DNA from: a candidate division WOR-3 bacterium
Lineage (GTDB): Bacteria > Hydrothermota > Hydrothermia > Hydrothermales > Hydrothermaceae
Assembly (NCBI GenBank): GCA_039803745.1
Contig: JBDRZD010000001.1
Span: forward strand, 2,146-66,145
Direction: 5' to 3'
Length of the DNA stretch: 64,000 bases
In this document: piece after piece, positions 1 to 64,000 of the stretch
How positions within the stretch are numbered: the first letter of the stretch is position 1
Layout: each line of letters starts with the position of its first letter
Program-made: the position numbers and the translations under genes
Notes under the pieces: model-generated
What the model was told of the DNA's origin: nothing
What the model saw: only the letters and a program-made list of their open reading frames with translations
The model's database searches: none

Positions 1-1155
1 CGCTATTTCACCAACAGAGAATGGTGGAAAATTATAGTGAAGCATAAATCTTTTTGTTTCTTCTCCTTCAAGTTCTGAAAGCCTTTGCTCATCCTCCTTT
101 GTTCCAAGTGTTGTAACCACCATTGCCTGCGTTTCACCTCTTGTAAAGAGTGCTGAGCCATGGGTTCTTGGCAAAATTCCAATCTCACAACTTATTGCTC
201 TTATATCATCCTCTTTTCTTCCATCCATTCTTATTCTATCTTTTATTATTTTTTCCCTTACAATTTTTCTTTCAAATTCAAAAATTGCATGCATTATCTC
301 CTTTTCTTTCTCAGGGAAAATAGTAATTAAATTTTTTATTATTTTTTCCTCTAATTCCTGTAAAGCTTTATTTCTTATCTTTTTTTCTTGAATAAAGAGA
401 GCATCTTCTAACTCATTTTTATATTCCTTTATTCTTTCATATATTTCATCTTGAACAATAATTCTCTGTCCTTCCTTTTTATCTATCTGCAATCTATTTT
501 TTAATATATTCTGGGCTTCTATAATTTCATCTATATAAGGCATTGCAAATTTCACTGCCTTTATTATTATCTCCTCATCTATTTCTTTTCCATGAAATTC
601 AATCATCCCTATTTCCCCATTCTTTCCTGCAATAAGCAAATTAAACTTACTTTTTTCAAGTAAAGATTTTTTAGGATTTATTATAAATTCATCATCAATC
701 ATCCCTACTCTTACAGCACCTATGGGACCTTCAAATGGTATATCAGAGATTGTTAATGCACAGGAAGCGCCTATTATTCCAAGTAAATCTCCTTCATATT
801 CCATATCATAGGAGAGTAAATAGGCAACAACTTCAATATCTTCAATGAAATTTTTAGGGAAATGGGGTCTTATTGCCCTATCAATTGCCCTTCCATATAT
901 TATCTCTCTATCTCTTGGCTTCCCTTCTCTTTTGAAAAATCCGCCCGGAATTTTACCTGCTGCATATGTTTGCTCTCTATATTCAACAAGGAGTGGAAGG
1001 AAATCCCTCTTTTCCTCGGTTTCTTTTGCAACACAGGTAATAAGCAATACATTATCTCCATATCTTAGAAGGACACTTGAATCTGATTGCCTTGCAACCT
1101 TATTTACTTCAAAAACAAGTTCCTCTTCCCCTATTTTTATCTTTATACTTTCCAT
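1..1155 (-). CDS. pnp: Polynucleotide phosphorylase (PNPase), N-terminal part; the gene continues beyond the left edge
   Basis: My own reverse-strand translation from the ATG at 1153-1155 gives MESIKIKIGEEELVFEVNKVARQSDSSVLLRYGDNVLLITCVAKE...EYREQTYAAGKIPGGFFKREGKPRDREI... The GKIPGGFFKREG motif is a PNPase hallmark. It lies 3 nt downstream of rpsO, as in the canonical rpsO-pnp pair. It is absent from the ORF track only because there is no stop codon inside the window. Confidence 0.85.
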   Translation of the reverse strand, partial: MESIKIKIGEEELVFEVNKVARQSDSSVLLRYGDNVLLITCVAKETEEKRDFLPLLVEYREQTYAAGKIPGGFFKREGKPRDREIIYGRAIDRAIRPHFPKNFIEDIEVVAYLLSYDMEYEGDLLGIIGASCALTISDIPFEGPIGAVRVGMIDDEFIINPKKSLLEKSKFNLLIAGKNGEIGMIEFHGKEIDEEIIIKAVKFAMPYIDEIIEAQNILKNRLQIDKKEGQRIIVQDEIYERIKEYKNELEDALFIQEKKIRNKALQELEEKIIKNLITIFPEKEKEIMHAIFEFERKIVREKIIKDRIRMDGRKEDDIRAISCEIGILPRTHGSALFTRGETQAMVVTTLGTKEDEQRLSELEGEETKRFMLHYNFPPFSVGEIA

Positions 1156-1158
1156 ATT

Positions 1159-1419
1159 TTAAATTCTTCTTAATTTTTGTAAAAGTTCTTTATATCTTTT
1201 AAAATCTTTATCTTTCAAATATCTTAAAAGTCTTCTTCTCTTCCCAACAAGTTTAATCAGGCCATACCTTGAATGTATATCCTTTTTATGTATTTTCAAA
1301 TGAGATGTGAGTTCTCTTATTCTCGCTGTAAGAAGAGCAATCTGAACCTCAGGAGAACCTGAATCCTTTTCATGTATTTTAAATTTCTCTATTATTTTTT
1401 GTTTTAATGCCTTTTCCAT
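1159..1419 (-). CDS. rpsO: 30S ribosomal protein S15
   Basis: 86 aa: [65 protein letters not shown]. The [17 protein letters not shown] core is typical of S15. Confidence 0.9.
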
Positions 1420-2317
1420 ATATTGCCTCCTTTATTTTTTCTATATCCTTTTTTATTCTCTCTTTAAGTTTTTCTTCACATTTAAATTTTTGTTTTTCTC
1501 TTAAAAATTCTTTGAAAATTATTTTTATCTTCTCACCATAAATATCACCTTCATAATCAATTATATGAACCTCTAAATCTCTCTCTTTACCACCAAAAGA
1601 AGCGCTTTTCCCAACACATATTCCTCCTGGATATTTACTATCTTCTACGATCACCTCACCCATATAAACTCCTTCTTTTGGTAATATTTTTTCTTCTTTT
1701 ACTTTGATGTTCGCAGTTGGGAAACCTATTTTATTTCCGATCCCTTTCCCTTTTATAACTTCTCCTTCAATTTCATAATCCCTTCCTGCAAACTTTTTAT
1801 ACTCCTTAACTTTTCCCTCTTTTAAAATCTTTCTTAAAAGCGAACTTGATATTTTTTTATTTTCTATCTTCTCATAAGGTACAATAGTCAATATTATAGA
1901 GTTTTTCACACAGAATTCAAAGAGATAATGAATATTGCCTTCCTTCCCTTTTCCAAACAGATGATCAGGACCTGCAATCCACTTTTGTGGTGAAAACTTT
2001 TCTTTAATCTTTAATAAAAATTCTTTGTGAGATAAATTTTTAAAGGATTCGTTGAATTTCAGGAATAAAATATAATCAATATCAAAATTTTTAATTATTT
2101 CTATTTTCTCTTTTTCATCTGTGAGTATGAAATCTTTTTTTGATTCAATAAATACTCTCGGGTGAGGTGAAAAGGTTATTATCATATTTGGTTTTTCCTT
2201 TACAAGTTCTTTAATTATTTTTAAATGTCCAAGATGTACTCCATCAAAACATCCAACTGTTAATGCTTTTACTTTAATTTTTCCTATTCTGTCAAAGTCC
2301 TCAAAAATAACATTCAT
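1379..2317 (-). CDS. ribF: Bifunctional riboflavin kinase / FMN adenylyltransferase
   Basis: 312 aa. N-terminal [15 protein letters not shown] nucleotidyltransferase motif and a C-terminal riboflavin-kinase-like region (GFPTANI...). Overlaps rpsO by 41 nt. Confidence 0.85.
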
Positions 2318-3192
2318 TCTTTAAATATTATTCTTTTTGGTAATAGTTTATTATCTGCATACTGTCCAATGCCTATGAATTTCCCTTCATTATCATAAAC
2401 CCTTATATAGGAAAACTGTTTTATTCCATGAGAAAATTTCATGAAAGCACTTATTTTTAATGTACTCCCTTTTTTAAAATTGATTGTTCCTTTTTCTTTA
2501 AGCCATATTTCAGGAAAATGTAAAACTCCATAATCTATTGGCATTATTTTTTCTTCAATATTATCTGTTTTTTCATCTATTGCATCTTTTATTGAAAAAT
2601 GGCCAACTCTTTCCCTTACGAGTTCTTTTACAATTCCGAAAGTTCCAATTCTTTCTCCAATTTCCTTCGCAAGACTCCTTACATATGTCCCCTTTGAACA
2701 TTTTATTCTCAATTTACACTCTGGTAGAGAATATTCAAGTAATTCTATTTCTCTTATATAAACTTTCTTTGATTTTGTTTTGAGTAAAATACCTTCCCTT
2801 GCCAATTCATAAAGCCTTTTCCCCTTTCTTTTGACTGCTGAAAAGGGTGGAGGAGTCTGCTCTATATAGCCTTCAAATTCCTTAAGTATTTTTACAAAAT
2901 CCTCTCTTTTAACTTCAGGAACTTCTTTTTTCATTATTATATTTCCTGTTATATCCCATGTATCTGTTAAAACTCCAAAAAGTAATTTTGCTACATAAAC
3001 CTTTTCAAGTTCCATCACAAAGGGTAAAAGCCTTGTTGCCTTCCCGAGACCAATTACCACAACACCTTCTGCATTGGGATCAAGATTTCCTGCATGTCCG
3101 ATCTTTTTTTCTTTTATTTTATTTTTTAAAAATCTTATGCAATCGTATGTTGTCCATCCCTTTGGTTTATTAAAATTAATGAATCCATCCAT
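2314..3192 (-). CDS. truB: tRNA pseudouridine(55) synthase
   Basis: 292 aa, with GWTTYDCI...GHAGNLDPNAEGVVVIGLGKATRL (TruB catalytic Asp motif). Overlaps ribF by 4 nt. Confidence 0.85.
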   Translation of the reverse strand: MDGFINFNKPKGWTTYDCIRFLKNKIKEKKIGHAGNLDPNAEGVVVIGLGKATRLLPFVMELEKVYVAKLLFGVLTDTWDITGNIIMKKEVPEVKREDFVKILKEFEGYIEQTPPPFSAVKRKGKRLYELAREGILLKTKSKKVYIREIELLEYSLPECKLRIKCSKGTYVRSLAKEIGERIGTFGIVKELVRERVGHFSIKDAIDEKTDNIEEKIMPIDYGVLHFPEIWLKEKGTINFKKGSTLKISAFMKFSHGIKQFSYIRVYDNEGKFIGIGQYADNKLLPKRIIFKE

Positions 3193-3493
3193 CTTTTTCT
3201 CTTTCCTCTACCTTTCTAAATTCAATCTCTGGAAGTTCTCTTATGAATACCATTTTGCTTATTTTCTTTTTTATATACCCTGCCGCCTTTTTTAATGCTT
3301 TTCCAATATCCTCTTCTTTACCTTCCTTTATTATTGAATAATAAACTGTTGCTTTTTTTAGATCTGAAGAAACTTCAACATTATAAATCCATATATTATT
3401 AAGCCTTGGATCATTTATTTTGTTTCTGAATATTTCAGATATTACTTCAAGTAAAAGCGGACCTATTCTTTCGCTCCTTTTATAGGGTTTCAT
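3176..3493 (-). CDS. rbfA: Ribosome-binding factor A
   Basis: 105 aa: MKPYKRSERIGPLLLEVISEIF...DPRL..IWIYNVEVSSDLK.ATVYY, typical of RbfA. Sits in the conserved infB-rbfA-truB order. Confidence 0.8.
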   Translation of the reverse strand: MKPYKRSERIGPLLLEVISEIFRNKINDPRLNNIWIYNVEVSSDLKKATVYYSIIKEGKEEDIGKALKKAAGYIKKKISKMVFIRELPEIEFRKVEEREKDGWIH

Positions 3494-3494
3494 G

Positions 3495-3776
3495 TTAAAA
3501 GTATTCTTTTTTAAAATCGATCAATTCAAATTCATTTTTTTCTTTTAAAAAGTTAAAAATTTTTTGTATCTTTTTATCAAGGCTGGTTAAGTCTTTGCCC
3601 ACTATTCCTATCAAAAATTTGCTTCTCTGCCATAAATCTTCGTAATCCACTTCACTTATTGAAATATTAAAATTATTTCTTAAAGTATCTTTTAAACTGT
3701 TTATTATCTTTCTTTTTTCTTTCAAATTATTTACACCGTTTAAAAAAATCTCAAATGTGATTTTTGCTGCTATCAT
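3495..3776 (-). CDS. DUF503 (YlxP-like) small protein
   Basis: 93 aa starting MIAAKITFEI.... Size and position between infB and rbfA match DUF503 proteins. Confidence 0.55.
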   Translation of the reverse strand: MIAAKITFEIFLNGVNNLKEKRKIINSLKDTLRNNFNISISEVDYEDLWQRSKFLIGIVGKDLTSLDKKIQKIFNFLKEKNEFELIDFKKEYF

Positions 3777-5913
3777 CCAGTTTTTTTTCTATTTTGATTT
3801 CTTCGTAGGCTTCAATTATGTCTCCCTCTTTTATTCCGTCAAATCCCTTAAATTTTATACCGCAGTCATATCCTTCAATTACTTCTCTTACATTCTCCTG
3901 AAATCTTTTTAATGATTCTATTTCTCCCTCAAAAATATTCTCTCCATCTCTTATTATTTTTATTTTTGAGTCCCTTTTAATTTTACCTTTTAAAACGATG
4001 CATCCTGCAACTTTTCCCACCCCTGATATTTTAAATACTCTCTTTATTTCTGCTTCTCCTATCTTTTCATATTTTATTTCCGGCTCAAGTAATCCCTCAA
4101 GAAGTTTTCTTACTTCATCTATTACATCATATATTAATCTATATTCTTTTATAACCACTCTTTCCCTTTTTGCTGCCTCTTTTGCCTTTAAATCAATTCC
4201 TGTATTAAAGGCAATTATTATTCCCTTTGATGCCTGTGCAAGTAGCACATCCGATTCTGTTACAACACCAACTCCTTTATGAATTATGAGTGTCCTTACC
4301 TCTTCATATTCAAGTTTTGATAATACATCTGAGAGGGCATCAGCAGAACCCTGACAATCTGCTTTAATTATAATTGGTAATTCTTTTAACTCACCTTTTT
4401 TTATTTTTTCCTGTATATCTGTAAGGGCTCTATAAAGTTCACCCTTTTTTATCTGCTCTCTTTTTAAGATTTTCTTTTCCTCTGCAACTCTTTTTGCTTC
4501 TTTTTCATCATCAAAAGCAATTAGGATATCACCAGCCTCAGGGAGTTCTTCAAAACCCTGAATTAAAACAGGCGTTGAAGGAAATGCTTCATATATTTTT
4601 TCTCCCCACTCGTTATACATTGCTCTTACTTTACCATATGCAGTTCCTGCAACAATAGGATCCCCTATTTTCAATTTTCCCTCCTGAACTATGCATGTTG
4701 CAACAGGTCCTTTACCTTTATCAAGTTTTGATTCAAGTATAACTCCCTTTGCATTTCCTTCAAAGGATGCAAAAAGTCCTATTTCTTCAGCTTTTACAAG
4801 TATCGCTTCAAGAAGTTCATCAATACCATCCCCTCTTAATGCAGAGATATTTACTGTTATTGTATCTCCTCCCCAATCTTCAGGAACTATTCCGATATCG
4901 CATAACTCTTTCTTTACAAGTTCTGGATTTGCAGTTGGTAAATCAATTTTATTTATTGCAACTATTATTGGAACTTTTGCTGCCCTTGCATGAGATATTG
5001 CCTCTATTGTTTGCTCTTTTACCCCTTCATTTGCTGCTACAACAAGTAAAGCAATATCAGTGATTTGAGCACCTCTTGCTCTTAACGCTGTGAAGGCTTC
5101 ATGGCCTGGTGTATCTATAAAAGTTATTTTTTCACCATGATGCTCCACCTGATATGCACCTATATGCTGTGTTATTTTCCCATATTCTTTTGCAGCAACA
5201 TCTGTTTTTCTAATATAGTCAAGCAATGTAGTCTTTCCATGGTCAACATGCCCCATAACAGTTACAACCGGTGGTCTTTTCTTAATTTCTCCCTTTTTTG
5301 ATATTTCTTTTATTTCCTCAAATTTTACTATCTCTGTTTCATATCCAAAATCTTCTGCAATCAATGTTATTGTATCTATATCAATTACCTGGTTCATTGA
5401 AACAAATAATCCCATGTTAATGCATTTTTGAATTATCACACTCGGGGCAACACCAAGCATCTTTGCAAGTTCGTAGGCTGTTAATGGTCCTGGAATTTTC
5501 AAAATCTTTTTCTCCGGGACTATCACTTTTTCCTCATCTTCCTTTTTATATCTTTTCCTTGGTTTTATCCCCTCAATTACAGCCATTGTCTTTTTGATCT
5601 TTTCTTCAACCTTTCTTTCATCCACTTTTTTTATCTTCTCCTTTTTTTCTTCTTCTGAGGGTGCCTTAATTCCGAGAATTTCTATCTTTCTCTTTAAACT
5701 CTCCTCTTCCTTTTTCTTTTCCTCTTCTATTTTTTCTCTTATTTTTTCCTGAGCCTCCTTACTTACTATACTCCTTATCGATCTTACAGGATACCCTATT
5801 GATTTTAACAATTCCTTTACTGCTTTTGAAGAAAGTCCTAACTCTTCCGCAAGTTTTGTTACGCTCTTACCTTCTTTTTTGTTTACTTCTTTTTCCTTCT
5901 TTTTTTCTTTCAT
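3751..5913 (-). CDS. infB: Translation initiation factor IF-2
   Basis: 720 aa. Lys/Glu-rich N-terminus, then a GTPase domain (VTVMGHVDHGKTTLLD, DTPGHEAF, NKID) and IF-2 C-terminal domains. Confidence 0.9.
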   Translation of the reverse strand: MKEKKKEKEVNKKEGKSVTKLAEELGLSSKAVKELLKSIGYPVRSIRSIVSKEAQEKIREKIEEEKKKEEESLKRKIEILGIKAPSEEEKKEKIKKVDERKVEEKIKKTMAVIEGIKPRKRYKKEDEEKVIVPEKKILKIPGPLTAYELAKMLGVAPSVIIQKCINMGLFVSMNQVIDIDTITLIAEDFGYETEIVKFEEIKEISKKGEIKKRPPVVTVMGHVDHGKTTLLDYIRKTDVAAKEYGKITQHIGAYQVEHHGEKITFIDTPGHEAFTALRARGAQITDIALLVVAANEGVKEQTIEAISHARAAKVPIIVAINKIDLPTANPELVKKELCDIGIVPEDWGGDTITVNISALRGDGIDELLEAILVKAEEIGLFASFEGNAKGVILESKLDKGKGPVATCIVQEGKLKIGDPIVAGTAYGKVRAMYNEWGEKIYEAFPSTPVLIQGFEELPEAGDILIAFDDEKEAKRVAEEKKILKREQIKKGELYRALTDIQEKIKKGELKELPIIIKADCQGSADALSDVLSKLEYEEVRTLIIHKGVGVVTESDVLLAQASKGIIIAFNTGIDLKAKEAAKRERVVIKEYRLIYDVIDEVRKLLEGLLEPEIKYEKIGEAEIKRVFKISGVGKVAGCIVLKGKIKRDSKIKIIRDGENIFEGEIESLKRFQENVREVIEGYDCGIKFKGFDGIKEGDIIEAYEEIKIEKKLDDSSKNHI

Positions 5914-7127
5914 TCAAAAACTTCTTTATTTTCTTTAATTATCCTTTCAATTTCTTCTTCGGATATAAGTTTTGAACTTTTGATTCTTCCAATAAGTTCT
6001 TCAATTGAAAATACACCATCCACTTCTTTAAGGAGGCTTGCTTTTATCTCTTCATCAAGTTTTAATTTTTCAATTGAGATCTTTTTCTTTCCTACATACT
6101 CACTTTGTGAAACAACCCATATTTCTTTTCCCACAAGTGCTGAAGCAAGTAAAACATTTTGTGAAGCAGTTCCCTTCGCCACTTTTATTTCTTCATCGGG
6201 AACAATTGCTATTATTTTTTCTTCACTTTCAAATACATTCATAGGATGTGCAGGTGAAAGAGCTCTTGCTGCAAATGTAAGGATATCAGGATCCCATTTT
6301 ATTATATCTATCTTCTCACCAGAAAGTTCTTTTGTAATAACTTGGATTCTTGTTCCTTTAATTCCTACACATGCTCCAAGTGGGTCAATCTTTTCATCTT
6401 TTGAATGGACAGCAACCTTTGCTCTTTCTCCTGGAAAACGTGCAATTCCTTTTATTTCAATAAGTCCTTCCATAAGCTCGGGTATCTCCATTTTCATTAA
6501 TTCTTTCAAAAAGTTTGGATGCGTCCTTGATAGTTTTACGAATGGTCTTTTCCCTTTTGTCTCAACTTCAATTATCAAAGCCTTTATATTTTGACCCGGT
6601 CTATACTTCTCCTTTTTGATTTGCTCTTCAGGAGGTAAAAAACCCTCAACTTTTCCAAGTCCCACATATATTCCTGTCTTATCAACTTTTTGAACCATCC
6701 CAGTTATTATTTCTCCGATTCTGTCTTCAAATCCTTTATAAATATGCTGCTTTTCAGCTTCCTGAATCTTTTGTAAAAAGATCTGTTTCATTCTTAAAAT
6801 AACACTTCTTCCTATCTCACTTTTTAGATCAATAGGAACTTTTATTTTTATTCCCGGAACAGGAAATGGATAATACTCCTTGGCATTTTCAACTTCAATC
6901 TGATACCTCGGATCAAAAACTTCTTTAACAACTTCCTTTTCTACATTTATTTCTATTTTTCCTGTTTTTCCATCAATTTCCACCTCTATAGGATAATTTG
7001 GATCCCTATAAACCCTTCTTATTGCAAATATGAATGACTCCCTTAAAGAGTTTATAACAAATTCTCTATCAAGACCTCTTGTTCTTGTAATTTGTTCAAC
7101 AAGTTCTTTTATTTCAATACTTTCCAT
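5910..7127 (-). CDS. nusA: Transcription termination/antitermination factor NusA
   Basis: 405 aa: MESIEIKELVEQITRTRGLDREFVINSLRESF..., with S1 and KH regions (GACVGIKGTRIQ). Confidence 0.9.
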   Translation of the reverse strand: MESIEIKELVEQITRTRGLDREFVINSLRESFIFAIRRVYRDPNYPIEVEIDGKTGKIEINVEKEVVKEVFDPRYQIEVENAKEYYPFPVPGIKIKVPIDLKSEIGRSVILRMKQIFLQKIQEAEKQHIYKGFEDRIGEIITGMVQKVDKTGIYVGLGKVEGFLPPEEQIKKEKYRPGQNIKALIIEVETKGKRPFVKLSRTHPNFLKELMKMEIPELMEGLIEIKGIARFPGERAKVAVHSKDEKIDPLGACVGIKGTRIQVITKELSGEKIDIIKWDPDILTFAARALSPAHPMNVFESEEKIIAIVPDEEIKVAKGTASQNVLLASALVGKEIWVVSQSEYVGKKKISIEKLKLDEEIKASLLKEVDGVFSIEELIGRIKSSKLISEEEIERIIKENKEVFE

Positions 7128-7584
7128 AATTCTCCCATTCTATAAGTTGTGCTTTTTTTATTTCATTAAAAAAAATATAAACAATTTCCTTTTCTTTTTC
7201 AATCCCTATTTTTTCATCATTCACAAAAACAAGGGTTCCCTTTTCTTCCTTTCCCTCTCCATAAATTACCTTAATCTTTTTACCACAAGCCCATCTATAC
7301 TCCTTCTTTTTCTTTAAAATTCTATCAAGACCAGGTGAAGAAACTTCAAGAATATAATCAAGGGGAATTTCCTTTAAATGAAGAATCTCTAATATATCTT
7401 CTGCAAGTTTTTTGGTATCTTCAGCAGTCACACCCTCATTCTTATCTACAAAAACCTCTATTTTACCGCTTCTTCCCACTCCTTTCCAGTTTATATCAAC
7501 AAGAAAAAAACCCTCCTCTTTTAAAAAGGGCTCAAGAATCTCTTCAAGTTTTTTTTCAATTTCTTCCTTTTCAAACATTTCCAT
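7114..7584 (-). CDS. rimP: Ribosome maturation factor RimP
   Basis: 156 aa containing YILEVSSPGLDRIL, the RimP signature. Immediately upstream of nusA. Confidence 0.8.
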   Translation of the reverse strand: MEMFEKEEIEKKLEEILEPFLKEEGFFLVDINWKGVGRSGKIEVFVDKNEGVTAEDTKKLAEDILEILHLKEIPLDYILEVSSPGLDRILKKKKEYRWACGKKIKVIYGEGKEEKGTLVFVNDEKIGIEKEKEIVYIFFNEIKKAQLIEWENYGKY

Positions 7585-9289
7585 CTTTGCTTATTTCCTC
7601 CTTTATTTTAAAAAGTTTTTCAAAAAAATTATCTTTTTTTACATCAATTATTTCTTTCGTTTTCCTTATTCTTATTTCAATTAAATCATTCTCCAAAAAT
7701 TTTTTACCAAATGTTATCCTTACTGGAATTCCTAAAAGATCAGCATCTTTAAACTTTGTGCCGGGTGTCTCCTCTCTATCGTCCATTAATACTTCTTCAT
7801 TTTTTTCAGAAAGTTCTTTATAAATTCTTTCGCTCTCTTCCTTAATCTTTCCTTTGAATTCCACTGGAAGAATATGAAATATAAAAGGGGCTATTGAAGG
7901 GGGCCATATCATTCCATCTTCATCAGCGTATAGTTCTTGAGAAGCAGCCATTATTCTTCCCAGCCCTATTCCATAACTACCCATTATAACAGGTTTTAAT
8001 TCTCCTTTTCTATCTGTATAATAAACTCCCATTGTTTCAGAGTATCTTGTTCCAAGTTTAAAAATATGTCCAATTTCTATTGCTTTTTTAATCAAAAGTT
8101 TTTCTTTACATTTCGGGCACAAATCTTCTTCTTTTATTTTTCTTATATCAAAATATTCTTTTACTTTAAAATCAACATCCGGTGTAACACCAACTATATG
8201 ATAATTCTCTTCATTTGCGCCCACAACCCCATTTTTTATCCCTTTTATTGAATAATCCCCTATTATTTCGTCAACACTTATCCCAATAGGACCTATAAAT
8301 CCTGCTGAGACATTGAATTCATTTAATATTTCTTGAGCGCTGTATATCTCTGCATTTCTTCCAAAAATCTTTGCAAGTTTTACCTCATTTATTTCACAAT
8401 CACCCCTTATAAGAACTAAAACTTTTTTCCCGTTTATTTTAAAAAGTATGCTTTTTATTATTTCCTTTTCACTAACTCCTAAAAATTCAGAAACCTCTTT
8501 AACAGTTCTTACATTTGGTGTAAAAACTTTTTCTTTTCTTTTATATTTCCCTTCAATACTTTCATTTAAAGAATAAGCCTCTGCTATTTCTATATTTGCT
8601 GAATAGGAGCATTTAGGGCAAAATACGAGTGTATCTTCACCTGAGTCAGATTCAACCATGAATTCATGGGATTCCTTTCCTCCCATAAGTCCTGTTGATG
8701 CCTGAACCACTTTAAATATAAGCCCACATCTTCTAAATATTCTTGAATAGGCTTCATAATGCAATTCATAACTTTCATCAAGTCCTTCCCATGTGGCATC
8801 AAGAGAATAAGAATCCTTCATTGCAAATTCTCTACATCTTATTAAACCGCCTCTTGGTCTTGGCTCATCTCTAAATTTTACCTGTATCTGATACCATATC
8901 TGTGGAAGTTCTTTATATGACCTTATTTCATTTTTAACAAGTTCTGATATTATCTCTTCATGGGTTGGTGCAAGTGAAAAGTCCCTCCCTTTTCTATCCT
9001 TTAATCTGAACATATCATCACCAAAAGAATACCATCTTCCTGATGCTTCCCACAACTCTTTTGGTGTAAGTGCAGGATAATAAAATTCCTGGCCTCCTAT
9101 TCTATCCATTTCTTCCCTTATTATATTTGATATCTTCTTAAATACTCTCCATCCAAGAGGTAAAAATGTATAAATTCCTGAAGCGACCTGTCTTATAAAT
9201 CCTCCTCTTAAAAGCAAAATAAAACTCTTAACCTCTGCTTCTTTTGGATTTTCTTTTAAAGTCGGTATAAAACTTTTTCTCCACTTCAT
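7571..9289 (-). CDS. proS: Prolyl-tRNA synthetase (class II)
   Basis: 572 aa: MKWRKSFIPTLKENPKEAEVKSFILLLRGGFIRQVASGIYTFLPLGWRV..., with class-II motifs and the archaeal/bacterial ProRS C-terminal region. Confidence 0.9.
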   Translation of the reverse strand: MKWRKSFIPTLKENPKEAEVKSFILLLRGGFIRQVASGIYTFLPLGWRVFKKISNIIREEMDRIGGQEFYYPALTPKELWEASGRWYSFGDDMFRLKDRKGRDFSLAPTHEEIISELVKNEIRSYKELPQIWYQIQVKFRDEPRPRGGLIRCREFAMKDSYSLDATWEGLDESYELHYEAYSRIFRRCGLIFKVVQASTGLMGGKESHEFMVESDSGEDTLVFCPKCSYSANIEIAEAYSLNESIEGKYKRKEKVFTPNVRTVKEVSEFLGVSEKEIIKSILFKINGKKVLVLIRGDCEINEVKLAKIFGRNAEIYSAQEILNEFNVSAGFIGPIGISVDEIIGDYSIKGIKNGVVGANEENYHIVGVTPDVDFKVKEYFDIRKIKEEDLCPKCKEKLLIKKAIEIGHIFKLGTRYSETMGVYYTDRKGELKPVIMGSYGIGLGRIMAASQELYADEDGMIWPPSIAPFIFHILPVEFKGKIKEESERIYKELSEKNEEVLMDDREETPGTKFKDADLLGIPVRITFGKKFLENDLIEIRIRKTKEIIDVKKDNFFEKLFKIKEEISKDGNV

Positions 9290-9337
9290 AGTTTTTAATT
9301 TTAACTCAAATAAAGGTAAAAAATCAAAGAGAAAATC

Positions 9338-10351
9338 TCAACGGGAATTTCTTATAATTATTTTGCCATCCGAGGTTATTAATGGAGATGTAAGGGGAAA
9401 ATCTTCAAAAGATAATGATTTTATTAAATTTGCAGATTGATTCAGTGTATCTAATTCAAGAACTCCATCACTTCTTTGAATTGCAGAAATAATTTCTCCC
9501 CCAAGAAAGTTGCCTTCAAAATCCATATACACTTTTAGAATTGGTGCATAACCGCTTACCCCTTCAATATTAAAACCATATGTAAAAAAATTACCAAGAC
9601 TATAGGCAATAAGACGGTTTTTGTATACTTCAATAGCTCTTGGGACATGTGGGCCGTGTCCCCATACTAAATCAGCACCACTATCAATAACTGCATGACT
9701 GAATTTAATCAGATTACCCCTTTTTTCACCAAGATAATATTCCATTGTGTCTTTTAGATGGAGATAATCAATTCCCTCCCCACCTCCATGAAAGGAAACT
9801 ATTACAATGCCATATTCTCTTTTCTTTTCTGCAACAATTTTTGTTGCTCTTTCAATGTTTAATATTGAATTTTCGCATCTTCCAAAAGAAAAAGATAGAA
9901 TACAAATACTGATATTTTTTATATTAAATTTTCCATATTCATCACAGGTTCCATACTGTATATCCAGAGATTTTAAAATATTTATTGTAGATTCAAGACC
10001 TTCTTCTCCAAAATCATAAATGTGATTGTTATTTAGATTCACAAAATCAAATCCTGCGTCTTTAAGATAATAAGCATATCTTGTGGGAGTTCTGAAAGCG
10101 TATACTTTTCCTTTTTCAATCTTTTTACTGCAGCTCCTGCTTTCTGTTAAAGGTCCTTCAAGATTTCCAAGTGTTAAATCAGCATTTTTTAAAATATCTA
10201 TAACATTTTTAAAGATGTATTTTCCATCAGAAGGAGGAAGCCTTTTTTCAGGATAAGTTGTTCCCATCATAATATCACCAACCATTATGATGCTTAATGT
10301 ATCTGCAAAAATATTACTCCATATAAAAAGATAAAATAACATTCTTTTCAT
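9338..10351 (-). CDS. CapA/PGA_cap-family metallophosphoesterase, exported
   Basis: 337 aa. N-terminal signal peptide, MVGDIMMG motif, VSFHGGGEG and WGHGPHV motifs of the CapA calcineurin-like family. Confidence 0.7.
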   Translation of the reverse strand: MKRMLFYLFIWSNIFADTLSIIMVGDIMMGTTYPEKRLPPSDGKYIFKNVIDILKNADLTLGNLEGPLTESRSCSKKIEKGKVYAFRTPTRYAYYLKDAGFDFVNLNNNHIYDFGEEGLESTINILKSLDIQYGTCDEYGKFNIKNISICILSFSFGRCENSILNIERATKIVAEKKREYGIVIVSFHGGGEGIDYLHLKDTMEYYLGEKRGNLIKFSHAVIDSGADLVWGHGPHVPRAIEVYKNRLIAYSLGNFFTYGFNIEGVSGYAPILKVYMDFEGNFLGGEIISAIQRSDGVLELDTLNQSANLIKSLSFEDFPLTSPLITSDGKIIIRNSR

Positions 10352-11667
10352 CTTTTAAATTCTCTTATAAAGAATTTTCCCGGGCATAAAGTATATTTAT
10401 TATAATCCCTGTGCATTTTTATTTCCTTTATTTTAAAAATTTTTTTTAAATTAAAAACTAAATTTTTAAGTGCCCTTAATTGCCTTTTTAACGGTTTTTC
10501 TTCTTCAAAATTACCAATCAATGCAATTCCTATGCTATTTTTATTTTTACTCTTTGTATGTGCCCCTTCATAATAAATATTTCTTCCGCAAACTATTTCA
10601 CCATAAGGAGTTATCAAAAAATGATATCCAATATCATTAAAATTTCTTTTTAAATGTTCTCTTTGTATTTTTTTAATTGTTTTTAATCCTTCGTAATCTT
10701 TCCTGCTTGGAATAGCAGTATGATGAATTATTATTCTTTCTGGGAAATTTAAATTCATTTTATCTAAATTGATTTTATAAGGTTTCCAATCTTTTCTTGA
10801 AATGAATTTATTTATTCCACAAATCCTTTCTATTTTTTGTATTCCTTTTATAATTTCTTCATCTTTATATTTTTTGTTTATTTCAAAAACAAGATAAATA
10901 TTCTTTATTTTTTCAATCTCTTTAAAAAGTTCTTTGAAATTAATTTCTCCGTTAAAAGGTGGTCTATGTTCATCAAACCCCTTTATATCATGAATATGAA
11001 TACCGAGGATTTTATCTTTAAAATTTTTTAAATAAGAGGGCTCTTTTAATACCTTTTCCCTGACATAAGCATGACCCAGATCATGCCAGTAATATAAACT
11101 TTTAGAATTCATCTCTTCAAATATTTTACTTAACTCAAAAAAATTTGGAAATTCACCCGGATAAAATCTTATTTCAAGGGCTATATTTATTTTTAATTCC
11201 TCTGATATTTTTAATAATTTTTCAAAATTCTTAAAAAACCTTGATAAATAAATTTTGCTCTTTTTTTCTCTTTCTTTCAAAAATTCTTTCAAAAATTCTT
11301 TTCTTCCTTTTTTAAGAATTTCTTCTCCTATCTCTTCATTCCCTCCTGCATGTATTATTACATATTTCATATTTCTTTCTTTTGCAAATCTAATTGAGTT
11401 CTCAATATACTTTATTGAATTTTTCACAATTTCTTTATCTTCACTTATAAGATCTATAAGTCTTGATGCACCATTTATTTTTTTAACAAGTGGAGCAGGG
11501 GAATGGACTCCAAGAAAAGGAATTCCATATTTATCAAATATTCTTTTGTTTTTAAAAAAATCATTTATTGTATCCCTATAATTTAATTCAGCAAAGAATA
11601 TATTAATTTTTTCAACAATTTTTCTTAATTTCTTATAATCCCCACAGGATGTAGAAATTCCTACCAT
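10348..11667 (-). CDS. Two-domain protein: xylose-isomerase/endonuclease-IV-like TIM barrel fused to an Amidase_2 (AmpD/PGRP-type N-acetylmuramoyl-L-alanine amidase) domain; no signal peptide
   Basis: 439 aa. The N-terminal ~290 aa carry FLGVHSP...YVIIHAGG...WHDLGH...IHIHDIKGFDEHRPPFNGEINF, the metal-binding pattern of the AP_endonuc_2 TIM barrel. The C-terminus carries IIHHTAIPS...GYHFLI...NSIGIALIGNF...HRDYNKYTLCPG, the Zn ligands and the Tyr/Lys of T7-lysozyme/AmpD-type amidases. Confidence 0.65.
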   Translation of the reverse strand: MVGISTSCGDYKKLRKIVEKINIFFAELNYRDTINDFFKNKRIFDKYGIPFLGVHSPAPLVKKINGASRLIDLISEDKEIVKNSIKYIENSIRFAKERNMKYVIIHAGGNEEIGEEILKKGRKEFLKEFLKEREKKSKIYLSRFFKNFEKLLKISEELKINIALEIRFYPGEFPNFFELSKIFEEMNSKSLYYWHDLGHAYVREKVLKEPSYLKNFKDKILGIHIHDIKGFDEHRPPFNGEINFKELFKEIEKIKNIYLVFEINKKYKDEEIIKGIQKIERICGINKFISRKDWKPYKINLDKMNLNFPERIIIHHTAIPSRKDYEGLKTIKKIQREHLKRNFNDIGYHFLITPYGEIVCGRNIYYEGAHTKSKNKNSIGIALIGNFEEEKPLKRQLRALKNLVFNLKKIFKIKEIKMHRDYNKYTLCPGKFFIREFKR

Positions 11668-11668
11668 T

Positions 11669-11900
11669 TTTTTGGCAAAATTACCTTAAAAAATCTTTTT
11701 CCCATATTTTTTGTTCAAAACATAAAAATGGTGCTTTGATCATTCTCTTGGTAAAATTACCTTAAAAAGTCTTTTTTCAAACATTTTTTGGTTTAAACAT
11801 AAAAATGATGCTTTGTTCATTCCTTTGGCAGAATTGCTTCAAAAAGTCCTCTTTCAAATTTTACATCCGGAATCTTTGTAATCCATATTTTAAAATCGTA
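11669..11900. repeat. Tandem direct repeat, about 2.5 units of 76-79 bp, derived from the 3' end of lptD
   Basis: Units 11669-11747 and 11748-11823 are ~85-90% identical (ttggYaaaattaccttaaaaaRtcttttt.caaa.cattttttg.ttYaaacataaaaatgRtgctttgWtcattcYc). Both resemble the genuine gene terminus at 11824-~11900. Each unit keeps a complement of the stop codon and translates to a KMFEKRLFKVILP-like relic of the real C-terminus ERGLFEAILPKE. Confidence 0.7.
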
Positions 11901-13835
11901 ATCCCATATATTTCCTATTCTATGCCAGTTAAACCTTGCTGAAAAACAATGTAAGTTTCTTGTTATAGAAATACTTCTTTCAACAAATATTTTCCTTTCT
12001 GTGTCATAACTTGCATGAAAATTTATAAAAAAGTTTTTTGTCAAACCCCCTTGAATATTAAAATTCAAAAATCCCTTTGCTCCTCCTATATTTTTATATG
12101 TATAAGTTAAATTCATATTCCAGGGAGATACATTTGAGTTAAATAAAAAATCAGATAAAATTTTTAATGGTATATTACCTGAAAGATAAATGTTTAAATC
12201 TTTCCACTTTTTTTCATCTTTATAATAAATCAGGGAAAAAGAAAAATTGAAAGGCAATGTCCTTAAAAGATCTCCGTTTAAATTTATATTACTCCATTCC
12301 TTTTCAATAATATTATAATTTCTGGATAGCACAAATGATAAAATATGTAATCTTTCATTTTTTAATTTTGTTTCATAATCGTTAGCAAGATTAAAAGATA
12401 AAATACTTTTTCTCCTGCATTCTCCAAGACCTAAAAATGGTTTAACTGGTGGATTTTTAATATAAGGTGCGAAACTATAACCTGTTGAAATTGTCATAGT
12501 ATGAAGAAATTTTTCAAATGGTGGTATTTTAAAAATTGAAATTCCATAAATTTTTGTTCCTAAAGATGTATTTAAATTTAAACTCTTTAAAAAGGGATAA
12601 TTTCTTCCAGTTGTATCTTTATTTAAAATTCCTGCCTTTGTATTTAAATTTGCATTTAAATTTAGAACATCAAAAATTATTTTATTTATTCCAATTGCAT
12701 TTCCTGCCATAAATCCGCTTCTTTCTTCTTTTAATATAGTATCTCTGTATATTTCCCTTAAATATGAGAAACTTGCAGAAGTTCTCAAAATTTTAAGATC
12801 TTTTTGAAAGATTGTCAAATTTATTTTTGGTAAATTCATTCTTTCTATTTTATTTATAAAATCCTTTTTATAATTAGAATTTATTAAAAAACTTCCTATT
12901 TTAAAACTTCTTGATAAGGAGATTTCACTTTCTGATTCACTTTTTACCCTTTGAGCCCTTATGTCAGAATACTCTAATATATACTTTTTGTCTGAAACAA
13001 AATCGCTTCTTGCTTTTAAATTAAAACCCAATGGAAGAATTTGATCATGATTACCAATTAAACTCCACCTTTTCATCTTTGTATCAATTTCCCTTGTATA
13101 AGTAAATTTAAAATTTCCAGAAATTTTTTTATACAAAATATAAACAAAATCAACTCCAAAAAGTGCTCCCTTTCTTTCATACAAATCAAGATTTAATGTT
13201 AAATCCATATAATTGTTTATTACAAAGTAATAACTTAAATCCCTTATATAAAGACCAAGATTTGAATTTCTACCAGGTCTTGGAATTAAAAATCCTGATT
13301 TTCTATCCTTTGATATTGGAAATACCCAGAAAGGCAAAATTAAAATGGGTATTTCCTCTATATCCATTAAAACAGGTGTTGCAATAACTGCATCATCTAT
13401 TATAACTTTCATTTTTTTAGAAGTAAAATAATAATGGGGTTCAGAGAGTTCACAGGTTGTGAAAAATCCAGTATACCCTTTAATAACCTTTTTTTCAGTT
13501 TTATAAATTTTTTCTCCCCATACAAATCCCTTTTCAACTTTTGATTTTCCCTTATAAACAAAACCCTTTTGTGTTTTTATATTAAATCTCATCAAAGAAC
13601 CTTTAAGAGTATCTTTCCCTGAAATAAGCACAGGGTTTCCCTTTGCAATTAATAATTCTTCCTTTCTTAAAAATGTGCAGGAATCCGAAAAGAGTTCTAT
13701 ATCTCTATATCTTATATATGCATTTCCTTTCAAAACTATTTTTTCCTCTTCTGGATTATAAAATATTGAGTCTCCTTTAAAATATATTGTGTCTTTAAAT
13801 TGTCCAAAAATAAAGAAAAGAAAAAAATTTAGCAC
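11817..13835 (-). CDS. lptD: LPS-assembly outer-membrane protein LptD (OstA/Imp)
   Basis: 672 aa. Signal peptide, an OstA-like N-terminal domain (LKGNAYIRYRDIELFSD...AKGNPVL), and conserved barrel-entry motifs TTCELSEPHYYF...ILPFWVFPISKDRKSGFLIP...YYF. Confidence 0.75.
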   Translation of the reverse strand: MLNFFLFFIFGQFKDTIYFKGDSIFYNPEEEKIVLKGNAYIRYRDIELFSDSCTFLRKEELLIAKGNPVLISGKDTLKGSLMRFNIKTQKGFVYKGKSKVEKGFVWGEKIYKTEKKVIKGYTGFFTTCELSEPHYYFTSKKMKVIIDDAVIATPVLMDIEEIPILILPFWVFPISKDRKSGFLIPRPGRNSNLGLYIRDLSYYFVINNYMDLTLNLDLYERKGALFGVDFVYILYKKISGNFKFTYTREIDTKMKRWSLIGNHDQILPLGFNLKARSDFVSDKKYILEYSDIRAQRVKSESESEISLSRSFKIGSFLINSNYKKDFINKIERMNLPKINLTIFQKDLKILRTSASFSYLREIYRDTILKEERSGFMAGNAIGINKIIFDVLNLNANLNTKAGILNKDTTGRNYPFLKSLNLNTSLGTKIYGISIFKIPPFEKFLHTMTISTGYSFAPYIKNPPVKPFLGLGECRRKSILSFNLANDYETKLKNERLHILSFVLSRNYNIIEKEWSNINLNGDLLRTLPFNFSFSLIYYKDEKKWKDLNIYLSGNIPLKILSDFLFNSNVSPWNMNLTYTYKNIGGAKGFLNFNIQGGLTKNFFINFHASYDTERKIFVERSISITRNLHCFSARFNWHRIGNIWDYDFKIWITKIPDVKFERGLFEAILPKE

Positions 13836-14629
13836 AATATTCTTAGAATTTTTATAAGAGTCTCCCTCAAATTTCTCCTATCTATAACCTGGTCAATCAT
13901 TCCATGTTTAAGTTGAAATTCAGATTTTTGAAATCCTTCAGGCAATTTTTCACCAATTGTCTGTTGAATAACTCTTGGACCTGTAAATCCTAAAAGTGCA
14001 CCTGGTTCTGCAAGGGAAATATCACCAAGTGCTGCAAAAGATGCCATAACACCTGCCATTGTTGGATCACATAAAACAGTAATGTAAGGAATTTTATTTT
14101 CATAAAGTTTTAATACACTTTCACATGTCTTTACCATTTGCATTAAACTTATTATTCCCTCCTGCATTCTTGCTCCACCACCAGAAGAAGTAATTGCAAT
14201 TAAAGGAATTTTCTCCTCACATACTTTATCTACAATTAGTTTGAATTTTTCACCAACAACAGAGCCCATGCTTCCTGCAAGAAAAGAAAAGTCAGTTAAA
14301 AATATTCCAACTCTTTTACCGTCAATTTTACCAATTCCACATATTGCAGCATCATTAAGTCCTGTTTCTTTTTGAAGTTTTTTAACTTTTTCTTTATATT
14401 CAGGAAATTCAAGGGGGTCAGAAGGTAAATAGTTTTCAAAAAGTTCTTCAAATTCTCCATTATCCATTATTATTTCTATATAAAATTTTGCGTTTACTCT
14501 GAAATGGTAAGAACAAAAAGGACAGACCCATAGATTTTTTTTAAGTTGAACTATATGAAGTATTTCTCCACATTTTTCACATTTTCTCCATATTCCATCA
14601 GGTATTTCTTTTTTTTCTTTAAATAGCAT
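13829..14629 (-). CDS. accD: Acetyl-CoA carboxylase carboxyltransferase beta subunit
   Basis: 266 aa. N-terminal CxxC...CxxC zinc ribbon (CEKCGE...CPFCSYH) and carboxyltransferase motifs GSMGSVVGEK and SSGGARMQEG. Confidence 0.85.
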   Translation of the reverse strand: MLFKEKKEIPDGIWRKCEKCGEILHIVQLKKNLWVCPFCSYHFRVNAKFYIEIIMDNGEFEELFENYLPSDPLEFPEYKEKVKKLQKETGLNDAAICGIGKIDGKRVGIFLTDFSFLAGSMGSVVGEKFKLIVDKVCEEKIPLIAITSSGGGARMQEGIISLMQMVKTCESVLKLYENKIPYITVLCDPTMAGVMASFAALGDISLAEPGALLGFTGPRVIQQTIGEKLPEGFQKSEFQLKHGMIDQVIDRRNLRETLIKILRILC

Positions 14630-15911
14630 TTTTTATTTTTTCCTCATAATTTCTTGCAATTCTCTTTAATTTTTCAATATCAATAGTTTTTATCTCCCCA
14701 TTTTCAACAATTATTTTCCCATTGATAATTACATATTTAACCTGACGGGAATTTATTGAATAAACAATTGCTGAATATGGATTATATAAAGGTATTGATG
14801 GAATATCATCAATATCAATTATTATTATATCAGCCCTTTTACCTTCTTCAATAGAACCTATTTCTTTAAAATTTAAACAATTTGATGCATAAATTGTTGC
14901 CATTTTTATAATTTCCTCAGCAGGTAATATATCAGGTTTTAAATTGATTCCCTTTTGTAAAAATCCTGCTATTCTCATTGCCTCAAACATATCAAGATTA
15001 TTATTTGAAGCAACTCCATCAGTTCCAATTGATACTTTCATATTTTTTTCAATCATTTTATTAATAGGTGCAATTCCAGAGCCCAGTTTTAAATTACTTT
15101 CAGGATTATGGGAAATGGAAACATCTTTTTCTTTTAAAATTTCAATATCTTCATCATCAAGCCATACAGCATGCACAGCAAGAACTTTTGAAGATAAGAT
15201 TTCATTTTTATAAAGATATTTAACAGGTGATAGTCCAAATCTTTCAATTGACTCTTTGTGTTCATTTTTTGTTTCTGATAAATGAATATGTATTATTGTA
15301 TCATATTTTTCAGAAATTTCCTTACATTTTTTTAGAGTTTCTAAAGAACATGTGTATATAGAATGGGGTGCAATTCCTGGATGAATTATTTTATTATTTT
15401 TATAATTTTTTATAAAATTTTCTGCAATTTCTATAGCCTCCTTTGAATTTTTAAAATAAGGGGTTTCAAATTCAAGTATTCCAGGTGTTATAAATCCCCT
15501 TATTCCTGCGTCCTCACATGCTTTTGCAATCTCTTCACAGAAAAAATACATATCACAAAAAGAAGTTGTTCCTGAAAGGAGCATTTCCGCAATGCCAAGG
15601 AGCGATGAGTAATAGACAAAATCTTTTGATAAAAATTTTGATTCAATTGGCCATATATATTCTTTTAACCATTTTTCAAGGGGAAGGTCATCTGCAATTC
15701 CCCTTAAAAATGTCATGGGTATATGGGTATGGGTATTAATAAGACCCGGCATAATTATAGAATTTTTTGCATCTATTTTTGATTTATAATTCCTTTTTTT
15801 GTATTTTCCCTCTCCTACTTCTTTTATTCTTTCACCTTCAATTAAAATATATCCTTCTTCAACAGGCTTTGAACTGACCCTTAGGATAATTCCACCCTGA
15901 ATTAATATCAT
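14619..15911 (-). CDS. TRZ/ATZ-family amidohydrolase (MtaD/SsnA-like nucleoside or SAH deaminase)
   Basis: The track ORF extends to 16028, but its first 39 codons are the antisense of the tRNA. The real start is likely the ATG at 15909-15911 (MILIQGGIILRVSSKPVEEGYILIEGERIKEVG...). It has PGLINTHTHIPMTFLRG and the later HLSE/metal-binding motifs of this amidohydrolase family. Confidence 0.7.
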   Translation of the reverse strand: MILIQGGIILRVSSKPVEEGYILIEGERIKEVGEGKYKKRNYKSKIDAKNSIIMPGLINTHTHIPMTFLRGIADDLPLEKWLKEYIWPIESKFLSKDFVYYSSLLGIAEMLLSGTTSFCDMYFFCEEIAKACEDAGIRGFITPGILEFETPYFKNSKEAIEIAENFIKNYKNNKIIHPGIAPHSIYTCSLETLKKCKEISEKYDTIIHIHLSETKNEHKESIERFGLSPVKYLYKNEILSSKVLAVHAVWLDDEDIEILKEKDVSISHNPESNLKLGSGIAPINKMIEKNMKVSIGTDGVASNNNLDMFEAMRIAGFLQKGINLKPDILPAEEIIKMATIYASNCLNFKEIGSIEEGKRADIIIIDIDDIPSIPLYNPYSAIVYSINSRQVKYVIINGKIIVENGEIKTIDIEKLKRIARNYEEKIKNAI

Positions 15912-15922
15912 TTTGAAATTAA

Positions 15923-15994
15923 AGGCGGCGCCCGGAATCGAACCGAGGTAAGCGGTTTTGCAAACCGCTGCCTGAGCCACTCGGCCACGCCGCC
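15923..15994 (-). tRNA. tRNA-Cys (anticodon GCA); no encoded CCA
   Basis: Reverse complement: GGCGGCGTGGCCGAGTGGCTCAGGCAGCGGTTTGCAAAACCGCTTACCTCGGTTCGATTCCGGGCGCCGCC(T). It has a 7-bp acceptor stem, a GCGGT/ACCGC anticodon stem with loop TTGCAAA, a TTCGATT T-loop and a U discriminator. This is the only GC-rich island in its neighbourhood. Confidence 0.8.
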
Positions 15995-16022
15995 AAATTG
16001 AGTTTATAATTTTAACTTTTCT

Positions 16023-16052
16023 TTGCACTCTTTTTCAAGTAAGGTTTATAAT
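16023..16052 (+). promoter_or_regulatory. Candidate sigma70-type promoter: -35 TTGCAC, 18-bp spacer, -10 TATAAT
   Basis: TTGCAC at 16023-16028 and TATAAT at 16047-16052, about 12 nt before the ATG at 16065. It sits in the 70-bp divergent gap between the tRNA-Cys and the REC-kinase gene. Pattern match only. Confidence 0.35.
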
Positions 16053-16064
16053 ATAAAACTATTT

Positions 16065-17549
16065 ATGAAAAGAATACTTATAGTTGATGATGACGAAAGC
16101 ATAAGAATGATTTTTAAAAAGGTTCTTGAAAATTCAGGATATGAGGTTGAAACTGCATCTAGTGGGATTTATGCGCTAAGCATTCTTGAAAAAGAGAAAT
16201 TTGATGTTTACATTATTGATTTAAAAATGCCTGAAATGGATGGTATTACACTTTTAGAAGAAATAAAGAAAAGAGGTTATGAGGGTATTCCGATAATTTT
16301 AACTGCCTATGGGGATAAGGAAAGTGCTGTTTCTGCCTTAAAACTTGGCGCTTATGATTTTGTTGAAAAACCAATAAGTATAAATGACTTAAAATTTTCT
16401 ATTCAAAGGGCTATTGAGAAAAAGGCATTGATTGAAGAAAATATAAGATTAAAGGAATATCATAAAATAAATAGAATTATAGATGAGATTTTTAATTTTT
16501 TTGATGAAGAGGAATTTTTAAAAAATTTTCCGAGAATATTAGTAAGTGAATTAAATTTTGAGAGTGCAATGATATACATATATAAACCTCTTGAAAAGGT
16601 TTATTTTTATCCAAGATTTATCCCAGAAATTGAAAAATTTATAGACAGAGTTAAAGAAGAGTCTTTTTTATTTGAAGATGTTTATATGTTTCAAAAAATT
16701 TCACCCGATCAAGAAATTCAATCTATTGTTGCAGTGAAATCTTTTTTCCCGCTTATAGAGAGAGAAATAGAGACATTTCGTGTAGTTATAAAACAGGGGG
16801 AAATTTTCTGGAAACATCTTATTCTTAAAGAGAAATTGAAAGATACGCTTGATAAATTAAAAGCATATCATTTATCTGCCCTTAAAACAGGCAGGGTTTC
16901 GGTTATTGGAGAAATAAGTAATTTTTTAATAAAAAATTTTGAGGAACCCTTAAAAGATATTGAGATTGCTCTTTCTTTTTTGAAATCTCGTGAAGATTTG
17001 AGATATTTAAGAGAAACAGGGGAGATTTTTAGAGCATTAAATGATTTGAAAAGGATGTTGAATAATTTTAAAGGGATTATGCAATCATTACCTCTTCAAA
17101 GAAAAAAAACAAAAATAGGAGAACTTATAAATATTTGTTATGAAATTCTTCTGCCAAACTTCAAAGATTCAAAAGTTTTCTTCTGGAGGGAAGGTTTAGA
17201 AGAGGTAGAGATAGATGCTTTTGAATCCCTTTTAGAACATGTTTTTATACATCTTTTTTTAAATTCTCTTGATGCAATGAAAGAGGGAGGAGAATTGAGA
17301 GTTAAAATTTCAGAAGAAGAGGATATTGTAAAGATAGAAGTAATGGATACAGGATACGGTATATCTCCTAAAATAAGGGACAAAATTTTTGAGCCTTTTT
17401 TCACAACAAAAAAAGATGGGCTTGGTCTGGGGCTCTTTTTTGTAAAAAATGCAGTAGAAATGCATGGTGGGAAGATTTATTTTGAAAGTGAAGAAGGTGT
17501 TGGAACAACTTTTTATATAATTTTGCCTAAAAGATGGGAAGGATTATAG
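16065..17549 (+). CDS. Hybrid signalling protein: N-terminal response-regulator receiver domain, central unknown region, C-terminal HATPase_c histidine-kinase-like ATPase
   Basis: Likely start MKRILIVDDDESIRMIF... at 16065 (the track ORF starts earlier, at 16023). REC motifs are present (DD, IIDLKMPEMDG, TAYGDK). The C-terminus has VMDTGYGISPKIRDKIFEPFFTTKKDGLGLGLF...HGGKI (N, G1, G2 boxes). Confidence 0.7.
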   Translation: MKRILIVDDDESIRMIFKKVLENSGYEVETASSGIYALSILEKEKFDVYIIDLKMPEMDGITLLEEIKKRGYEGIPIILTAYGDKESAVSALKLGAYDFVEKPISINDLKFSIQRAIEKKALIEENIRLKEYHKINRIIDEIFNFFDEEEFLKNFPRILVSELNFESAMIYIYKPLEKVYFYPRFIPEIEKFIDRVKEESFLFEDVYMFQKISPDQEIQSIVAVKSFFPLIEREIETFRVVIKQGEIFWKHLILKEKLKDTLDKLKAYHLSALKTGRVSVIGEISNFLIKNFEEPLKDIEIALSFLKSREDLRYLRETGEIFRALNDLKRMLNNFKGIMQSLPLQRKKTKIGELINICYEILLPNFKDSKVFFWREGLEEVEIDAFESLLEHVFIHLFLNSLDAMKEGGELRVKISEEEDIVKIEVMDTGYGISPKIRDKIFEPFFTTKKDGLGLGLFFVKNAVEMHGGKIYFESEEGVGTTFYIILPKRWEGL

Positions 17550-18133
17550 AAATAATTTTTACTTTATTTATACTAATTTTAACATTTCCCTTTTGGATTG
17601 TAATAGGTATTTTAATAAAACTGGAAAGTGACGGGCCTGTACTTTTTACTCAGGAAAGGGTTGGAAAGGATTTAAAGATTTTTAAAATATATAAATTTAG
17701 GACGATGTACATGGATCAAGAGGAAAGACTAAAGGATTACTTGAGGAAAAATCAAAAAGCAAAAAAAGAGTGGGAAAATTATAGAAAACTTAGGAGTTTT
17801 GATCCAAGGGTTACAAAGATGGGAAAAATATTAAGAAAATTCAGTTTTGATGAAATTCCCCAGATTTTGAATGTAATAAAAGGAGATATGAGTTTGGTTG
17901 GTCCGAGACCTTATTTAAAAGAAGAGGTTGTTTACATACCTCCAGAGAATTATGAGATATTTAAGGTGAAACCAGGTATTACAGGGCCATGGCAGGTTAG
18001 TGGAAGGAATAAGATACCTTTTAATGAGAGAATAAGGATTGAAAAAGATTATGCAATGAAAAAGAATTTATTTAAAGACATTGGTTATTTGTTTAAGACG
18101 ATAAATTCAATAGTAAATGGAGAAGGGATATGA
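17534..18133 (+). CDS. Small single-TM sugar phosphotransferase (Bac_transf, PglC/WbaP C-terminal-domain-like)
   Basis: 199 aa with an N-terminal TM helix and DEIPQILNVIKGDMSLVGPRPY, the signature of polyisoprenyl-phosphate hexose-1-P transferases. Confidence 0.8.
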   Translation: MGRIIEIIFTLFILILTFPFWIVIGILIKLESDGPVLFTQERVGKDLKIFKIYKFRTMYMDQEERLKDYLRKNQKAKKEWENYRKLRSFDPRVTKMGKILRKFSFDEIPQILNVIKGDMSLVGPRPYLKEEVVYIPPENYEIFKVKPGITGPWQVSGRNKIPFNERIRIEKDYAMKKNLFKDIGYLFKTINSIVNGEGI

Positions 18134-20778
18134 AAAGTTCTAAAAAAAGAGTAAAAAAATATGTGTATGTTTTTGGTGGTGGAAAAGCTGAAGGAAGTGC
18201 AAAAATGAGAGACCTCCTTGGAGGGAAAGGTGCAGATCTTCATGAGATGTCGAGAATCGGAATAAATGTTCCTCCTGGATTTACAATTACAACAGAAGCA
18301 TGCATATACTATTTTGAAAAAGGGCGTTTCCCAAAGGAACTTTATGACCAGATTAAAAAGGGAATCAATTTTCTTGAAAAAGTAACAGGTAAAAAATTTG
18401 GTGATCCGGATAATCCATTGCTTGTTTCAGTTAGAAGTGGAGCAAGGGTTTCAATGCCTGGTATGATGGATACAGTTTTGAATCTTGGTATAAATGATGA
18501 AATAGCTGAGGGACTTGCGAAATTGACAAAAAATAGGAGATTTGCTTTAGATGTTTATAGAAGATTTATACAGATGTTTTCTGATGTTGTTAAAGGTGTT
18601 CCCAGAGAAAAATTTGAGGAAGTTTTAAGTGAGAAAAAGAAAGAGAAAGGTGTGCAATTTGATACCGAGTTAACCGAAGAGGATCTGGAGGAAATTGTAA
18701 AAAAGTATAAGGAAATATATAAAGAGTATAAGAAGGAAGATTTTCCTCAGGATCCCTGGGAAGCGCTTTATTCAGCAATAGAAGCGGTTTTTAATTCCTG
18801 GAATAACAAAAGGGCAATAGAGTATAGAAGGCTTTATAATATTCCAGATACTTGGGGGACAGCCTGTAATATTCAAACGATGGTTTTTGGAAATATGGGT
18901 TATGATAGTGCAACAGGTGTTGCCTTTAGCAGAAATCCTGCAAATGGTGAGAAGGAGATATTTGGAGAATATCTTTCAAATGCTCAAGGAGAGGATGTAG
19001 TTGCAGGGATAAGGACTCCAAGACCCATTTCTGAAATGGAAAAGGAAATGCCAAAAGCTTATAGAGAACTTGTAAAAATTTTCAAAAAACTTGAAAAGCA
19101 TTATAGAGATATGCAAGATATGGAATTTACAATAGAAAAAGGAAAAGTTTATATGCTTCAAACAAGAAAGGGTAAAAGAACACCAAGAGCAAATGTTAAA
19201 ATAGCAGTTGATATGGTTAAAGAAAAGATAATTACAAAGGAAGAAGCTATAATGAGAGTTTCCCCCTCTGATATAGACCACCTTCTTCATCCACAGATTT
19301 CTTCTTCCTATAAGGGAACTCCTATAGCAAAAGGACTTCCTGCTTCTCCTGGTGCTGCTAAGGGTAAAGTTATATTCAGTGCTGATAAAGCCCAGGAACT
19401 TGGTTCAATGGGTGAAAGTGTAATTTTAGTCAGGTTTGAAACCTCTCCTGATGATATCCATGGAATGGCAAAGTCAAAAGGAATACTCACTGCAAGAGGA
19501 GGGATGACGTCCCATGCAGCAGTTGTTGCAAGAGGGATGGGTAAACCCTGTGTTGTTGGGTGTGAGGCAATTCATATAGATTATTCTAAAGGTATTTTTG
19601 AAGTAAATGGTAAGGTTGTAAAAGAAGGGGAAATGATTACAATAGATGGAACAACAGGAAATATTTATCTTGGTGATGTTCCCCTTGAAATGCCTGAAAT
19701 GTTTCCTGAACTTGATGAACTTTTAAAATTTGCAGATGAAATAAGAAGACTTGGTGTAAGGGCAAATGCTGATACACCAAAGGATGCTAAAAAGGCACTT
19801 GAATTTGGTGCAGAAGGAATAGGACTTTGCAGAACAGAACATATGTTCTTTGAAGGTGAAAGAATATATGCAATGCAAGAAATGATACTTGCAGACAATG
19901 AAGAAGAGAGAAGAAAAGCCCTTGATAAACTCCTTCCACTTCAAAGAGAAGATTTTTATGAAATATTTAAAGTAATGGATGGTCACCCTGTTGTTATAAG
20001 GACACTTGACCCACCCCTTCATGAATTTTTACCAAAAGATGAGGAAAGTATAAAAGAGCTTGCTGAGAGAATGAATAAAAGTTTTGAGGAAGTAAAAAAG
20101 AAAGTTGAAGCACTTCAAGAAGCAAACCCAATGCTTGGCCATAGGGGTTGCAGGCTTGGTATCACTTATCCTGAGATTACAGAAATGCAGGCAAGGGCAA
20201 TATTTGAGGCTGCAGCAAAGGCTTTAAAAGAGGGTATAAAGGCAATACCTGAAGTGATGATCCCAATTGTTGCAATTCCTGAGGAACTTATTTTGCAGAA
20301 AGAGATCGTTGATAGGGTTGCAAAAGAAGTTATGGAAAAGGAAGGGATAAAAATAAATTATACTGTTGGAACAATGATAGAGATTGCAAGGGCCTGTATT
20401 GTTGCTGACAAGATTGCAAAGCATGCTGCTTTCTTTTCTTTTGGAACAAATGATTTGACACAAACTGTATACGGTTTTTCAAGGGATGATATAGGTAAAT
20501 TTTTAGCAGCTTACATAGAAAAAGGAATATTAAAGGCTGACCCATTTGTGACAATAGATCAAGAAGGTGTTGGTGAATTTATGAAAATATGTATTGAGAA
20601 AGGGAGAAAGGCAAATCCGAATTTGAAAATAGGAATATGTGGTGAGCATGGTGGTGAACCTGAATCTGTAAAATTCTGTCATAGAATAGGGCTTACATAT
20701 GTAAGTTGTTCTCCTTATAGAATTCCAATTGCAAGGTTTGCAGCAGCACAGGCAGTTCTTGAAGAAAGAAAAAAATAA
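18130..20778 (+). CDS. ppdK: Pyruvate, phosphate dikinase
   Basis: 882 aa. An N-terminal ATP-grasp/PEP-utilizing region (VYVFGGGKAEGSAKMRDLLGGKGADLHEM), the phosphohistidine region GGMTSHAAVVARGMGKPCVVG, and a C-terminal PEP/pyruvate TIM barrel (GLCRTEHMFF, FFSFGTNDLTQ). Confidence 0.9.
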   Translation: MKSSKKRVKKYVYVFGGGKAEGSAKMRDLLGGKGADLHEMSRIGINVPPGFTITTEACIYYFEKGRFPKELYDQIKKGINFLEKVTGKKFGDPDNPLLVSVRSGARVSMPGMMDTVLNLGINDEIAEGLAKLTKNRRFALDVYRRFIQMFSDVVKGVPREKFEEVLSEKKKEKGVQFDTELTEEDLEEIVKKYKEIYKEYKKEDFPQDPWEALYSAIEAVFNSWNNKRAIEYRRLYNIPDTWGTACNIQTMVFGNMGYDSATGVAFSRNPANGEKEIFGEYLSNAQGEDVVAGIRTPRPISEMEKEMPKAYRELVKIFKKLEKHYRDMQDMEFTIEKGKVYMLQTRKGKRTPRANVKIAVDMVKEKIITKEEAIMRVSPSDIDHLLHPQISSSYKGTPIAKGLPASPGAAKGKVIFSADKAQELGSMGESVILVRFETSPDDIHGMAKSKGILTARGGMTSHAAVVARGMGKPCVVGCEAIHIDYSKGIFEVNGKVVKEGEMITIDGTTGNIYLGDVPLEMPEMFPELDELLKFADEIRRLGVRANADTPKDAKKALEFGAEGIGLCRTEHMFFEGERIYAMQEMILADNEEERRKALDKLLPLQREDFYEIFKVMDGHPVVIRTLDPPLHEFLPKDEESIKELAERMNKSFEEVKKKVEALQEANPMLGHRGCRLGITYPEITEMQARAIFEAAAKALKEGIKAIPEVMIPIVAIPEELILQKEIVDRVAKEVMEKEGIKINYTVGTMIEIARACIVADKIAKHAAFFSFGTNDLTQTVYGFSRDDIGKFLAAYIEKGILKADPFVTIDQEGVGEFMKICIEKGRKANPNLKIGICGEHGGEPESVKFCHRIGLTYVSCSPYRIPIARFAAAQAVLEERKK

Positions 20779-20787
20779 AAAGGGAAA

Positions 20788-23517
20788 ATGAAAATAGATG
20801 AAAAAAAATTAAGAATTATCCTTTTTTCTTCTGTTACATTTTTTGTATTCATAATATATTTTTTAACAACAGCACCTACAGTAGTTTTCTGGGATGTAGG
20901 TGAGTTCCTTGCAACTTCCTATATTCTTGGTATACCCCATCCACCAGGAACTCCTCTTTATGTAATCCTTGGCAGGTTCTTTTCCATTCTTCCCTTACCT
21001 TTAAATACAATTAAAAAGATAACACTTATTGCAATTCTTTCAGGTGCTTTTTCAGCAGGATTTGCTTATATAATAACAGTAAAGATAATTGATTTATTTA
21101 GAGGAAATGTTTCAAAATGGATACAGCATTTATCAGGAATTGTTGCAGGGCTTATATCTCCATTTGCCTATACAACATGGTGGTCAAGCATTGAAGCAGA
21201 AACTTATGCACCTTCAAACTTTTTTATGCTCCTTTCAACCTATCTTGCCCTCCTTTGGTGGGAAAACAGAGAAAAAAATGATTCTGTTAAATATCTTATT
21301 TTAATAATCTATCTTTTAGCACTTGGTTCAGGTATCCATCTTTCCGCCCCTTTTATATTTCCTGCAATGTTTGTTTTTGTTCTTTTTACAAAACCCAAAA
21401 TAGTTCTTGATTTTGAACTTCTTGGAACATTTTCATCTTTTTTAATTCTTATTTCAGCGATATTTCCTACTTTTACACCGCCTTCATGGGGAAAAGCAAT
21501 AGTATTTTATCTCTTAGGGGCAGGTGGTGGAGCCATATTTCTTTATGCAAAGAAATATTTTAAAGAGTTTGGATTTAAGGAAGGCATTTTCTTTGCGTTA
21601 GTTACAATCTCAATTGTTTCTGCCTATATGGGTTATGTATTTCTCTTTGTAATTGGTTCCATTCTTACCTTTTTATCTATTCTTATCTTTGGTAAATTGT
21701 ATCTTGAGTATAAGGGAGTAAGTTTAATCCTTGCCTTAATTGCTGTTTCGGCGGAATTCTATCTCCTAATAAGAGCACATCATAATCCATCAATAAATGA
21801 ATCTGATCCAAAAACATGGCAGGCATTCTGGGATGTCCTTTTAAGAAAACAATATCCACCTGCTGATGTATTCCCAAGGAAAGTGCCTTTTTTTGAACAA
21901 TTAAAACTTTTCTGGACATATTTTGCAGGAAGACCTGGTGATATAGGTATGCCTCCTCAGTATGTTCCATTAATTTTTATTTTAGGATTTATAGGTTTTG
22001 CATTGCATATTGCCTATGAAAGAAAAAGTTTTTCCCTTCTTGGAACAGCACTTATTTTAACAACACTTGGTCTTATTTTTGTTTTGAATTTAAAATATTC
22101 TGCAACAGATCCAAGACCTTATATACCTGAAGAACTCAGGGAAGTAAGGGATAGGGACTATTTCTTCATACCAGGTTTTTTCTATTTTGGAATATATGCA
22201 GGGATTGGATTTTTTGGTGTTTTTAAACTTGCTATAGAAAATCTAAAGTTTTTTAGGAAAATCAGCATTTATGTTGCTTTAATCTTTGCTTTACTTTTAC
22301 CTTTATGGCAGATTTCAGCCTATTATAAAATGGTGGATAGGTCAAGAAATTATTCCTGTGAGGATTATGCATATAATCTTTTAAACTGTGCAGAGGATAA
22401 AGGTGTTCTTTTTACAAATGGAGACAATGATACATTCCCTTTATGGTGTGCTCAAGAGGTTCTTGGAATCAAAAAATCTGTAATTATTGCAAATTTATCC
22501 CTTTTAAACACAAACTGGTATAATAAACAACTTAAAAGACTTGGTGTCCCTTTCTATTTTACAGAGGAGGATATGGATAAATTAACACCATTTATAGGTC
22601 CTGATGGTGAGATTGTTCTTGTTAGAGATTTAGTTATAAGGGATATGCTTGCAGCAAATTTTGGCTATGAACTTCCAAAAGATCCAAAGGAATATGTTAC
22701 ACTTCCAAGGATTGGTTTAAGATTTCCCAAAATATATCTTTCTCCTGCTGAGGAGTTTGCTCAAAAGGTTATAGAAGGAAGGAAGCCAAAATTGCCCATA
22801 TATTTTTCAATAACCTGTGAAACAAAAGTTTATAGGGGATTTAAAAATTATTTAATTCTTGAAGGAATGGTTTATAGAGTTGTTCCCTATAAAGTAAATA
22901 CAGAAACCCCTCTTGGCTATGCTGTTGATATGGAAAAAACAGATTCTCTATTCTTTAAGGTTTTTAAATATAGAGGATTCACTGATGAAAATAAATTCTT
23001 CATAGATAGAACCCATCAGAGAATTCTCTCAAATTACCGTGCACCACTTACAGTTCTTGCCATTCTTTATTTTGAAAAAGATGATGTGGAAAGAGCAATA
23101 AATACAATTGAATTTGCTTTAAATTTTGAGGGCAATAAAAATTTGATGGATAAGGATGACAAAAGAATTTCTTACTTTATAAAACTTCAACTTGCTCAAT
23201 TCAGTATAAAGGGTTCTTATTATGACAGGGCTATATCTATTTGTAATGAACTTTTAAAAGAAGAAAAAAATAGCATTGTTTATACTTTAATGGGAGATGC
23301 CTATATGGGGAAGGGGGAGTTAAATTTGGCAAAGAATTATTATAATCTTGCTTTAAATATACCCCCGCCTTTTATGAAAACCTATGCTTCCCTTATGGAA
23401 CTTTATTCAATGGAAAACAAAAGAGATAGTTTAAAGATTATTTTTGAAATGGCGAAAAAGAGATTTGGAGAAAATCCCAATCTTGATTCCTTAAAGGCGA
23501 AATATAAAATTGATTGA
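20788..23517 (+). CDS. DUF2723-family polytopic membrane protein (PMT/GT39-like fold) with C-terminal TPR repeats
   Basis: 909 aa. The N-terminal signature TAPTVVFWDVGEFLATSYILGIPHPPGTPLY matches DUF2723, followed by more than 10 TM helices. The last ~200 aa look TPR-like (GDAYMGKGELNLAKNYYNLALNI). Confidence 0.65.
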   Translation: MKIDEKKLRIILFSSVTFFVFIIYFLTTAPTVVFWDVGEFLATSYILGIPHPPGTPLYVILGRFFSILPLPLNTIKKITLIAILSGAFSAGFAYIITVKIIDLFRGNVSKWIQHLSGIVAGLISPFAYTTWWSSIEAETYAPSNFFMLLSTYLALLWWENREKNDSVKYLILIIYLLALGSGIHLSAPFIFPAMFVFVLFTKPKIVLDFELLGTFSSFLILISAIFPTFTPPSWGKAIVFYLLGAGGGAIFLYAKKYFKEFGFKEGIFFALVTISIVSAYMGYVFLFVIGSILTFLSILIFGKLYLEYKGVSLILALIAVSAEFYLLIRAHHNPSINESDPKTWQAFWDVLLRKQYPPADVFPRKVPFFEQLKLFWTYFAGRPGDIGMPPQYVPLIFILGFIGFALHIAYERKSFSLLGTALILTTLGLIFVLNLKYSATDPRPYIPEELREVRDRDYFFIPGFFYFGIYAGIGFFGVFKLAIENLKFFRKISIYVALIFALLLPLWQISAYYKMVDRSRNYSCEDYAYNLLNCAEDKGVLFTNGDNDTFPLWCAQEVLGIKKSVIIANLSLLNTNWYNKQLKRLGVPFYFTEEDMDKLTPFIGPDGEIVLVRDLVIRDMLAANFGYELPKDPKEYVTLPRIGLRFPKIYLSPAEEFAQKVIEGRKPKLPIYFSITCETKVYRGFKNYLILEGMVYRVVPYKVNTETPLGYAVDMEKTDSLFFKVFKYRGFTDENKFFIDRTHQRILSNYRAPLTVLAILYFEKDDVERAINTIEFALNFEGNKNLMDKDDKRISYFIKLQLAQFSIKGSYYDRAISICNELLKEEKNSIVYTLMGDAYMGKGELNLAKNYYNLALNIPPPFMKTYASLMELYSMENKRDSLKIIFEMAKKRFGENPNLDSLKAKYKID

Positions 23518-24526
23518 AGAAATTGAAAAATTGTCCTCTCTTTTTGGTCCTTCAGGGAAAGAGGAAGAAGTTAGAGAATACATTAAAAACTCTATAAGCT
23601 CTTTTGCTGATGAGATACACGAAGATAGTTTCGGAAATCTTTATGTTAAAAAGGGAAAAGGAAAACCTCGTGTTCTTTTATGTTCTCATATGGATGAGGT
23701 TGGATTTATAATAAAGGAGATAGACGAAAAAGGATATCTTAAGTTTTCTCCAATAGGTGGCATAGAGCCAGAAACTGCTATTGGTAAAAGGATTATTTTT
23801 GAAAATAAAAGAAAAGGAGTGATAGGTTATAAGCCCATTCATTTACAGGATAAAGAAGAGAAGGAGAAAAAAATTTCCTTTGATGATCTTGTTATAGATG
23901 TGGGTATGGGAAAAGGAGAAGTAAATAAGTTTTTTTATAAGGGAATTTATGCAGTTTTTGATACCTCCTTTGGTAAATTAAATAAAAAATTTTATAAAGG
24001 AAAAGCCTTTGATGATAGAATAGGCTGTGCTATTTTGATGGAAATAATAAAAAATTTTAAACCTGATTTTGAACTATTTTTTCTTTTTTCCACTCAAGAA
24101 GAGGTTGGTTTAAGAGGAGCAAAGATTGGTGCGGAAAAAATTAAACCTGATATTGGGTTTGTAATTGAATGCACTGCTGCAAGTGATTTTTATAGAGAAG
24201 ATAAAGAGGATTTTCCTGCACTTTGTAAAGGCCCTGTTTTAACGACTGTGGATAGATCATGCATAGTAGACTTTGAAATTTTAGAAATTATAAAGAAAGT
24301 TGCGAAAAAAAATAATATACCATTTCAATATAAAAAACCTTTAATTGGTGGAACTGATGCAGGGAATATTCAGATTGCAGGTAAAGGAGTGAAAATGGGG
24401 ATAGTTTCTGTTACTGCAAGATACATTCATTCTCCTGTTTCAATAATAAATGAAGAAGATTTAAAAAATACCTATTTTCTTTGTTTAAAATTTTTAAAGG
24501 AGATAAAAAAATGGATGAAATTTTGA
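23510..24526 (+). CDS. M42-family aminopeptidase (FrvX/TET-like)
   Basis: 338 aa with the family metal ligands present: CSHMDEVGF, DDRIGCA, QEEVGLRGA, and a C-terminal IHSP. Confidence 0.75.
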   Translation: MIEEIEKLSSLFGPSGKEEEVREYIKNSISSFADEIHEDSFGNLYVKKGKGKPRVLLCSHMDEVGFIIKEIDEKGYLKFSPIGGIEPETAIGKRIIFENKRKGVIGYKPIHLQDKEEKEKKISFDDLVIDVGMGKGEVNKFFYKGIYAVFDTSFGKLNKKFYKGKAFDDRIGCAILMEIIKNFKPDFELFFLFSTQEEVGLRGAKIGAEKIKPDIGFVIECTAASDFYREDKEDFPALCKGPVLTTVDRSCIVDFEILEIIKKVAKKNNIPFQYKKPLIGGTDAGNIQIAGKGVKMGIVSVTARYIHSPVSIINEEDLKNTYFLCLKFLKEIKKWMKF

Positions 24527-25425
24527 AGGAATTGACATATGAATTTGGTGCATCAGGACATGAGGAAAGGTTAAGGGAAAGTATTAAGAATTTTTTAAAG
24601 GGTTTTAAAATTAACGAGGACAATTTTGGCAATTTAATAATTTCAAATACCTCTTCACCAAAATTCTTTTTTTTAACAGGAATTGATGAATCAACATTTT
24701 TTATAAAAGAAGAAGAAAAAGGGCTTTATAAGTTTTCTCTTATTGGTGATTATATACCAATAAATATAATAGACCGCTTTGTTGTTTTTAAGGATGGAAA
24801 AAGGGGAATAATAAGAAATTTGAAAGAAAAAGGTGAGCCTGAAATTTCTGACCTGAGAGTTGAAATTTTAGGTAAGAAAAAATCCGAAATAGGGGAGGCT
24901 TTTATAATAGAACCTTTCTTTTATAATGAAAAAAATCTTTATATCTCCTCAAATCTTGATTCAAGAATTTGCGCGAGTTTTTTAATTCATTTCTTAAAGA
25001 ATCATGAAAACTTTCCCTTGAAGATCGTCTTTCTTGTGAAGACAAAATTAAGTGAAAAAGGTGCGTTACCTGCTATGATTGATGAGAATCCCGAATTTAT
25101 TTTTGTTTTGGGTAGTGCACCTTGTAAGGATGGAATTGAAACTGGAAGAGGACCTGTGATAAGTTTTATAGAAAAGAATTATGTTTTGCCTTCTTATTTA
25201 AAAGGAAAATTGTTAAAGATTTTAGAAAAAGAGAATGTTCCATTTCAAAAAAGGCTTTCAGAAGATTATTCAAATTTCAATTTTTATCTTTTCCATTCAG
25301 GTTATAAAGATTCCTTTTTTATTTATTTACCCGTGAAATATAAAAACAGTGTATATAAAGTTCTTGAAAAAAAGGATTTAGAAACACTTGAAAGACTCTT
25401 TGAAATTTTATTAAAAAAACTTTAA
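24511..25425 (+). CDS. M42-like paralog with degenerate active site (probable non-catalytic subunit)
   Basis: Start at ATG 24511 (MDEILKEL...), 8 nt after an AAGGAG. The fold-level pattern matches the upstream M42, but the HxD metal motif is LTGIDESTF (His lost), the EE pair is reduced to SEKG, and the C-terminal His is absent. Confidence 0.5.
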   Translation: MDEILKELTYEFGASGHEERLRESIKNFLKGFKINEDNFGNLIISNTSSPKFFFLTGIDESTFFIKEEEKGLYKFSLIGDYIPINIIDRFVVFKDGKRGIIRNLKEKGEPEISDLRVEILGKKKSEIGEAFIIEPFFYNEKNLYISSNLDSRICASFLIHFLKNHENFPLKIVFLVKTKLSEKGALPAMIDENPEFIFVLGSAPCKDGIETGRGPVISFIEKNYVLPSYLKGKLLKILEKENVPFQKRLSEDYSNFNFYLFHSGYKDSFFIYLPVKYKNSVYKVLEKKDLETLERLFEILLKKL

Positions 25426-25437
25426 ACTATAAAACTT

Positions 25438-26163
25438 ATGAAAAAAGAAGGTTATTACATTTTTATTTCTACATTAAAAGGTGGAAAACCAAAAGAGATT
25501 TTTCTTTCAGGTTTAAAAATAAAGATTTTAAAAGTTTTAATTTTTTCTCTTGCTATCTTTATTCCTGTTTTTCTATTCTCTGTTTATTATTTTTACCGTA
25601 ATTTTTATGAATATATTCTTCTTAAAAAAAAGATAAAAGATTATGAAGCAAGAATAAAGAAAATTGAAATTCTTGAAGAAAAACTTGAAAAGATTATAAA
25701 ATATGCCAAGCAGGTTAATTATATGCTTACCGCGAAAGAGGAAAATATTAAAGAAATTAAAAAAGAAAAAGTGGAGATAAAAAAGGAAGCATTTTTGGAA
25801 GAGGATTTTATCTCTCCATTAAAGGGTATAATAACAAGAGGATTTTCCGAAGAACATCCAGGGGTTGATATATTTGCACCCTCAGGCAGTCCTGTTTTTT
25901 CTTGTGGAAATGGTGTAGTTATTGAAAAGAATTTTTCTCAAATTCTTGGTCTTTATGTTAAAATAAAGCATGAAGGTAATATTTATTCCTTATATGCACA
26001 TTTAAAAAGAGTTTTTGTAAATAAAGGTGATTTTGTTAAAAAGGGTGATGTAATAGGTGAGGTTGGTTCAACAGGAGAAACAAGTGGTTCCCATCTTCAT
26101 TTTGAAATGAGAAAGGATAATAAACCCTTTTACCCTTCTTTTATATTTTTAAAAGAATTTTAG
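25438..26163 (+). CDS. M23-family (LytM-domain) peptidase, membrane-anchored
   Basis: 241 aa. N-terminal TM helix, coiled-coil stretch, HPGVDIFAPSGSPVFS...LYAHL...GSTGETSGSHLHFEMR (HxxxD and HxH motifs). Confidence 0.7.
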   Translation: MKKEGYYIFISTLKGGKPKEIFLSGLKIKILKVLIFSLAIFIPVFLFSVYYFYRNFYEYILLKKKIKDYEARIKKIEILEEKLEKIIKYAKQVNYMLTAKEENIKEIKKEKVEIKKEAFLEEDFISPLKGIITRGFSEEHPGVDIFAPSGSPVFSCGNGVVIEKNFSQILGLYVKIKHEGNIYSLYAHLKRVFVNKGDFVKKGDVIGEVGSTGETSGSHLHFEMRKDNKPFYPSFIFLKEF

Positions 26164-26172
26164 GGGGTGTTT

Positions 26173-28239
26173 ATGAAGGTTTTAAAAAATATAATGATAT
26201 TTTTTACAGGGATCCTTTTCCTTTTATGTGTGAGAATTGAAAGAAGACCTGTGCCAGGGAGTGAAAAAGGAGGAATTCTAAGAGTGGGAATGGTAAAAGA
26301 GCCCCAGAATTTGAATCCAATTTTCCCTCCCCTTTTAGAGCCAAATCCCTTTTATGATCTTATATTTCAACCACTCTTTAGAATAGAAAAGGGAAAAGTA
26401 ATTCCCTGTCTTGCTGAGTCCTGGGAATTTTCAGAAGATTTAAAATCGATAACTTTTTATTTAAGAAAAAATGTTAAATGGCATGATGGAGAAGAATTTA
26501 CTTCAGAAGATGTTATTTTTACTTATAATCTCATAATTGATCCAGAGATAAACTCTCCTTTGAGGTCTCAATTCAGGTTTATTACAAGGGCTACTCCTCT
26601 CGGGAAATATGCTGTGAAATTTGATTTTTCAAAAATTTATTTATATGAACTTTTTGATTGCAATTTCTATCCTTTACCCTCTCATTTATTAAAAGATAAA
26701 AAAGAAATAAGTAAGTTTTCAGAAAATCCAGTAGGTATTGGTCCTTATAAATTAAAAAGATGGATAAAGGGAAATTTAATTGAACTTGAAGCAAATGAAT
26801 CTTATTTTCTTTTTATTCCACCTATTAAAACAATTTATTTCAAATTTTATCCTTCCCCTGAAATAGTTTCTCTTGCTTATGAACAGGGAAGAGTTGATAT
26901 AGCCCTTGATCTTACACCAAGGGAAATCAATTACCTAAAAGAAAAGAATAAAAATTTTAAAACGTCTCCTGGTAATAGAGTGTTTTTTATAGGTTTTAAT
27001 TTACAAAAGTTTCCTTATAATGACATAAACTTCCGAAAGGCCATAAATCTTTTGATAAATAAAAGCGAGATTATATCAAAAGTTATGGAAGGGTATGCAG
27101 AGATAACTTTTTCCCCTATTCCTTCTAATCACTGGGCGTATGATTCCACATTGAGTGATGCAAAGGTTGATTTAAGTGGAGCAAAAAGAATTCTTGAAAG
27201 TATTGGTTTTAAAAATACTGATAGAGATCCCTATCTTGAACTTTTGGGAAAAGATTTTACCTTAGAAATCATCACTGAAGATGAACCTGAAAAGATAAAA
27301 ATTGCTGAAAGTATTAAAAAATATGTTGAGGATGTAGGGATAGCATGCGAGGTTAATGCCCTTTCAGGTCTGGATTTTGTTAAAAGACTTAGGGAAAGAA
27401 ACTTTAGTATTTATCTTTTCTCATGGACCTGTGAAGAAAAAATTGATTTTACTCCTTTATGGCATTCTCAATATGGAATATTCAACTTTACGGGTTTTAA
27501 AAATGAGGAACTTGATAAGGCTATTGAAAATTCAATTCTTACTATAAATCAGATAGAAAGTAAAAGAAATTTTAGGCTTGCACAGAGAATACTCAATGAA
27601 AATTTACCAGCCATTTTCTTATTTACTAACAAAAACTTAATTGCTTATTCTGAAAGGGTTAAAGGGCTTGATGCATACCTTGATTTTCCAATACAAAATC
27701 TGGATGTTGTTTATATTCCAAAGGAGATTCAAGAAGTAAGGGTTGAGTTTGAAATAGAAGAAACTAAAGAAGTTAAAAAGGAAGAAGCCCCTCTTCCACC
27801 ACCTCCCCCAAAAGAAGCTGTTCCACCTGTTCGTGCTGAGGAAATTTTAAGGGCTGAGCTTGTAAAAAGGGAAGCACCGCCTCCTCCTCCACCTGAAGTA
27901 AAAGAAGAAACTCCTCCACCTGCCCCTGAGGTTAAAGAAGAAGTTCCACCACCAAAACCTGAAGAGCCAAGAATTGTTGCAGAGGCAAAGATCTTAAAAG
28001 GAGTTCAACCAGAATATCCTGAAATAGCAAAAAAATTAGGTTTAAAAGGAATGGTTATTGTGAGAGTCCTTGTAGACAAAAATGGGAAAGTTATAGATGC
28101 ACGTATTTTGAAATCATCAAATTATCCTATCCTTGATGAGGCTGCTTTAAATGCCTCAAAGGAATTTATTTTTGAACCTGTGAAAGATGAGGAAGGAAAA
28201 CCTGTTGAATTTTTTACAACAATACCATTCAGATTCTAA
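26173..28239 (+). CDS. Fusion protein: lipoprotein-type solute-binding protein family 5 (Opp/Dpp-like) + proline-rich TonB-like linker + TonB C-terminal domain
   Basis: Likely start at ATG 26173, after a GGGGG run. The signal peptide has an LLC lipobox. The SBP_bac_5 body runs ~500 aa (RVGMVKEPQNLNP...). It then continues in frame into EEAPLPPPPPKEAVPP...EAPPPPPPEVKEETPPPAPEVKEEVPPPKPEEP, and then PEYPEIAKKLGLKGMVIVRVLVDKNGKVIDARILKSSNYPILDEAALNASKEFIFEPV, a classic TonB_C pattern. Confidence 0.6.
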   Translation: MKVLKNIMIFFTGILFLLCVRIERRPVPGSEKGGILRVGMVKEPQNLNPIFPPLLEPNPFYDLIFQPLFRIEKGKVIPCLAESWEFSEDLKSITFYLRKNVKWHDGEEFTSEDVIFTYNLIIDPEINSPLRSQFRFITRATPLGKYAVKFDFSKIYLYELFDCNFYPLPSHLLKDKKEISKFSENPVGIGPYKLKRWIKGNLIELEANESYFLFIPPIKTIYFKFYPSPEIVSLAYEQGRVDIALDLTPREINYLKEKNKNFKTSPGNRVFFIGFNLQKFPYNDINFRKAINLLINKSEIISKVMEGYAEITFSPIPSNHWAYDSTLSDAKVDLSGAKRILESIGFKNTDRDPYLELLGKDFTLEIITEDEPEKIKIAESIKKYVEDVGIACEVNALSGLDFVKRLRERNFSIYLFSWTCEEKIDFTPLWHSQYGIFNFTGFKNEELDKAIENSILTINQIESKRNFRLAQRILNENLPAIFLFTNKNLIAYSERVKGLDAYLDFPIQNLDVVYIPKEIQEVRVEFEIEETKEVKKEEAPLPPPPPKEAVPPVRAEEILRAELVKREAPPPPPPEVKEETPPPAPEVKEEVPPPKPEEPRIVAEAKILKGVQPEYPEIAKKLGLKGMVIVRVLVDKNGKVIDARILKSSNYPILDEAALNASKEFIFEPVKDEEGKPVEFFTTIPFRF

Positions 28240-29287
28240 AGAGGAATTTTTTATAAGATTATGTCTTGAAATTGCAAAATTTGGTGAAGGTAGTACCTCT
28301 CCAAATCCACTTGTAGGTGCTATTCTTGTTAAAAATGGGAGAATTATTGGAATAGGATATCATAAAGCCCCCGGTTTACCACATGCAGAAAGAAATGCAA
28401 TTGATGATGCGGGAAAAGAAGCGAAAGGGGCGGATCTTTATGTAAATCTTGAACCGTGCACCCATTTTGGAAGAACACCACCTTGTGTTGATTATATAAT
28501 AAAAAATGAAATAAAAAGGGTATTTATAGGAACAAAAGATCCAAATCCAATTGTGAATGGAAAAGGAATTAAGAAATTAAGGGAAGCAGGAATAAAAGTT
28601 AGAGTTGGAATTCTTGAAGAAGAGTGCAGGGATTTAAATAGAAAATATTTTACTTTTTACGAAAAGAAAAAGATATTTGTTGCTCTAAAACTTTCTCTTT
28701 CTCTTGATGGAAAAATTGCAAATTATAAAGGCTCTTCAAAATGGATTTCTTCAAAATCTGCAAGAGTATATGCTCATAAATTAAGGGGAGAATTTGATTT
28801 AATTGGAATAGGAAGTGGGACTCTTTTAAAAGATAATCCCTCTCTTTTTCCTTATCTTTATTTTTCCTATTCAAATCCAATCCCTGTAATTATTTCTACT
28901 AAAAAAATTGATTTTAAAAAGAAAATTTTTAAGGTTCACAAAAAGATATTTCTTGCAACTTCTTATGAATATAAGGAAAAACCAGAAAATGTTGAAATTA
29001 TAAAAGTAAGCGAAAAAAATGGTAAAATCTATCTAAAAGAACTTTTAAAGAAACTTTATGAAAAAGGTTTTCAGAGTATATTATTTGAAGGAGGAAGTAA
29101 AATTTCTTCCTCTTTACTTGAAGAAAATCTTATTGATGAATACCATCTCTTTATTACACCTTTTATAATGGGTGATGGAATTTTTCCCTTTCAATCCTTT
29201 AAACTCAAAAATCTTTCTAAAAAGAAAATTTTAAAATTGAAGGAATTAAAATTTTTTAATGAGACAATTTATATGAGGTTTTCATGA
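28187..29287 (+). CDS. ribD: Riboflavin biosynthesis protein RibD (pyrimidine deaminase / reductase)
   Basis: CMP/dCMP-type deaminase zinc motifs HAERNAI and EPCTHFGRTPPC, then a RibD_C-like reductase domain. The start is ambiguous (ATG 28187 or TTG 28205); it overlaps the upstream gene. Confidence 0.8.
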   Translation: MRKENLLNFLQQYHSDSKEEFFIRLCLEIAKFGEGSTSPNPLVGAILVKNGRIIGIGYHKAPGLPHAERNAIDDAGKEAKGADLYVNLEPCTHFGRTPPCVDYIIKNEIKRVFIGTKDPNPIVNGKGIKKLREAGIKVRVGILEEECRDLNRKYFTFYEKKKIFVALKLSLSLDGKIANYKGSSKWISSKSARVYAHKLRGEFDLIGIGSGTLLKDNPSLFPYLYFSYSNPIPVIISTKKIDFKKKIFKVHKKIFLATSYEYKEKPENVEIIKVSEKNGKIYLKELLKKLYEKGFQSILFEGGSKISSSLLEENLIDEYHLFITPFIMGDGIFPFQSFKLKNLSKKKILKLKELKFFNETIYMRFS

Positions 29288-30996
29288 AGACAAGTTTTAG
29301 AGATTTATATTGTGGAAATATAAATGAGGAATTTATAGGGAAAGAAATAAAACTTTGTGGATGGGTGAAAAGGGTGAGAGATCTTGGTGGAATGATCTTT
29401 TTTGATTTAAGAGATAGAGAAGGTTATGTTCAGTGTGTTGTTCAAAAAAAGAAAAAAGAGATTTATGATATAGCAAAAGATTTGAAAATGGAAGACTGTG
29501 TGCAGGTTAAAGGGATTGTTAGGGAAAGGAAGGATAAGAATCCTAATATAAAGACAGGAAATGTGGAAGTTGAGGTTGAAACTATAAAAATTTTTTCAAA
29601 ATCAAAGGATTTGCCTTTTATACCAGAAGACAATATAAATATTTTTGAGGAAACAAGGCTTAAATACAGGTTCCTTGATTTAAGAAGGAATTTCATGCAA
29701 AGAAATATAATTTTTAAACATAAATTAATGCAAACAGTGAGAGAATTCTTAAACAAAAACGGATTTATTGAAATAGAAACACCTTTTTTATCAAAAAGCA
29801 CACCCGAAGGTGCAAGGGATTTCCTTGTTCCCTCAAGACTCTCACCGGGAAAATTTTATGCTCTTCCCCAGTCCCCTCAGCTTTATAAACAAATCCTTAT
29901 GGTAAGTGGATTTGATAGATATTACCAGATTGTGAGATGTTTTAGAGATGAGGATTTAAGAAGAGATAGACAGCCAGAATTTACACAAGTTGACATAGAG
30001 ATGAGTTTTGTATGTGAGGAAGATATATTTCAAATAGTTGAAGAATTGTTTAAAGAAGTTTTTGATAAACTTTTGGATATTTCCTTAAAAACCCCCTTTC
30101 CCAGGATAAAATATTTTGATTCAATTAATAAATATGGAAGTGATAAGCCAGATTTAAGAGTAGACTGGAAAATAAAGGATTTTACCAATTTATTAAAAGA
30201 TAAGGGAATAAAAATATTTGAAAATGCAGAGGCTATCTATGCTCTTGAAATAGATATGGATATTTCAAGAAAGGACATTGAAAAATTAAATCAATTTGTA
30301 ATAGAAAATGGTGGTAAAGGTATTACCTATGTAAAATATAAAGAGTCTTTATCAGGAACAATTTCTAAATTTTTAACTTGTGGAGATTTAATAAAGGGAA
30401 ATAGTTATATAATAATTGGTGATAAAAAAGAAAGGGCGATTTTTTTGCTTGGAAAAATAAGAGAAGAATGCATTAAAATTTTAAAACCACCATTTAAAGA
30501 AAAATTTTCATTTTTATTTATTACTCACTTTCCTCTCTATATATGGGATGAAGAGGAAAAAAGATGGGAACCAGCCCATCATCCCTTCACAATGCCTTTA
30601 AATCCAGAAGACATTGAAAAGACTCCTTCAGAAATAATAGGCAGGCATTATGACCTTGTTTTAAATGGAGTTGAAATAGGTTCTGGAAGCATAAGAAATC
30701 ATGATGCAGATTTACAAAAGAAAATTTTAAAAAAACTCGGTTATTCTGATGAAGAAATTGAAAATAAATTCGGATTTTTACTCGAGGCATTAAGATACGG
30801 AGCACCGCCTCATGGTGGAATTGCACTTGGTTTTGATAGGATTGCAGCTATTCTTTTAGGGCTTGAAACAATAAGAGATGTTATTCCTTTTCCAAAAACA
30901 ACTAAAGGATATGCACTTTTTGAAGGTGCTCCATCTTTTGTTAATGAGGAGCAATTAAGAGATTTAAAAATTTTTATTAAACATGAAGAAGATTGA
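29284..30996 (+). CDS. aspS: Aspartyl-tRNA synthetase
   Basis: 570 aa. N-terminal OB fold (IKLCGWVKRVRDLGGMIFFDLRDREG) and class-II motifs (FRDEDLRRDRQPEFTQVD, GGIALGFDR). Confidence 0.9.
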   Translation: MKTSFRDLYCGNINEEFIGKEIKLCGWVKRVRDLGGMIFFDLRDREGYVQCVVQKKKKEIYDIAKDLKMEDCVQVKGIVRERKDKNPNIKTGNVEVEVETIKIFSKSKDLPFIPEDNINIFEETRLKYRFLDLRRNFMQRNIIFKHKLMQTVREFLNKNGFIEIETPFLSKSTPEGARDFLVPSRLSPGKFYALPQSPQLYKQILMVSGFDRYYQIVRCFRDEDLRRDRQPEFTQVDIEMSFVCEEDIFQIVEELFKEVFDKLLDISLKTPFPRIKYFDSINKYGSDKPDLRVDWKIKDFTNLLKDKGIKIFENAEAIYALEIDMDISRKDIEKLNQFVIENGGKGITYVKYKESLSGTISKFLTCGDLIKGNSYIIIGDKKERAIFLLGKIREECIKILKPPFKEKFSFLFITHFPLYIWDEEEKRWEPAHHPFTMPLNPEDIEKTPSEIIGRHYDLVLNGVEIGSGSIRNHDADLQKKILKKLGYSDEEIENKFGFLLEALRYGAPPHGGIALGFDRIAAILLGLETIRDVIPFPKTTKGYALFEGAPSFVNEEQLRDLKIFIKHEED

Positions 30997-31531
30997 AAAA
31001 AGAAAAATAATGGATGAGATTGATATAAAGAATACCCTTGAAAGGCTTGCCTCAGAAATTCTTGAAAGACATAAAGATTATAAAAAAATTGCCTTAATCG
31101 GAATTAGGACAAGAGGAGCCCCCCTTGCTAAGAGAATAAAAGAAATTCTTGATAAAAAACTATCAGCATCTCTGCCACTTGGTGTTCTTGATATTACCTT
31201 TTATAGAGATGACCTTCAGAAAATTTCAGAATCTCCTGAAGTAAAAAGTACTTTACTTGATTTTGATGTAGATGGGAAAGAGATCATACTTATTGATGAT
31301 GTTTTATACACAGGAAGAACAATAAGAAGCGCCCTTGATGCAATAATAGATTTTGGTAGACCTGATAAAGTTGAACTTCTTGTTTTGATTGATAGAGGTC
31401 ATAGAGAACTTCCCATACATCCTGATTACCTTGGTAAAAAAGTTGCAACTTCAAAGGATGAAACTGTTGAGGTTAGATTAAGGGAGATAGATGGGATTGA
31501 CGAAGTTGTTATATGTGAGATTAAAAAATAA
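30983..31531 (+). CDS. pyrR: PyrR bifunctional pyrimidine regulatory protein / uracil phosphoribosyltransferase
   Basis: 182 aa with the PRTase motif ILIDDVLYTGRTIRSALDAI and a PyrR-like N-terminus. The start may instead be MDEIDIK at 31010. Confidence 0.8.
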   Translation: MKKIEKRKIMDEIDIKNTLERLASEILERHKDYKKIALIGIRTRGAPLAKRIKEILDKKLSASLPLGVLDITFYRDDLQKISESPEVKSTLLDFDVDGKEIILIDDVLYTGRTIRSALDAIIDFGRPDKVELLVLIDRGHRELPIHPDYLGKKVATSKDETVEVRLREIDGIDEVVICEIKK

Positions 31532-31549
31532 TTTTTTAAAGGAGGTTAT

Positions 31550-32419
31550 ATGGCAATTTTCCTTTCCCATGATACAAGAGTTTTAGTTCAGGGAATTACT
31601 GGAAGGGATGGTTCCTTTCATACAAAGCAAATGCTTGATTATGGAACAAAAATTGTTGCAGGTGTAACCCCTGGTAAAAAAGGTGAGAATGTTCATGGTG
31701 TCCCTGTTTATGATTCTGTTATTGAGGCTGTAAGGGAAAAAGGAGCAAATACTTCAATAATTTTTGTTCCAGCAAAGTTTGCACAAGATGCAATTTATGA
31801 GGCAATAGATGCAGGTATAAATTTAATTGTTGTTATAACAGAAGGTATTCCAGCACTTTGCATGGCAGAAATAAAAAGTTATATAAAAGGCAAAGATGTA
31901 AGAATAATAGGACCAAATTGCCCGGGAATAATTGCTCCTTCTATTTCAAAGGTTGGAATAATGCCGGGACATATATTTAAAAAAGGGAAAATCGGTGTTG
32001 TTTCAAGAAGCGGAACGCTTACCTATGAAGTTGTATTTCATTTATCAAAAAGGGGATTAGGACAGTCCACAGTGATAGGAATTGGAGGTGATCCTGTGAT
32101 TGGAACAAAGTTTATTGATGTATTAAAGGAGTTTGAAAAAGATCCCGAGACAGAAGGTATAGTTTTAATAGGAGAGATTGGTGGCACTGATGAAGAAGAT
32201 GCTGCAGAATTTATAAAATCAAATATTTCAAAACCTGTTGTTGCATTTATTGCTGGAAGAACTGCACCTCCTGAAAAAAGAATGGGACATGCAGGAGCAA
32301 TAATTTCAGGTGGTAAAGGAACTGCTGAAAGTAAAATAAGAGCTTTTGAGAAAGCAGGTATTCCTGTTGCAACCGAGCCCGAGGAAGTCGCAGAAATAAT
32401 GAGTAAAATTTTGAAATGA
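31550..32419 (+). CDS. sucD: Succinyl-CoA ligase alpha subunit
   Basis: 289 aa: [37 protein letters not shown], phosphohistidine loop MGHAGAII, and an AGG RBS upstream. No beta-subunit gene is adjacent. Confidence 0.85.
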
Positions 32420-32991
32420 AATTATTTTTAATTTTAATTTTTTCTCTTTCCTGGGAAGAAATCAAAGAAGAGTATAAAAATTTAGAAAATATTTATGGGA
32501 AGGTAAGAGAAATTATTTATAGTGAAGGGATACCTGCATGTACCCTGATTGGTAAGATTTATGTGAAAAGAGATTTATTTAAAATGGTTATTGAAAAACC
32601 CGAAAGTCAGATTATATATTCCACAAAGGATAGTACCTTGATTTATTTTCCTTCCTGGAAAGAAGTTCAGGTTTCAAAAACACCAAAATTTATATCAGAT
32701 TTCTTTATCTTAAACATTGATGAATACGCTGATTCTATTTTCTTTGGAGAAAAGGATTTTAAAATAGAGATTTTTTTGAAAAAGAATTTAGATTTACCTT
32801 ACAAAAAAATAATTGTAATTTTAGAAAAAAATAATAAAGATTTAAAAAATCTTATTTTAGTAGAAGGAGATGTTATTTTTGAGTTTACCTTTCTTTTATT
32901 TAAAAAGAACATGAAATTTAGCGAAGAAACCTTTAAAATTTTTTTACCCGAAGGGGTTAGAAAAGTTAAGGTAAGTGAATTTGACAATTAG
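32416..32991 (+). CDS. Exported LolA-like protein (weak call)
   Basis: 191 aa with a signal peptide. The pattern [41 protein letters not shown] resembles the LolA/LppX-fold consensus. Confidence 0.4.
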
Positions 32992-33026
32992 ATGTATTTA
33001 AAATTATAATTTTAAAAATTTTTAAG

Positions 33027-33920
33027 ATGAAAAACGGATTTTATATTAAAATATTAAGAAAAAGAGGAGATTTAAAGGGCAAAGATTTTTTTGTCCCTTT
33101 AATTTTATTTAAATTTTTGTTTTCTTTTTCCATTTTTATTTTATTTTACCTTATATTTGCAACCTATATTTTTGTCAAAAAAGAAAAAGAAAAGAAAGAT
33201 TTTAGATATTATGCAGAGGAAAACAGAAAACTTAAAAATAAACTTGAAGATATAGAAAAAAAATTGAATAAAATTAAAGATGATATGATAGACTTGATAG
33301 AAAAACAAAATAGGTTGAGAAATTATTTAGATTTCGAGCCTATAAGTCTTGAAATACTTAATATGCCTATAGGTGGGATTCCAAAGAAAAAGGAAAAGAT
33401 AGAACAGATTGAAGAAAGGATAGATTATATGATGAATTTGGTTAATATGCAGGAGAAAGAAATAAATAATTTAAAATATTTCCTTGAAAAAAGTGAAGAT
33501 TTGAGAAAAAGGACACCAAGCATCTCCCCTGTAAAGAGCGCATTTGTAACTGCAAAATTCGGTTATAGAGAGGATCCTTTTACAGGGATTATAAAATTTC
33601 ATAAAGGAATTGATATAGCGGGTCCAAAAGGCACACCCATTTTTGCTACTGCTGATGGCATTGTAAAATATGCGGGATGGAAAGAAGGGCTCGGGCTTAC
33701 AGTGGAAATCGACCATGGTAATGGATTTATTACAGTTTATGGTCATAATGATAGAATTTTAGTAAAGCCCTTTCAAAGAGTTAGAAGAGGTGATGTAATA
33801 GCAACGATGGGCTCAACAGGTCTTGCAACAGGTGTTCATCTTCATTATGAAGTGAAACTTTTTGAAAAAAATTTGAATCCAATATATTATATAATTCCTG
33901 AAGAAGAATATTTTGATTAA
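33027..33920 (+). CDS. M23-family peptidase with N-terminal TM helix and coiled coil (EnvC/NlpD-like)
   Basis: 297 aa: HKGIDIAGPKGTPIFATADG...VYGHN...GSTGLATGVHLHYEV. Confidence 0.7.
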   Translation: MKNGFYIKILRKRGDLKGKDFFVPLILFKFLFSFSIFILFYLIFATYIFVKKEKEKKDFRYYAEENRKLKNKLEDIEKKLNKIKDDMIDLIEKQNRLRNYLDFEPISLEILNMPIGGIPKKKEKIEQIEERIDYMMNLVNMQEKEINNLKYFLEKSEDLRKRTPSISPVKSAFVTAKFGYREDPFTGIIKFHKGIDIAGPKGTPIFATADGIVKYAGWKEGLGLTVEIDHGNGFITVYGHNDRILVKPFQRVRRGDVIATMGSTGLATGVHLHYEVKLFEKNLNPIYYIIPEEEYFD

Positions 33921-33925
33921 AAAGG

Positions 33926-36661
33926 ATGCTTGAAATTTTAATTTTATTTTTACTTGGGTTTGGACAGAATAAAATTCAAACAAAAAATCTAAAATGGGAA
34001 ATATGTGAAACTCCACATTTTATGATTTACTTTACAAAAGGTGGGGAGCCTCTTGTTGATTTTGCAGTACCTGTTCTTGAAAATACATATACAAGGCTTT
34101 CCAATATGCTTGGTATTGATGTAAAAACAAAAGTTCCTGTTATAATTTATAATTCTCCAAATGATTTTAGGGAAACAAATATAATTCTTGACTTGATAGA
34201 AGAAGGGATTGGTGGATTTACAGAGTTTTATAAAACAAGGGTTGTTGTTCCTTTTGATGGTTCTTATAGTTCTTTTGAACATGTACTTATGCATGAGCTT
34301 GTCCATGTATTTGAATTTAAATTATTTTATACAGGTATTTATGAACTTGCTCAGGAGCCTTTCTTCTCTATTCCTCTTTATATTATGGAGGGATTCCCTG
34401 AATATGTCTCATTAGGTCTTGATCCTGAAACTGAAGGTTTTGTTAGAGACCTTATATTAAACGACCTTTTCCCATCTTTAAAGAATCTCGAATATTATGG
34501 CGGATACATTGTTTATAAACTTGGCCAAGTATTTTTCTATTTTTTATATGATACATATGGAGAAGAAAAAATAGCTGAATTTTTACACGCCTTAAAATTT
34601 AGAAAATCCGTTGATAAAGCCTCTTTGAAAGTATTTGGAATTTCCCAAGATGCTCTTTCAGAAAGATTTTCTTATTATTTAAAAAAGAAAATTTACAAAG
34701 AGATTGAAAAGTATGATTATCCTGAAGATATAGGTAAGAAGATAACAGATCATAAAAAAGAGGGTGGCTTCATGAATGTTGGTCCTGCAATTTCTTATGA
34801 TGGTTCTTATATTACTTTTCTTTCCGATAGAAAAGATTATTCCGATATTTATCTTATCTCAATATACGCTCCTGAAAAAGTAAAAAAAATTGTTTCTGGA
34901 GAAAGGGTTCCCTCACTTGAGAATCTGCACCTTTTGAGACCCGGCATATGTTTTTCACCAGATGGAAAATACTTAATTTTTACATCCCATGGCAACGGAA
35001 AGGAAATGATAAACTTTTACGATCTAAAAACAAATAAAATAATTAAATCCTATTCCTATAAAGAATTTGACGGAATTTATACACCTGATTTCTCGCCCGA
35101 CGGGAGTAAAATAGTTTTTGTTGGAATAAAAGATGGTAAAAGTGACCTTTATATTCTTAATCCATCAAATGGTAAAATACTCGAAAGAATTACAAATGAT
35201 TTCTTTGACGAAAGGGATCCTTTATTTATGGAAGAAGAGATCCTTTTTGTTTCTGATAGAACTCAAGACGGAAGCTATGGAAGTTATGCAATATTCTCAT
35301 ATTCTTTAAAGGATAAATCTATAAGGAAGATAACCCCTTATCTTGGAAACATATCTCATCCCTTCAAAATAGAGGATAGTATTTATTTGTTTGTTTATAA
35401 AGAAAAGGATGCCTCCAACATATTTGCTTATGATAAGTTAAATAACAAGTTTTACCAAATTACAAGTTTCCCAACCTGGATAAGAGAGACAGGTTATGCA
35501 AAGAAAAGTAATGACATTGTATGTAGTATTTTATGGAAGAATGGATACAATATTTTTTATATAAAAAAAGAAAAAATAATTGAAAAAAATAAATGGAAAG
35601 AAGTAGAATTAGAAGAAAAACCTGGAAAGAAAAGAAAAGGAACAGAAAATGCTGAATGGAAGGAATATTCAAATTTCTTTACAATAGATTGGCTTGGTGG
35701 AACTATTGGATACGCGCCTCAATATGGTTATTATGGTAATGTTGGTTTGCAAGCCTCTGATATTCTTGGTAATTTGCGAATTCAATTCTTTACTGACATG
35801 ACAGGAGGAGATTTAACTGTTTCAAACTGGCTTTTTGGAATTTATTATTTACCAAAGAAAATAGATTATCTCTTGGAAATATATCAATTTTTCCCTTTAT
35901 ACCCCTATGACTCAATTTATTATTCCTATGAAAGAAATTTAGGCTTTAATTTTATATCTTTAATCCCTTTAAATAAATTTTTCAGGTTTGAAATTGGAAC
36001 CGGTTTCACTTATATTGAAAGAATAATTGATAGGGACCTTTATTTTCCCATTGATAGAATGGATTATTTCATAAATTTACCCTTTTATTTTGGGACAGTA
36101 TTTGATCGTTCAACTGATTTTTATTATTTAGGAGTGCAAGATGGGGAAAGATGTTATTTAGGTTTTGAATTTGGTTTTATCCCTGAAAATTATTTGAAGT
36201 TTGTTTTTGATTCAAGAAAATATTGGAGAATTACACCCCGTTCAAATTTTGCATTTAGAATCTTATTCGCTGGAAAGCAGGATGGAGAAAGAATATTGCC
36301 ATTCTGGCTTGGTGGCCCAAATAGATTAAGGGGATATGATTTATTTGAACTTGTCTATCCCTATATATTCTTATCCAGTTTTGAATTAAGGGTGCCTTTC
36401 CTGGATAATTTAAAACTATCTTTTCCTTTACCTTTAAAAATTGGTAATATAAGAGGTATTTTCTTTTTTGATACAGGTATTGGGTTTAAGGAGATTGATA
36501 TGGCAAGTTTTAAAAAAGAAATATTTCATTCCGACTTGGGTTATGGATTTAGATGGAATATCGGATATTTTGATTTAAAATTTGATTTCGCATACAAGAT
36601 AGAAAAAAATAAATTTTTTAAGAAACCACTTATATGGATTACTTTTGGAAGGGATTTCTAA
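33926..36661 (+). CDS. Large outer-membrane chimera: N-terminal HExxH gluzincin-like domain, PD40/TolB-like beta-propeller repeats, C-terminal Omp85/surface-antigen-type beta-barrel
   Basis: 911 aa. Signal peptide. HVLMHELVHVFEF, with Glu residues ~20-30 aa downstream. PD40-like repeats (FSPDGKYLIFTSHGNGK, FSPDGSKIVFVGIKDGKSDLYILNPSNGK, LFVSDRTQDGSYG). The last ~300 aa are Gly/aromatic-rich alternating beta-strands ending ...ITFGRDF (terminal Phe). Confidence 0.55.
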   Translation: MLEILILFLLGFGQNKIQTKNLKWEICETPHFMIYFTKGGEPLVDFAVPVLENTYTRLSNMLGIDVKTKVPVIIYNSPNDFRETNIILDLIEEGIGGFTEFYKTRVVVPFDGSYSSFEHVLMHELVHVFEFKLFYTGIYELAQEPFFSIPLYIMEGFPEYVSLGLDPETEGFVRDLILNDLFPSLKNLEYYGGYIVYKLGQVFFYFLYDTYGEEKIAEFLHALKFRKSVDKASLKVFGISQDALSERFSYYLKKKIYKEIEKYDYPEDIGKKITDHKKEGGFMNVGPAISYDGSYITFLSDRKDYSDIYLISIYAPEKVKKIVSGERVPSLENLHLLRPGICFSPDGKYLIFTSHGNGKEMINFYDLKTNKIIKSYSYKEFDGIYTPDFSPDGSKIVFVGIKDGKSDLYILNPSNGKILERITNDFFDERDPLFMEEEILFVSDRTQDGSYGSYAIFSYSLKDKSIRKITPYLGNISHPFKIEDSIYLFVYKEKDASNIFAYDKLNNKFYQITSFPTWIRETGYAKKSNDIVCSILWKNGYNIFYIKKEKIIEKNKWKEVELEEKPGKKRKGTENAEWKEYSNFFTIDWLGGTIGYAPQYGYYGNVGLQASDILGNLRIQFFTDMTGGDLTVSNWLFGIYYLPKKIDYLLEIYQFFPLYPYDSIYYSYERNLGFNFISLIPLNKFFRFEIGTGFTYIERIIDRDLYFPIDRMDYFINLPFYFGTVFDRSTDFYYLGVQDGERCYLGFEFGFIPENYLKFVFDSRKYWRITPRSNFAFRILFAGKQDGERILPFWLGGPNRLRGYDLFELVYPYIFLSSFELRVPFLDNLKLSFPLPLKIGNIRGIFFFDTGIGFKEIDMASFKKEIFHSDLGYGFRWNIGYFDLKFDFAYKIEKNKFFKKPLIWITFGRDF

Positions 36662-36667
36662 ATTTCT

Positions 36668-36949
36668 ATGAAAGAAGGTAATGGGAATTTGCTGGCACTT
36701 TTATTTCCCTTTATAATACTTTTTGTATTTTTCTATTTATTTATAATTCTTCCGCAACAAAGAAGAGAGAAAAAACACAGGGAAATGATCAAAAATTTAA
36801 AAAAGGGAGATTATGTGTTTACATCCTCAGGAATTTATGGGACAGTATCAAAAATTGATGAAAAAACTGTTATTTTAAAACTATCTGAAAATGTTTTTGT
36901 TAAATTTGATAAATCAGCAATTCAGGAAGTTCTAAAGAAAGAAGAATAA
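36668..36949 (+). CDS. yajC: Preprotein translocase subunit YajC
   Basis: 93 aa with one TM helix (LLALLFPFIILFVFFYLFIILPQQRREKK) and a YajC-like KKGDYVFTSSGIYGTV motif. Confidence 0.75.
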   Translation: MKEGNGNLLALLFPFIILFVFFYLFIILPQQRREKKHREMIKNLKKGDYVFTSSGIYGTVSKIDEKTVILKLSENVFVKFDKSAIQEVLKKEE

Positions 36950-36952
36950 AGG

Positions 36953-37465
36953 ATGCAAAGTAAAATTAAGATTTATGGAGAAAAAGTTTTGAGAATGAAA
37001 GGTAGAGATGTAAGAGATGGAGAAGAGGTTAAGAGGCTTTTGTTTGAGATGAAAGAAATTTTAAAAGAAATAAAAGGATTTGGACTTGCAGCACACCAGA
37101 TTGGGCAACCTTTAAATTTATTTGTTGTGAATTTTGATCTGATTGAAAAGGGCAAAGGGATAAAAGAGTTTATAAATCCCACATTAGTTTATTATGAAGA
37201 TGAGGAAATAATGGAAGAAGGGTGTCTTTCAATTCCTGAACTTTTTATAGAGATTAAGCGTCCCAAGAAAATTGTTATGGAATATTATGACTTGGATATG
37301 AAAAAAAATATTATAGATGCTGAAGGACTTAGTGCAAGGGTTTTACTTCATGAATATGATCATATAAATGGAATTTTAATTTTTGATAGATTGCCACAAG
37401 AGGAAAGGAAAGTAGTAATTGCAAGATGGAAAAAGTTATGGAAGGAGAAAAAAACTTTAAAATAG
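36953..37465 (+). CDS. def: Peptide deformylase
   Basis: 170 aa with GLAAHQIG, EGCLSIP and HEYDHINGIL, the three PDF motifs. Confidence 0.85.
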   Translation: MQSKIKIYGEKVLRMKGRDVRDGEEVKRLLFEMKEILKEIKGFGLAAHQIGQPLNLFVVNFDLIEKGKGIKEFINPTLVYYEDEEIMEEGCLSIPELFIEIKRPKKIVMEYYDLDMKKNIIDAEGLSARVLLHEYDHINGILIFDRLPQEERKVVIARWKKLWKEKKTLK

Positions 37466-38364
37466 CATTTTTTGGCTCAGGTAATTTTGCCTACAAGTTT
37501 TTATTGAATATAATAGAAAAAAAAATAAATCCTGAGATAATTATAACAGCTCCTGATGCACCATCTGGAAGGGGAAGACAGTTGAAACCTACAAAAGTTA
37601 AAGAAATTGCATTGGAAAAAAATATACCCTGTTTTACTCCTTATGATCCAAATAGCCCGGGCTTTTTAGAGGAACTCAAAAAATATGAAATTGATTATTT
37701 AATCCTTGCAGATTATGGAAAAATATTAAAAAGAGAATTACTTCTTTTGCCAAAGATAAAACCTCTGAATCTTCATCCCTCACTTTTGCCAAAATATAGG
37801 GGAGCAGCTCCTTTAGAAAGAGCAATAATGAATGGTGAAAAATATACAGGTTTTACAATTTTTATAATGAATGAAAAAATAGATGCAGGAGATATTGTAT
37901 ATCAGGAAAAAATAGAGATAGATGATAAAACAAAGGGTGAACTTGAAGATGAAATATCCTTGCGCTCAAGCGAGGTTCTTTATGATATACTTTTACAAAT
38001 TTCTGAAAACAAAATCAAACCAAAACCACAAAAAGGCGAGGTAATTTATGCATCAAAGATAAAAGAAGAAGAACTATGGATTGATTGGAAAAAAGATGCA
38101 GAAGAAGTGAAAAATAAAATTCATGCTCTTTCCCCCATACCAGGTGCAAGAACCCATTTTGATGGAAAATATACGAAGATATATAAGGTCCGTGTTCATA
38201 AAGATATGGATGGTCCTCCAGGCAAGATAAAGATAGAGGAGGGAAGGCTCTATGTATTTTGTGCAAAGGGGGCAATTGAAATCATAGAAATACAACCAGC
38301 AGGTAAAAAAATAATGGAAGCCAAAGAATATATTCTTGGGTATCATCCAATATGGGCGGAATAG
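37426..38364 (+). CDS. fmt: Methionyl-tRNA formyltransferase
   Basis: 312 aa with FFGSGNFA, NLHPSLLPKYRGAAPLERAIMNGE and a C-terminal Fmt domain. Overlaps def; classic def-fmt pair. Confidence 0.85.
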   Translation: MEKVMEGEKNFKIAFFGSGNFAYKFLLNIIEKKINPEIIITAPDAPSGRGRQLKPTKVKEIALEKNIPCFTPYDPNSPGFLEELKKYEIDYLILADYGKILKRELLLLPKIKPLNLHPSLLPKYRGAAPLERAIMNGEKYTGFTIFIMNEKIDAGDIVYQEKIEIDDKTKGELEDEISLRSSEVLYDILLQISENKIKPKPQKGEVIYASKIKEEELWIDWKKDAEEVKNKIHALSPIPGARTHFDGKYTKIYKVRVHKDMDGPPGKIKIEEGRLYVFCAKGAIEIIEIQPAGKKIMEAKEYILGYHPIWAE

Positions 38365-38576
38365 GCAAGATTTTAATATTATCAGGCATTTTTTTAATTT
38401 TTTTCGGAATTTTTTTTCTTATTTTTGAAAAATTTTCTTTCAAAATGCTTCCTCTTGACATATACATTAAAAAAAATAATTTTCATTTCTTCTTTCCAAT
38501 TGGGACATCTATCGTTATTTCTATCATTTTAACAATAATTTTAAACATTTTATTTTTTCTTTTTTTTAGAAAATAA
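38352..38576 (+). CDS. DUF2905-like small membrane protein
   Basis: 74 aa: MGGIGKILILSGIFLIFFGIFF...LPLDIYIKKNNFHFFFPIGTSIVISIILTIILN, matching the DUF2905 two-helix pattern. Confidence 0.5.
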   Translation: MGGIGKILILSGIFLIFFGIFFLIFEKFSFKMLPLDIYIKKNNFHFFFPIGTSIVISIILTIILNILFFLFFRK

Positions 38577-38578
38577 TT

Positions 38579-39058
38579 TTGAATTTTTTTCATATTTTAC
38601 TTTATAATTTATTTATGAATTTTTTAATATTAACGATATTCAGTTTTTTCTTTATTAATGGGGGGTTGTATTTTCCCTTAAAAGATGCTTCTAAAACTCT
38701 AAATCCAGGATTTTGTGTTGAATTTGGGAAAAATGTTAATATCCTGGACATAAGTCTTTCTTTTAAAAATTTCACTCTTCAAAAAAATTCTCAAACAAGT
38801 TTTTCAATTTTCTCTATTTTTGGGGATTTTTTTTATAAAATTTCAAAAAATTCATTTATCTCTTTTGGCCCTTCTTTATCTTTACTTTCACTTCAAAAAA
38901 AAGATAAAAAAGAATTTGGAGGGACTATTTCCTTTCGCTCCTTTTTAAATTTTTCTAATAAAGAGAGGTTTATTTCAGGAATCGGTTTTGAATTTATAAA
39001 AGGTGATGAAAAAGGCGTTTTTTTAATGGGAATAAAATTGGGATTTATATGGGATTAA
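38579..39058 (+). CDS. Hypothetical exported or membrane beta-rich protein
   Basis: 159 aa with a hydrophobic N-terminus and alternating hydrophobic pattern; no recognisable motif. Confidence 0.3.
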   Translation: MNFFHILLYNLFMNFLILTIFSFFFINGGLYFPLKDASKTLNPGFCVEFGKNVNILDISLSFKNFTLQKNSQTSFSIFSIFGDFFYKISKNSFISFGPSLSLLSLQKKDKKEFGGTISFRSFLNFSNKERFISGIGFEFIKGDEKGVFLMGIKLGFIWD

Positions 39059-39447
39059 ATTTTTTTGAAAAAATAAAGTTAAAATTAAAATTTCATAAAT
39101 TTTTTAAAAGAACCAGTTTTTTAAAATTTCCTTTTGATTTGAGTTCTTTTGAAAAAATAATAATTTTTTTACCAGAAGATAATAATTCTTTTTTATATAA
39201 AATCAAAGATAAATTTAAAAAGGAGATCAAAGTATTCTTACCAAAGGATATTAATTATGAGAATTTAAAAAATTTAAATTATGAAATAATAAAAAATAAA
39301 ATTTTGGTAATAGATTTTTTAGAAAATTGTGATTTTAAAAATTTTATAGTTTTTCCCTCTTTATGGATTTCAAATAACTCTTTTGGAAATTTGATTATAA
39401 AAACAAGCCCTGAAGGCATTTTTTCATTTATCTTTGGAAATGATTAA
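39049..39447 (+). CDS. Hypothetical protein
   Basis: 132 aa, Lys/Phe-rich, no recognisable motif. Kept only because it fills the gap in a tightly packed same-strand array. Confidence 0.25.
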   Translation: MGLNFFEKIKLKLKFHKFFKRTSFLKFPFDLSSFEKIIIFLPEDNNSFLYKIKDKFKKEIKVFLPKDINYENLKNLNYEIIKNKILVIDFLENCDFKNFIVFPSLWISNNSFGNLIIKTSPEGIFSFIFGND

Positions 39448-39892
39448 AATAATTGCTGAAAATAAAAAGGTTTATAGAGATTATGAGATTCTTGAAGAAA
39501 TAGAAGCAGGGATAGAACTTTTAGGTGGCGAGGTTAAATCCATTAAGAATGGCGCAATATCTTTAAAAGATTCTTTTGTCAAATTTGAAGGGGGTGAAGC
39601 CTTTATTTTGAATTTATACATAGCACCTTATAAATATTCAGGAAGTATTCCTTACGACCCTGAAAGAAAAAGGAAACTTTTACTTAAAAAAGCAGAAATA
39701 AAAAGGCTCATTGGAAAAGTGAAAGAAAGAGGACTTACAATTGTTCCCTTAAAGGTTTATTTAAAAAGAAAATGGATAAAGGTTTTAATAGGTCTTGTTC
39801 GCGGAAGGAAAAAATATGAAAAAAGGCAAATAATAAAGGAAAGAGAAATAAAAAGGGAGATCGAAAGAGAACTCAAAAAAAGGTATGGTTAA
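39434..39892 (+). CDS. smpB: SsrA-binding protein
   Basis: 152 aa: IAENKKVYRDYEILEEIEAGIELLGGEVKSIK.G..SLKDSFV...GEAFILNLYIAPY and a basic C-terminal tail. Confidence 0.85.
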   Translation: MEMIKIIAENKKVYRDYEILEEIEAGIELLGGEVKSIKNGAISLKDSFVKFEGGEAFILNLYIAPYKYSGSIPYDPERKRKLLLKKAEIKRLIGKVKERGLTIVPLKVYLKRKWIKVLIGLVRGRKKYEKRQIIKEREIKREIERELKKRYG

Positions 39893-40925
39893 TTTAATTT
39901 TAATTTTTTCCCTGTTGAATCTTTTTCCACCTGAAATTTATAATTTTGGGGATAGTGTAAAAGTTGTTATTAAAAAAGATGGAGAAATTGGGGGGGATAT
40001 AGAAAAGAAGATAAGTAATAAAGATTTTATAATAGTTTTTCCTTTATCTTCTTATGAGTTTCCGGATGAATATGAAATCAAAAGTGATTATTTAAAAAAG
40101 GTTTTATTTCATAAAGAAGGAGATAATACTGTTGTAAAATTTATAATTACTGAAAATGTGAAAAAATACAGAATTAAATCCTATAAAGATAGAATAGAGA
40201 TTTTATTTTTGGGAGAAAAAATAAATAAAATTGAAAAATTTTTAGATAGAAAAATAAAAAAAATAATTATAGATCCCGGTCATGGTGGTGAAGATCCAGG
40301 AGCATGTGGAAAAGGAGGCACTTTTGAAAAAGATATAAACCTTGAAATTGCGAAAATTCTAAAGGAGATGATCGAAAAAGAACTTAAAATTGGGGTTATT
40401 TTAACCAGAGAAAAAGATACATTTATTTCTCTTTCCCAAAGGTCTCGTATAGCAAATAAAGAGAAGGGTGATATTTTTCTTTCAATCCATTGTAATGCTT
40501 CAAAAAAAATAGAATCAAAAGGGGTTGAGGTTTATTTTTTATCAGAAGCAAAGACTGACTGGGAAAGGGCAGTTGAGGCACTTGAAAATGCCTCATTAAA
40601 ATTTGAAATGCCTGAAAAAGAGGTAAAAACAGTTCTTGATGCAATACTTCTCGATCTTGCCCAAACCGAGTTTTTAAAGGAATCTCAAAAGCTTGCAGAA
40701 TTCTTACAAAAAAATCTTGTGAATAATAAAGATGAGGATAGGGGGGTTAAACAGGCAGGTTTTTATGTCCTTTATGGAGTTTATATGCCCTCTGCACTTA
40801 TTGAAGTAGGCTTTATAACAAATCCTGAGGAAGAAAAAAAATTAAAAAATAAAAATTATCAAAGGGAAATTTGTAAAAAAATAATAAGGGGGTTAAAAGA
40901 ATTTATAGAGTGGTATCAGAAGTGA
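39885..40925 (+). CDS. N-acetylmuramoyl-L-alanine amidase (Amidase_3, AmiC-like) with an N-terminal AMIN-like domain
   Basis: 346 aa with IIIDPGHGGEDPGACGKGG, FLSIHCNAS and EVGFITNPEEE. Confidence 0.8.
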   Translation: MVNLILIFSLLNLFPPEIYNFGDSVKVVIKKDGEIGGDIEKKISNKDFIIVFPLSSYEFPDEYEIKSDYLKKVLFHKEGDNTVVKFIITENVKKYRIKSYKDRIEILFLGEKINKIEKFLDRKIKKIIIDPGHGGEDPGACGKGGTFEKDINLEIAKILKEMIEKELKIGVILTREKDTFISLSQRSRIANKEKGDIFLSIHCNASKKIESKGVEVYFLSEAKTDWERAVEALENASLKFEMPEKEVKTVLDAILLDLAQTEFLKESQKLAEFLQKNLVNNKDEDRGVKQAGFYVLYGVYMPSALIEVGFITNPEEEKKLKNKNYQREICKKIIRGLKEFIEWYQK

Positions 40926-40931
40926 AAATTG

Positions 40932-40951
40932 ATGTTGCAAAAATGCAACAT
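40932..40951 (+). terminator. Possible intrinsic-terminator hairpin after the amidase gene
   Basis: atgttgca-aaaa-tgcaacat is an 8-bp perfect inverted repeat with a 4-nt loop, followed by attaattttatttttt. It is AT-rich, so the stem is weak. Confidence 0.25.
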
Positions 40952-41027
40952 ATTAATTTTATTTTTTAAAAATATTAATAAAATCAAAATAGGTATTTAT
41001 TTTTCATAATAATAAAGGGGGTGTAAA

Positions 41028-43370
41028 ATGAGAAGGGTAAGGCTTAGGTTACCTGAAAATTATATTCCGGTCTTTAAAAGAGCAAAGAAAGAGTTGATGC
41101 AAACTACATCAAAAGTAATATATATTTACTCACCCCCTGCTTATGGTAAAACCACAACACTTTTAAAATTCTTTGAAGATACAGATTTTAACCCTATATT
41201 TATTCAGGTTGAGGATAAGGATAAGGATTTTGATATGTTCAAAATTTCACTTCTTCAAATCCTCTCCGAATTTTCAGGAACCTTAAAGGAAACAATTTCT
41301 TTAATAAATGGTAAGGAAACCCCTAAACTTTTCTGGGAAATTTTAAAGAATGAATACAATAATATTGCTTTACCTGAAAATACCTATTTTGTTTTTCTTG
41401 ATACTTATCATTTAATGGAAAATTTTGGGAAAATAATTAAAGAGATAATTTTACCTCTCTTTAAAAATTTACCTGCAAAACTGATTATTGAAGCAAATTT
41501 ACCCTATGAATTTGAAGGGGATGTGAAAATAATGGGTGAAGAATTTTTTACTTTATCCTGTGAAGAAATAATTGATTTATCCTCTCTTTTTGGTGAAAAA
41601 ATTAGTCCTAAAGATGCTTTTTTATTAAGGGAAAGGACAGAGGGCTGGTTATTGCCATGCATATTGTTTTTTAGAGATAAAAGAGATGTAAAAACAAAAC
41701 TTGATAGTCTTTTAGAATGGCCCGAGCTTTTAGAAGGACTTCTTGAGGGGGTTTTTAAAGATTTAGAAGAGGAGGAGAAAATAAATCTCCTTACTCTTGG
41801 ACAATTAAGAGAGTTTAATTATGGAGCGGTAAAATGGATATTAGGATATGAAAATCCTGAGAGAATAATAAATAAAATAAAGGAAAGGGGTTTTACCCTT
41901 ATTGAAGAAATTAAAGAAGGAATAATTGTTTTTCGCTTTCACCGCCTATTAAAATCCTATTTTGAAAGAAGACTTAAAAAATTTCCTCTTGGATATGATC
42001 TTTTCTTTAGAATTCATATACGTGCTCTTGATTATTTTGAAAGTATAGGAGATTTTGAGAATGCTCTTTATCATTCAATAAAAATGAGAGACCCTACAAG
42101 ATGTGGAAAATATTTAAAAAGTATAGTGATTGATCTTTTTAATGAAGGGAAAATTTCTGCAATAGAAAGTTTCTTAAAAGAAATAGAAAATGAAGGGATA
42201 TTAAAAACCCCTGAAATTTTGCTATGTGAAGGTATCTATTTAAACCTTATTGAGAAATATGATGAATCAGTTAAATTACTTAAAAAGATTTTGGAGAGTT
42301 TAAAAGAAGAGGATTATTTACTTGGTAAATACTTTCTTTTAATAGGAAGAGAGTATTTAAATGAAAAGGAGGATATCTTAATAGAAGAAGGAAATAGATT
42401 GATTGAAGAAGTAAAGAAGTATGAAGAAAAGCACGTGATGGAGCCGGATTTTGAAAAAGATCCCTGGAGAATTGTAAAAAGGAAAACTTTTAAATCCCCC
42501 GATTATTTTGTTTCTTTAATGTATGGTAGAATTTACAATTTTTTAGGTAATCAATATTATTCAAAAAAAGATATTGAAAGAGCAAGGGAATTTTATCAAA
42601 AAAGTTTATCTTTTTTAAAGAAGATAAAAGATGATAGAAGAATTCTAACTGTTATTCATAACATAGGGCTCACTTTTCTTTTTGAAGGTAAAAAGGAAGC
42701 AATTGAATATTTTATGGATGTTGCAAATTATCCTGTTCTTTTCCCCGGGAAGGCAGCATCTTTAAATAACATTGGAATATGGTATGAGATTTTTGAAGGA
42801 GATTTAGATAAAGCAGAAGAGTATTATAAAAAGGCTTTTGAGGTTAATGAAAAATTTAAACAAAGGCAGGCAATAATTTCTCAGGTTTCAAATTTAATGT
42901 ACCTTTATTTAAAGAAAAAAGATAAGGAAAAAGTACTCCAATATCTTGAAAAACTTGAAAATCTTGTATTTGCTACTAAAAATGAAAGACTCATAAATGG
43001 TTTTTATATGGGGAAAACAGAAATTTTTACCCATCTCTGCGAGTTAGAAGAGGCAGAAAAGGCTTTAAAAGAGGTAAAAGAATCTGTTACTTTAAAATTT
43101 GAGGAGCAAAAATATTACAAAATGTATGTTGAGGGAAAGTTAAGATATTTAAAAGGTGATGTTTCTGAAGCGAAGAATTTGATAGATAAATCTATTGAAT
43201 GGACATTTTTAAAAAGCGATTTTACAGATAAAATTGACAAACTTTATTATTTATATGAAATTTATAAAAAATTTGATGACCCTGATATTCAAAAAATTAG
43301 AAAGATGGCAGAAGATCTTATAAGAGAAAAAGGCTGTTTGAAAAGGTTAAGGGATTTTGATTTAGAATAA
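41028..43370 (+). CDS. MalT-like STAND NTPase with a C-terminal TPR/SUPR-like helical repeat region; no HTH or other effector domain detected
   Basis: 780 aa with a GGGGG RBS 6 nt upstream. The N-terminus is collinear with MalT: RLRLPENYIPVFKRAKKEL...VIYIYSPPAYGKTTTL (Walker A) ... FIQVEDKDKDFDMF ... YFVFLDTYHLMEN (MalT-type Walker B hhhhDxYHL). Long amphipathic helical repeats follow (GDAY..G, EAEKAL, YYKKAFEV...). It ends ...KGCLKRLRDFDLE with no LuxR-type helix-turn-helix. Confidence 0.6.
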   Translation: MRRVRLRLPENYIPVFKRAKKELMQTTSKVIYIYSPPAYGKTTTLLKFFEDTDFNPIFIQVEDKDKDFDMFKISLLQILSEFSGTLKETISLINGKETPKLFWEILKNEYNNIALPENTYFVFLDTYHLMENFGKIIKEIILPLFKNLPAKLIIEANLPYEFEGDVKIMGEEFFTLSCEEIIDLSSLFGEKISPKDAFLLRERTEGWLLPCILFFRDKRDVKTKLDSLLEWPELLEGLLEGVFKDLEEEEKINLLTLGQLREFNYGAVKWILGYENPERIINKIKERGFTLIEEIKEGIIVFRFHRLLKSYFERRLKKFPLGYDLFFRIHIRALDYFESIGDFENALYHSIKMRDPTRCGKYLKSIVIDLFNEGKISAIESFLKEIENEGILKTPEILLCEGIYLNLIEKYDESVKLLKKILESLKEEDYLLGKYFLLIGREYLNEKEDILIEEGNRLIEEVKKYEEKHVMEPDFEKDPWRIVKRKTFKSPDYFVSLMYGRIYNFLGNQYYSKKDIERAREFYQKSLSFLKKIKDDRRILTVIHNIGLTFLFEGKKEAIEYFMDVANYPVLFPGKAASLNNIGIWYEIFEGDLDKAEEYYKKAFEVNEKFKQRQAIISQVSNLMYLYLKKKDKEKVLQYLEKLENLVFATKNERLINGFYMGKTEIFTHLCELEEAEKALKEVKESVTLKFEEQKYYKMYVEGKLRYLKGDVSEAKNLIDKSIEWTFLKSDFTDKIDKLYYLYEIYKKFDDPDIQKIRKMAEDLIREKGCLKRLRDFDLE

Positions 43371-43377
43371 AAATCTT

Positions 43378-44046
43378 ATGTTAATTTATCTCTTGATATC
43401 ATTGAAAGCATTAATTTTTTGTAAAGGAGAATTTTTCATTTTTGATTCCGAGAAAAATTATTTAAAAACTCAAAATAAAAAAATATTTCTTGAAGAAAAT
43501 TTTTACAATGCCTATGAAATAAAATCCGATTTTGTTTGGATTTATATTCTCTCAAAAGAAGGGCTTTATGTGATAAACCCTGTTGATGGTAAAATTTTAT
43601 CTTTTTATAAATTTAAAAAAAATTATTCAAAATTTGCAAAAGATGACAAAGGTAATTTTTATTTTCTTGATAGTGTATCAGGGAAAATCAAGGTTATAAA
43701 CTTTACAAGAAAGGATTCTTTTTATCTTGATTTTTCTCCTTCTAAAAATGTCCTGTCCATGGAATTTATAAATGATAAGTTATATTTTCTTTATCATGAC
43801 GAAATTGTTTCTTTTGATGTTTTTGAAAAAAAAGTTCAAAAAGAAGAAAAAGGTAAATGGGATGGATTTAGAAAATGTATTCGCAAATTATTCTTATGGA
43901 AAGAAAACTGTATAAAGATTAAAAATGGTGAAGAAACTATCTTTTGTATAAACTTTAAAATAGATGACCTGATTTTTTTAAAAGATACTATTTTTATACT
44001 AACTTCTGATTCAATTCTAAAATTACCCTTTAAGGAAAATAAATGA
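43378..44046 (+). CDS. Hypothetical exported protein
   Basis: 222 aa with an N-terminal signal peptide and beta-rich composition. Its start is 8 nt after the STAND gene's stop. Confidence 0.4.
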   Translation: MLIYLLISLKALIFCKGEFFIFDSEKNYLKTQNKKIFLEENFYNAYEIKSDFVWIYILSKEGLYVINPVDGKILSFYKFKKNYSKFAKDDKGNFYFLDSVSGKIKVINFTRKDSFYLDFSPSKNVLSMEFINDKLYFLYHDEIVSFDVFEKKVQKEEKGKWDGFRKCIRKLFLWKENCIKIKNGEETIFCINFKIDDLIFLKDTIFILTSDSILKLPFKENK

Positions 44047-46994
44047 AGTTTTTATTTTTTATTCTCATTTCAAAAATAATAAGAGATACAATCTTACCAG
44101 AAATATCTTTTATAATTTTAAAAACACCTGTTATAAATAGTATTAAGGTTTATTCAAAGAAAAATATTGAATATCAGGTTAAAGGTGATACACTTTTTTT
44201 GAAGGGATTTTATGAAAGTGACACAGTTTATGTTGAATATGAAAATATAGAAATTGATGCGGTTTATAAAAAAAACGAAATTTTATTGAAAGAAGAAGAG
44301 AAGATTTTAATAAAACCTGTTGAAAGCAAAAAAGAATTTGAGGAGATTAAATTAAAGGGTAATAAAGAGGTTGGTTTTAAAATAGAAGAGGGTAATTTTT
44401 CACTTGTTCAAAGTACAAATCTTAAACTGGATGGTAAAATAGGGAATAATATTGAAGTTGAGGGTGTTTTTCAAGATGAGAACTTACCTTCAGAAGGAAC
44501 AGTCTCTCTTTCAGAGCTCGAGCAGGCTTATTTTAATATTAAATCTCCTTATTTTAAAACAAAAATCGGTGATTTCTTTCTTAGAGGAGAAAACATTGAG
44601 AGAAAAATGCTTGGAATGGAAGCCGAAGGTAAAACAAAAGGTTTTTTTTTAAAAATAGGAACAGGTTATGGAAAGGGAACATTTGAAAGTATAAAAATAG
44701 ATGTAGTTCCGGGGAAAAATGGACCTTATTTTTTAGGAATTCAAAGATATGAAAGGATAGTTCCCGGCTCTGAAAAGGTATATCTTGATAATAAACTCTT
44801 AAAAAGTGGAAAGGATGAAGATTATATAATTGATTATGAAAGGGGAATAATAGTTTTTAATCCAAAAGTGAATATTTCAAATACTTCAAATTTAAAAATA
44901 GATTTTGAAAAAATCGAAGGCGGTTTTGATAAGTATTATTTTTCAGAATGCTTTTCTCCAAATTTTAAAAATTTTAATTTAAATTTTAATTATTTTTTAG
45001 AGAAGGATTTTGAAAAGAACCCCCTTTTCTCTTTATCCGATAGTGATAAGATATTTTTAAAAACCATAGGTGATACACAAAAAATTTTATACACAAAAGG
45101 ATATGAATATGTAGGTGAAGGAAAAGGTGATTATATAAAAAAAGGGGATACACTTATATATGTAGGAGAAAAAAATGGAAATTATGTTGCTCAATTTATC
45201 TTTGTTGGTGAAAATAAAGGAGATTATATATTCAACGATTTAAAGGGCTGTTTTGAATATGTTGGAAAAGATAAAGGAGATTATATTCCCCGGAAGATTC
45301 TCTATTTACCACAAAGGAAAAATTTTTTCTCTTCTTCCATTTCCTTTAAACAGCAGAAAATAGAATTTTTTCTTTCTGAATTTGATAAGAACATTTATTC
45401 AAACTTAAATGATAGGGATAATGTTGATTTTGGAATTAAGACAAAAAATAAATTTTATTACAAAGAAAATAACTATGAAAGTGGAGTAAATTTATCTCTA
45501 AAATATTTTGGTAAAAACCTTTTTTTCCCTTTTAGAGAAAAGGAAGCAAATTATGAATTCTTGTGGAAGACAAAAGCAGAAGAAAGAAAAAGGGTTTTAC
45601 TTTCCCCTTATTTTATTTATAAAGATATCTTTAAATTACAAAATGAGATTGGATATTTAAGCACAGATTCAGGAAGTGTTAAGAGAGAAAGTTATGAATT
45701 TGAATTTTTAAAATATTTTAATACAAAAGAAACTTATGAGGAAATAAAGGGAAAAGAAAGGACATACAGGAACAGTTTTTTGATATCAAAAAAAATGAAT
45801 AAATATTTTGTGGAGTTCAAAAACATTTTTGAGAATTCAAATTTTAATTCTCTTTCAAAAGAAATTTCTTTTGGACATGATAATTTATTTTTTACCTTTT
45901 CAGAAAATTCGCTTTTTAAAAATCTATATATCCTCTCAAATTCAATAAATACTCTTTTAAGTTTTAAAAGCGTATTTTCTATAAGAGGAACTTTTAAATA
46001 CATATTTTCTAAACCTTACCTAAAAAAAATTAATAAGGATTATTTCTACAATTTTTTTTATAATCTTTTTCCTTATAAGGATTTAAGAATCAGTATAAAT
46101 GTAATTAAAAATCCGGAAATTGTTTCAGAAAAAAATATAGAATATATATTTGTTGGAGAAGGAAAAGGGAATTTCTCTTATGACTCTCTTACAAAAAGTT
46201 TTTATCCCGATGAAAACGGGAGTTATATAAAAAGAGAATTTTTTATTACAAAAGATGATAATGGCTATAAAAAAGGAATTTATTCAAAGTTAGAATTCTC
46301 GAAAGATATTTACTCAATTTTTTTAACACAGGATAGAGAGGAAAAGAAATTAAAAGAAAAAATTCTTTCAAGGAATGAAAATTATTCTCTTAATTTAAAT
46401 TTTGACCTTCCAATTTATACAAGTTTATATACTATTTATTCACAAGATGAAGATAAAGAATATTATCTTTATCCATTTAAAAGGCTTTCTTTTGAATGGA
46501 ATATAAATTTGAGGAGAGAACTCAAAGAATTTACTCCTGAAGCAGGATTTACTTATAAGTTTTCAGAGGATAAGGAACAGGAAAATGTTAAGGCAAGAAC
46601 AAGGGAATACAAATTTTTAACAGGGATAAGAAAAGGCTTTGAAAAGATTAATTTAAGGTTTTCCTTTAATTATGGAATTCAAAGAAATGAATCCCCTTTT
46701 TATTTTGGAACAAAAATAATGAAGAAGGATTATTTTGAACTTTTGCCGGGCATAAATTTTTTTATTTTTGGTACAGAAATAAGAGAAGAGATCTTTCTTA
46801 TTTTTCAAAATGTTAAAAATCCCTTTTCAAATATTTCTTTTTATGAAAAAGAAAAATGGAGGGTAGAGGAAAAGGTATCTTTATTAAAAAAAATAAGAGA
46901 GAACCTTGAAACAAGTCTTTCTTTTTTCTTAAAAATAGGGGAAAAAACAAAGACAAAGAGTTCTTTTAATTTTAATTTTATTGCCTATTTTTAA
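44043..46994 (+). CDS. Large exported repeat protein, probable outer-membrane beta-barrel
   Basis: 983 aa. Signal peptide. Four tandem ~17-aa repeats built on YVGEGKGDYI (YEYVGEGKGDYIKKGDTL / IYVGEKNGNYVAQFIF / VGENKGDYIFNDLKGCFE / YVGKDKGDYIP), with a further copy IFVGEGKGNFSY. The C-terminus is ...SFNFNFIAYF (aromatic-x-aromatic with terminal Phe). It overlaps the upstream ORF by 4 nt. Confidence 0.4.
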   Translation: MKFLFFILISKIIRDTILPEISFIILKTPVINSIKVYSKKNIEYQVKGDTLFLKGFYESDTVYVEYENIEIDAVYKKNEILLKEEEKILIKPVESKKEFEEIKLKGNKEVGFKIEEGNFSLVQSTNLKLDGKIGNNIEVEGVFQDENLPSEGTVSLSELEQAYFNIKSPYFKTKIGDFFLRGENIERKMLGMEAEGKTKGFFLKIGTGYGKGTFESIKIDVVPGKNGPYFLGIQRYERIVPGSEKVYLDNKLLKSGKDEDYIIDYERGIIVFNPKVNISNTSNLKIDFEKIEGGFDKYYFSECFSPNFKNFNLNFNYFLEKDFEKNPLFSLSDSDKIFLKTIGDTQKILYTKGYEYVGEGKGDYIKKGDTLIYVGEKNGNYVAQFIFVGENKGDYIFNDLKGCFEYVGKDKGDYIPRKILYLPQRKNFFSSSISFKQQKIEFFLSEFDKNIYSNLNDRDNVDFGIKTKNKFYYKENNYESGVNLSLKYFGKNLFFPFREKEANYEFLWKTKAEERKRVLLSPYFIYKDIFKLQNEIGYLSTDSGSVKRESYEFEFLKYFNTKETYEEIKGKERTYRNSFLISKKMNKYFVEFKNIFENSNFNSLSKEISFGHDNLFFTFSENSLFKNLYILSNSINTLLSFKSVFSIRGTFKYIFSKPYLKKINKDYFYNFFYNLFPYKDLRISINVIKNPEIVSEKNIEYIFVGEGKGNFSYDSLTKSFYPDENGSYIKREFFITKDDNGYKKGIYSKLEFSKDIYSIFLTQDREEKKLKEKILSRNENYSLNLNFDLPIYTSLYTIYSQDEDKEYYLYPFKRLSFEWNINLRRELKEFTPEAGFTYKFSEDKEQENVKARTREYKFLTGIRKGFEKINLRFSFNYGIQRNESPFYFGTKIMKKDYFELLPGINFFIFGTEIREEIFLIFQNVKNPFSNISFYEKEKWRVEEKVSLLKKIRENLETSLSFFLKIGEKTKTKSSFNFNFIAYF

Positions 46995-47053
46995 AAATTT
47001 ACATTATAATGATGAAACTTTTTTAATTCTTTTTCGTCTTATTATATAAATAA

Positions 47054-47536
47054 ATGGATAAAAGAATTGTAGAAAAAGTTTTTAATGAATATAGAAATGT
47101 TTTACTTTTCTTTGTAAATAGTTTTTTAAGGGATAAAGATAAAAGTCAGGATATTGTTCAAGAAGTTTTTATGAGACTTTATAAGGAAAAAAATGAAATA
47201 TATAATTTAAAAGGGTGGCTATTTAAAGTTGCAAAAAATTTAGTGATTGATGATCTAAGGAGGAATAAAAGGTTTGTATATTTAGATGAGGAGACTGAAA
47301 TAGAGGATGAGAATGAGAATTTAAAAAGGAATCGTTTGAAAAGTATATTAAAAAGAGAGGTAGAAAATTTGCCCAAAATTTATAAAGATTTCTTTATTCT
47401 AAGAGATGTTGAGGGATATTCCTATGAAGAAATTGCAAGAAAATTTAAAGTTCCTCTTGGGACAGTTAAAACAAGGGTTTTTAGAGCAAGAATTTATTTG
47501 AGGGAGAAGTTAAAAAATGAATTGCGAAAGATATAA
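47054..47536 (+). CDS. ECF (group IV) sigma-70 factor
   Basis: 160 aa. Region 2 (DIVQEVFMRLYKEK...WLFKVAKNLVIDDLRR) and region 4 (ILRDVEGYSYEEIARKFKVPLGTVKTRVFRAR). Confidence 0.85.
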   Translation: MDKRIVEKVFNEYRNVLLFFVNSFLRDKDKSQDIVQEVFMRLYKEKNEIYNLKGWLFKVAKNLVIDDLRRNKRFVYLDEETEIEDENENLKRNRLKSILKREVENLPKIYKDFFILRDVEGYSYEEIARKFKVPLGTVKTRVFRARIYLREKLKNELRKI

Positions 47537-47873
47537 AATTCTTATAAATAAATATATTGATAATGAGATAAAAAAAGAGGAAATGGAAAAGTTGCTTTCT
47601 CATCTTGATATCTGTGAAGATTGTAAAATATTTTTGTATGATTTGAAAAAACTTGAAGAAATGAGCATTTCTTTATTTGATTGTAAAAAAAACAAAAAAG
47701 ATTACAGAATTTTTATAAAAATATTTTTGATTTTATTTATTGTCTTTTCTTTTAAATCTTTTCCTTTATTTTTTAAAAATAAAAAAGATGAAAATAAGAT
47801 TGTTAGAGAAGAAAAGGCTAAGAAGGTTTATCTTGTAGATTTTGAGTTTAAAGAAGATTTAATTTTAAAATGA
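47517..47873 (+). CDS. Zinc-binding (zf-HC2 / ZAS-type) anti-sigma factor with one TM helix
   Basis: 118 aa: HLDICEDC (HxxxCxxC) near the N-terminus and the TM segment IFIKIFLILFIVFSF. Overlaps the ECF sigma gene by 20 nt. Confidence 0.65.
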   Translation: MNCERYKILINKYIDNEIKKEEMEKLLSHLDICEDCKIFLYDLKKLEEMSISLFDCKKNKKDYRIFIKIFLILFIVFSFKSFPLFFKNKKDENKIVREEKAKKVYLVDFEFKEDLILK

Positions 47874-48766
47874 AATTACTTTTAATTCTAACAATTACAC
47901 AATCCATTCTTTTAAAAATTCAGGAAGAAATTAAAGAAACATATAAAAAGGTTTTACCAAATGTAGTAAGAGTAGAGATAGAAAATAAAATGGGAACCGG
48001 AATTATATATGATACAATAGGTACAGTTGTTACTTCTTTACCATTTCCTCTGACAAATGAATGTGATATAATAAATTTTAAAGGAGAGATTTCTTCAGGG
48101 GAACTTTTCTATTGGGACGATATAACCCATATTGCGTTTTTGAAATCAAATTTTAATGCAAAAGAAATTGAAAAGAAAAAAAATATAGAAGTCGGGGATC
48201 TGGTTCTCATAGTAAACAATAGTTTAGATTCTGAAAGTGCTCTTTTCTGGAGTATTGTCTCAAATAAAAGAAACAAAAGGATTTACTTACAGGGGAGTCC
48301 TTCAATACCATTAACTGGTTCACCAGTATTCAGTATTGATGGTAAATTTATAGGAGTTGTTAAAGGAGAAGTTGTAGAATTTGAAAGTGAGAAATTCCCT
48401 TTTATTTTTCAAAAAAATTATAATATCATTTCAGTGACTCTCTGGGAGGAAATAGAAGAGATTAAGAAAAGGATTGGAAAAGAATTTAAAATCCCTGGTT
48501 GGATTGGAATATTGATAAAGGATGAAGGAGGTAATGTAATAATAAAAAAGGTGTTGAAGGGCTCACCTGCAGAAAAAGCAGATATTAAACCGGGTGATAT
48601 GATTCTGGAAATTGAAAGAGAAGAGATAAAGAATGTAAAAGACCTTGTTGAGAAGATGAGATTTTTTTCTCCGGGAGAAAAAATTGAAATAAAATTAAAA
48701 AGAAAAAATAAAATAGAGGTTAAAAAAGTTAAACTTGATAGAATTCCCTCTTTTATGGTATATTAA
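47870..48766 (+). CDS. DegS/HtrA-like protein: trypsin-like domain (possibly degenerate) + PDZ domain
   Basis: 298 aa with a signal peptide/TM. GSPSIPLTGSPVFSIDGKFIGVV resembles the GNSGGPL..G.VIGI serine region. A C-terminal PDZ domain follows (GWIGILIKDEGGNVIIKKVLKGSPAEKADIKPGDMILEIE). The catalytic His/Asp context is atypical. Confidence 0.5.
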   Translation: MKLLLILTITQSILLKIQEEIKETYKKVLPNVVRVEIENKMGTGIIYDTIGTVVTSLPFPLTNECDIINFKGEISSGELFYWDDITHIAFLKSNFNAKEIEKKKNIEVGDLVLIVNNSLDSESALFWSIVSNKRNKRIYLQGSPSIPLTGSPVFSIDGKFIGVVKGEVVEFESEKFPFIFQKNYNIISVTLWEEIEEIKKRIGKEFKIPGWIGILIKDEGGNVIIKKVLKGSPAEKADIKPGDMILEIEREEIKNVKDLVEKMRFFSPGEKIEIKLKRKNKIEVKKVKLDRIPSFMVY

Positions 48767-49999
48767 ATGGATTTAAAGAGAATTGCCTTTAAATATGAAT
48801 CCCCAGCAATTTTTACAAAAAAGAAGGGTTATCATCATATATTTTTGAAAAAAGCCAATGGAGTATATTTCTGGGACACAGAAGGGAAAAAATATCTTGA
48901 TATGACCTCCTTTTTTGGTGTAATGAATTTTGGACATTCACCAGATTTTATTTTAAATGAAATAAAAAGGATGAAGAATACTCTTATACATGGTTTGGGA
49001 GACATTTTCAGTAATATTTACAGGGTTCTTCTTGCAGAAAAAATATGCAAGATCATCGGGAATGACTATCAGGCTATTATTTTGAATACAGGTTCAGAAG
49101 TCTGTGAAATTGCTATAAAAACTGCTTATCTTTATACAAAAAAAGAATACGTAATTTCCTTTGAGAATTCCTATCACGGATTAACCGGATTTTCTCTTTC
49201 CTTAACTGATAGGTTTCAAAAAAATTTCTTTATTCCCTTTGTTTATAAAAAAATAAAGAGATTGTCTTTTCCCGAAGATGAGGCGAAAGCAGAAAAAACT
49301 TTAGATAAGGTTAAAAGATTAATAAAAAGGTTTCCGGTTTCAAGTATTATTTTAGAACCAATACAGGCAAGAGGCGGAATAAACTTACCCCCTTTCCCCT
49401 TTATCAAAGAATTGGCAAGTATATGTAAGAGAGAAGATATAATTTTAATATTTGATGAGATCTTTACAGGACTTGGTAGAACAGGGAAAATGTTTGCTTA
49501 TGAGTGGTTTGATGTAAAACCTGATATAATCTGTATTGGCAAGGGAATTGCTTCTGGTTTTCCTCTCTCTATATGTGCTGGAAAGAAAGATATGATGAAT
49601 GCATGGAAAAATAAAGAAGAAGAGACGTTACATGCCTCAACTTTTGCAGGTCATCCCCTTTCCTCCTTTATTGCAATTAAGTTTCTGGAAAAACTTGAAA
49701 AATTTGATCTAAAAAAAGAAGTGATAGAAAAAGGAGATTACATTTTAAATTATCTTAAGGATTTAAAAGAAAAATATGGTGTACTCAAAAAAATAAAGGG
49801 TAAAGGACTTTTAATTGGAATAGAGACGAATCTTGCTAAAGAAATATGGAAAGAACTTCTTTTTAAACAAAGAATACTTACACTTTTAGAGGGAAAAGAG
49901 TTAAATACTGTTGCCCTTACCCCTCCTTTTGTTATAAATTATTCTCAGATAGATGAATTTTTTAATAAATTTGAAAAAGTTTTAAGAAAGAAATTATAA
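48767..49999 (+). CDS. Class-III PLP-dependent aminotransferase (acetylornithine/GABA-AT family)
   Basis: 410 aa: SGSEVCEIAIK, and DEIFTGLGRTGKMFAYEWFDVKPDIICIGKGIASGFPLS with the PLP-binding Lys. Confidence 0.8.
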   Translation: MDLKRIAFKYESPAIFTKKKGYHHIFLKKANGVYFWDTEGKKYLDMTSFFGVMNFGHSPDFILNEIKRMKNTLIHGLGDIFSNIYRVLLAEKICKIIGNDYQAIILNTGSEVCEIAIKTAYLYTKKEYVISFENSYHGLTGFSLSLTDRFQKNFFIPFVYKKIKRLSFPEDEAKAEKTLDKVKRLIKRFPVSSIILEPIQARGGINLPPFPFIKELASICKREDIILIFDEIFTGLGRTGKMFAYEWFDVKPDIICIGKGIASGFPLSICAGKKDMMNAWKNKEEETLHASTFAGHPLSSFIAIKFLEKLEKFDLKKEVIEKGDYILNYLKDLKEKYGVLKKIKGKGLLIGIETNLAKEIWKELLFKQRILTLLEGKELNTVALTPPFVINYSQIDEFFNKFEKVLRKKL

Positions 50000-50005
50000 T
50001 TAAAA

Positions 50006-50746
50006 TTGGAAAAGATATTTGATAAAATAGCACCATATTATGATATTTTGATGCAGAATATAGATTATAAGGGATGGGCTCAGTATTTTATAAAAATTTG
50101 TGAACTTTTTAATGTATATCCCAAAAAAATACTTGATATTGCTTGTGGAACAGGAAGCGAGATTCTTTATCTTTCGGAAATGGGTTTCAATATTACAGGA
50201 ATTGATATTTCAGAAAAAATGCTTGAAATTGCAAAGGAGAAATTAAAAGATAGAAAAAATGTTCGTTTTTTCAAAATGGATATGAGAGATTTAAATCTTC
50301 ATGAGAAATATGATGCAGTTTTTTCTTTTTTTGATAGTATGAACTACATTTTAAATATAGATGATATGGAAAAATGTTTTAAAGGGGTTTATAATGTCCT
50401 TAAAGATGGTGGCATATTTATATTTGATATGAATACTTATTATTCTTTAAAAGAGATATGGGATAATTCTACCACTATTAAGGAGACAGGAAATATTTAT
50501 TCTATATGGAAGAATGAATGGAATGAAGAAGAAAGGATTTCCACTCTTAAACTCCTTTTAAATGTTAAAGAAAAGGATAAATCTTTTTTAATAGAAGAAA
50601 TCCATAAGGAAAAGGCTTATTTCCCTGACGAGATAGAAAATCTTTTAAAAAAAGTTTTTTTTAAAAAGGTCTATTTTTTTGATTTTAAAACTTTTAGTGA
50701 AATAAATGAGACAACAATAAGAATGGTTGTTGTTGCACTGAAGTGA
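50006..50746 (+). CDS. Class I SAM-dependent methyltransferase
   Basis: 246 aa. TTG start. ILDIACGTGSEILYLSEMGFNITGIDISEKML (motif I / post-I) and DAVFSFFDSMNY (motif II). Confidence 0.75.
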   Translation: MEKIFDKIAPYYDILMQNIDYKGWAQYFIKICELFNVYPKKILDIACGTGSEILYLSEMGFNITGIDISEKMLEIAKEKLKDRKNVRFFKMDMRDLNLHEKYDAVFSFFDSMNYILNIDDMEKCFKGVYNVLKDGGIFIFDMNTYYSLKEIWDNSTTIKETGNIYSIWKNEWNEEERISTLKLLLNVKEKDKSFLIEEIHKEKAYFPDEIENLLKKVFFKKVYFFDFKTFSEINETTIRMVVVALK

Positions 50747-51987
50747 TGTATATAGCAGATTTACATATTCATTCAAAATATTCAAGGGCAACAAGTCCTG
50801 ATATGGACATTGAAAACCTTTCAAGATGGGCTAAACTTAAGGGAATAAATCTACTTGGGACAGGGGACATAACTCATCCTGAATGGCTTAAAAATTTAAG
50901 AAATTTACTTAAGCCATCTATAAATGGTATTTTTGAATATGACGGTGTTGATTTTATACTTTCAGGTGAAGTCAGTCTTGTATATTCAAAATATAATAAA
51001 ACAAGGAAAATTCATATTGTAGTATGTTTTCCTGATTTTGAATCAGTTCTTAAATTTAATCAAAAAATTTCTCCTTATGGTTCTCTCAAGCAGGATGGAC
51101 GTCCAATCCTTTCACTGGAAACAGAAAATTTTGTTGAAATTCTTCTTTCTGCATGTAGTGATGCTATGATTATCCCTGCCCATATATGGACACCATGGTT
51201 TTCCCTTTTTGGCTCCAATTCTGGATTTGATAAAATAGAGGAATGTTTTGGCAAGTATCTTGATAAGGTTACTGCTCTTGAAACCGGACTCTCATCTGAT
51301 CCAGAGATGAATTGGAGAATTAAAGAGATTGATAATTTTTCACTTGTTTCAAATTCAGACTCCCATTCACCTTTAAGAATCGGAAGAGAGGCAAATTGCT
51401 TTAAAGAGAGGATGGATTACTTTGAATTAAAAAGAGTTTTAAAAGAAAAAGATAACAAAAAATTTCTTTTCACTATAGAATTTTATCCTGAAGAAGGCAA
51501 ATATCATTATGATGGTCATAGAAAATGTGGAGTGTCAATGCATCCAGAGGAAACAATAAAAAATGGATATCTGTGCCCTGTTTGTGAGAAGCCACTTACA
51601 ATTGGTGTTTTGCATAGGGTGATTATGCTTTCAACAAGAAAAGAAGGTGAAAAACCTCCAAAATTTGTGCCCTTTAAGAATCTTGTTCCACTTGATGAAA
51701 TAATATCAGAGGCAATAGGAGTTAATAAGGAATCAAAGATTGTGAGGGATGAATATCTCAAGATGATTTCCTATTTTGGGAATGAAATGGAAGTTTTGAT
51801 GAACGCTCCAATTGAAGAAATAGAGAATAAATTTAACTTTCGTGTAGCAAAAGGCATAAAGAATGTGAGAGAAAATTTGGTGAAGAAGATCCCGGGTTAT
51901 GATGGTGTATATGGTAAGATATGTGTCCTCGGGGAAAAAGAAGAAAAGGAAGAAACTAAAGAAAAAAAACAAATGAGTTTATTTTAA
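50743..51987 (+). CDS. PHP-domain protein resembling endonuclease Q (EndoQ)
   Basis: 414 aa. The ATG at 50746 overlaps the methyltransferase stop. YIADLHIHSKYSRATSPDMDIENLSRWAKLKGINLLGTGDITHPEWL (PHP His/Asp metal motifs), IIPAHIWTPWFS, SNSDSHSP, and a Cys/His cluster HRKCG...CPVCEKP...H. Size and motif order match archaeal and Bacillus EndoQ as I recall them. Confidence 0.55.
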   Translation: MMYIADLHIHSKYSRATSPDMDIENLSRWAKLKGINLLGTGDITHPEWLKNLRNLLKPSINGIFEYDGVDFILSGEVSLVYSKYNKTRKIHIVVCFPDFESVLKFNQKISPYGSLKQDGRPILSLETENFVEILLSACSDAMIIPAHIWTPWFSLFGSNSGFDKIEECFGKYLDKVTALETGLSSDPEMNWRIKEIDNFSLVSNSDSHSPLRIGREANCFKERMDYFELKRVLKEKDNKKFLFTIEFYPEEGKYHYDGHRKCGVSMHPEETIKNGYLCPVCEKPLTIGVLHRVIMLSTRKEGEKPPKFVPFKNLVPLDEIISEAIGVNKESKIVRDEYLKMISYFGNEMEVLMNAPIEEIENKFNFRVAKGIKNVRENLVKKIPGYDGVYGKICVLGEKEEKEETKEKKQMSLF

Positions 51988-51988
51988 A

Positions 51989-53473
51989 ATGATTGAGATT
52001 GACAAAAAGGGACTTGATTTAGAAAAATATAAAAAAATAGTTTATTTAAAGGAGAAAATCAAAATTTCAAAAGAAATTGAAGAAAAAATTAATAAAAATA
52101 GGGAAAAACTCCTTTTGCTTTTAAAAAAAGGTAAATTGATCTATTCAGTTAATACAGGAGTTGGTAAATTTGCTGATAGTGTTATTCCGGAAGATAAAAG
52201 ACTTATCTTCCAGGAAAATATTTTAAGAAGCCATGCAATCGGCTGGGGAGAACCTGCTCCTCCCGAAGTTGTAAGAGGCGCAATTCTTTTGAGAATAAAC
52301 TCTCTTTCACAGGGTCTTTCTGGTGTGAGTTTGGAACTTATAGAAAAGATGGTTGAATTTTTAAATAAAGATGTGATTCCCTTTGTTCCCTTAAAAGGTT
52401 CTGTTGGAGCATCAGGAGATCTTGCCCCCTTATCTTTTATAGGATTATGCATAATTGGAGAAGGATATATACTTGAAAATAAAGAAATGATGCCTGCTTA
52501 TTTTATTTTGAAAAAGAAAAATATAGAACCTTACAAACTTAAAGAAAAAGAAGGTATAGCATTAATTAACGGAACCCAATTTTCTTTATCCCTTTTAATT
52601 CATTCTTTTTTTGAATTTGAAAATTTATTTAAACTGGCAATTATTTCTTCCCTTTTTTCCTTTGTTGCTCTTGATGGAGATACTTTACCCCTTACCCCGT
52701 TTTTAGGTAAAATAAGGAATTCACGCGAGCAGATTTATATTTCAAAAGTTTTTAAAAAGGCTTTAAAAGGATATAAAAAGATTGGATTAAGAAAAAGTGT
52801 ACAGGATCCTTATACTTTAAGATGCATACCCCAGATATTTGGTACTATTTTAGAATTCAAGAATTTCATTGAAAAATTGATAGTATCTGAAATGAATGCT
52901 GTTAGCGATAATCCGATAATAAAAGATGGGAAAATAATATTTGGTGGGAATTTTCATGGACAGAGGCTCTCTGTTTCAGCAGATGTTATGGCAATACTCA
53001 TTTCTATTCTTGGTAATTTTTCTGAAAGAAGAATATTCCAATTAATGGGTGTAGAGGATATCCTTCCAAAGTTTTTAGCAAAGGAAGAAGGTTTTTCATC
53101 AGGATATATGATCGCGCATGTTATCTCAAGTGCCCTTACTTCTTTTAATAAGACATTATCTTTTCCTAACAGTGTGGATACACTGCCAACTTCTTTAAAC
53201 CAGGAGGATTTTGTTAGCATGAGTGCAAATTCTGCTCTAAGACTTTTTGAGATGCTTGAAAATTTGAAAGGTGTATTACTTGTAGAATTTATTTCCTCTT
53301 TAAGAGCAATATATATGAGAAAAATAAAACTTCCTGAATTTCTTTCAAAAATTTATGATTTTATTTTGGAAGATTTTAAGATTATTTTAGAAGACCATTT
53401 CTTATACGAAGATATTAGAAAGATTAACGAGAAAGTCCCCTTTTTAATAAATAAGTTTGATGAGGTTTTTTAA
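51989..53473 (+). CDS. MIO-dependent aromatic/histidine ammonia-lyase family enzyme (HutH-like)
   Basis: 494 aa: GSVGASGDLAPLSF (the Ala-Ser-Gly triad that forms MIO), NTGVGKFAD, SDNPII. Confidence 0.8.
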   Translation: MIEIDKKGLDLEKYKKIVYLKEKIKISKEIEEKINKNREKLLLLLKKGKLIYSVNTGVGKFADSVIPEDKRLIFQENILRSHAIGWGEPAPPEVVRGAILLRINSLSQGLSGVSLELIEKMVEFLNKDVIPFVPLKGSVGASGDLAPLSFIGLCIIGEGYILENKEMMPAYFILKKKNIEPYKLKEKEGIALINGTQFSLSLLIHSFFEFENLFKLAIISSLFSFVALDGDTLPLTPFLGKIRNSREQIYISKVFKKALKGYKKIGLRKSVQDPYTLRCIPQIFGTILEFKNFIEKLIVSEMNAVSDNPIIKDGKIIFGGNFHGQRLSVSADVMAILISILGNFSERRIFQLMGVEDILPKFLAKEEGFSSGYMIAHVISSALTSFNKTLSFPNSVDTLPTSLNQEDFVSMSANSALRLFEMLENLKGVLLVEFISSLRAIYMRKIKLPEFLSKIYDFILEDFKIILEDHFLYEDIRKINEKVPFLINKFDEVF

Positions 53474-56400
53474 AAAGTTTTTAATTTATTTTTCAATTCT
53501 TTTTGTTTTAATGTTTTTAATCGTCCTTTCCTATTATTATGCTTATAATAAAACTAAAAAAGAGATAGTAAAATTCCTTTATAAAAGATGGGGAGATCTT
53601 GTTAAGATAGAAGATTATAAATTTAATGTATTTAATAGTTTATCTTTTAAAAAAATAGAAGTTGAAGGTGTATTTCGTGTAAAGAATCTGAAAATATTTT
53701 ATGATTTAATACCTCTTGTTATAAATAGAAGTATTGAAAGTGTCTCAGTGGATAGTTTTATATTTACTCAAAATATTTTTGAAGCAGAAAAAAAGGAAAA
53801 AGGAAAAATTAAAAGATTTTCTCTTCCACCCTTTTTAATAGAAGATTTCAGAATAAATTTTTTAGAATTTTTAAATAATAATAAATCTTATAAAATTAAA
53901 AATATAAAAGGCTTTTTAAAAGTTTCTAAAGGAGCAAATTTTATATCTATTTTAAGTTTAGAGTCCTTAGAACCCTATCCTTTTCATTTAAAGACGATTC
54001 TCCAGGGTAACATGAAGAGGCAGAATATAAAGATAATTGAACTTGAAAATGAAATTTTTAAAACAAAAGGTGAAATTTTATTTTATTATCCAACTCTTGA
54101 AATAAAATTAAAGAATACAAAGATTTATGAATTTTATTTTGATTTTTTTGAAGGAAAAGTAAAGATAGGGGATAATGACATTAATATAATTTATTTTGAA
54201 GGAAAAGAAAAAAGAGGAGATTTTTCCATTTCAGGAATGGTTAAGGATTTCAAAAATCCTCAAAAGATGTTGATTGAGATAGCGGGTTATTTAAAAGGGA
54301 AATACTTTTTTAAGAATCATCTATTTGATTTTGAAATTGTAAGTGAATTAAAGGCTACACGAAATTATTTAAAATCCGAAATATATCTTGAAAATCTTAA
54401 TTATAAAGGATTTGAAGGAATTAATGGTTTTTGTAAATTCTCTTTCTTCTTCAAAGAAAATATTCTTAAAATTGATACCTTAAATTTAAAAACAAAAGGT
54501 ATGGAACTTTCCCTTTTTGGTGAATATCCTCAAGAGGTGAAATTTAAAATAAATATAGATAAGGAAAATATATTGCCGTATATTGAAGGAACTTATGGAG
54601 AGATCTTTGGGATTTACAGGAGAGAAGATAAAAAAATAAAACTTGTTGCATATGGGGATTTAATGGAATTTAAATATAAAGATTTAAGGATTCCAAAGTT
54701 TAAATTTACTTTTGGTAAAGAAGATGTAAAAGAAGATTTTATAACTATAAATTTTGATTCTCTTTATTATAAAAATCTATTTATAGGAGGGGCAAATTTA
54801 AATATTAAAAGAGAAGATACCTTATTCTTTACTAAGATAACAGCCTATACTCCTTTTGCTGGAGACCTTGAAGAAAAAGGGGTTTTTAAAGTAAATAGAA
54901 ATTTTTATTCTTTTAAAGATTCTCTTGGTAAAATAAATATAGAATTCAGAGAAAATGTTTTAAAAGGTGTTTTAAATGAAATAGAGATCTTAAATTCCCG
55001 TATTTATTCAGATTTGTTTTTTGATTTTAAAAATGAATATTTTCAGGTTCTTTTAAATTTGAAAGGGTTAAGTTTAGAAAAAGTAAAAATAAAAGAAGAT
55101 CTGATTCTTGAAGGAAATTTTGATTTTAATTTGAATTTTAAGAGAATTAGAGATACTTTTAATTTAAATTTTAATATAAATTCTTCTAATTTAAAATTGA
55201 ATGAGACCGGAATTTCAAATTTTCTGATTTTTGGTGAAGGAGACCAAAAGAAATTAAAAGTGAATATAAAAGGAAGACTCATGGAAGGGGAGATGGAATT
55301 GGATGGATTTGTGTATAACCTGGAAAAGTTTTTAAAAAACCCTGAATATGAGGCAGAATTAATAATAAGAAAAGTTCCTGTTACCCATATTCAGAAATTT
55401 TTAAACTTCAAATTGATAAATTTCACAAAGGGAAGTATTTCTGCAAATATAAAAATTGACAGGGGGAAAAGGGTAGGCGACATAATTTTAGAAGGTGCAG
55501 TGGGTGAAATTCTTTATCCCTTTTTGTCCTTTCATAACTCTTCTTTATTTATTAATATAGAAGATAACAAAATAAATGGAAGAATGAATGGCCTATCTGG
55601 TGAAGGTAACTGGAGGGGTACTATTAAAGCAATCTTTAAACAAAATAAAATTGATAGTTGCGATATATCATTAGACTTAAAAGGGGTTCCAGTGATTTAT
55701 GATTTTATTGAGGCAAAGGGGAGTGGTAAATTTAATATATTGATTTATAAAAATGAAGTAAATTTATCATCAAATCTTAAAATTGAGGAAGCCTTCATAA
55801 TGCCCGTTTTCAGAGAAAAAGGAACTCCTTATCCCTCAAATATCTTTTTTGACCTTTTGTTTAAAAGTGATGGGAAAATTTTTATCTTTAACGAATGGAT
55901 AGATGCGGAACTTAAAGGAGATGTAAGAGTCAGTAAGACTGATTTAATTAATTATTACATAAACGGAGAGCTTGAAGTTATACAGGGAAAGATTTTTTAT
56001 CTGGGGAATGTATTTGATATAAAAGAGGGACATTTATTTTTAAAAGGGGAGAAAGAGTTTTTACCTGAAATAAATCTTAGAGCAGAGCTGCCTTATATTA
56101 TCAATAACGAAAAAGTGACAATAGTTCTTGAAATTAAAGGTAATTTAAAGGACCCTGATTTTAGAATATATTCTGAGCCAGTATCTTTTGATGAAAGCAC
56201 TTTAATAAAAGTCCTTACCCTTGGTGAAATAGGTACAAAGCCCTTTTCTGAGATCGGTATGCGAGGCATAGTAATAGGAGAAAAAATTTTTTCAACACAG
56301 GTTAAAAAAATAACAAGAATAACAGAGTTTTCTCTATTGAGCGGAACAAATCCCTCAATAATGCTTGGAACATATGTTTCTCCTGATATTTATATAAAAT

Positions 56401-56537
56401 ATCAGCATGATTTCTTATCTTTCTATAAGGATATTTTTCTGATAAAGTATTTTTTGAATCCAAGGTTTTCTATATATTCAAGAAGAGAAAGAACAGGAGA
56501 AATAACAACAGGTCTTGAACTTGAAATCCGTTTCTAA
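53457..56537 (+). CDS. TamB/AsmA-like translocation-and-assembly-module protein (DUF490-type C-terminus)
   Basis: 1026 aa. One N-terminal TM anchor, then a long beta-rich periplasm-spanning body. The C-terminus ...GTYVSPDIYIKYQHDF...TGEITTGLELEIRF matches the TamB C-terminal pattern with a terminal Phe. Confidence 0.5.
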   Translation: MMRFFKKFLIYFSILFVLMFLIVLSYYYAYNKTKKEIVKFLYKRWGDLVKIEDYKFNVFNSLSFKKIEVEGVFRVKNLKIFYDLIPLVINRSIESVSVDSFIFTQNIFEAEKKEKGKIKRFSLPPFLIEDFRINFLEFLNNNKSYKIKNIKGFLKVSKGANFISILSLESLEPYPFHLKTILQGNMKRQNIKIIELENEIFKTKGEILFYYPTLEIKLKNTKIYEFYFDFFEGKVKIGDNDINIIYFEGKEKRGDFSISGMVKDFKNPQKMLIEIAGYLKGKYFFKNHLFDFEIVSELKATRNYLKSEIYLENLNYKGFEGINGFCKFSFFFKENILKIDTLNLKTKGMELSLFGEYPQEVKFKINIDKENILPYIEGTYGEIFGIYRREDKKIKLVAYGDLMEFKYKDLRIPKFKFTFGKEDVKEDFITINFDSLYYKNLFIGGANLNIKREDTLFFTKITAYTPFAGDLEEKGVFKVNRNFYSFKDSLGKINIEFRENVLKGVLNEIEILNSRIYSDLFFDFKNEYFQVLLNLKGLSLEKVKIKEDLILEGNFDFNLNFKRIRDTFNLNFNINSSNLKLNETGISNFLIFGEGDQKKLKVNIKGRLMEGEMELDGFVYNLEKFLKNPEYEAELIIRKVPVTHIQKFLNFKLINFTKGSISANIKIDRGKRVGDIILEGAVGEILYPFLSFHNSSLFINIEDNKINGRMNGLSGEGNWRGTIKAIFKQNKIDSCDISLDLKGVPVIYDFIEAKGSGKFNILIYKNEVNLSSNLKIEEAFIMPVFREKGTPYPSNIFFDLLFKSDGKIFIFNEWIDAELKGDVRVSKTDLINYYINGELEVIQGKIFYLGNVFDIKEGHLFLKGEKEFLPEINLRAELPYIINNEKVTIVLEIKGNLKDPDFRIYSEPVSFDESTLIKVLTLGEIGTKPFSEIGMRGIVIGEKIFSTQVKKITRITEFSLLSGTNPSIMLGTYVSPDIYIKYQHDFLSFYKDIFLIKYFLNPRFSIYSRRERTGEITTGLELEIRF

Positions 56538-57715
56538 TCCTTTTTCTTAAAACTGATATCTTTTTTAAATTCTTTTAATATATTTCTTATTTCTGAAAAT
56601 TCTTCTCCCTTTTCAATGTTTTCAAGAAATTCAAAGTAAAAACATAATAAAATTCCAAAGACTAAAGAAACAAATATCCCGAGGAAAATTATAATTCCTT
56701 TTTTGGGGAATCTTTCAACAAGTTCAGGTTTTGCTCTGCTTAAAACATTTATTAGATTAATTTTTGTAGTTGCTTCAACTTTTGCCTTTTCATATTCCTG
56801 TGAGAGATAGGAAAAAACACCTTCCATTGCCTTGTATTCTGTTTCTGTTCTTAATAAAAGAGAATATACATCAGGAAGTTTTTGAATCGGCACCCCAAAA
56901 ACTCCACCAAAACCGATTGTTCTTTGCGGAAATTCAAACTCTTTTAGTTTATTTCTTATATTAGATAGTTTTTCCCTTAATTTTTGAACCTGTGGATTAT
57001 CATAAGGGTTATAACTTTGTAAAGTTTTAAGTTCAACTTCTGTTTCTATTTCCTGTTTTTTTAAATCAGAATAAACCTGATAACTTGAAGTATATTCTGT
57101 GGTGATTATAAAAATATTGTATTTCCTTTTAAGTTTAGCAAGTGAATCAGCAATTCTGATAACATTTTCCTTTGCCTCACGCATTGCTTCTTCAAGAAAT
57201 TTCATTTTCCAGTTTGTATAAGAATAATAAAATTCCTCTGTAACTTCCATGAGGGCTTCTATATAAGCATTTGCCATTTCAACAGAAAAATTCTTATCTT
57301 TTGTCGAAACCTTTATCTCAACGATTCCTTCCGCTGTTGTATTTATCTTTACATGGTCATCAAGCCAATCAAAAGCCCTTTTTAAATCTTTTATTTTTTC
57401 TCTTTCCATTAATTTTGTCTTTTCTATTACTTTACTCTTTATTTTCTCTTCTTTTAAAAAACTTGCAAAAATGTCTCCTATGCTTATGACTTCCCCAAAT
57501 CTTGAAGGTGTCGGTCTTATTCCTATATAGGAGTAAAGATCAAGATGTGTGGATGGTAAAATAAAGGAAGTTGTTGGAATAAAACTTGCAGTTGCTATAT
57601 AAGATTTTGGCAATGTAAAAGCAAGAATTATAGATAAAATAGTCAAAAATAAGACATTGAAATATAAACTTTTTCTCCACTTCGCTATTATATTTATAAA
57701 ATCAGTAAATTTCAT
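56534..57715 (-). CDS. Wzz/GumC-like polysaccharide chain-length determinant (PCP, no kinase domain)
   Basis: 393 aa with TM helices at both ends flanking a long coiled-coil periplasmic region (Wzz topology). Its stop overlaps the convergent TamB-like gene by 4 nt. Confidence 0.5.
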   Translation of the reverse strand: MKFTDFINIIAKWRKSLYFNVLFLTILSIILAFTLPKSYIATASFIPTTSFILPSTHLDLYSYIGIRPTPSRFGEVISIGDIFASFLKEEKIKSKVIEKTKLMEREKIKDLKRAFDWLDDHVKINTTAEGIVEIKVSTKDKNFSVEMANAYIEALMEVTEEFYYSYTNWKMKFLEEAMREAKENVIRIADSLAKLKRKYNIFIITTEYTSSYQVYSDLKKQEIETEVELKTLQSYNPYDNPQVQKLREKLSNIRNKLKEFEFPQRTIGFGGVFGVPIQKLPDVYSLLLRTETEYKAMEGVFSYLSQEYEKAKVEATTKINLINVLSRAKPELVERFPKKGIIIFLGIFVSLVFGILLCFYFEFLENIEKGEEFSEIRNILKEFKKDISFKKKD

Positions 57716-57864
57716 TTTTTTCTTCTTTAAAAATTACAATATCGCTGCTTTCAATATACAGTGCTAAAATCCAGATATTTTTGAATTTCATTTTTTTCCC
57801 TTTTTAAAAATTATAATATCGCCATTCTCGACAAAAGGGTTTGAATCAAGGTCTCCTTCAGTTA
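57713..57864. repeat. 76-bp tandem duplication of the 3' end of the Wza-like gene; the intergenic copy supplies the start codon of the Wzz-like gene
   Basis: 57789-57838 (gene terminus, encoding ...ENGDIIIFKKGKK*) is imperfectly repeated at 57713-57752 (encoding an ESSDIVIFKEEKK relic), 76 bp away. In the relic, the position of the TGA stop reads ATG, and this is the MKF... start of the downstream gene. Confidence 0.55.
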
Positions 57865-58519
57865 TATATTTTAAAAGATTTATTTCAATCTTTTTCCCAT
57901 TTCTTACAAGATAGATTTTTCCGCTCCTTATTTCTGAATTTTCAAAAATTCCACTTATTGCGAGAGCACCACTTATCCTTGTTAAAGGGGAAACTGAATA
58001 ATATCCTGGATAGGGAACATCCCCTACTATATGAATTAATCTTACTCCTAAACTTATAATTTCAACTGTCACATCTGTATCAGGATATTTTTCCTTCAGT
58101 TTTTTTCTTATTTCTTCTTCAAGTTCTTTTAATTTTTTACCTTTGGCTATAAATTTTCCAAGAATTGGAATTGTATCAATAGAGGATGATGCAACTGTTC
58201 CAGCACCCATAGTAATATAAGGCACCACAACAGGAGAAGAAGTGATCACTATTTCACCACTTTCAGGTATACTTCTTTTTAATGTGCCATTAAAATACCC
58301 AAAGAATCTTATTTGAATTAAATCACCTGAATTTAATTTATAGTCTTCTGGAAGTAAATAAGGATAAGATAAAGTAGCATGTTGAAGTGCAGGAATTTTT
58401 TCTATATAAATAATATTATCTTTTTTCTTTTCTACTGGAACATATTCCTGCATTATCAAGCAGATTAAAATAAATTTCATAATAAAAAAATTATAATTTA
58501 AATGTATATTTTTTGTCAA
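57788..58519 (-). CDS. Wza-like polysaccharide export protein (Poly_export + SLBB domains)
   Basis: 243 aa with a signal peptide. NSGDLIQIRFFG...(Poly_export) and a C-terminal SLBB-like ...NPFVENGDIIIF. Confidence 0.7.
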   Translation of the reverse strand: MTKNIHLNYNFFIMKFILICLIMQEYVPVEKKKDNIIYIEKIPALQHATLSYPYLLPEDYKLNSGDLIQIRFFGYFNGTLKRSIPESGEIVITSSPVVVPYITMGAGTVASSSIDTIPILGKFIAKGKKLKELEEEIRKKLKEKYPDTDVTVEIISLGVRLIHIVGDVPYPGYYSVSPLTRISGALAISGIFENSEIRSGKIYLVRNGKKIEINLLKYITEGDLDSNPFVENGDIIIFKKGKK

Positions 58520-58573
58520 ATTAGATATTGGAAAAAAATAATTGAAAATATTATAATATAAAAATTTTAAATT

Positions 58574-60028
58574 ATGAAAAAAATAAAATTTATAAGTAGC
58601 GAGTTAATCATATTAGTTATTTTTTTATTTTTGGTTTTTCTTTATTTAATCAAAGGAAATTTTTATTTTAAAAGTACGATTAAAATTATATTAGGAATAA
58701 TAATAATTTTACCCTTTTTATTTACCAAAAATTTTCTCAAAAATATTGCTTTATTTTTTCCCATTTTCTTATGTACAGGTATAAGATATGTTTTAGAGCA
58801 TAAATTTCTTGTGCCCAAAACACCCCCCGTAGTTCCTTTATTTTTACATTTTACAGATTTTTTAGCATTTATTATATTTTTTTACTTCATAATAAATTAT
58901 TTAACCCTTAGAAAATTGAATCAAGACCCCTTTTTTAGACACTTTCTTGTTTTTTTCCTTTCTCTTTTTCTCTCCCTTATTTTCTCCTATGACAAAGTTT
59001 TTTCTTTGTTTCATATTCTTATGTTTTTTGACAGTTATATAATTTATAGATTTATTCTGAATAATCTTGAGGAAGATAAAAATAATAATATAAAAACATT
59101 TATATTTGCTTACCTGATATTTTTAATTTTTAATATATTCATCGGTTTAATTCAACTTGTTTTTGGATATGTTCCATTTATGGGTAAAGAATTTATGGAA
59201 ATTCATGGTTTTGAAATAAAAAGGATAAGAGGGGTATTTGTTCATGGAAACTCCTTTGGAGGGATACTTGCTCTTACCATACCTTGCTTTTTATCCTTTT
59301 ATTTTAGCAAAAGTTTTAAAAACTCTTCTATTCGAATAAAAATTGTTTATTTCTTTTTTTTATTTATTCTTTTCTTTACATTATTTTTTACATATTCACG
59401 AAATAGCCTTATTTCCTGTATAGTGGGGATTTTATCTTTTTTATTGATATATTTCTGGAAAATAAAAAAAATAAATTTATTTTTAAAATATTTTCTTTTG
59501 TTCTCAACTTTTCTTTTATTTTTTATCTTTTTATCCAAATTTACTTTTGAGAAAGTTTATGAAAGAATTCTCTCAATTTTTCGTATTCAGGAAGACATAA
59601 GTTTTCAAATCAGGCTTTATTATTGGAAAAATTCTTTAAGGACTTTTTTAAAATATCCATTCTTTGGAATTGGTATAAGTCAATTCATTTACATGCCTTA
59701 TGCCTTCTTTGTTATCATACCTCACAATCTTTATATTCAACTTCTTCTTGAAACAGGAATTTTTGGTTTCCTTTCATTTATTTTCTTAATAGGATCTATT
59801 ATAAAATCCCTTTTTCTATGTGTTAAAAAAGTGGACTTGAATGAGAAATATTCATGGATGCCTATTGGACTTATCGGCTCTTGGTTTGCATTCTTAAATC
59901 ACAATTTGTTAGACAGTTCCTGGACCACAATAAATCATAACGAAGAGATGAAGATCTTTTTTATAATGATTACTCTTTCTGTATTCATATACAAGAAACT
60001 ATATCTTAACAAGACTTCTATAAAGTGA
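58574..60028 (+). CDS. O-antigen ligase / Wzy-like polymerase family membrane protein
   Basis: 484 aa with ~11 TM helices and a Wzy_C-like loop (YSRNSLISCIVGIL...HNLYIQLLLETGIFGFLSF). Confidence 0.6.
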   Translation: MKKIKFISSELIILVIFLFLVFLYLIKGNFYFKSTIKIILGIIIILPFLFTKNFLKNIALFFPIFLCTGIRYVLEHKFLVPKTPPVVPLFLHFTDFLAFIIFFYFIINYLTLRKLNQDPFFRHFLVFFLSLFLSLIFSYDKVFSLFHILMFFDSYIIYRFILNNLEEDKNNNIKTFIFAYLIFLIFNIFIGLIQLVFGYVPFMGKEFMEIHGFEIKRIRGVFVHGNSFGGILALTIPCFLSFYFSKSFKNSSIRIKIVYFFFLFILFFTLFFTYSRNSLISCIVGILSFLLIYFWKIKKINLFLKYFLLFSTFLLFFIFLSKFTFEKVYERILSIFRIQEDISFQIRLYYWKNSLRTFLKYPFFGIGISQFIYMPYAFFVIIPHNLYIQLLLETGIFGFLSFIFLIGSIIKSLFLCVKKVDLNEKYSWMPIGLIGSWFAFLNHNLLDSSWTTINHNEEMKIFFIMITLSVFIYKKLYLNKTSIK

Positions 60029-61105
60029 AAGAATTTCCTCTCCTATCCTTTCATAATCATATTTTTTAATTTCTTCTTTTTGATATTCAACAATTTTACT
60101 TTTTAAATCTTTATCAAGATAAATTTTAAGAATTGCACTTTCTATCTCTTTTATATCATAAGGATTTACCAAAATTGCTCCTTTCCCTGCAACTTCAGGT
60201 AGTGAGGAAACATTAGAAGTAATAACAGGAAGATTGAACTTGTATGCTTCAATAATTGGTAATCCAAATCCTTCATAAAGAGAGGGATAAAGAAGAGCAA
60301 TTGCATTTTTATAAAAAAAGGGCAATTCTTTTTTTGAAATATTATTAAACCAGATTATTTTTCCCTTATTTTCTTCAATTTTTCTTAAAATTCTTTCACA
60401 TTTCCACCCCCTTTGTCCTATTAATATTAATTTTACATTTTCTTCTATTTTTTTTGAGAAACTCAAAAAAGCCTCTATAGTTCTTTCTAAATTTTTCCTT
60501 GGTTCAAGGGTTCCAACAAAAAGAAAATAGGGATATTTTAAATTATATTTTTCTTTAATCTCTTTTACATCTTCATAAATTAAAGAAGAGAAAGAGGGCA
60601 ATACTTTGATTTTATTTAAAGGTATGTTCCAGAAAAAATTTAAGTCCTTTTTAGTGTTTTCTGATACAGCTATAATTAAAGATGCCTTTTTTACTGCCAA
60701 TCTAAAAATATTTCTCCAGTAAAAAAGGTCATGTCTTTTAAAACCTTCTTTGAATTTTAAAAAAGCAAGGTCGTGAACAGTAATAACATATGGTATATTT
60801 AAAAATAAAGGAGAAGCAAAATTGGGAAAATGCAATACATTTATTTTATATTTTTTTAAATAAAAGGGCAATATAAAACATTCAAAATATTGAGTTCCTT
60901 TTTTAAATGTGTTAATTTCAATAAAATTAAAGTTTTTATTATTAATTTTATCCAATTCTTCTAAAATTCCTTTAGGTATGAACACAAAAACCTCTTCATT
61001 TTCAATCTTTTTTGAAAGTATCTTAATTAAAGTTTTAAAATACTCCCAAAAACCCCCTCTTTTTCCTGTTCCATGAATTGAAAAACCACTTATTCCTATT
61101 TTCAT
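59999..61105 (-). CDS. GT4-family glycosyltransferase
   Basis: 368 aa with a GT-B C-terminal domain (FVGTLEPRKNLERTIEAF...IGQRGW...LYPSLYEGFGLPIIEAYKFNLPVITSN; EX7E-like motif). Confidence 0.75.
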   Translation of the reverse strand: MKIGISGFSIHGTGKRGGFWEYFKTLIKILSKKIENEEVFVFIPKGILEELDKINNKNFNFIEINTFKKGTQYFECFILPFYLKKYKINVLHFPNFASPLFLNIPYVITVHDLAFLKFKEGFKRHDLFYWRNIFRLAVKKASLIIAVSENTKKDLNFFWNIPLNKIKVLPSFSSLIYEDVKEIKEKYNLKYPYFLFVGTLEPRKNLERTIEAFLSFSKKIEENVKLILIGQRGWKCERILRKIEENKGKIIWFNNISKKELPFFYKNAIALLYPSLYEGFGLPIIEAYKFNLPVITSNVSSLPEVAGKGAILVNPYDIKEIESAILKIYLDKDLKSKIVEYQKEEIKKYDYERIGEEILSLYRSLVKI

Positions 61106-61133
61106 AAAATTTATATTATAATATAAATCTTAA

Positions 61134-62099
61134 ATGAAAGAAAATAAAAGAGTATTCCTTTCCTGGACAAAAGGGGGTTCAAGGAGGACAGATTCGCTTT
61201 CAAAAATTTTAAATTTTGAAGTATTCCGTTTTTCAATTTTTCCGAGAAAAATTTTCTTTTCTCCTATAAAATTTCCTTTACAATTCTTTGTAACCCTTTT
61301 TTATTTATTTAAAAAAAAGCCAGATGTTATTATTGCTGAATTCTGCCAGCCTATAATAGGTTTACCCTGCCTTATTTATAAATACTTTTTTAAAAAACCC
61401 TGTATAATAGATTTGCATTCAGGCCCAATTATTTCTAAAAAATGGCTCTTTTTAAAACCTTTTACTCATTTTATTTTGATAAATTCGGATCTTATAATAA
61501 TTCATGAAAAAACTATTAAAGAAAAACTTATTTTTGAGAAAAATAAAAAAATTATTATTTTACATGATCCGCCCTTAATAACAAAACCCTTATTTTTGCC
61601 CAAATATGGAAATTATCTTATCTTTCCTGCTTCAGGAGATACAGACGAACCAATTGAAGAACTTATAAAAGCCTCTTTCTTTTTAAAGGATGTTGAAATA
61701 TTTATAACGGGAAATGTTAAAAAAAGAAAAAATTACAAAATTCCGGATAATTTAAAATTTACTGGTTTTTTAGCCAAAGAAGATTTTTATGAACTTTTAA
61801 AAAATTCAGCAGGTGTTATTTCTCTTACAAAATGGGATTATACTTTGACCTGCTCCTCCTTAGAAGCACTCTGTTTTGAAAAACCTGTTATTTTAACAGA
61901 TAAGGAGGCTTTCAAAAAGTTTTTTAAGGATGCTGCAATTTATGTAGAAAATAATGCGTTTTCAATTTCAGAGGGTATTAAAAGACTTCTTTTGAACTAT
62001 GATCTTTATTTAAAGAGAATTAAAAAACTCAAAGATGAATACATTTTAAATTGGAATGAAGAGGTAAAATTTTTAAAAAACATCCTTTTTTCCTTGTAA
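61134..62099 (+). CDS. Putative glycosyltransferase (GT-B-like, weak)
   Basis: 321 aa with a Rossmann-like alternating pattern. The C-terminal half has FPASGDTDEPIEELIKA...CSSLEALCFEKPVIL, resembling a GT4 C-domain. Confidence 0.45.
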   Translation: MKENKRVFLSWTKGGSRRTDSLSKILNFEVFRFSIFPRKIFFSPIKFPLQFFVTLFYLFKKKPDVIIAEFCQPIIGLPCLIYKYFFKKPCIIDLHSGPIISKKWLFLKPFTHFILINSDLIIIHEKTIKEKLIFEKNKKIIILHDPPLITKPLFLPKYGNYLIFPASGDTDEPIEELIKASFFLKDVEIFITGNVKKRKNYKIPDNLKFTGFLAKEDFYELLKNSAGVISLTKWDYTLTCSSLEALCFEKPVILTDKEAFKKFFKDAAIYVENNAFSISEGIKRLLLNYDLYLKRIKKLKDEYILNWNEEVKFLKNILFSL

Positions 62100-63614
62100 A
62101 AGTTTTTTTAAAATATCAACAACAATTTTTTCCTCTTTTTCTAATTTAAAAAATAAGAATAAAAAGAAATAAAAAATATAAGAAAATATTAAATTCAGCA
62201 ATAAAAGGAAAAGAGAATTTTTAAATAATTTCATAGAAAAAAGATTGAAAAAAAACATTAATACTATACAACAAATCCCTTGAATAATTGGTTTTAGTGT
62301 TCTTAAATCATGTGTTTTAAATTTTAAAAATTTTTTTACTTCTATTACTCCTGTGCTTCTCAATATTATTAAAGAAATAGAGGTGGATAAGGAAGCCCCA
62401 AGGATTCCAAAATTTGGTATTAAAGAAATTGCAAGTATAATGTTTATTATTAATCCAAATAAAGTTGTAATTGCCCATTCTTTTTGATACCCACTCATGG
62501 TTAATGTCATTGGTCCCTCTCCTGCAGCATTCTGGAAAATAAGTCCAAGAAGGAGTATAAGAATCGGGATATAACCTATCACAAACTCTTTACCAAATAC
62601 AAATAACAGGAATTCTTTTCCGCTAAAGATAAAAAATACAAGTAAAGGTAAGGAAAAATGTAAAGTCCATCTTATTATTGTCTGGAAAAGAATTTTAAGG
62701 GATTCAAAATCCTTTTTATAACTTAATTGAGATATAAAAGGGGCAAAAACCTCGTTTATTGCTAAAAGAAAAATATTTGCCATCTCTGCTGTTCTTGCTA
62801 TTCCATTATAGATTCCCACCTCTTCAGGAGTTCTAAATATCCCTAAGACTATTATGTCTGTCCAGGCAAATAAAAAATAAAGGATTGAAATAAAAATTAT
62901 GGGATAGGAAAACAAAATTACTTCTTTATACAAATTTTTAGGAATTTCAATTTTTTCTTTTACCTTTATTTCTCTTTTAAAAAAATATAAGATTAAAATA
63001 AGCGATAAAAAGGAAGAAAAAAACCATGGTAAGATAGAAGTGGCTATTTTTTTACCCAGTAAATAAAACAGTAAAAATAGAAAAAAAATCTGTAAAACTG
63101 GACGAGAAATATTTTCACTTATAACATAATAAGCCATTTTGTTAAATCCTCTTGAACTATAAGCCATAACGAGCAAGGAAGTGTAAAAGGGAAGGGAGAG
63201 AGAAAAATAAAATAGCCCTTCCTTTAATTCGCTTTTTTTATAAAAATTGGCAATTATTCCAGAAAAAGAAGAAGTTAATAATCCCCATAAAATTCCAGAA
63301 AAAAATGATAGAAAGAATAAAAATATAGATAATTTTTTAATAATATAGTTTTTATTTTCTTCTTTTAAAATTGAGATATACCTTATTCCTCCCCTTTCAA
63401 GCCCAAGTTGAGAAAATCTTAAAACTATATTTATTAAAGTATAGGAAATTGTATAAATTCCGTATATTCTTACTCCTAAAAGCCTTATTATAAAAATTTG
63501 ATATAGATAACCTCCGATTCTTTTTATACCTTCACCTACGAGGTTTAACAATGTTCCTGAAAATAAAGCCTTTATGTGCTCTTCAATTTGTTTTTCCAAA
63601 AAATTTTTTTTCAT
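62073..63614 (-). CDS. Wzx-like polysaccharide flippase (MOP/PST superfamily)
   Basis: 513 aa with ~12-14 TM helices. The N-terminal GTLLNLVGEGIKRIGGYLYQIFIIRLLG is typical of the polysaccharide biosynthesis protein family. Confidence 0.7.
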   Translation of the reverse strand: MKKNFLEKQIEEHIKALFSGTLLNLVGEGIKRIGGYLYQIFIIRLLGVRIYGIYTISYTLINIVLRFSQLGLERGGIRYISILKEENKNYIIKKLSIFLFFLSFFSGILWGLLTSSFSGIIANFYKKSELKEGLFYFSLSLPFYTSLLVMAYSSRGFNKMAYYVISENISRPVLQIFFLFLLFYLLGKKIATSILPWFFSSFLSLILILYFFKREIKVKEKIEIPKNLYKEVILFSYPIIFISILYFLFAWTDIIVLGIFRTPEEVGIYNGIARTAEMANIFLLAINEVFAPFISQLSYKKDFESLKILFQTIIRWTLHFSLPLLVFFIFSGKEFLLFVFGKEFVIGYIPILILLLGLIFQNAAGEGPMTLTMSGYQKEWAITTLFGLIINIILAISLIPNFGILGASLSTSISLIILRSTGVIEVKKFLKFKTHDLRTLKPIIQGICCIVLMFFFNLFSMKLFKNSLFLLLLNLIFSYIFYFFLFLFFKLEKEEKIVVDILKKLLQGKKDVF

Positions 63615-63673
63615 ATAAAAAAATTAATATAATTTATTTTAAATTGTTAAGTCAATCCAGTATAATAATAAAT

Positions 63674-64000
63674 ATGTTCAATTTTAAGTTTCTTGAGTTT
63701 TTAGTTTTAAACTCAATTCTTTATATTTCAATATTAAGATTTTTTTATTTTTTTAAAGAAAAAATTGGTTTTGTTGATAGATTACTATGTAGTTTCCTCG
63801 TTTATTTGACCATCATTCTGGGAATGTATCCTATTTTTGGTTGTTTACATCTTTATGAATGGAAAACCCTTTTAATTTCTATTATAGTTTTATCAATATT
63901 TTTTTCTATTTTTAAATTCAGGATAAAGGAAAGTTTTTTGTTTACTTATAGTGAAATTAAGAATTTATTTAAAAATTTTTTTCTTTCTTTAAAAAATGAC
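63674..64000 (+). CDS. Hypothetical membrane protein, 5' part (runs off the right edge)
   Basis: Open frame from ATG 63674 (MFNFKFLEFLVLNSILYISILRFFYFFKEK...) with no stop before the window end. At least three hydrophobic helices. Not in the ORF track because it has no stop. Confidence 0.3.
   Translation, partial: MFNFKFLEFLVLNSILYISILRFFYFFKEKIGFVDRLLCSFLVYLTIILGMYPIFGCLHLYEWKTLLISIIVLSIFFSIFKFRIKESFLFTYSEIKNLFKNFFLSLKND

Follow-up and report, generated by a model that had tools for sequence, protein, structure and literature searches.

The window analysed here, a 64-kb stretch of DNA from a WOR-3 bacterium, contains a gene in which a TIM barrel is joined to an Amidase_2 domain. The fusion gene is real and conserved, and very narrow in its distribution. 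In the reading that we put forward, tentatively and as close to but short of an even call, its product is a cytoplasmic bifunctional enzyme that processes peptidoglycan fragments in a small WOR-3 lineage, the amidase acting first and the barrel then on the muramic-acid sugar. Detailed knowledge of peptidoglycan recycling is limited to a few model bacteria, and for the deep-branching uncultured phyla the pathway is mostly guessed by homology. The fusion physically ties a predicted muropeptide amidase to a barrel family with a solved structure (MJ1311), which leads to a short list of candidate substrates, namely anhydro-MurNAc, MurNAc-6-P, MurNAc-1-P and UDP-MurNAc.

Results

Domain layout and predicted location of the fusion protein

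The open reading frame begins with ATG and encodes a product of 439 aa (Table 1). Pfam assigns AP_endonuc_2 (PF01261) to residues 41-275 (E 7.5e-21; score 75 bits, cut-off 31) and Amidase_2 (PF01510) to residues 309-431 (E 6.2e-18; score 65.8 bits, cut-off 26), and the barrel (residues 1-286) passes into the amidase (residues 287-439) with no linker between them. The AlphaFold model (pLDDT 76) displays eight strands in the barrel, while its amidase half is of low confidence. The pairing of the two domains and the intactness of a metal-dependent TIM barrel, both proposed in a first-pass annotation made from the DNA letters, are thereby borne out.

The same annotation had described the protein as lacking a signal peptide, and three observations agree with it. 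The ATG is the first start codon 3' of an in-frame stop, with no in-frame start upstream; residues 2-5 form barrel strand beta-1 in the AlphaFold model, as they do in the free-standing homologues; and a Kyte-Doolittle scan revealed no hydrophobic segment, the top 19-residue stretch of the protein reaching only 0.74. Because the N-terminus is itself the first strand, without an upstream start or a hydrophobic stretch, no export signal is predicted, and in this respect the fusion protein appears to share the cytoplasmic location of AmpD.

Table 1. Features of the fusion gene and its flanks, in window coordinates
Feature	Position	Strand	Evidence
Fusion gene (439 codons + TGA stop)	10348..11667	-	ORF list, two Pfam domains, 11 full-length orthologues
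N-terminal AP_endonuc_2 / MJ1311-like TIM barrel, residues 1-286	10810..11667	-	
C-terminal PGRP/T7-lysozyme-type Amidase_2, residues 287-439	10351..10809	-	Pfam + PGRP-LB alignment
Putative multinuclear metal ligand H55	11503-11505	-	
Putative multinuclear metal ligand H106	11350-11352	-	
Putative multinuclear metal ligand E165	11173-11175	-	
Putative multinuclear metal ligand D196	11080-11082	-	
Putative multinuclear metal ligand H199	11071-11073	-	
Putative multinuclear metal ligand H224	10996-10998	-	
Putative multinuclear metal ligands D232/E233/H234	10966-10974	-	
Putative multinuclear metal ligand E262	10882-10884	-	
Amidase Zn ligand H315	10723-10725	-	Aligns to PGRP-LB H42
Amidase catalytic residue Y348	10624-10626	-	Aligns to PGRP-LB Y78
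Amidase Zn ligand H419	10411-10413	-	Aligns to PGRP-LB H152
Amidase catalytic residue T426	10390-10392	-	Aligns to PGRP-LB T158
Amidase Zn ligand C428	10384-10386	-	Aligns to PGRP-LB C160
lptD-like gene, conserved upstream neighbour	11817..13835	-	Pfam LptD_2, E 6e-38; synteny
Tandem repeat, 77 bp, 2.5 copies	11665..11858	-	TRF score 244, 80% matches
CapA-like (PGA_cap) gene, signal-peptide-like N-terminus	9338..10351	-	Pfam PGA_cap, E 8.7e-46

Conservation and distribution of the fusion

Full-length orthologues with both domains in one reading frame were found in assemblies from NCBI, JGI, ENA and Logan. They form 11 orthologous clusters, are 62-99% identical, and their loci were read from at least six independent assemblies. 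Mean pairwise identity is 67% in the barrel and 72% in the amidase, showing similar purifying selection on both domains, and the junction between them (residues 283-296) is likewise conserved.

A profile built from the 11 orthologues was searched against 1.84 billion representative proteins, in which the fusion makes up one 50%-identity cluster. This was the only cluster with both domains among the matches listed (scores above about 104 bits), and the remaining matches in multiple stretches were tandem Amidase_2 repeats. Patterns drawn solely from the amidase half placed the fusion in 3 of 185,579 GTDB species. All carriers are WOR-3 or Hydrothermus-like, a small group of uncultured bacteria from hot springs and the subseafloor. 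Its database entries carry no more specific label than 'TIM barrel protein' or 'sugar phosphate isomerase/epimerase', and a full-text literature search returned no paper naming both Pfam families. We thus found no earlier description of the architecture in the literature searched, as had been surmised at first pass.

The amidase domain

Alignment to Drosophila PGRP-LB (1oht) matched the complete set of zinc ligands and catalytic residues that had been noted at first pass, and all five residues are invariant in 11 of 11 orthologues. The best solved relatives of the domain are PGRPs (E about 1e-14), with T7 lysozyme also among them. The third zinc ligand of AmpD is an aspartate (His-His-Asp); the corresponding position of the fusion protein is occupied by Cys428 in all orthologues, and at E <= 0.1 neither an AmpD model nor any other amidase model of NCBIfam matched. 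Consequently, of the earlier label 'AmpD/PGRP-type' only the PGRP side stands: the domain is of the PGRP/T7-lysozyme type, with His-His-Cys zinc ligands, and not of the AmpD type.

The putative metal site and family of the barrel

The barrel was compared with the trinuclear metal centre of E. coli endonuclease IV (Nfo), whose ligands are H69, H109, E145, D179, H182, H216, D229, H231 and E261. All nine positions are occupied in the barrel, with the H55/H69 pair the weaker. In the hhalign alignment E165 is paired with E145, D196 with D179, H199 with H182, H224 with H216, D232 with D229, H234 with H231 and E262 with E261, and MAFFT pairs H106 with H109. H55 falls within three columns of H69, an equivalence that depends on a three-column manual shift and strand order with no significant alignment. 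The nine positions are 99-100% conserved among 78 family members. In UlaE only four of them are kept, as an E-D-H-E set (E155, D185, H211 and E251, aligned by hhalign to E165, D196, H224 and E262), whereas H55, H106, H199, D/E232-233 and H234 of the barrel are five further invariant metal-type residues with no UlaE counterpart.

By fold, Foldseek ranked UlaE and the D-tagatose or D-psicose epimerases highest, and hhalign aligns the barrel with UlaE at 95.7% probability. The best NCBIfam match is fructoselysine 3-epimerase, whose 39.9 bits compare with a cut-off of 305, the UlaE-type models score 25.6 against 317, and CbiR, a small-molecule phosphodiesterase already placed in the AP_endonuc_2 superfamily (PMC7733943), scores 17.9 against 105, which is below equivalog level. 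Similarity to Nfo stays below family level, with an hhalign probability of only 15.7%, no NCBIfam Nfo model matched and a PDB profile match to endonuclease IV at E 0.012. The closest solved relative is MJ1311 (3wqo), listed as a predicted EndoIV homologue of Methanocaldococcus jannaschii (PMC2770678). Its structure was released in 2014.

Judged by its closest solved relative and its nine conserved positions, the barrel belongs to an MJ1311-like branch, an informal nine-ligand group, and is probably not an ordinary one-metal sugar-phosphate isomerase/epimerase. The isomerase/epimerase label of the first-pass annotation is in this respect superseded, nine Nfo-type positions being kept against four in UlaE. 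Since the barrel is MJ1311-like and retains the nine three-metal positions, a two- or three-metal site would be expected, and the chemistry could be a hydrolysis or an elimination instead of an isomerisation.

Genomic neighbourhood

The fusion lies directly downstream of lptD in the orthologous loci (synteny in L001-L005 and L013-L015), where the lptD stop overlaps the fusion ATG by 4 nt in every case. In this genome 149 nt separate the two genes owing to the 77-bp repeat, which alignment to the orthologous junctions identified as a duplicated lptD 3' end specific to this genome; its core has no second site within the 64-kb window. The conserved operon partners are an amidohydrolase, accD and lptD, none of which is a recycling gene, and no ampG, nagZ, anmK, murQ or other recycling gene was found within the window. 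For cell division the window already supplies amidase machinery of its own, with an Amidase_3 gene (39885-40925) besides two M23 peptidases, so that a lytic role is not needed from the fusion. The ATG of the CapA-like gene overlaps the stop codon of the fusion (ATGA). This neighbour, reported at first pass, is genuine but is missing downstream of the fusion in 8 of 8 orthologous loci examined, and was rejected as a functional partner.

Free-standing barrels and an archaeal locus with AnmK

One locus from a Thermoproteota MAG (L034) has the gene order GH18, exported Amidase_2, nine-ligand barrel and AnmK. Its amidase is 44% identical to that of the fusion, its barrel 24% identical (E 2.5e-9), and its AnmK (E 1.7e-97) has the barrel directly downstream. 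An intact copy of the same barrel (P0261) was found elsewhere. A second homologue, 42% identical to the L034 barrel (P0262), adjoins a GFO_IDH_MocA sugar oxidoreductase and a DegT aminotransferase, with neither AnmK nor an amidase at that locus. L034 would support a muropeptide-sugar role and counts as one independent lead. The link to AnmK is not general: AnmK stands beside the barrel in L034 only, and the association with AnmK and an amidase is that of one archaeal species.

A Rosetta-stone test found no Amidase_2 neighbour at 80 of 80 free-standing barrel loci. The recurrent neighbours of these loci are Memo, DUF1844, LPG_synthase_TM, M16, M24, patatin and RmuC; the set resembles a gene order passed down within Omnitrophota and is uninformative, and the commonest members (Memo, DUF1844, LPG_synthase_TM and the M16 peptidase) say little on muropeptides. 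Homologues in Auribacterota sit in a cluster of nucleotide-sugar and glycosyltransferase genes.

Discussion

Proposed function and its alternatives

A role in recycling, as suggested at first pass, is still the most plausible reading, with the archaeal locus that holds AnmK, barrel and amidase together as an added lead. In the proposed mechanism the amidase, with zinc at H315, H419 and C428 and with Y348 and T426 as catalytic residues, would cut muropeptides, whether imported or arising from turnover, at the amide bond between MurNAc and L-Ala, the same job that AmpD performs in proteobacteria. The barrel would then act on the freed muramic-acid sugar, either anhydro-MurNAc or, after AnmK, MurNAc-6-phosphate. 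Candidate reactions are dephosphorylation of MurNAc-6-P, analogous to MupP, or elimination of the lactyl ether, analogous to MurQ; a one-metal 3-epimerisation is held to be less likely than these.

Closest to the first-pass view is a barrel that works as a classical one-metal isomerase or 3-epimerase of sugars or sugar phosphates and isomerises the anhydro-muramic sugar freed by an AmpD-like amidase. It would agree with the closeness in sequence and fold to ketose 3-epimerases and pentulose-phosphate 3-epimerases, with fructoselysine 3-epimerase as best NCBIfam match, with the E165-D196-H224-E262 tetrad and with the sugar oxidoreductase and aminotransferase beside P0262. We nevertheless consider it unlikely, given scores far under every equivalog cut-off and the five metal-type residues that UlaE lacks. 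Moreover, the 1,6-anhydro bridge of anhydro-MurNAc locks its pyranose ring and C3 carries an ether, leaving the sugar a poor substrate for 3-epimerisation or aldose-ketose conversion. The endonuclease-IV-type ligand set and the phosphodiester hydrolysis by CbiR would also suit a phosphodiesterase or pyrophosphatase for activated wall precursors (UDP-MurNAc-peptide, lipid I/II or another polyprenyl-phosphate-linked sugar), with the amidase stripping the peptide during disposal or salvage at the inner face of the membrane. The close coupling of the fusion with lptD, an envelope gene, throughout the orthologues points the same way, as do a flippase-like LPG_synthase_TM gene adjoining the free-standing homologues in 12 of 68 loci and the WecA/MraY-type transferase, glycosyltransferases and Wzy_C next to those of Auribacterota. 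However, most of the neighbour links come from a single phylum and may reflect common descent of the gene order, the Kyte-Doolittle scan gave no membrane-binding segment, the CbiR model scores far under its cut-off, and we know of no PGRP-type amidase that works on nucleotide- or lipid-linked precursors; this alternative appears decidedly unlikely.

The nine conserved ligand positions and the listing of MJ1311 as an EndoIV homologue could be taken to mean that the halves have unrelated jobs, the barrel being a DNA repair nuclease, or that the protein is lytic, the amidase serving as an autolysin or a predatory lysin that leaves the cell with no signal peptide in the manner of phage T7 lysozyme, which is among its solved relatives; many close amidase relatives likewise lack signal peptides. 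Such a division of roles is very unlikely in view of the weak Nfo scores and of a fixed chromosomal place in a housekeeping operon with no phage context, and MJ1311 reportedly has no DNA-binding groove. A comparable multinuclear site built from His, Asp and Glu is used by the multinuclear iron oxidases related to MbnB/DUF692 (MNIO), and a barrel of this kind might modify the stem peptide or another peptide. Pfam gave no DUF692 match in the fusion protein, and O2-dependent chemistry is improbable in a Hydrothermus-type host lineage from anoxic hot fluids, which makes this option extremely unlikely. The chance that the fusion is an artefact, either a frameshift or an assembly chimera of two genes, is negligible: the frameshift contemplated at first pass was not found, the reading frame running uninterrupted through all 11 orthologous clusters and across the conserved junction, and no evidence in favour of an artefact came to light.

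Implications

Beyond the favoured assignment of the fusion to peptidoglycan-fragment processing lies a further-reaching and doubtful reading, in which the nine-ligand barrels form a new class of muramic-acid enzymes, either a multinuclear-metal MurNAc-6-phosphate etherase/phosphatase or an anhydro-MurNAc ring-opening hydrolase. Such an enzyme would be an unrelated replacement for MurQ, MupP or part of AnmK. WOR-3 would have fused it to the step resembling that of AmpD, while some archaea of the Thermoproteota would employ it alongside AnmK for feeding on bacterial cell walls. If the barrel is a muramic-acid etherase or phosphatase, it would complete a variant of the recycling pathway in which a step is missing. 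In that case a function would also be assigned to many proteins now annotated as 'sugar phosphate isomerase/epimerase', a widespread group in Omnitrophota, Auribacterota, Firestonebacteria and archaea, and the endonuclease-IV metal centre would have, besides that of CbiR, a second use on small molecules. Should the barrel have no muramic-acid activity, the gene would be a lineage-specific domain fusion of modest interest.

Comparison with known systems

MJ1311, deposited as a 'D-tagatose 3-epimerase-like protein', is an archaeal protein that stands alone and carries no amidase; as no activity has been assigned to it, the likeness supplies no function for the barrel. Endonuclease IV belongs to the same superfamily, and its three-zinc positions hold the same residue types in the barrel. 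Among characterised enzymes UlaE and the D-tagatose and D-psicose 3-epimerases are the best profile and fold matches and have the E-D-H-E tetrad in common with it, but UlaE-type epimerases are without the five extra invariant ligand-type residues, and equivalog scores are far under the cut-offs.

AmpD, the proposed functional analogue of the amidase half, shares with it the Pfam family and the presumed compartment. It is a single-domain protein with Asp as third ligand, whereas the fusion amidase has Cys428 and animal PGRPs as nearest solved relatives. Catalytic PGRPs and T7 lysozyme match the fusion amidase residue for residue (H, Y, H, T, C), and the fusion amidase also has the 'SR.DW' segment found N-terminally in PGRPs; these are, however, secreted animal proteins or else phage proteins, while the fusion is encoded by a bacterial chromosomal gene and joined to a barrel. 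The nearest relatives of the amidase, 42-45% identical, are found in fusions of Amidase_2 with a GHL10 glycosidase-like domain (P0014, P0015 and L093). P0015 has a hydrophobic N-terminal segment, and P0014 starts right at the amidase domain. As in the WOR-3 protein, the amidase is fused in all three to a sugar-acting barrel, albeit one of another superfamily and in the reverse domain order.

A two-domain gene confined to one lineage

As the first-pass annotation had claimed, the fusion gene encodes a two-domain protein. AP_endonuc_2 (PF01261, residues 41-275, E 7.5e-21, confirming the N-terminal assignment) and Amidase_2 (PF01510, residues 309-431, E 6.2e-18) were both matched well over the curated Pfam cut-offs. 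The window, at about 29% GC, belongs to a low-GC genome, and the top database match (99% identity) is labelled 'MAG: TIM barrel protein [candidate division WOR-3 bacterium]'. Full-length orthologues, drawn from NCBI, JGI, ENA and Logan assemblies, form 11 clusters (62-99% identity, 437-448 aa) with both domains in a single ORF. This excludes the frameshift that had been named as a possible refutation and, as the fusion recurs in assemblies from all four sources, leaves an artefact a negligible probability. Mean pairwise identity is 67% for the barrel and 72% for the amidase, thus neither half is decaying; the domain junction (residues 283-296) is conserved in the orthologues, with essentially no linker.

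A profile of the 11 orthologues, compared with 1.84 billion representative proteins, found both domains together in exactly one 50%-identity cluster, tandem Amidase_2 repeats being the next best multi-stretch matches. The search for the same fusion in other genomes, suggested earlier, located it in 3 of 185,579 GTDB species representatives: a WOR-3 MAG, another MAG and Candidatus Hydrothermus pacificus. Among the papers covered by a full-text search, none named both Pfam families, in agreement with the initial impression that the pairing was not a described architecture. Thus, the architecture is real, undescribed and limited to one small lineage.

The gene order amidohydrolase, accD, lptD, fusion is retained in 8/8 orthologous loci, where the lptD stop and the fusion ATG share a 4-nt overlap. 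The gene that follows the fusion differs between loci and may encode Peptidase_M6, an HTH-cupin protein or thioredoxin, or be proS. In the window, a tandem repeat is inserted at the position of this ATGA overlap, each full copy consisting of the last ~40 nt of lptD and a 37-nt insert. It yields two small ORFs, linked through ATGA overlaps and ending 13 nt short of the fusion ATG, so that translational coupling from lptD to the fusion could be relayed through them. The CapA-like neighbour pointed out earlier does exist, its ATG overlapping the fusion stop. It separates the fusion from proS in this genome only and is consequently not a partner; its nearest NCBIfam model, lasso-peptide epimerase MslH, scores far under cut-off.

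Coordinates of the fusion gene, associated features and other observations
Feature	Position	Strand	Remarks
Fusion ORF	10348-11667	-	ATG start, 439 aa
CapA/PGA_cap-like gene	9338-10351	-	N-terminus signal-peptide-like
Tandem repeat	11665-11858	-	77-bp unit, 2.5 copies, lptD/fusion junction
Small repeat ORFs	11820-11740; 11743-11681		26 and 20 codons
Amidase_3 gene	39885-40925		Conventional
M42 aminopeptidase paralogues	23510-25425	+	Tandem, 46-nt overlap; second far more divergent (E 4e-11 vs 5e-85)
690-aa protein	26167-28239	+	SBP_bac_5 (family-5 solute-binding, E 1e-79) and C-terminal TonB_C (E 2e-20), an unusual pairing
911-aa protein	33926-36661	+	Peptidase_MA_2, PD40 beta-propeller repeats, C-terminal Omp85 barrel; peptidase may be anchored in outer membrane
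Consecutive ORFs, 222 and 983 aa	43378-46994	+	No Pfam match; flanked by large TPR protein and ECF sigma, anti-sigma (zf-HC2), PDZ gene set
GC-skew sign flips	~16000; ~56000		Coincide with gene-orientation switches (divergent genes at 16023-16028), hence coding-strand bias, not necessarily replication origin
L034 cluster	4731-9319		Thermoproteota archaeon MAG JAPDJW010000002.1 (L034 coordinates); genes arranged as GH18, Amidase_2, barrel, AnmK

The amidase half

Among solved structures, the amidase is closest to PGRPs (E about 1e-14) and to T7 lysozyme. Residues H315, Y348, H419, T426 and C428, invariant across the fusion orthologues, pair with H42, Y78, H152, T158 and C160 of PGRP-LB, which assigns the domain to the His-His-Cys class. 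The AmpD part of the AmpD/PGRP-type identity first proposed did not hold: with Cys at the predicted third Zn position and no match to the NCBIfam AmpD models, the protein is placed outside the AmpD family, and could nevertheless function like AmpD. The claimed lack of a signal peptide was substantiated, as the ORF opens at the first start codon following a stop, residues 2-5 form strand beta-1, likewise in free-standing barrels starting 'M..(L/I)STSW', and no hydrophobic stretch was found in the protein. Since the window also encodes Amidase_3 and two M23 peptidases, a cell-division cleavage role is met by other genes.

The barrel half

The fold by itself leaves the chemistry undecided, and the ligand residues were therefore examined. 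In a 78-sequence family alignment, H55, H106, E165, D196, H224, H234 and E262 are 100% conserved; H199 occurs in 77/78, and position 233 is acidic in 78/78. Alignment to E. coli endonuclease IV (Nfo) by hhalign pairs E165/E145, D196/D179, H199/H182, H224/H216, D232/D229, H234/H231 and E262/E261, while MAFFT pairs H106/H109 and places H55 ≤3 columns from H69; the strand order of the predicted model is consistent with this assignment. The control, E. coli UlaE, gave a better overall alignment (95.7% probability), yet has only the E-D-H-E tetrad in common. In combination, these comparisons suggest an epimerase-like overall sequence carrying, unlike UlaE, a full endonuclease-IV-like ligand set. 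The same combination was reportedly noted by the authors of the structure of MJ1311, the closest solved relative, in which the DNA-binding groove is said to be absent. The superfamily member CbiR is a small-molecule phosphodiesterase (PMC7733943); the fusion barrel was ruled out as a CbiR (17.9 vs cut-off 105).

Genomic contexts of related domains

Free-standing barrel homologues (about 304 aa, 25-33% identity; Omnitrophota, Auribacterota, Firestonebacteria) carry generic annotation only. Their recurrent neighbours in 80 metagenomic loci, Memo, DUF1844, LPG_synthase_TM and M16 peptidase, look mostly like inherited gene order. A Memo-family gene lies directly downstream in Omnitrophota (25 of the 68 loci having a downstream gene), and the flippase-like membrane protein LPG_synthase_TM 1-4 genes downstream of a nine-ligand barrel in 12/68 metagenomic loci, as is likewise seen at loci L006, L008, L016, L017 and L018. 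An Amidase_2 neighbour was sought at 80 free-standing barrel loci and found at none.

When 80 loci encoding amidase relatives were scanned, one striking case emerged, the archaeal cluster L034. Its PGRP-type Amidase_2 is exported, surface-anchored and 44% identical to the fusion amidase. The nine-ligand barrel (24% identity, E 2.5e-9) lies immediately downstream of AnmK (PF03702, E 1.7e-97) and is frameshifted in this assembly, an intact 279-aa copy (P0261) being present elsewhere. The cluster looks like a kit to feed on bacterial peptidoglycan, its host having none, and independently links this barrel type, in a single species, to anhydro-muramic acid metabolism. A 42%-identical homologue of the L034 barrel instead adjoins a GFO_IDH_MocA oxidoreductase and a DegT aminotransferase. 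A further archaeal locus, L093, brings together genes for an Amidase_2+GHL10 protein, a BNR_2 protein, a PfkB kinase and an AP_endonuc_2 barrel, the last being of the ordinary type with four ligands.

Proposed function

From the observed architecture, residues, conservation, distribution and gene order we tentatively infer the enzymatic steps of a bifunctional enzyme that would process muropeptides in the cytoplasm. The amidase half would take the stem peptide off the muropeptide, whereupon the barrel, probably with a two- or three-metal centre, would act on anhydro-MurNAc or MurNAc-6-P, hydrolytically or by elimination.

The barrel is unlikely to be the classical isomerase or epimerase of the first-pass annotation, and quite unlikely to be a phosphodiesterase whose substrates are wall precursors linked to nucleotides or lipids. 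It is improbable that the halves have unrelated functions, the barrel in DNA repair or the amidase in lysis; the combined contexts of the barrel relatives point to sugar or envelope chemistry over DNA repair. An MNIO-like oxidase is very improbable, and the remaining probability goes to functions outside those listed here. The main value of the fusion is that it offers a direct way to test, with a few muramic-acid substrates, what the uncharacterised MJ1311-like branch of barrels does. The AmpD arrangement is His-His-Asp, from which the putative His-His-Cys site of the fusion amidase differs. Both superfamilies are well known, and what is new is their undescribed, lineage-restricted combination.

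Follow-up and report, generated by a model that had tools for sequence, protein, structure and literature searches.

A lipoprotein of uncultivated WOR-3/TA06 bacteria joins a family-5 solute-binding domain to a TonB C-terminal domain in one conserved reading frame

Here we describe a fusion gene that encodes a lipoprotein signal, a family-5 solute-binding protein (SBP) domain, a Pro-rich spacer, and a TonB C-terminal domain (TonB_C) in one reading frame. It is a real and strongly conserved gene of uncultivated WOR-3/TA06 bacteria. An earlier note, made on this DNA from the sequence alone, proposed looking for the same fusion elsewhere, and we found it at 40 loci. These come from WOR-3, Ca. Hydrothermus, Ca. 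Stahlbacteria, and TA06 and represent at least 35 species-level genomes. Five of the carriers are complete WOR-3 chromosomes (CP070795, CP070664, CP070834, CP070686, and CP070705). An exhaustive search of 1.84 billion protein representatives gave approximately 16–17 fusion clusters at 50% identity; a second word-indexed profile search returned no additional fusion members, and a third, with the 96-aa TonB_C module, returned no matches. Nearly all that is understood of TonB C-terminal domains concerns their part as the working end of a proton-motive-force transducer, and periplasmic binding proteins are seen as free or lipid-tethered shuttles. A welded pair of the two, kept phylum-wide with no motor and no permease neighbors, would imply either a physical relay between outer-membrane transporter and SBP or a new, non-energetic use of TonB_C. 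The relay idea was proposed for FhuD and BtuF of E. coli and was never settled. Of the two automatic annotations, “TonB family protein” covers one half of the protein and “peptide/nickel transport system substrate-binding protein” the other. The earlier note also took such a tether to be undescribed, in agreement with our full-text literature search, which found no paper on the SBP-TonB_C architecture or on WOR-3 Ton systems. Both domains are small, soluble, and easily expressed, which makes direct tests feasible despite the organisms being uncultivated.

The window analyzed here is a stretch of 64,000 nucleotides from a WOR-3 contig. On its forward strand, the fusion is a single uninterrupted ORF of 688 aa that runs from the ATG at 26173 to the TAA stop codon at 28237..28239, and database protein P0001 has the same sequence as its product. 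The ORF caller's version begins at a GTG (26167..28239, 690 aa), and residue numbers below follow this 690-aa ORF. The true start is the ATG at 26173, located 4–5 nt 3′ of an AGGGGG Shine-Dalgarno-like run. The upstream M23 peptidase gene ends in a TAG stop (26161–26163) directly before this run, and as read from the sequence the Shine-Dalgarno-like element AGGGGGTG (26162..26169, + strand) overlaps that stop. The SBP lipoprotein, Pro-rich rod, and TonB_C of the earlier note are therefore indeed encoded in frame as one ORF, 26173–28239, and the frame is open both in the window and in 40 independently assembled loci.

The same architecture in at least 35 species-level genomes indicates that the fusion is not an assembly artefact, in which a sequencing or assembly error would have joined an adjacent SBP gene and tonB gene. 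The reading frame is broken in two related contigs, as such an error would lead one to expect: in L093 at a C-homopolymer in the linker, and in L037 inside the SBP domain, in a MAG of 3.8x coverage. However, both contigs keep the second frame open across the break, and the piece 3′ of it lacks a signal peptide or TM segment of its own, so we regard L093 and L037 as damaged fusions rather than natural two-gene forms. P0141/L093, with a 515-aa SBP followed by a 115-aa TonB_C ORF, was considered as a natural split form and rejected because of the C-run frameshift in the linker, the other frame being open throughout and the downstream ORF lacking an export signal; L037 was set aside because its break sits within the SBP domain of a low-coverage MAG. 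The window ORF contains no stop or frameshift, and there is no long homopolymer at the junction. The dN/dS values of 0.06–0.30 across SBP, spacer, and TonB_C also show in-frame purifying selection in all three parts and over the junction. The artefact reading is effectively refuted, and we give it next to no weight.

The lipoprotein signal peptide (26173..26229, + strand) comprises MKVLKN, a hydrophobic stretch, and F-L-L-C, and it ends at an invariant Cys. The lipidated Cys is residue 21 (codon 26227–26229) and was found in sets of 11/11 and 34/34 orthologues, as well as in divergent members. The F-L-L-C lipobox of the window is non-canonical at −1, where Leu typifies the Hydrothermus clade; most orthologues have textbook lipoboxes such as ILSC, IFSC, VLGC, and ISAC. 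The residue at +2 is V/A/T/S/K. Based on alignments and on the first β-strand of the model, which starts at aa 37, a short tether of approximately 14 aa (26230..26271, + strand) leads from the anchor to the globular domain. The signal peptide is the sole hydrophobic segment, with no S-x3-H motif within it, and a TonB-type N-terminal TM helix is absent. The earlier note was correct on both counts, having called the protein a lipobox-bearing lipoprotein without a TonB-type TM anchor.

The family-5 (cluster C) solute-binding domain spans aa 36–520 (26272..27726, + strand), as delimited by Pfam, PDB relatives, AF2, and dN/dS. Pfam SBP_bac_5 (PF00496) matches aa 77–421 with an E-value of 1.2e-79, and the domain has the two-lobe fold, as expected from its earlier assignment to SBP family 5. 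Its PDB relatives by sequence and fold search include AppA, NikZ, CtaP, and DppA; these four are the top Foldseek matches, with MppA at rank 16. In the AF2 model, pLDDT is mostly 90–97 in this domain, which is also the most constrained part of the protein by dN/dS (0.06–0.13). No cutoff of an NCBIfam equivalog of characterized specificity was reached; the best score, 193 bits for Opp4A, compares with a cutoff of 650, and all others are lower. In an alignment of only ~22% identity to DppA, Arg355 and Asp408 of DppA align with T372 and E423; position 423 varies (E/G/S/D), and the neighboring E373, E424, K425, and D427 are conserved.

A spacer rich in Pro, Glu, Lys, and Val follows at aa 521–612 (27727..28002, + strand), defined by composition, conserved length, pLDDT, and dN/dS. 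It is 92 aa long, with 25% Pro, 24% Glu, 11% Lys, and 11% Val; the earlier note gave a rod of ~110 aa, and the difference reflects the choice of boundaries. Across 34 orthologues the length is kept at 79–112 aa and the sequence is not, with composition drifting from P/E/K to P/T/A. Spacer dN/dS is 0.21–0.30. The canonical TonB encoded at locus L073 has a comparable distance of ~100 aa from its TM helix to the YP motif. Within the spacer is a helical motif, RAEEILRAELVKR (aa 556–568, 27832..27870, + strand), with the family consensus PE(K/R)(L/I)LEAA. At least 97% of the 34 orthologues keep E558 and L561 of this motif, and variants of it occur in the divergent members P0152, P0140, P0139, and P0135. 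The AF2 model has a helix at 557–568 with pLDDT ~75, and pLDDT below 50 in the spacer outside this helix. For the whole protein, mean pLDDT is 88.4, with both globular modules confident and the linker disordered apart from the one helix.

The TonB C-terminal domain occupies aa 613–690 (28003..28236, + strand) according to Pfam, NCBIfam, PDB matches, and AF2. Pfam TonB_C (PF03544) matches aa 614–690 with an E-value of 1.7e-20 (73.7 bits against a cutoff of 24.6), NCBIfam tonB_Cterm (TIGR01352) scores 65 bits against 27.1, and the PDB matches are genuine TonB C-terminal domains only. The domain search that had been proposed, SBP_bac_5 plus TonB_C, thus returned both, and the C-terminal TonB_C of the earlier note stands. 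A TolA-type C-terminal domain was considered and rejected (PF13103, 17.1 bits, under the cutoff of 22). The domain carries the QPEYPExA...G signature and has pLDDT 89–97 in the AF2 model. Between clades, TonB_C is the most conserved part by identity at 43%, with the SBP at 34% and the linker at 23%. It is also 43% identical to the C-terminal domain of a canonical WOR-3 TonB, which it resembles as closely as it does its own orthologues. The last β-strand is nearly invariant (E681, I686, P687, F688, F690). In E. coli TonB, the TonB box pairs with strand β3 of the C-terminal domain (PMC11658791, section 4.2). We assume that the last strand of the fusion corresponds to TonB β3.

The fusion gene is encoded apart from both Ton motors and permeases. 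Among the window genes scanned with Pfam, there was no ExbB/ExbD, TonB-dependent transporter (TBDT), or ABC permease, and tblastn of the 64-kb window with verified protein queries detected no homologues of ExbB, ExbD, TBDT, or OppB/OppC, which bears out the earlier statement that ExbB/ExbD and OppBCDF genes are not adjacent. No exbB/exbD genes were found in the window or in the ~40 loci, except for one cluster with its own TonB in L073. This is a canonical ExbB-ExbD-ExbD-TonB-TBDT cluster in a WOR-3 genome that also carries the fusion, with its TonB C-terminal domain at L073 17402–18022. An OppB/C homologue lies within 10 kb in 0/35 evaluable fused loci, compared to within 1 kb in 15/42 non-fused relatives (p = 6e-5); permease-gene linkage has been lost in the fusion. 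TBDT genes occur in WOR-3, for example at L073 14137–16113, L017 9158–11599, and L025 14185–16620. A check for their co-occurrence at fusion loci found no conserved linkage: only 4 of ~40 loci have one within 10 kb, and there it is on the opposite strand with unrelated genes between. A link of the fusion to TBDT genes was therefore rejected, as these cases are not operonic. In the Hydrothermus clade, an M23 peptidoglycan endopeptidase gene is directly 5′ of the fusion. A functional tie to the upstream M23/M42 peptidases was likewise rejected, since this arrangement is restricted to one 38%-identical relative and the Hydrothermus clade and belongs to a long syntenic block. In most WOR-3 the upstream genes encode GT2, LPG synthase, UDP-Glc dehydrogenase, an epimerase, and MscS. 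Envelope-related neighbors include MscS, LPG synthase, sugar-nucleotide enzymes, and Mla, and M42, M23, and M19 peptidase genes recur in the vicinity.

Judging from its domain content, it is reasonable to regard the fusion as an extra, TM-less TonB-family protein that would not transduce energy. As the earlier note inferred, it is unlikely to be energized like TonB: only a lipid anchor would be left after signal peptide cleavage, and a canonical Ton cluster is present in a genome that also carries the fusion. TonB_C is close to that of canonical WOR-3 TonB, its last β-strand is near-invariant, and the spacer is of conserved, TonB-like length. These features are compatible with the proposal of the earlier note that the module could dock onto a TonB box or onto peptidoglycan. 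We tentatively favor a model in which the fusion stations a binding protein beneath outer-membrane transporters, while recognizing that the model as a whole may well be wrong. The cluster C (peptide/nickel-class) SBP domain would be held ~14 residues from the lipid anchor, which by analogy to other lipid-anchored binding proteins most likely sits on the periplasmic side of the inner membrane, in its outer leaflet. The ~90-residue TonB-like arm, predicted to be mostly disordered or polyproline-type, would span the periplasm from the SBP C-terminus to TonB_C, which would most likely dock by β-strand addition onto a TBDT TonB box or an equivalent periplasmic strand. The binding protein would then sit directly beneath the outer-membrane gate and catch incoming substrate at its exit. 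Canonical ExbB-ExbD-TonB would do the pulling, and an ABC permease whose gene lies in another part of the genome might then receive the substrate. Such a distal permease partner may exist; with a cognate permease in 0/35 loci, the fusion may also feed no transporter at all. Two further points weigh against docking. An unenergized TonB_C bound to a TonB box should compete with the real TonB; in E. coli, transport is inhibited by periplasmic fragments of TonB. In addition, linkage of the fusion to TBDT genes is not conserved.

A more ambitious and rather improbable form of the docking model places the fusion as the covalent core of an import assembly that spans the envelope, with the SBP on an inner-membrane ABC importer and TonB_C on a TBDT TonB box. 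Both membranes would then be physically bridged for substrate hand-off; alternatively, the outer transporter would be gated by the ligand state of the binding domain. If true, the fusion would serve as a natural “Rosetta stone” for the disputed view of TonB as a scaffold for periplasmic binding proteins, and it would be the first import counterpart to tripartite efflux bridges. The possible competition with TonB could instead be the function of the protein. TonB_C might occupy TonB boxes against the real TonB under the control of the SBP ligand state or the linker helix, causing feedback inhibition or prioritization of outer-membrane import. A TM-less TonB_C that would be unable to transduce energy yet appears to keep the features of a TonB-box binder would suit this role, as would the coexisting canonical Ton system, the conserved short helix in an otherwise free linker, and the lost permease linkage. 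However, this proposal is wholly inferential, no SBP-gated competitor of TonB is known to us, and housekeeping-like conservation across the phylum in variable contexts is not specific to regulation. We consider it very doubtful.

TonB_C might also bind peptidoglycan or another fixed envelope component instead of a TonB box, which we consider unlikely. The protein would then be an immobilized orphan binding protein or a lipid-to-wall tether holding envelope layers together, and by analogy to MppA its SBP might recognize wall peptides. The MppA match among the structural neighbors, the M23 gene immediately 5′ in the Hydrothermus clade, and the envelope-related neighborhood are consistent with such a role. 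The C-terminal region of TonB is reported to associate with peptidoglycan (Kaserer 2008, reference 20 of PMC10771500). TonB-like proteins with wall-related roles do exist, such as SjdR of Anabaena, whose role is not in transport (PMC8597729, PMC8262864). However, the M23 adjacency is missing in most WOR-3 genomes, and TonB_C is canonical and near the real TonB of the phylum, with no separate wall-binding motif apparent. The SBP is also under the strongest constraint, which would suit a domain that recognizes a specific ligand or partner better than it would a passive tether. Finally, the SBP-like domain may not serve transport, but instead act in periplasmic peptide or protein handling or as a chaperone, with the arm and TonB_C as a localization device. 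The orphan state of the gene, the scores far under every equivalog cutoff, the apparent divergence at the DppA ligand-anchoring positions (within the limits of a ~22%-identity alignment), and the recurring M42, M23, and M19 peptidase genes point in this direction. The fold has been recruited beyond import before, in mycobacterial LpqW and in SgrR regulators. Against this, the full two-lobe fold is kept, the nearest solved relatives are mostly transport binding proteins, and orphan SBPs such as MppA still work with permeases encoded at a distance. We think this role improbable.

Several known systems resemble the fusion in part. The fusion shares the full two-lobe fold and family signature motifs of cluster C SBPs, with TM-scores (normalized to the target) of 0.8–0.88 to AppA (1xoc), NikZ (4oet), CtaP (5isu), DppA (1dpp), and MppA (4toz), and it is lipid-anchored as many SBPs are. 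It differs from them in the C-terminal spacer and TonB_C, in falling under every equivalog cutoff, and, by the same ~22%-identity alignment, in apparently not keeping the ligand-anchoring residues of DppA. MppA, LpqW, and SgrR also have a family-5 fold encoded apart from permease genes, but are not known to have a periplasm-spanning arm or TonB_C. SBP_bac_5 plus PG_binding_1 fusions of Paceibacterota (P0061, P0091) were considered as a parallel and rejected, the PG_binding_1 match being faint. With canonical TonB of the E. coli type, the fusion shares a Pro-rich spacer (~90–100 aa) followed by TonB_C, the YP signature, and the conserved last β-strand. In contrast to TonB, which has a TM helix that couples to ExbB/ExbD, it has a cleavable lipoprotein signal and a 485-aa solute-binding domain inserted between anchor and spacer; it is also encoded apart from exbBD, and the phylum has a separate canonical TonB. 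The TonB_C/Pro-rich module is reused for docking or localization in SjdR, myxobacterial GltJ/AgmX (a TonB_C-like end), the LIC_10042 family, and the MxcH receptor (an N-terminal TonB_C-like segment), but none of these has a solute-binding domain or lipoprotein anchor arranged as in the fusion. A precedent for the stationing model comes from E. coli, where TonB is reported to interact non-covalently with FhuD and BtuF (Carter 2006 and James 2009, as cited in PMC3813593), and where the authors proposed a binding protein positioned under the outer-membrane transporter. In both cases the periplasmic region of TonB is associated with a transport binding protein. FhuD and BtuF are cluster A binding proteins, whereas the fusion SBP belongs to cluster C and its TonB part has no connection to a motor; the association that is non-covalent in E. 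coli is covalent here, with the shared function putative.

The fusion gene is a single uninterrupted + strand ORF (26167/26173 to 28239), and the anatomy proposed in the earlier note, a family-5 solute-binding domain (SBP) running through a Pro-rich spacer into TonB_C, was borne out by Pfam, with SBP_bac_5 at residues 77-421 (E 1.2e-79) and TonB_C at residues 614-690 (E 1.7e-20, 73.7 bits against a cutoff of 24.6). The NCBIfam model tonB_Cterm was concordant (65 bits against 27.1), and the top SBP equivalog, Opp4A, reached merely 193 bits against 650. The SBP/TonB_C junction DNA contains neither a stop nor a long homopolymer. The true start is likely the ATG at 26173, as first given, because an AGGGGG Shine-Dalgarno-like run sits 4-5 nt ahead of it; read from the sequence, this run overlaps the TAG stop (26161-26163) of the upstream M23 peptidase gene. 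Translation from this ATG gives 688 aa, identical to database protein P0001, and residue numbers here follow the 690-aa ORF. At the other end, the longest RibD ORF shares the final 53 bp of the fusion gene (28187-28239); RibD start calls differ between orthologous loci (L001 vs L002), and the true start may be further downstream.

The same fusion is present in other genomes. Among 5.8 billion proteins searched, 13 clusters carry both Pfam domains, with identity down to 34%, and exhaustive HMMER searching of 1.84 billion representatives gave end-to-end matches in ~16-17 clusters at 50% identity, one of which holds fragments named from candidate division TA06. With one genome per GTDB species, full-length matches occurred only in WOR-3, Ca. 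Hydrothermus pacificus, Ca. Stahlbacteria, the bin "TA06 DG_78" and unnamed MAGs; matches in other phyla end at about residue 500-530 and therefore cover the SBP only. The fetched DNA holds 40 single-ORF fusions of 675-713 aa, and a further one is truncated where its contig ends. When the window gene was compared with four orthologues, Nei-Gojobori dN/dS was 0.06-0.13 in the SBP, 0.21-0.30 in the spacer and 0.11-0.27 in TonB_C. All three segments are translated in the fusion frame and under selection. A phylum-level lineage has conserved the fusion, and an artefactual origin is extremely improbable. Two contigs carry frame-broken copies: L093 (1600-2043), where the break falls at a linker C-homopolymer, and L037 (8409-10398, from a 3.8x-coverage MAG), where it falls within the SBP domain. 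Gene callers report each as two products, an "SBP" and a small "TonB_C protein"; we rejected them as natural two-gene forms and regard them as damaged fusions.

Every member begins with a positively charged segment, followed by a hydrophobic stretch and then an invariant Cys. The lipobox is textbook in most lineages (ILSC, IFSC, VLGC, ISAC, IAGC) and reads LLC in the window's Hydrothermus clade; the globular SBP starts ~14 residues past the Cys. In the AF2 model (mean pLDDT 88.4) the SBP and TonB_C are confident and the spacer is disordered but for a helix at 557-568 (pLDDT ~75). This helix, PE(K/R)(L/I)LEAA, is the sole conserved spacer element, with E558 and L561 at at least 97%. Across 34 orthologues spacer composition shifts from P/E/K to P/T/A and length is held at 79-112 aa, with a PPKPS motif just ahead of TonB_C. 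Between the two main clades identity is highest in TonB_C (43%), followed by the SBP (34%) and spacer (23%), and the last β-strand of TonB_C is nearly invariant.

By sequence and fold, the closest relatives of the SBP are B. subtilis AppA (nonapeptide), C. jejuni NikZ (Ni-L-His), CtaP, CcNikZ-II, GbpA and DppA, with MppA lower in the list, and it belongs to the peptide/nickel "cluster C" class. DppA Arg355 and Asp408 align with Thr372 and a variable position, with conserved acidic and basic residues alongside. In the PDB, the only matches to the C-terminal module are genuine TonB C-terminal domains; a TolA-type identity was ruled out, as the module fails the TolA-type model. A separate protein, P0233 (643 aa), carries five tandem near-identical TonB_C domains behind a single N-terminal hydrophobic segment.

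The window is typical of a diderm chromosome and encodes LptD, an Omp85-family protein, TamB and YajC. The absence of adjacent ExbB/ExbD and OppBCDF permease genes noted previously was confirmed: Pfam scanning of window genes found no ExbB/ExbD, TBDT or ABC permease, and tblastn found no homologue of verified Ton and OppB/C proteins in the whole 64 kb. When a verified OppB/OppC pair was run by tblastn against 754 kb of WOR-3-type sequence, it found no homologous permease. Such a homologue lies within 1 kb at 15 of 42 evaluable loci of non-fused relatives and at none of the 35 fused loci (Fisher p = 6e-5), and on this basis the fused SBP is an orphan. Two Paceibacterota (CPR) family-5 SBPs of ~650 aa, P0061 (L088 1642-3606) and P0091, have a "faint" PG_binding_1 match and no permease within 5 kb, and might represent a different type of anchored orphan SBP.

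The order M42-M42-M23-fusion-RibD is found, inside a longer syntenic block, in the Hydrothermus clade and one 38%-identical relative. In most WOR-3 genomes GT2, LPG synthase, UDP-glucose dehydrogenase, epimerase and MscS genes lie upstream, and the fusion is followed by a convergent PglZ response regulator and kinase; in another lineage it is preceded by Mla genes and an M19 dipeptidase. Genes for peptidases are found repeatedly next to the fusion or to non-fused relatives: two M42 and one M23 in the window (23510-26163), an M19 dipeptidase (L090 2853-3800) and two M16 (L086 3340-6008). This hints, weakly, at a peptide-related function. The M42 paralogues are in tandem (23510-25425, +); the second may be degenerate or a non-catalytic subunit, because its family match is weak (E 4e-11 vs 5e-85).

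Elsewhere in the window, a 911-aa protein (33926-36661, +; orthologue L001 17862-20639) combines Peptidase_MA_2, a PD40/Tricorn-like β-propeller and a C-terminal Omp85-type barrel, and is similar to the "outer-membrane TolB-like ancestor" considered in PMC12204202. Two consecutive ORFs of 222 and 983 aa (43378-46994, +), which follow a large TPR protein, had no Pfam match at E ≤ 0.01. Within ~14000-16100, three features coincide at ~16.0 kb: the GC skew changes sign, the cumulative skew reaches its minimum, and genes switch from the minus strand on the left to the plus strand on the right. A replication origin may lie here; no dnaA was seen nearby.

A canonical Ton system coexists with the fusion in WOR-3 bin53, where a minus-strand cluster 5-9 kb away (L073 14137-19531) encodes ExbB, two ExbD paralogues, TonB, a 363-aa lipoprotein without any Pfam match and a TBDT with Plug, barrel and N-terminal CarboxypepD_reg domain. 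Plug-domain TBDTs also occur at L017, L025 and L037. The cluster's TonB (206 aa) has a TM helix and TonB_C at 89 bits; its C-terminal domain is 43% identical to that of the fusion, about the same as fusion orthologues in other clades, and ~100 residues separate its TM helix from the YP motif, similar to the fusion arm. Because of this coexistence, identity and arm length, the fusion is an additional TonB-family protein derived from the normal TonB rather than the phylum's energy transducer.

The simplest reading, which we hold tentatively, is that the lipid anchor would hold the binding protein at the inner membrane, the arm would span to the outer membrane, and TonB_C would dock there by β-strand addition, in the way that TonB engages the TonB box (PMC11658791), placing the SBP beneath a transporter. 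We favor it because the anchor adjoins an intact, strongly constrained SBP, the spacer is of TonB-like size and conserved in length rather than sequence, TonB_C is canonical and highly conserved, and TBDTs and a real TonB coexist. Against it, linkage to TBDT genes is weak. TonB_C could instead be a wall or envelope anchor, for which TonB-like SjdR of Anabaena, with its wall-related role, is a precedent; we consider this unlikely. Docking is also weakened in that no permease partner turned up at any of the 35 evaluable fused loci, and a non-transport, SBP-like role is less probable again than wall anchoring. Finally, competition with TonB is expected of a TonB_C that has no motor, which counts against docking; that the fusion is itself a ligand-gated competitor of TonB seems improbable and is the least favored of these three alternatives.

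Full-text literature searches found nothing on this architecture or on Ton systems in WOR-3, and "WOR-3" and "solute" are absent from the main text of a 2025 survey of TonB/TolA evolution. Automatic annotations label the fusion either "TonB family protein" or "peptide/nickel transport system substrate-binding protein". Neither "TonB" nor "OppA" is an adequate label on its own, because the fusion carries the domains of each family and lacks a defining feature of each: canonical TonB has a TM helix and ExbBD coupling, and family-5 SBPs have permease linkage and a subfamily assignment, whereas the fusion has none of these. The fusion makes the idea of a relay between TonB and binding proteins directly testable; under the docking reading it would be a covalent form of the TonB-FhuD and TonB-BtuF contacts reported in work cited by PMC3813593.

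Follow-up and report, generated by a model that had tools for sequence, protein, structure and literature searches.

Overall structure

The gene at 33926..36661 (+) of the window, the whole 64,000-nucleotide stretch of DNA analysed, encoded a 911-aa protein of the WD40-Omp85 subfamily, which was composed of a gluzincin-type peptidase head, a TolB-like propeller, and an Omp85 barrel. There is about an even chance that this protein acts as a periplasm-facing, propeller-gated peptidase, anchored in the outer membrane, which processes or quality-controls envelope proteins.

The open reading frame started with ATG, and an upstream extension was impossible because of an in-frame TGA at 33914–33916. 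The AlphaFold2 (AF2) model of the 911-aa protein, with a pLDDT of 89.1 and a pTM of 0.88, contained a helical head, a six-blade propeller, and 16 barrel strands. Peptidase_MA_2, PD40, and Omp85 (PF01103) were all matched in Pfam over the gathering score. A peptidase head, a TolB-like PD40 propeller, and an Omp85 barrel had been proposed for this protein in an earlier note, and all three domains were right as judged from Pfam, AF2, and fold matches. Structure prediction, set beforehand as the test that could overturn this observation, gave a 16-strand β-barrel at the C-terminus and left it standing.

Residues 1–11 (MLEILILFLLG; 33926..33958 (+)) were assigned as a short signal peptide, probably cleaved, from the alignment of N-termini and the pLDDT of less than 50 for residues 1–10. 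The signal peptide has no cysteine, and the protein is therefore not a lipoprotein. The mature N-terminus, FGxNKxQ, was conserved after the signal peptide, and its residues Gly13, Asn15, and Lys16 were invariant.

Active site of the peptidase head

The head (residues 12–272; 33959..34741 (+)) was a gluzincin of clan MA(E). When the HExxH segment was checked for a zincin fold, the thermolysin-like zincin catalytic fold was present. The zinc-binding and catalytic motif HELVH (34292..34306 (+)) contained His123, Glu124, and His127, and Glu155 of MEGxxEY (34388..34390 (+)) was located 27 residues after His127; these are the HELVH sequence and the downstream glutamate to which the earlier note had pointed. 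In the alignment, Glu155 corresponded to the EGxAEY that bears the ligand in M9 collagenase, and it is a candidate third zinc ligand by this homology. His123, Glu124, His127, and Glu155 were invariant in all 84 homologues at 31–75% identity. The HELVH motif was conserved in 35 cross-phylum sequences, the four catalytic residues were also kept across phyla, and HExxH was found in 142 of 142 further cluster representatives. The head was the best-conserved domain, with a mean pairwise identity of 47%; the propeller had 38% and the barrel 36%. The four invariant residues and the high conservation of the head make it likely that the enzyme is active.

Peptidase_MA_2 was matched at residues 55–253 with 35.1 bits, against a gathering score of 32.4. 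Since many matches to this family were marginal in this way, the head was also considered as a non-catalytic relic and the whole protein as a plain structural outer-membrane protein. No point was found in support of this reading, and the invariance of the catalytic residues, the HExxH count, and the conservation of the head make it very improbable.

Structurally, the head matched secreted collagenases and lugdulysin best. In the Pfam search, the head matched the generic Peptidase_MA_2 only, with no M9 or M1 match, and profile comparison gave a weak match to M9 collagenase (E=0.0019) and an E-value of 0.93 for an M1 enzyme. The head differed from M9 collagenases and M1 aminopeptidases in that the sequence identity was only 11–15% and in that it lacked the activator domain of M9 and the N- and C-terminal domains of M1.

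Propeller and linker

The six-bladed PD40 β-propeller (residues 284–546; 34775..35563 (+)) was matched by PD40 with 53.8 bits, against a gathering score of 20.9, and its closest structural relative was TolB. The protein differed from TolB in several respects. TIGR02800 gave 72 bits against a cut-off of 343 bits and matched the propeller region only, the N-terminal (TolA-interacting) domain of TolB was absent, and the propeller was part of a fusion with a peptidase and a barrel. An insertion of the propeller carried an invariant ExLH motif (Glu332 and His335).

The propeller was connected to the barrel by a charged linker of 38 residues (residues 547–584; 35564..35677 (+)), which was poorly conserved, with 17% pairwise identity, and which had a length of 32–40 residues in most homologues. 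A POTRA domain was sought between the propeller and the barrel and was rejected; there was no Pfam match in this segment and no β-α-α-β-β element in the AF2 model.

Omp85 barrel

The C-terminal domain (residues 585–911; 35678..36658 (+)) was a 16-strand Omp85/BamA-type β-barrel with a β-signal-like C-terminus, GRDF. Omp85 (PF01103) was matched at residues 754–896 with 33.4 bits, against a gathering score of 24. The loop-6 (V/I/L)RG(Y/F) and β13 FxDxG motifs, which we take to be hallmarks of Omp85 proteins, were both kept in the alignment of homologues. The loop-6 motif Arg802-Gly803-Tyr804 (36329..36337 (+)) was located within GGPNRLRGY, with Arg802 and Gly803 each conserved in 81 of 84 sequences and position 804 occupied by Tyr, Phe, or Trp in 74 of 84. 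The β13 motif Phe847-Phe-Asp849-Thr-Gly851 (36464..36478 (+)) was aligned with FwDmG of BamA, and Phe847, Asp849, and Gly851 were conserved in 84, 79, and 74 of the 84 sequences, respectively. The glycine three residues ahead of the terminal aromatic residue was also kept. The family profile matched the BamA barrels in the PDB with an E-value of about 4e-8 and was closer to BamA barrels than to TamA barrels. Among the NCBIfam equivalogs, no BamA or TamA model was matched, and NF047779 alone was hit, with 18 bits against 200. The protein thus shared with BamA and TamA the 16-strand barrel, the RGY and FxDxG motifs, and the C-terminal aromatic residue, but it differed from them in the absence of POTRA, in the absence of an equivalog match, and in an N-terminal region made of an enzyme and a propeller.

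The same motifs, and the profile nearer to BamA, are consistent with an active Omp85 insertase or translocase, in which a BamA- or TamA-like barrel would work with the propeller as a BamB-like scaffold, an idea of Heinz and Lithgow, while the peptidase would trim or clear clients. Sam50 was reported, as cited in PMC4104836, to function even when its POTRA domain is absent. However, this protein had no POTRA domains to receive substrates, its barrel was less conserved than its head, and its gene neighborhood offered neither a conserved client nor a TamB partner. The family was also patchy, with paralogues in some genomes, unlike a core insertase. An insertase is therefore considered unlikely. 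A distinctly improbable variant, a 'protease on an insertase' that is self-contained, would combine a working BamA-like lateral gate with a tethered propeller-gated zincin that cleaves clients engaging the gate. A working gate is suggested by the conserved RGY, FxDxG, and terminal GxxF. Such a protein would provide POTRA-independent outer-membrane quality control or maturation in a single polypeptide, specific to the FCB group and some other diderms. In that case, Glu332 and His335 of the propeller insertion and the N-terminal FGxNKxQ could contribute to an active site that is composite or autoregulated.

Orientation and proposed mechanism

Strand 1 of an Omp85 barrel begins at the periplasmic face. 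To our knowledge, the domains N-terminal to strand 1 are periplasmic in all solved Omp85 proteins. When the barrel topology was checked in the AF2 model by counting the 16 strands in DSSP with strand 1 starting on the periplasmic side, the RGY motif was located in the long connection between β11 and β12 (residues 787–812) and FxDxG was located on β13, as in BamA. The strand count of the model matches BamA, and therefore the head and the propeller would be periplasmic. The periplasmic location of TolB supports this orientation by analogy.

In the preferred reading, a propeller-gated peptidase anchored in the outer membrane, the precursor would be exported by Sec, and the BamA-type barrel would be inserted in the outer membrane, presumably by the cell's own BAM. 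Given the periplasmic start of strand 1, the flexible linker of about 35 residues would most likely tether the propeller and the head just under the outer membrane. The head would act as a catalytically competent gluzincin, and the propeller would probably be a platform that binds substrates or filters them by size, like the propellers of other propeller–peptidase pairs. The enzyme would cut unfolded or peptide-like substrates at the inner face of the outer membrane and would in this way serve the processing or quality control of envelope proteins, functionally like BepA at BAM. BepA, which binds BAM and degrades stalled outer-membrane proteins (PMC13067283), is a precedent for a zinc protease at an Omp85 machine; it is a periplasmic HExxH protease physically located at this machine and has a non-catalytic protein-interaction domain. 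However, BepA is a separate, soluble M48 protein with a TPR domain, whereas the present protease carries a propeller and forms one covalent chain with the barrel. A protease or quality-control device for the envelope, mounted on a BamA-like barrel, is plausible. The conserved loop-6 and β13 motifs count against this reading, as they suggest that anchoring may not be the only task of the barrel.

A further point against the anchored peptidase is PlpD (PMC4104836), an Omp85-type barrel protein whose N-terminal enzyme reaches the cell surface. The present protein resembled PlpD, a type Vd patatin–Omp85 protein, in the fusion of an N-terminal enzyme to an Omp85-type 16-strand barrel. By a similar type Vd-like route, the barrel could export its own peptidase–propeller passenger for surface display or secretion, and the enzyme would degrade extracellular proteins for nutrition. 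The secreted collagenases and lugdulysin among the best matches of the head, and the flexible, poorly conserved linker, are consistent with this export. However, the enzyme of PlpD is a patatin lipase, and PlpD also has a POTRA domain, whereas the present protein contains a zincin and a propeller, and neither a patatin nor a POTRA match was found in Pfam. Export would require a passenger of 535 residues, including a closed six-blade propeller, to pass through in the unfolded state with no known source of energy, and TolB-like propellers are periplasmic. The high pTM of the AF2 model points to a multidomain protein of fixed arrangement and not to a passenger that is released. Surface export is accordingly not a probable function.

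Gene neighborhood

The upstream neighbor (33027..33920 (+)) encoded a membrane-anchored, coiled-coil M23 (LytM) peptidase, with 118 bits for Pfam Peptidase_M23. Its stop codon at 33920 was separated from the 911-aa reading frame by a 5-nt spacer, so the two genes adjoined as previously described. The earlier label of this neighbor as EnvC-like was not retained; its HxxxD (HKGID) and HxH (HLH) motifs were both intact, it therefore looks catalytically competent rather than degenerate in the manner of EnvC, and its best partial matches in NCBIfam were MepM and ShyC. The downstream neighbor was yajC, as had been noted, at 36668..36949 (+) (Pfam YajC, 100.5 bits; TIGR00739, 101 bits). The gene further upstream (32416–32991), described earlier as LolA-like, remains a weak candidate; its position stands, while its Pfam (E=0.11) and TIGR00547 (E=1e-3) matches were far under the cut-off and its product had no match in a PDB sequence search. 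The TamB-like gene (53457–56537) was located 16.8 kb downstream of the barrel gene, close to the 17 kb given before, and was unlinked. No Omp85 partner was located beside it, and the gene upstream of it encoded an aromatic amino-acid lyase. An Amidase_3 gene was located at 39885–40925 in the same window.

Among 80 related loci searched by tblastn with the window neighbors, 3 had M23 upstream and 2 had yajC downstream, and the operon argument is weak for this reason. The M23 gene is a lineage-specific neighbor and not a family-wide partner, and its coupling to the barrel gene was rejected as a family-wide functional clue. Clustering of the flanking open reading frames gave no universal partner; the neighborhoods were variable and mostly housekeeping. 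The commonest flanking genes encoded MurA at position −1 (10 loci), a GWxTD protein at +1 (9 loci), and DsbD (7 loci). Proteins with T9SS tails were scattered among the flanking open reading frames. The absence of a conserved operon partner that would indicate a substrate counts against the anchored peptidase.

Cell-wall genes were found next to the family in some lineages, including the M23 endopeptidase here and in the 3 loci and MurA directly upstream in 10, and these neighbors, the Amidase_3 gene of the window, and the likeness of the propeller to TolB would fit a cell-wall or Tol–Pal role. The propeller would bind a Pal/OmpA-type peptidoglycan-associated protein or peptidoglycan, and the head would cut the peptides that link the outer membrane to the wall. 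This role is quite unlikely, given the variable neighborhoods, the low TolB equivalog score, and the missing TolB N-terminal domain. We know of no M1/M9-like gluzincins that act on D-amino-acid stem peptides, which also counts against it.

Distribution and prior description

The WD40-Omp85 subfamily, with N-terminal PD40/WD40 repeats and a PF01103 barrel without POTRA, was described by Heinz and Lithgow in 2014 (PMC4104836). In Table S3 of that paper, members match the BamA/TamA barrel, TolB, and an M1/M9 'aminopeptidase' (including 3qnf, 1z5h, 4fgm, and 4ar1). The main text discusses the propeller alone, as a BamA+BamB-like fusion, and the invariance of the peptidase active site is not discussed there. 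The 911-aa protein is a member of this subfamily by architecture, fold assignments, and overlapping taxa: PD40 preceded PF01103 without POTRA, as in Table S2, and the TolB-like propeller and the M1/M9-fold N-terminal domain corresponded to Table S3. The 'Metallo' Omp85 subfamily of the same paper was rejected; it is defined by PF00149, which is not a zincin. A 2024 paper (PMC11358297) restates 'divergent WD40 and peptidase domains', and a candidate division WOR-3 MAG protein essentially identical to the present one is deposited in GenBank as "BamA/TamA family outer membrane protein". The novelty that had been claimed for a protease and propeller on a BamA/TamA-like barrel is therefore not supported. 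A literature search on Omp85 with PD40 and peptidase domains, on WD40-Omp85 variants, and on the function of Peptidase_MA_2/PF13485 gave the 2014 catalogue and passing mentions only; related functional ideas have already been raised in this literature.

The distribution of the fusion was wide. Relatives were encoded in at least 554 species genomes. The full-length homologues numbered more than 1168, and the head domain by itself formed 1282 clusters at 50% identity. The head was located at the N-terminus of proteins of about 900–1130 residues, and 104 of the 111 long ones ended with an aromatic residue; the head–propeller–barrel fusion appears to be stable. The taxa shared with the subfamily of 2014 included Ignavibacteria, Calditrichota, Cloacimonadota, and Cytophagia/Bacteroidota. 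Among the carriers in culture are, for example, Rhodothermus marinus, Ignavibacterium album, Caldithrix abyssi, Anaeromyxobacter, and Cytophaga/Flavobacterium species. The present copy differed in that it came from candidate division WOR-3, a lineage unsampled in 2014, and it was compact, with 911 residues compared with about 1030 for relatives in many phyla. The family was patchy, and four entries are listed for Rhodothermus marinus and three for Caldithrix abyssi. A search seeded with a Caldithrix-like homologue returned metagenomic KSB1 proteins only; listed UniProt members are, for example, H1XQ58, D0MEQ5, and B0VIY2.

Biological implications

The kind of system was already known, and what is new is the WOR-3 member and a cleaner structural description. 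The family is large and has an invariant active site; it is frequent among FCB-group bacteria and is of ancient origin in the FCB superphylum. Its function, once known, would show how diderms other than Proteobacteria couple proteolysis to an Omp85 barrel, and whether POTRA-less Omp85 barrels are anchors or machines.

Domain architecture and predicted structure

The 911-aa protein was encoded on the + strand at positions 33926–36661, where the earlier note had placed it, with an ATG start. Upstream extension was impossible because of an in-frame TGA at 33914–33916, and an open frame of 2.7 kb in a genome of ~30% G+C was far beyond chance. Three Pfam families exceeded their gathering scores: Peptidase_MA_2 on residues 55–253 (35.1 bits vs 32.4), PD40 (53.8 bits), and Omp85 (PF01103) on residues 754–896 (33.4 bits vs 24). 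In NCBIfam, the TolB matches were partial (72 bits vs a 343-bit cut-off), the Omp85_fam match was weak, and none of the BamA, TamA, and TolB equivalogs passed its cut-off. The protein contained no POTRA domain.

The AlphaFold2 model, computed from an alignment of 84 homologues, was confident (pLDDT 89.1, pTM 0.88). It was composed of a mostly helical head with a small sheet (residues about 24–270), a six-bladed propeller of 24 strands (residues 284–546), a short linker (residues 547–584), and a barrel of 16 long strands (residues 585–908), with the C-terminus modelled as a β-barrel. A fold search with the head supported a zincin fold for the HExxH segment; among its matches were 3qnf, 4fgm, 1z1w (tricorn-interacting factor F3), and the collagenases 4ar8 and 7wss. 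Neither of the two refuting outcomes named in the earlier note, a C-terminus other than a β-barrel and an HExxH segment without a zincin fold, was obtained. The head sequence profile had a sole match in the PDB, an M9 collagenase (E = 0.0019), and the alignment spanned the HExxH motif and the EGxAEY segment bearing the third zinc ligand. Pfam, the model, and the fold searches agreed on a peptidase head, a PD40 propeller, and an Omp85 barrel.

Conserved residues of the head, propeller, and barrel

Residues His123, Glu124, His127, and Glu155 were invariant in the 84 homologues (31–75% identity), as were Gly156, Tyr197, Gly200, and the EExGGFTE segment (residues 92–100). The zinc-site motif was preserved in 35 sequences of other phyla, and none of 142 further cluster representatives lacked HExxH. 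Beside this conservation, a head that is an inactive relic is very improbable. Mean pairwise identity in the 84 homologues was highest in the head (47%), followed by the propeller (38%), the barrel (36%), and the linker (17%), which was charged, variable, and 32–40 residues long in most homologues. Two invariant motifs lay outside the zinc site: E332-x-x-H335 (ExLHLLRPG; window 34919–34930), within a stretch inserted between the first two blades of the propeller, and FGxNKxQ at the presumed mature N-terminus (residues 12–18; window 33959–33979), with Gly13, Asn15, and Lys16. Both might touch the active site.

The barrel carried GGxxxLRGY in the long β11–β12 connection (Arg802 and Gly803, each in 81/84), FxDxG on β13 (Phe847 in 84/84, Asp849 in 79/84, Gly851 in 74/84), and a glycine three residues ahead of the terminal aromatic residue (Gly908 in 78/84; Phe, Trp, or Tyr at the terminus in 83/84). 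The loop, the strand, and the terminus were taken to be Omp85 hallmarks. Barrels of BamA (E about 4e-8) were far stronger matches to the barrel profile than those of TamA (E about 0.1). A barrel working as an insertase or translocase, with the propeller as a BamB-like scaffold, is an unlikely reading. The domain and conservation data showed an Omp85-barrel protein bearing a TolB-like propeller and a gluzincin that looks catalytically competent.

Proposed orientation and possible role

Strand 1 of solved Omp85 proteins begins at the periplasmic face. With strand 1 so placed, counting strands brought both the RGY loop and the strand bearing FxDxG to their BamA positions, and the head and propeller would then be periplasmic. 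Peptidase display on the cell surface, in a type Vd-like manner, is about as unlikely as the insertase reading. In the favoured proposal, a barrel-borne periplasmic peptidase, the linker of about 35 residues would hold the head and propeller beneath the outer membrane, and envelope proteins would be processed or quality-controlled at its inner face. The proposal as a whole is evenly balanced; its structural part is held with much higher confidence, and the substrate class with lower confidence. Two analogies favoured this role, one with peptidases that are associated with propellers and one with BepA, which acts at BAM (PMC13067283).

Gene neighbourhood

The M23 peptidase gene (33027–33920, +) ended 5 nt before the ATG, and yajC (36668–36949, +) started 6 nt past the stop, directly after the gene as noted earlier, followed by def and fmt. 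All five belonged to a long co-directional gene run, from ~16 kb to 56.5 kb. At ~16000 the GC skew went from about −0.3 to +0.3, and at ~56500 it reversed; both sign changes coincided exactly with gene-orientation flips (divergent near 16 kb), and the skew thus followed the coding strand.

Among 80 related loci, neighbourhoods varied without conservation. The upstream M23 gene recurred in 3 and the downstream yajC in 2; other recurrent neighbours, none of them in more than a minority of loci, were MurA, a GWxTD protein, DsbD, and proteins with a T9SS tail. The coupling to an EnvC-like M23 peptidase thus held as adjacency, but as an operon argument it was weak. Some lineages have M23, MurA, or amidase genes as neighbours, a hint at a role tied to Tol-Pal or peptidoglycan, which is slightly less probable still than surface display. 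The M23 protein had a transmembrane anchor, a ~110-aa coiled coil, and an M23 domain in which the HxxxD (HKGID) and HxH (HLH) motifs were intact. It was EnvC-like in architecture but closer to active MepM/ShyA-type endopeptidases than to degenerate EnvC, and it looks catalytically competent. The matches behind the LolA-like label of 32416–32991 were all sub-threshold. The TamB-like gene (53457–56537, +; PF04357, 66.9 bits) had no adjacent Omp85/TamA gene; the gene just upstream encoded an aromatic amino-acid lyase (51989–53473).

Elsewhere in the window, 26167–28239 (+) encoded a 690-aa protein with an unusual pairing of a family-5 solute-binding domain (SBP_bac_5, residues 77–421) and a C-terminal TonB_C (residues 614–690). 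A 438-aa fusion of AP_endonuc_2 (xylose-isomerase-like TIM barrel) and Amidase_2 (N-acetylmuramoyl-L-alanine amidase) was encoded at 10348–11667 (−), and a 909-aa protein with a TMEM260-like protein O-mannosyltransferase domain and TPR repeats at 20788–23517 (+). Large ORFs at 44043–46994 (+, 983 aa) and 50743–51987 (+, 414 aa) had no Pfam match at E ≤ 0.001.

Distribution and relation to known Omp85 families

A deposited protein, the 'BamA/TamA family outer membrane protein' of a GenBank WOR-3 MAG, was essentially identical, with 1 residue different in the first 45. More than 1168 homologues were scored, and relatives were encoded by at least 554 species genomes. Carriers among the matches listed were WOR-3, Hydrothermales, Stahlbacteria, Zixibacteria, Ignavibacteria, Kapaibacteria, Bacteroidota/Cytophagia, Marinimicrobia, KSB1, Latescibacteria, Delongbacteria, Cloacimonadota, Calditrichota, Eisenbacteria, and Glassbacteria. 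With the head domain alone as query, 1282 clusters at 50% identity were retrieved (E ≤ 1e-30). The head was nearly always N-terminal, in proteins of 900–1130 aa, and 104 of 111 long head-bearing proteins ended in Phe, Trp, or Tyr, which points to an old and stable fusion of the three parts. Database names were inconsistent ('BamA/TamA family', 'PD40 domain-containing', 'peptidase MA family metallohydrolase', 'Tol biopolymer transport system component'). Many homologues of other phyla (KSB1, Zixibacteria, Eisenbacteria, and others; loci L008–L080, homologues P0105/P0124/P0168) were about 1030–1190 aa, ~100–280 residues longer; in P0105 the additional residues separate the barrel from the PD40 region. 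The compact version was the WOR-3/Hydrothermales form.

Heinz and Lithgow (2014) recognised ten bacterial subfamilies within the Omp85/TpsB superfamily, of which 'WD40-Omp85' or 'WD40-like' combines PF07676 repeats with PF01103 without POTRA; the main text likens its propeller to TolB and suggests a BamA+BamB-like fusion (PMC4104836). Their Table S3 gives a 'best aminopeptidase hit' per member, with templates 1z5h (tricorn-interacting factor F3), 4kxd, 3qnf (ERAP1), 4fgm, and 4ar1 (collagenase) (PMC4104836). Several of these also came up in the fold search with the present head: 3qnf and 4fgm as the same entries, F3 and collagenases under other entries. A 2024 paper describes 'divergent WD40 and peptidase domains' in the subfamily (PMC11358297). 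The 'Metallo' subfamily of Heinz and Lithgow was rejected as a match, being defined by the unrelated PF00149 (PMC4104836). A literature search for work on the function or structure of WD40-Omp85 proteins found none. The protein is assigned to this subfamily on the basis of an identical architecture, the same fold assignments, and taxa that overlap. The observation in the earlier note was borne out in every part and its interpretation in some: the architecture was correct, but the claim of a novel design was not supported, since the same architecture and folds were catalogued in 2014 (PMC4104836). With the 911-aa protein, a known and experimentally uncharacterised subfamily gains a new member from WOR-3, and nothing in it would be unexpected to an Omp85 specialist.
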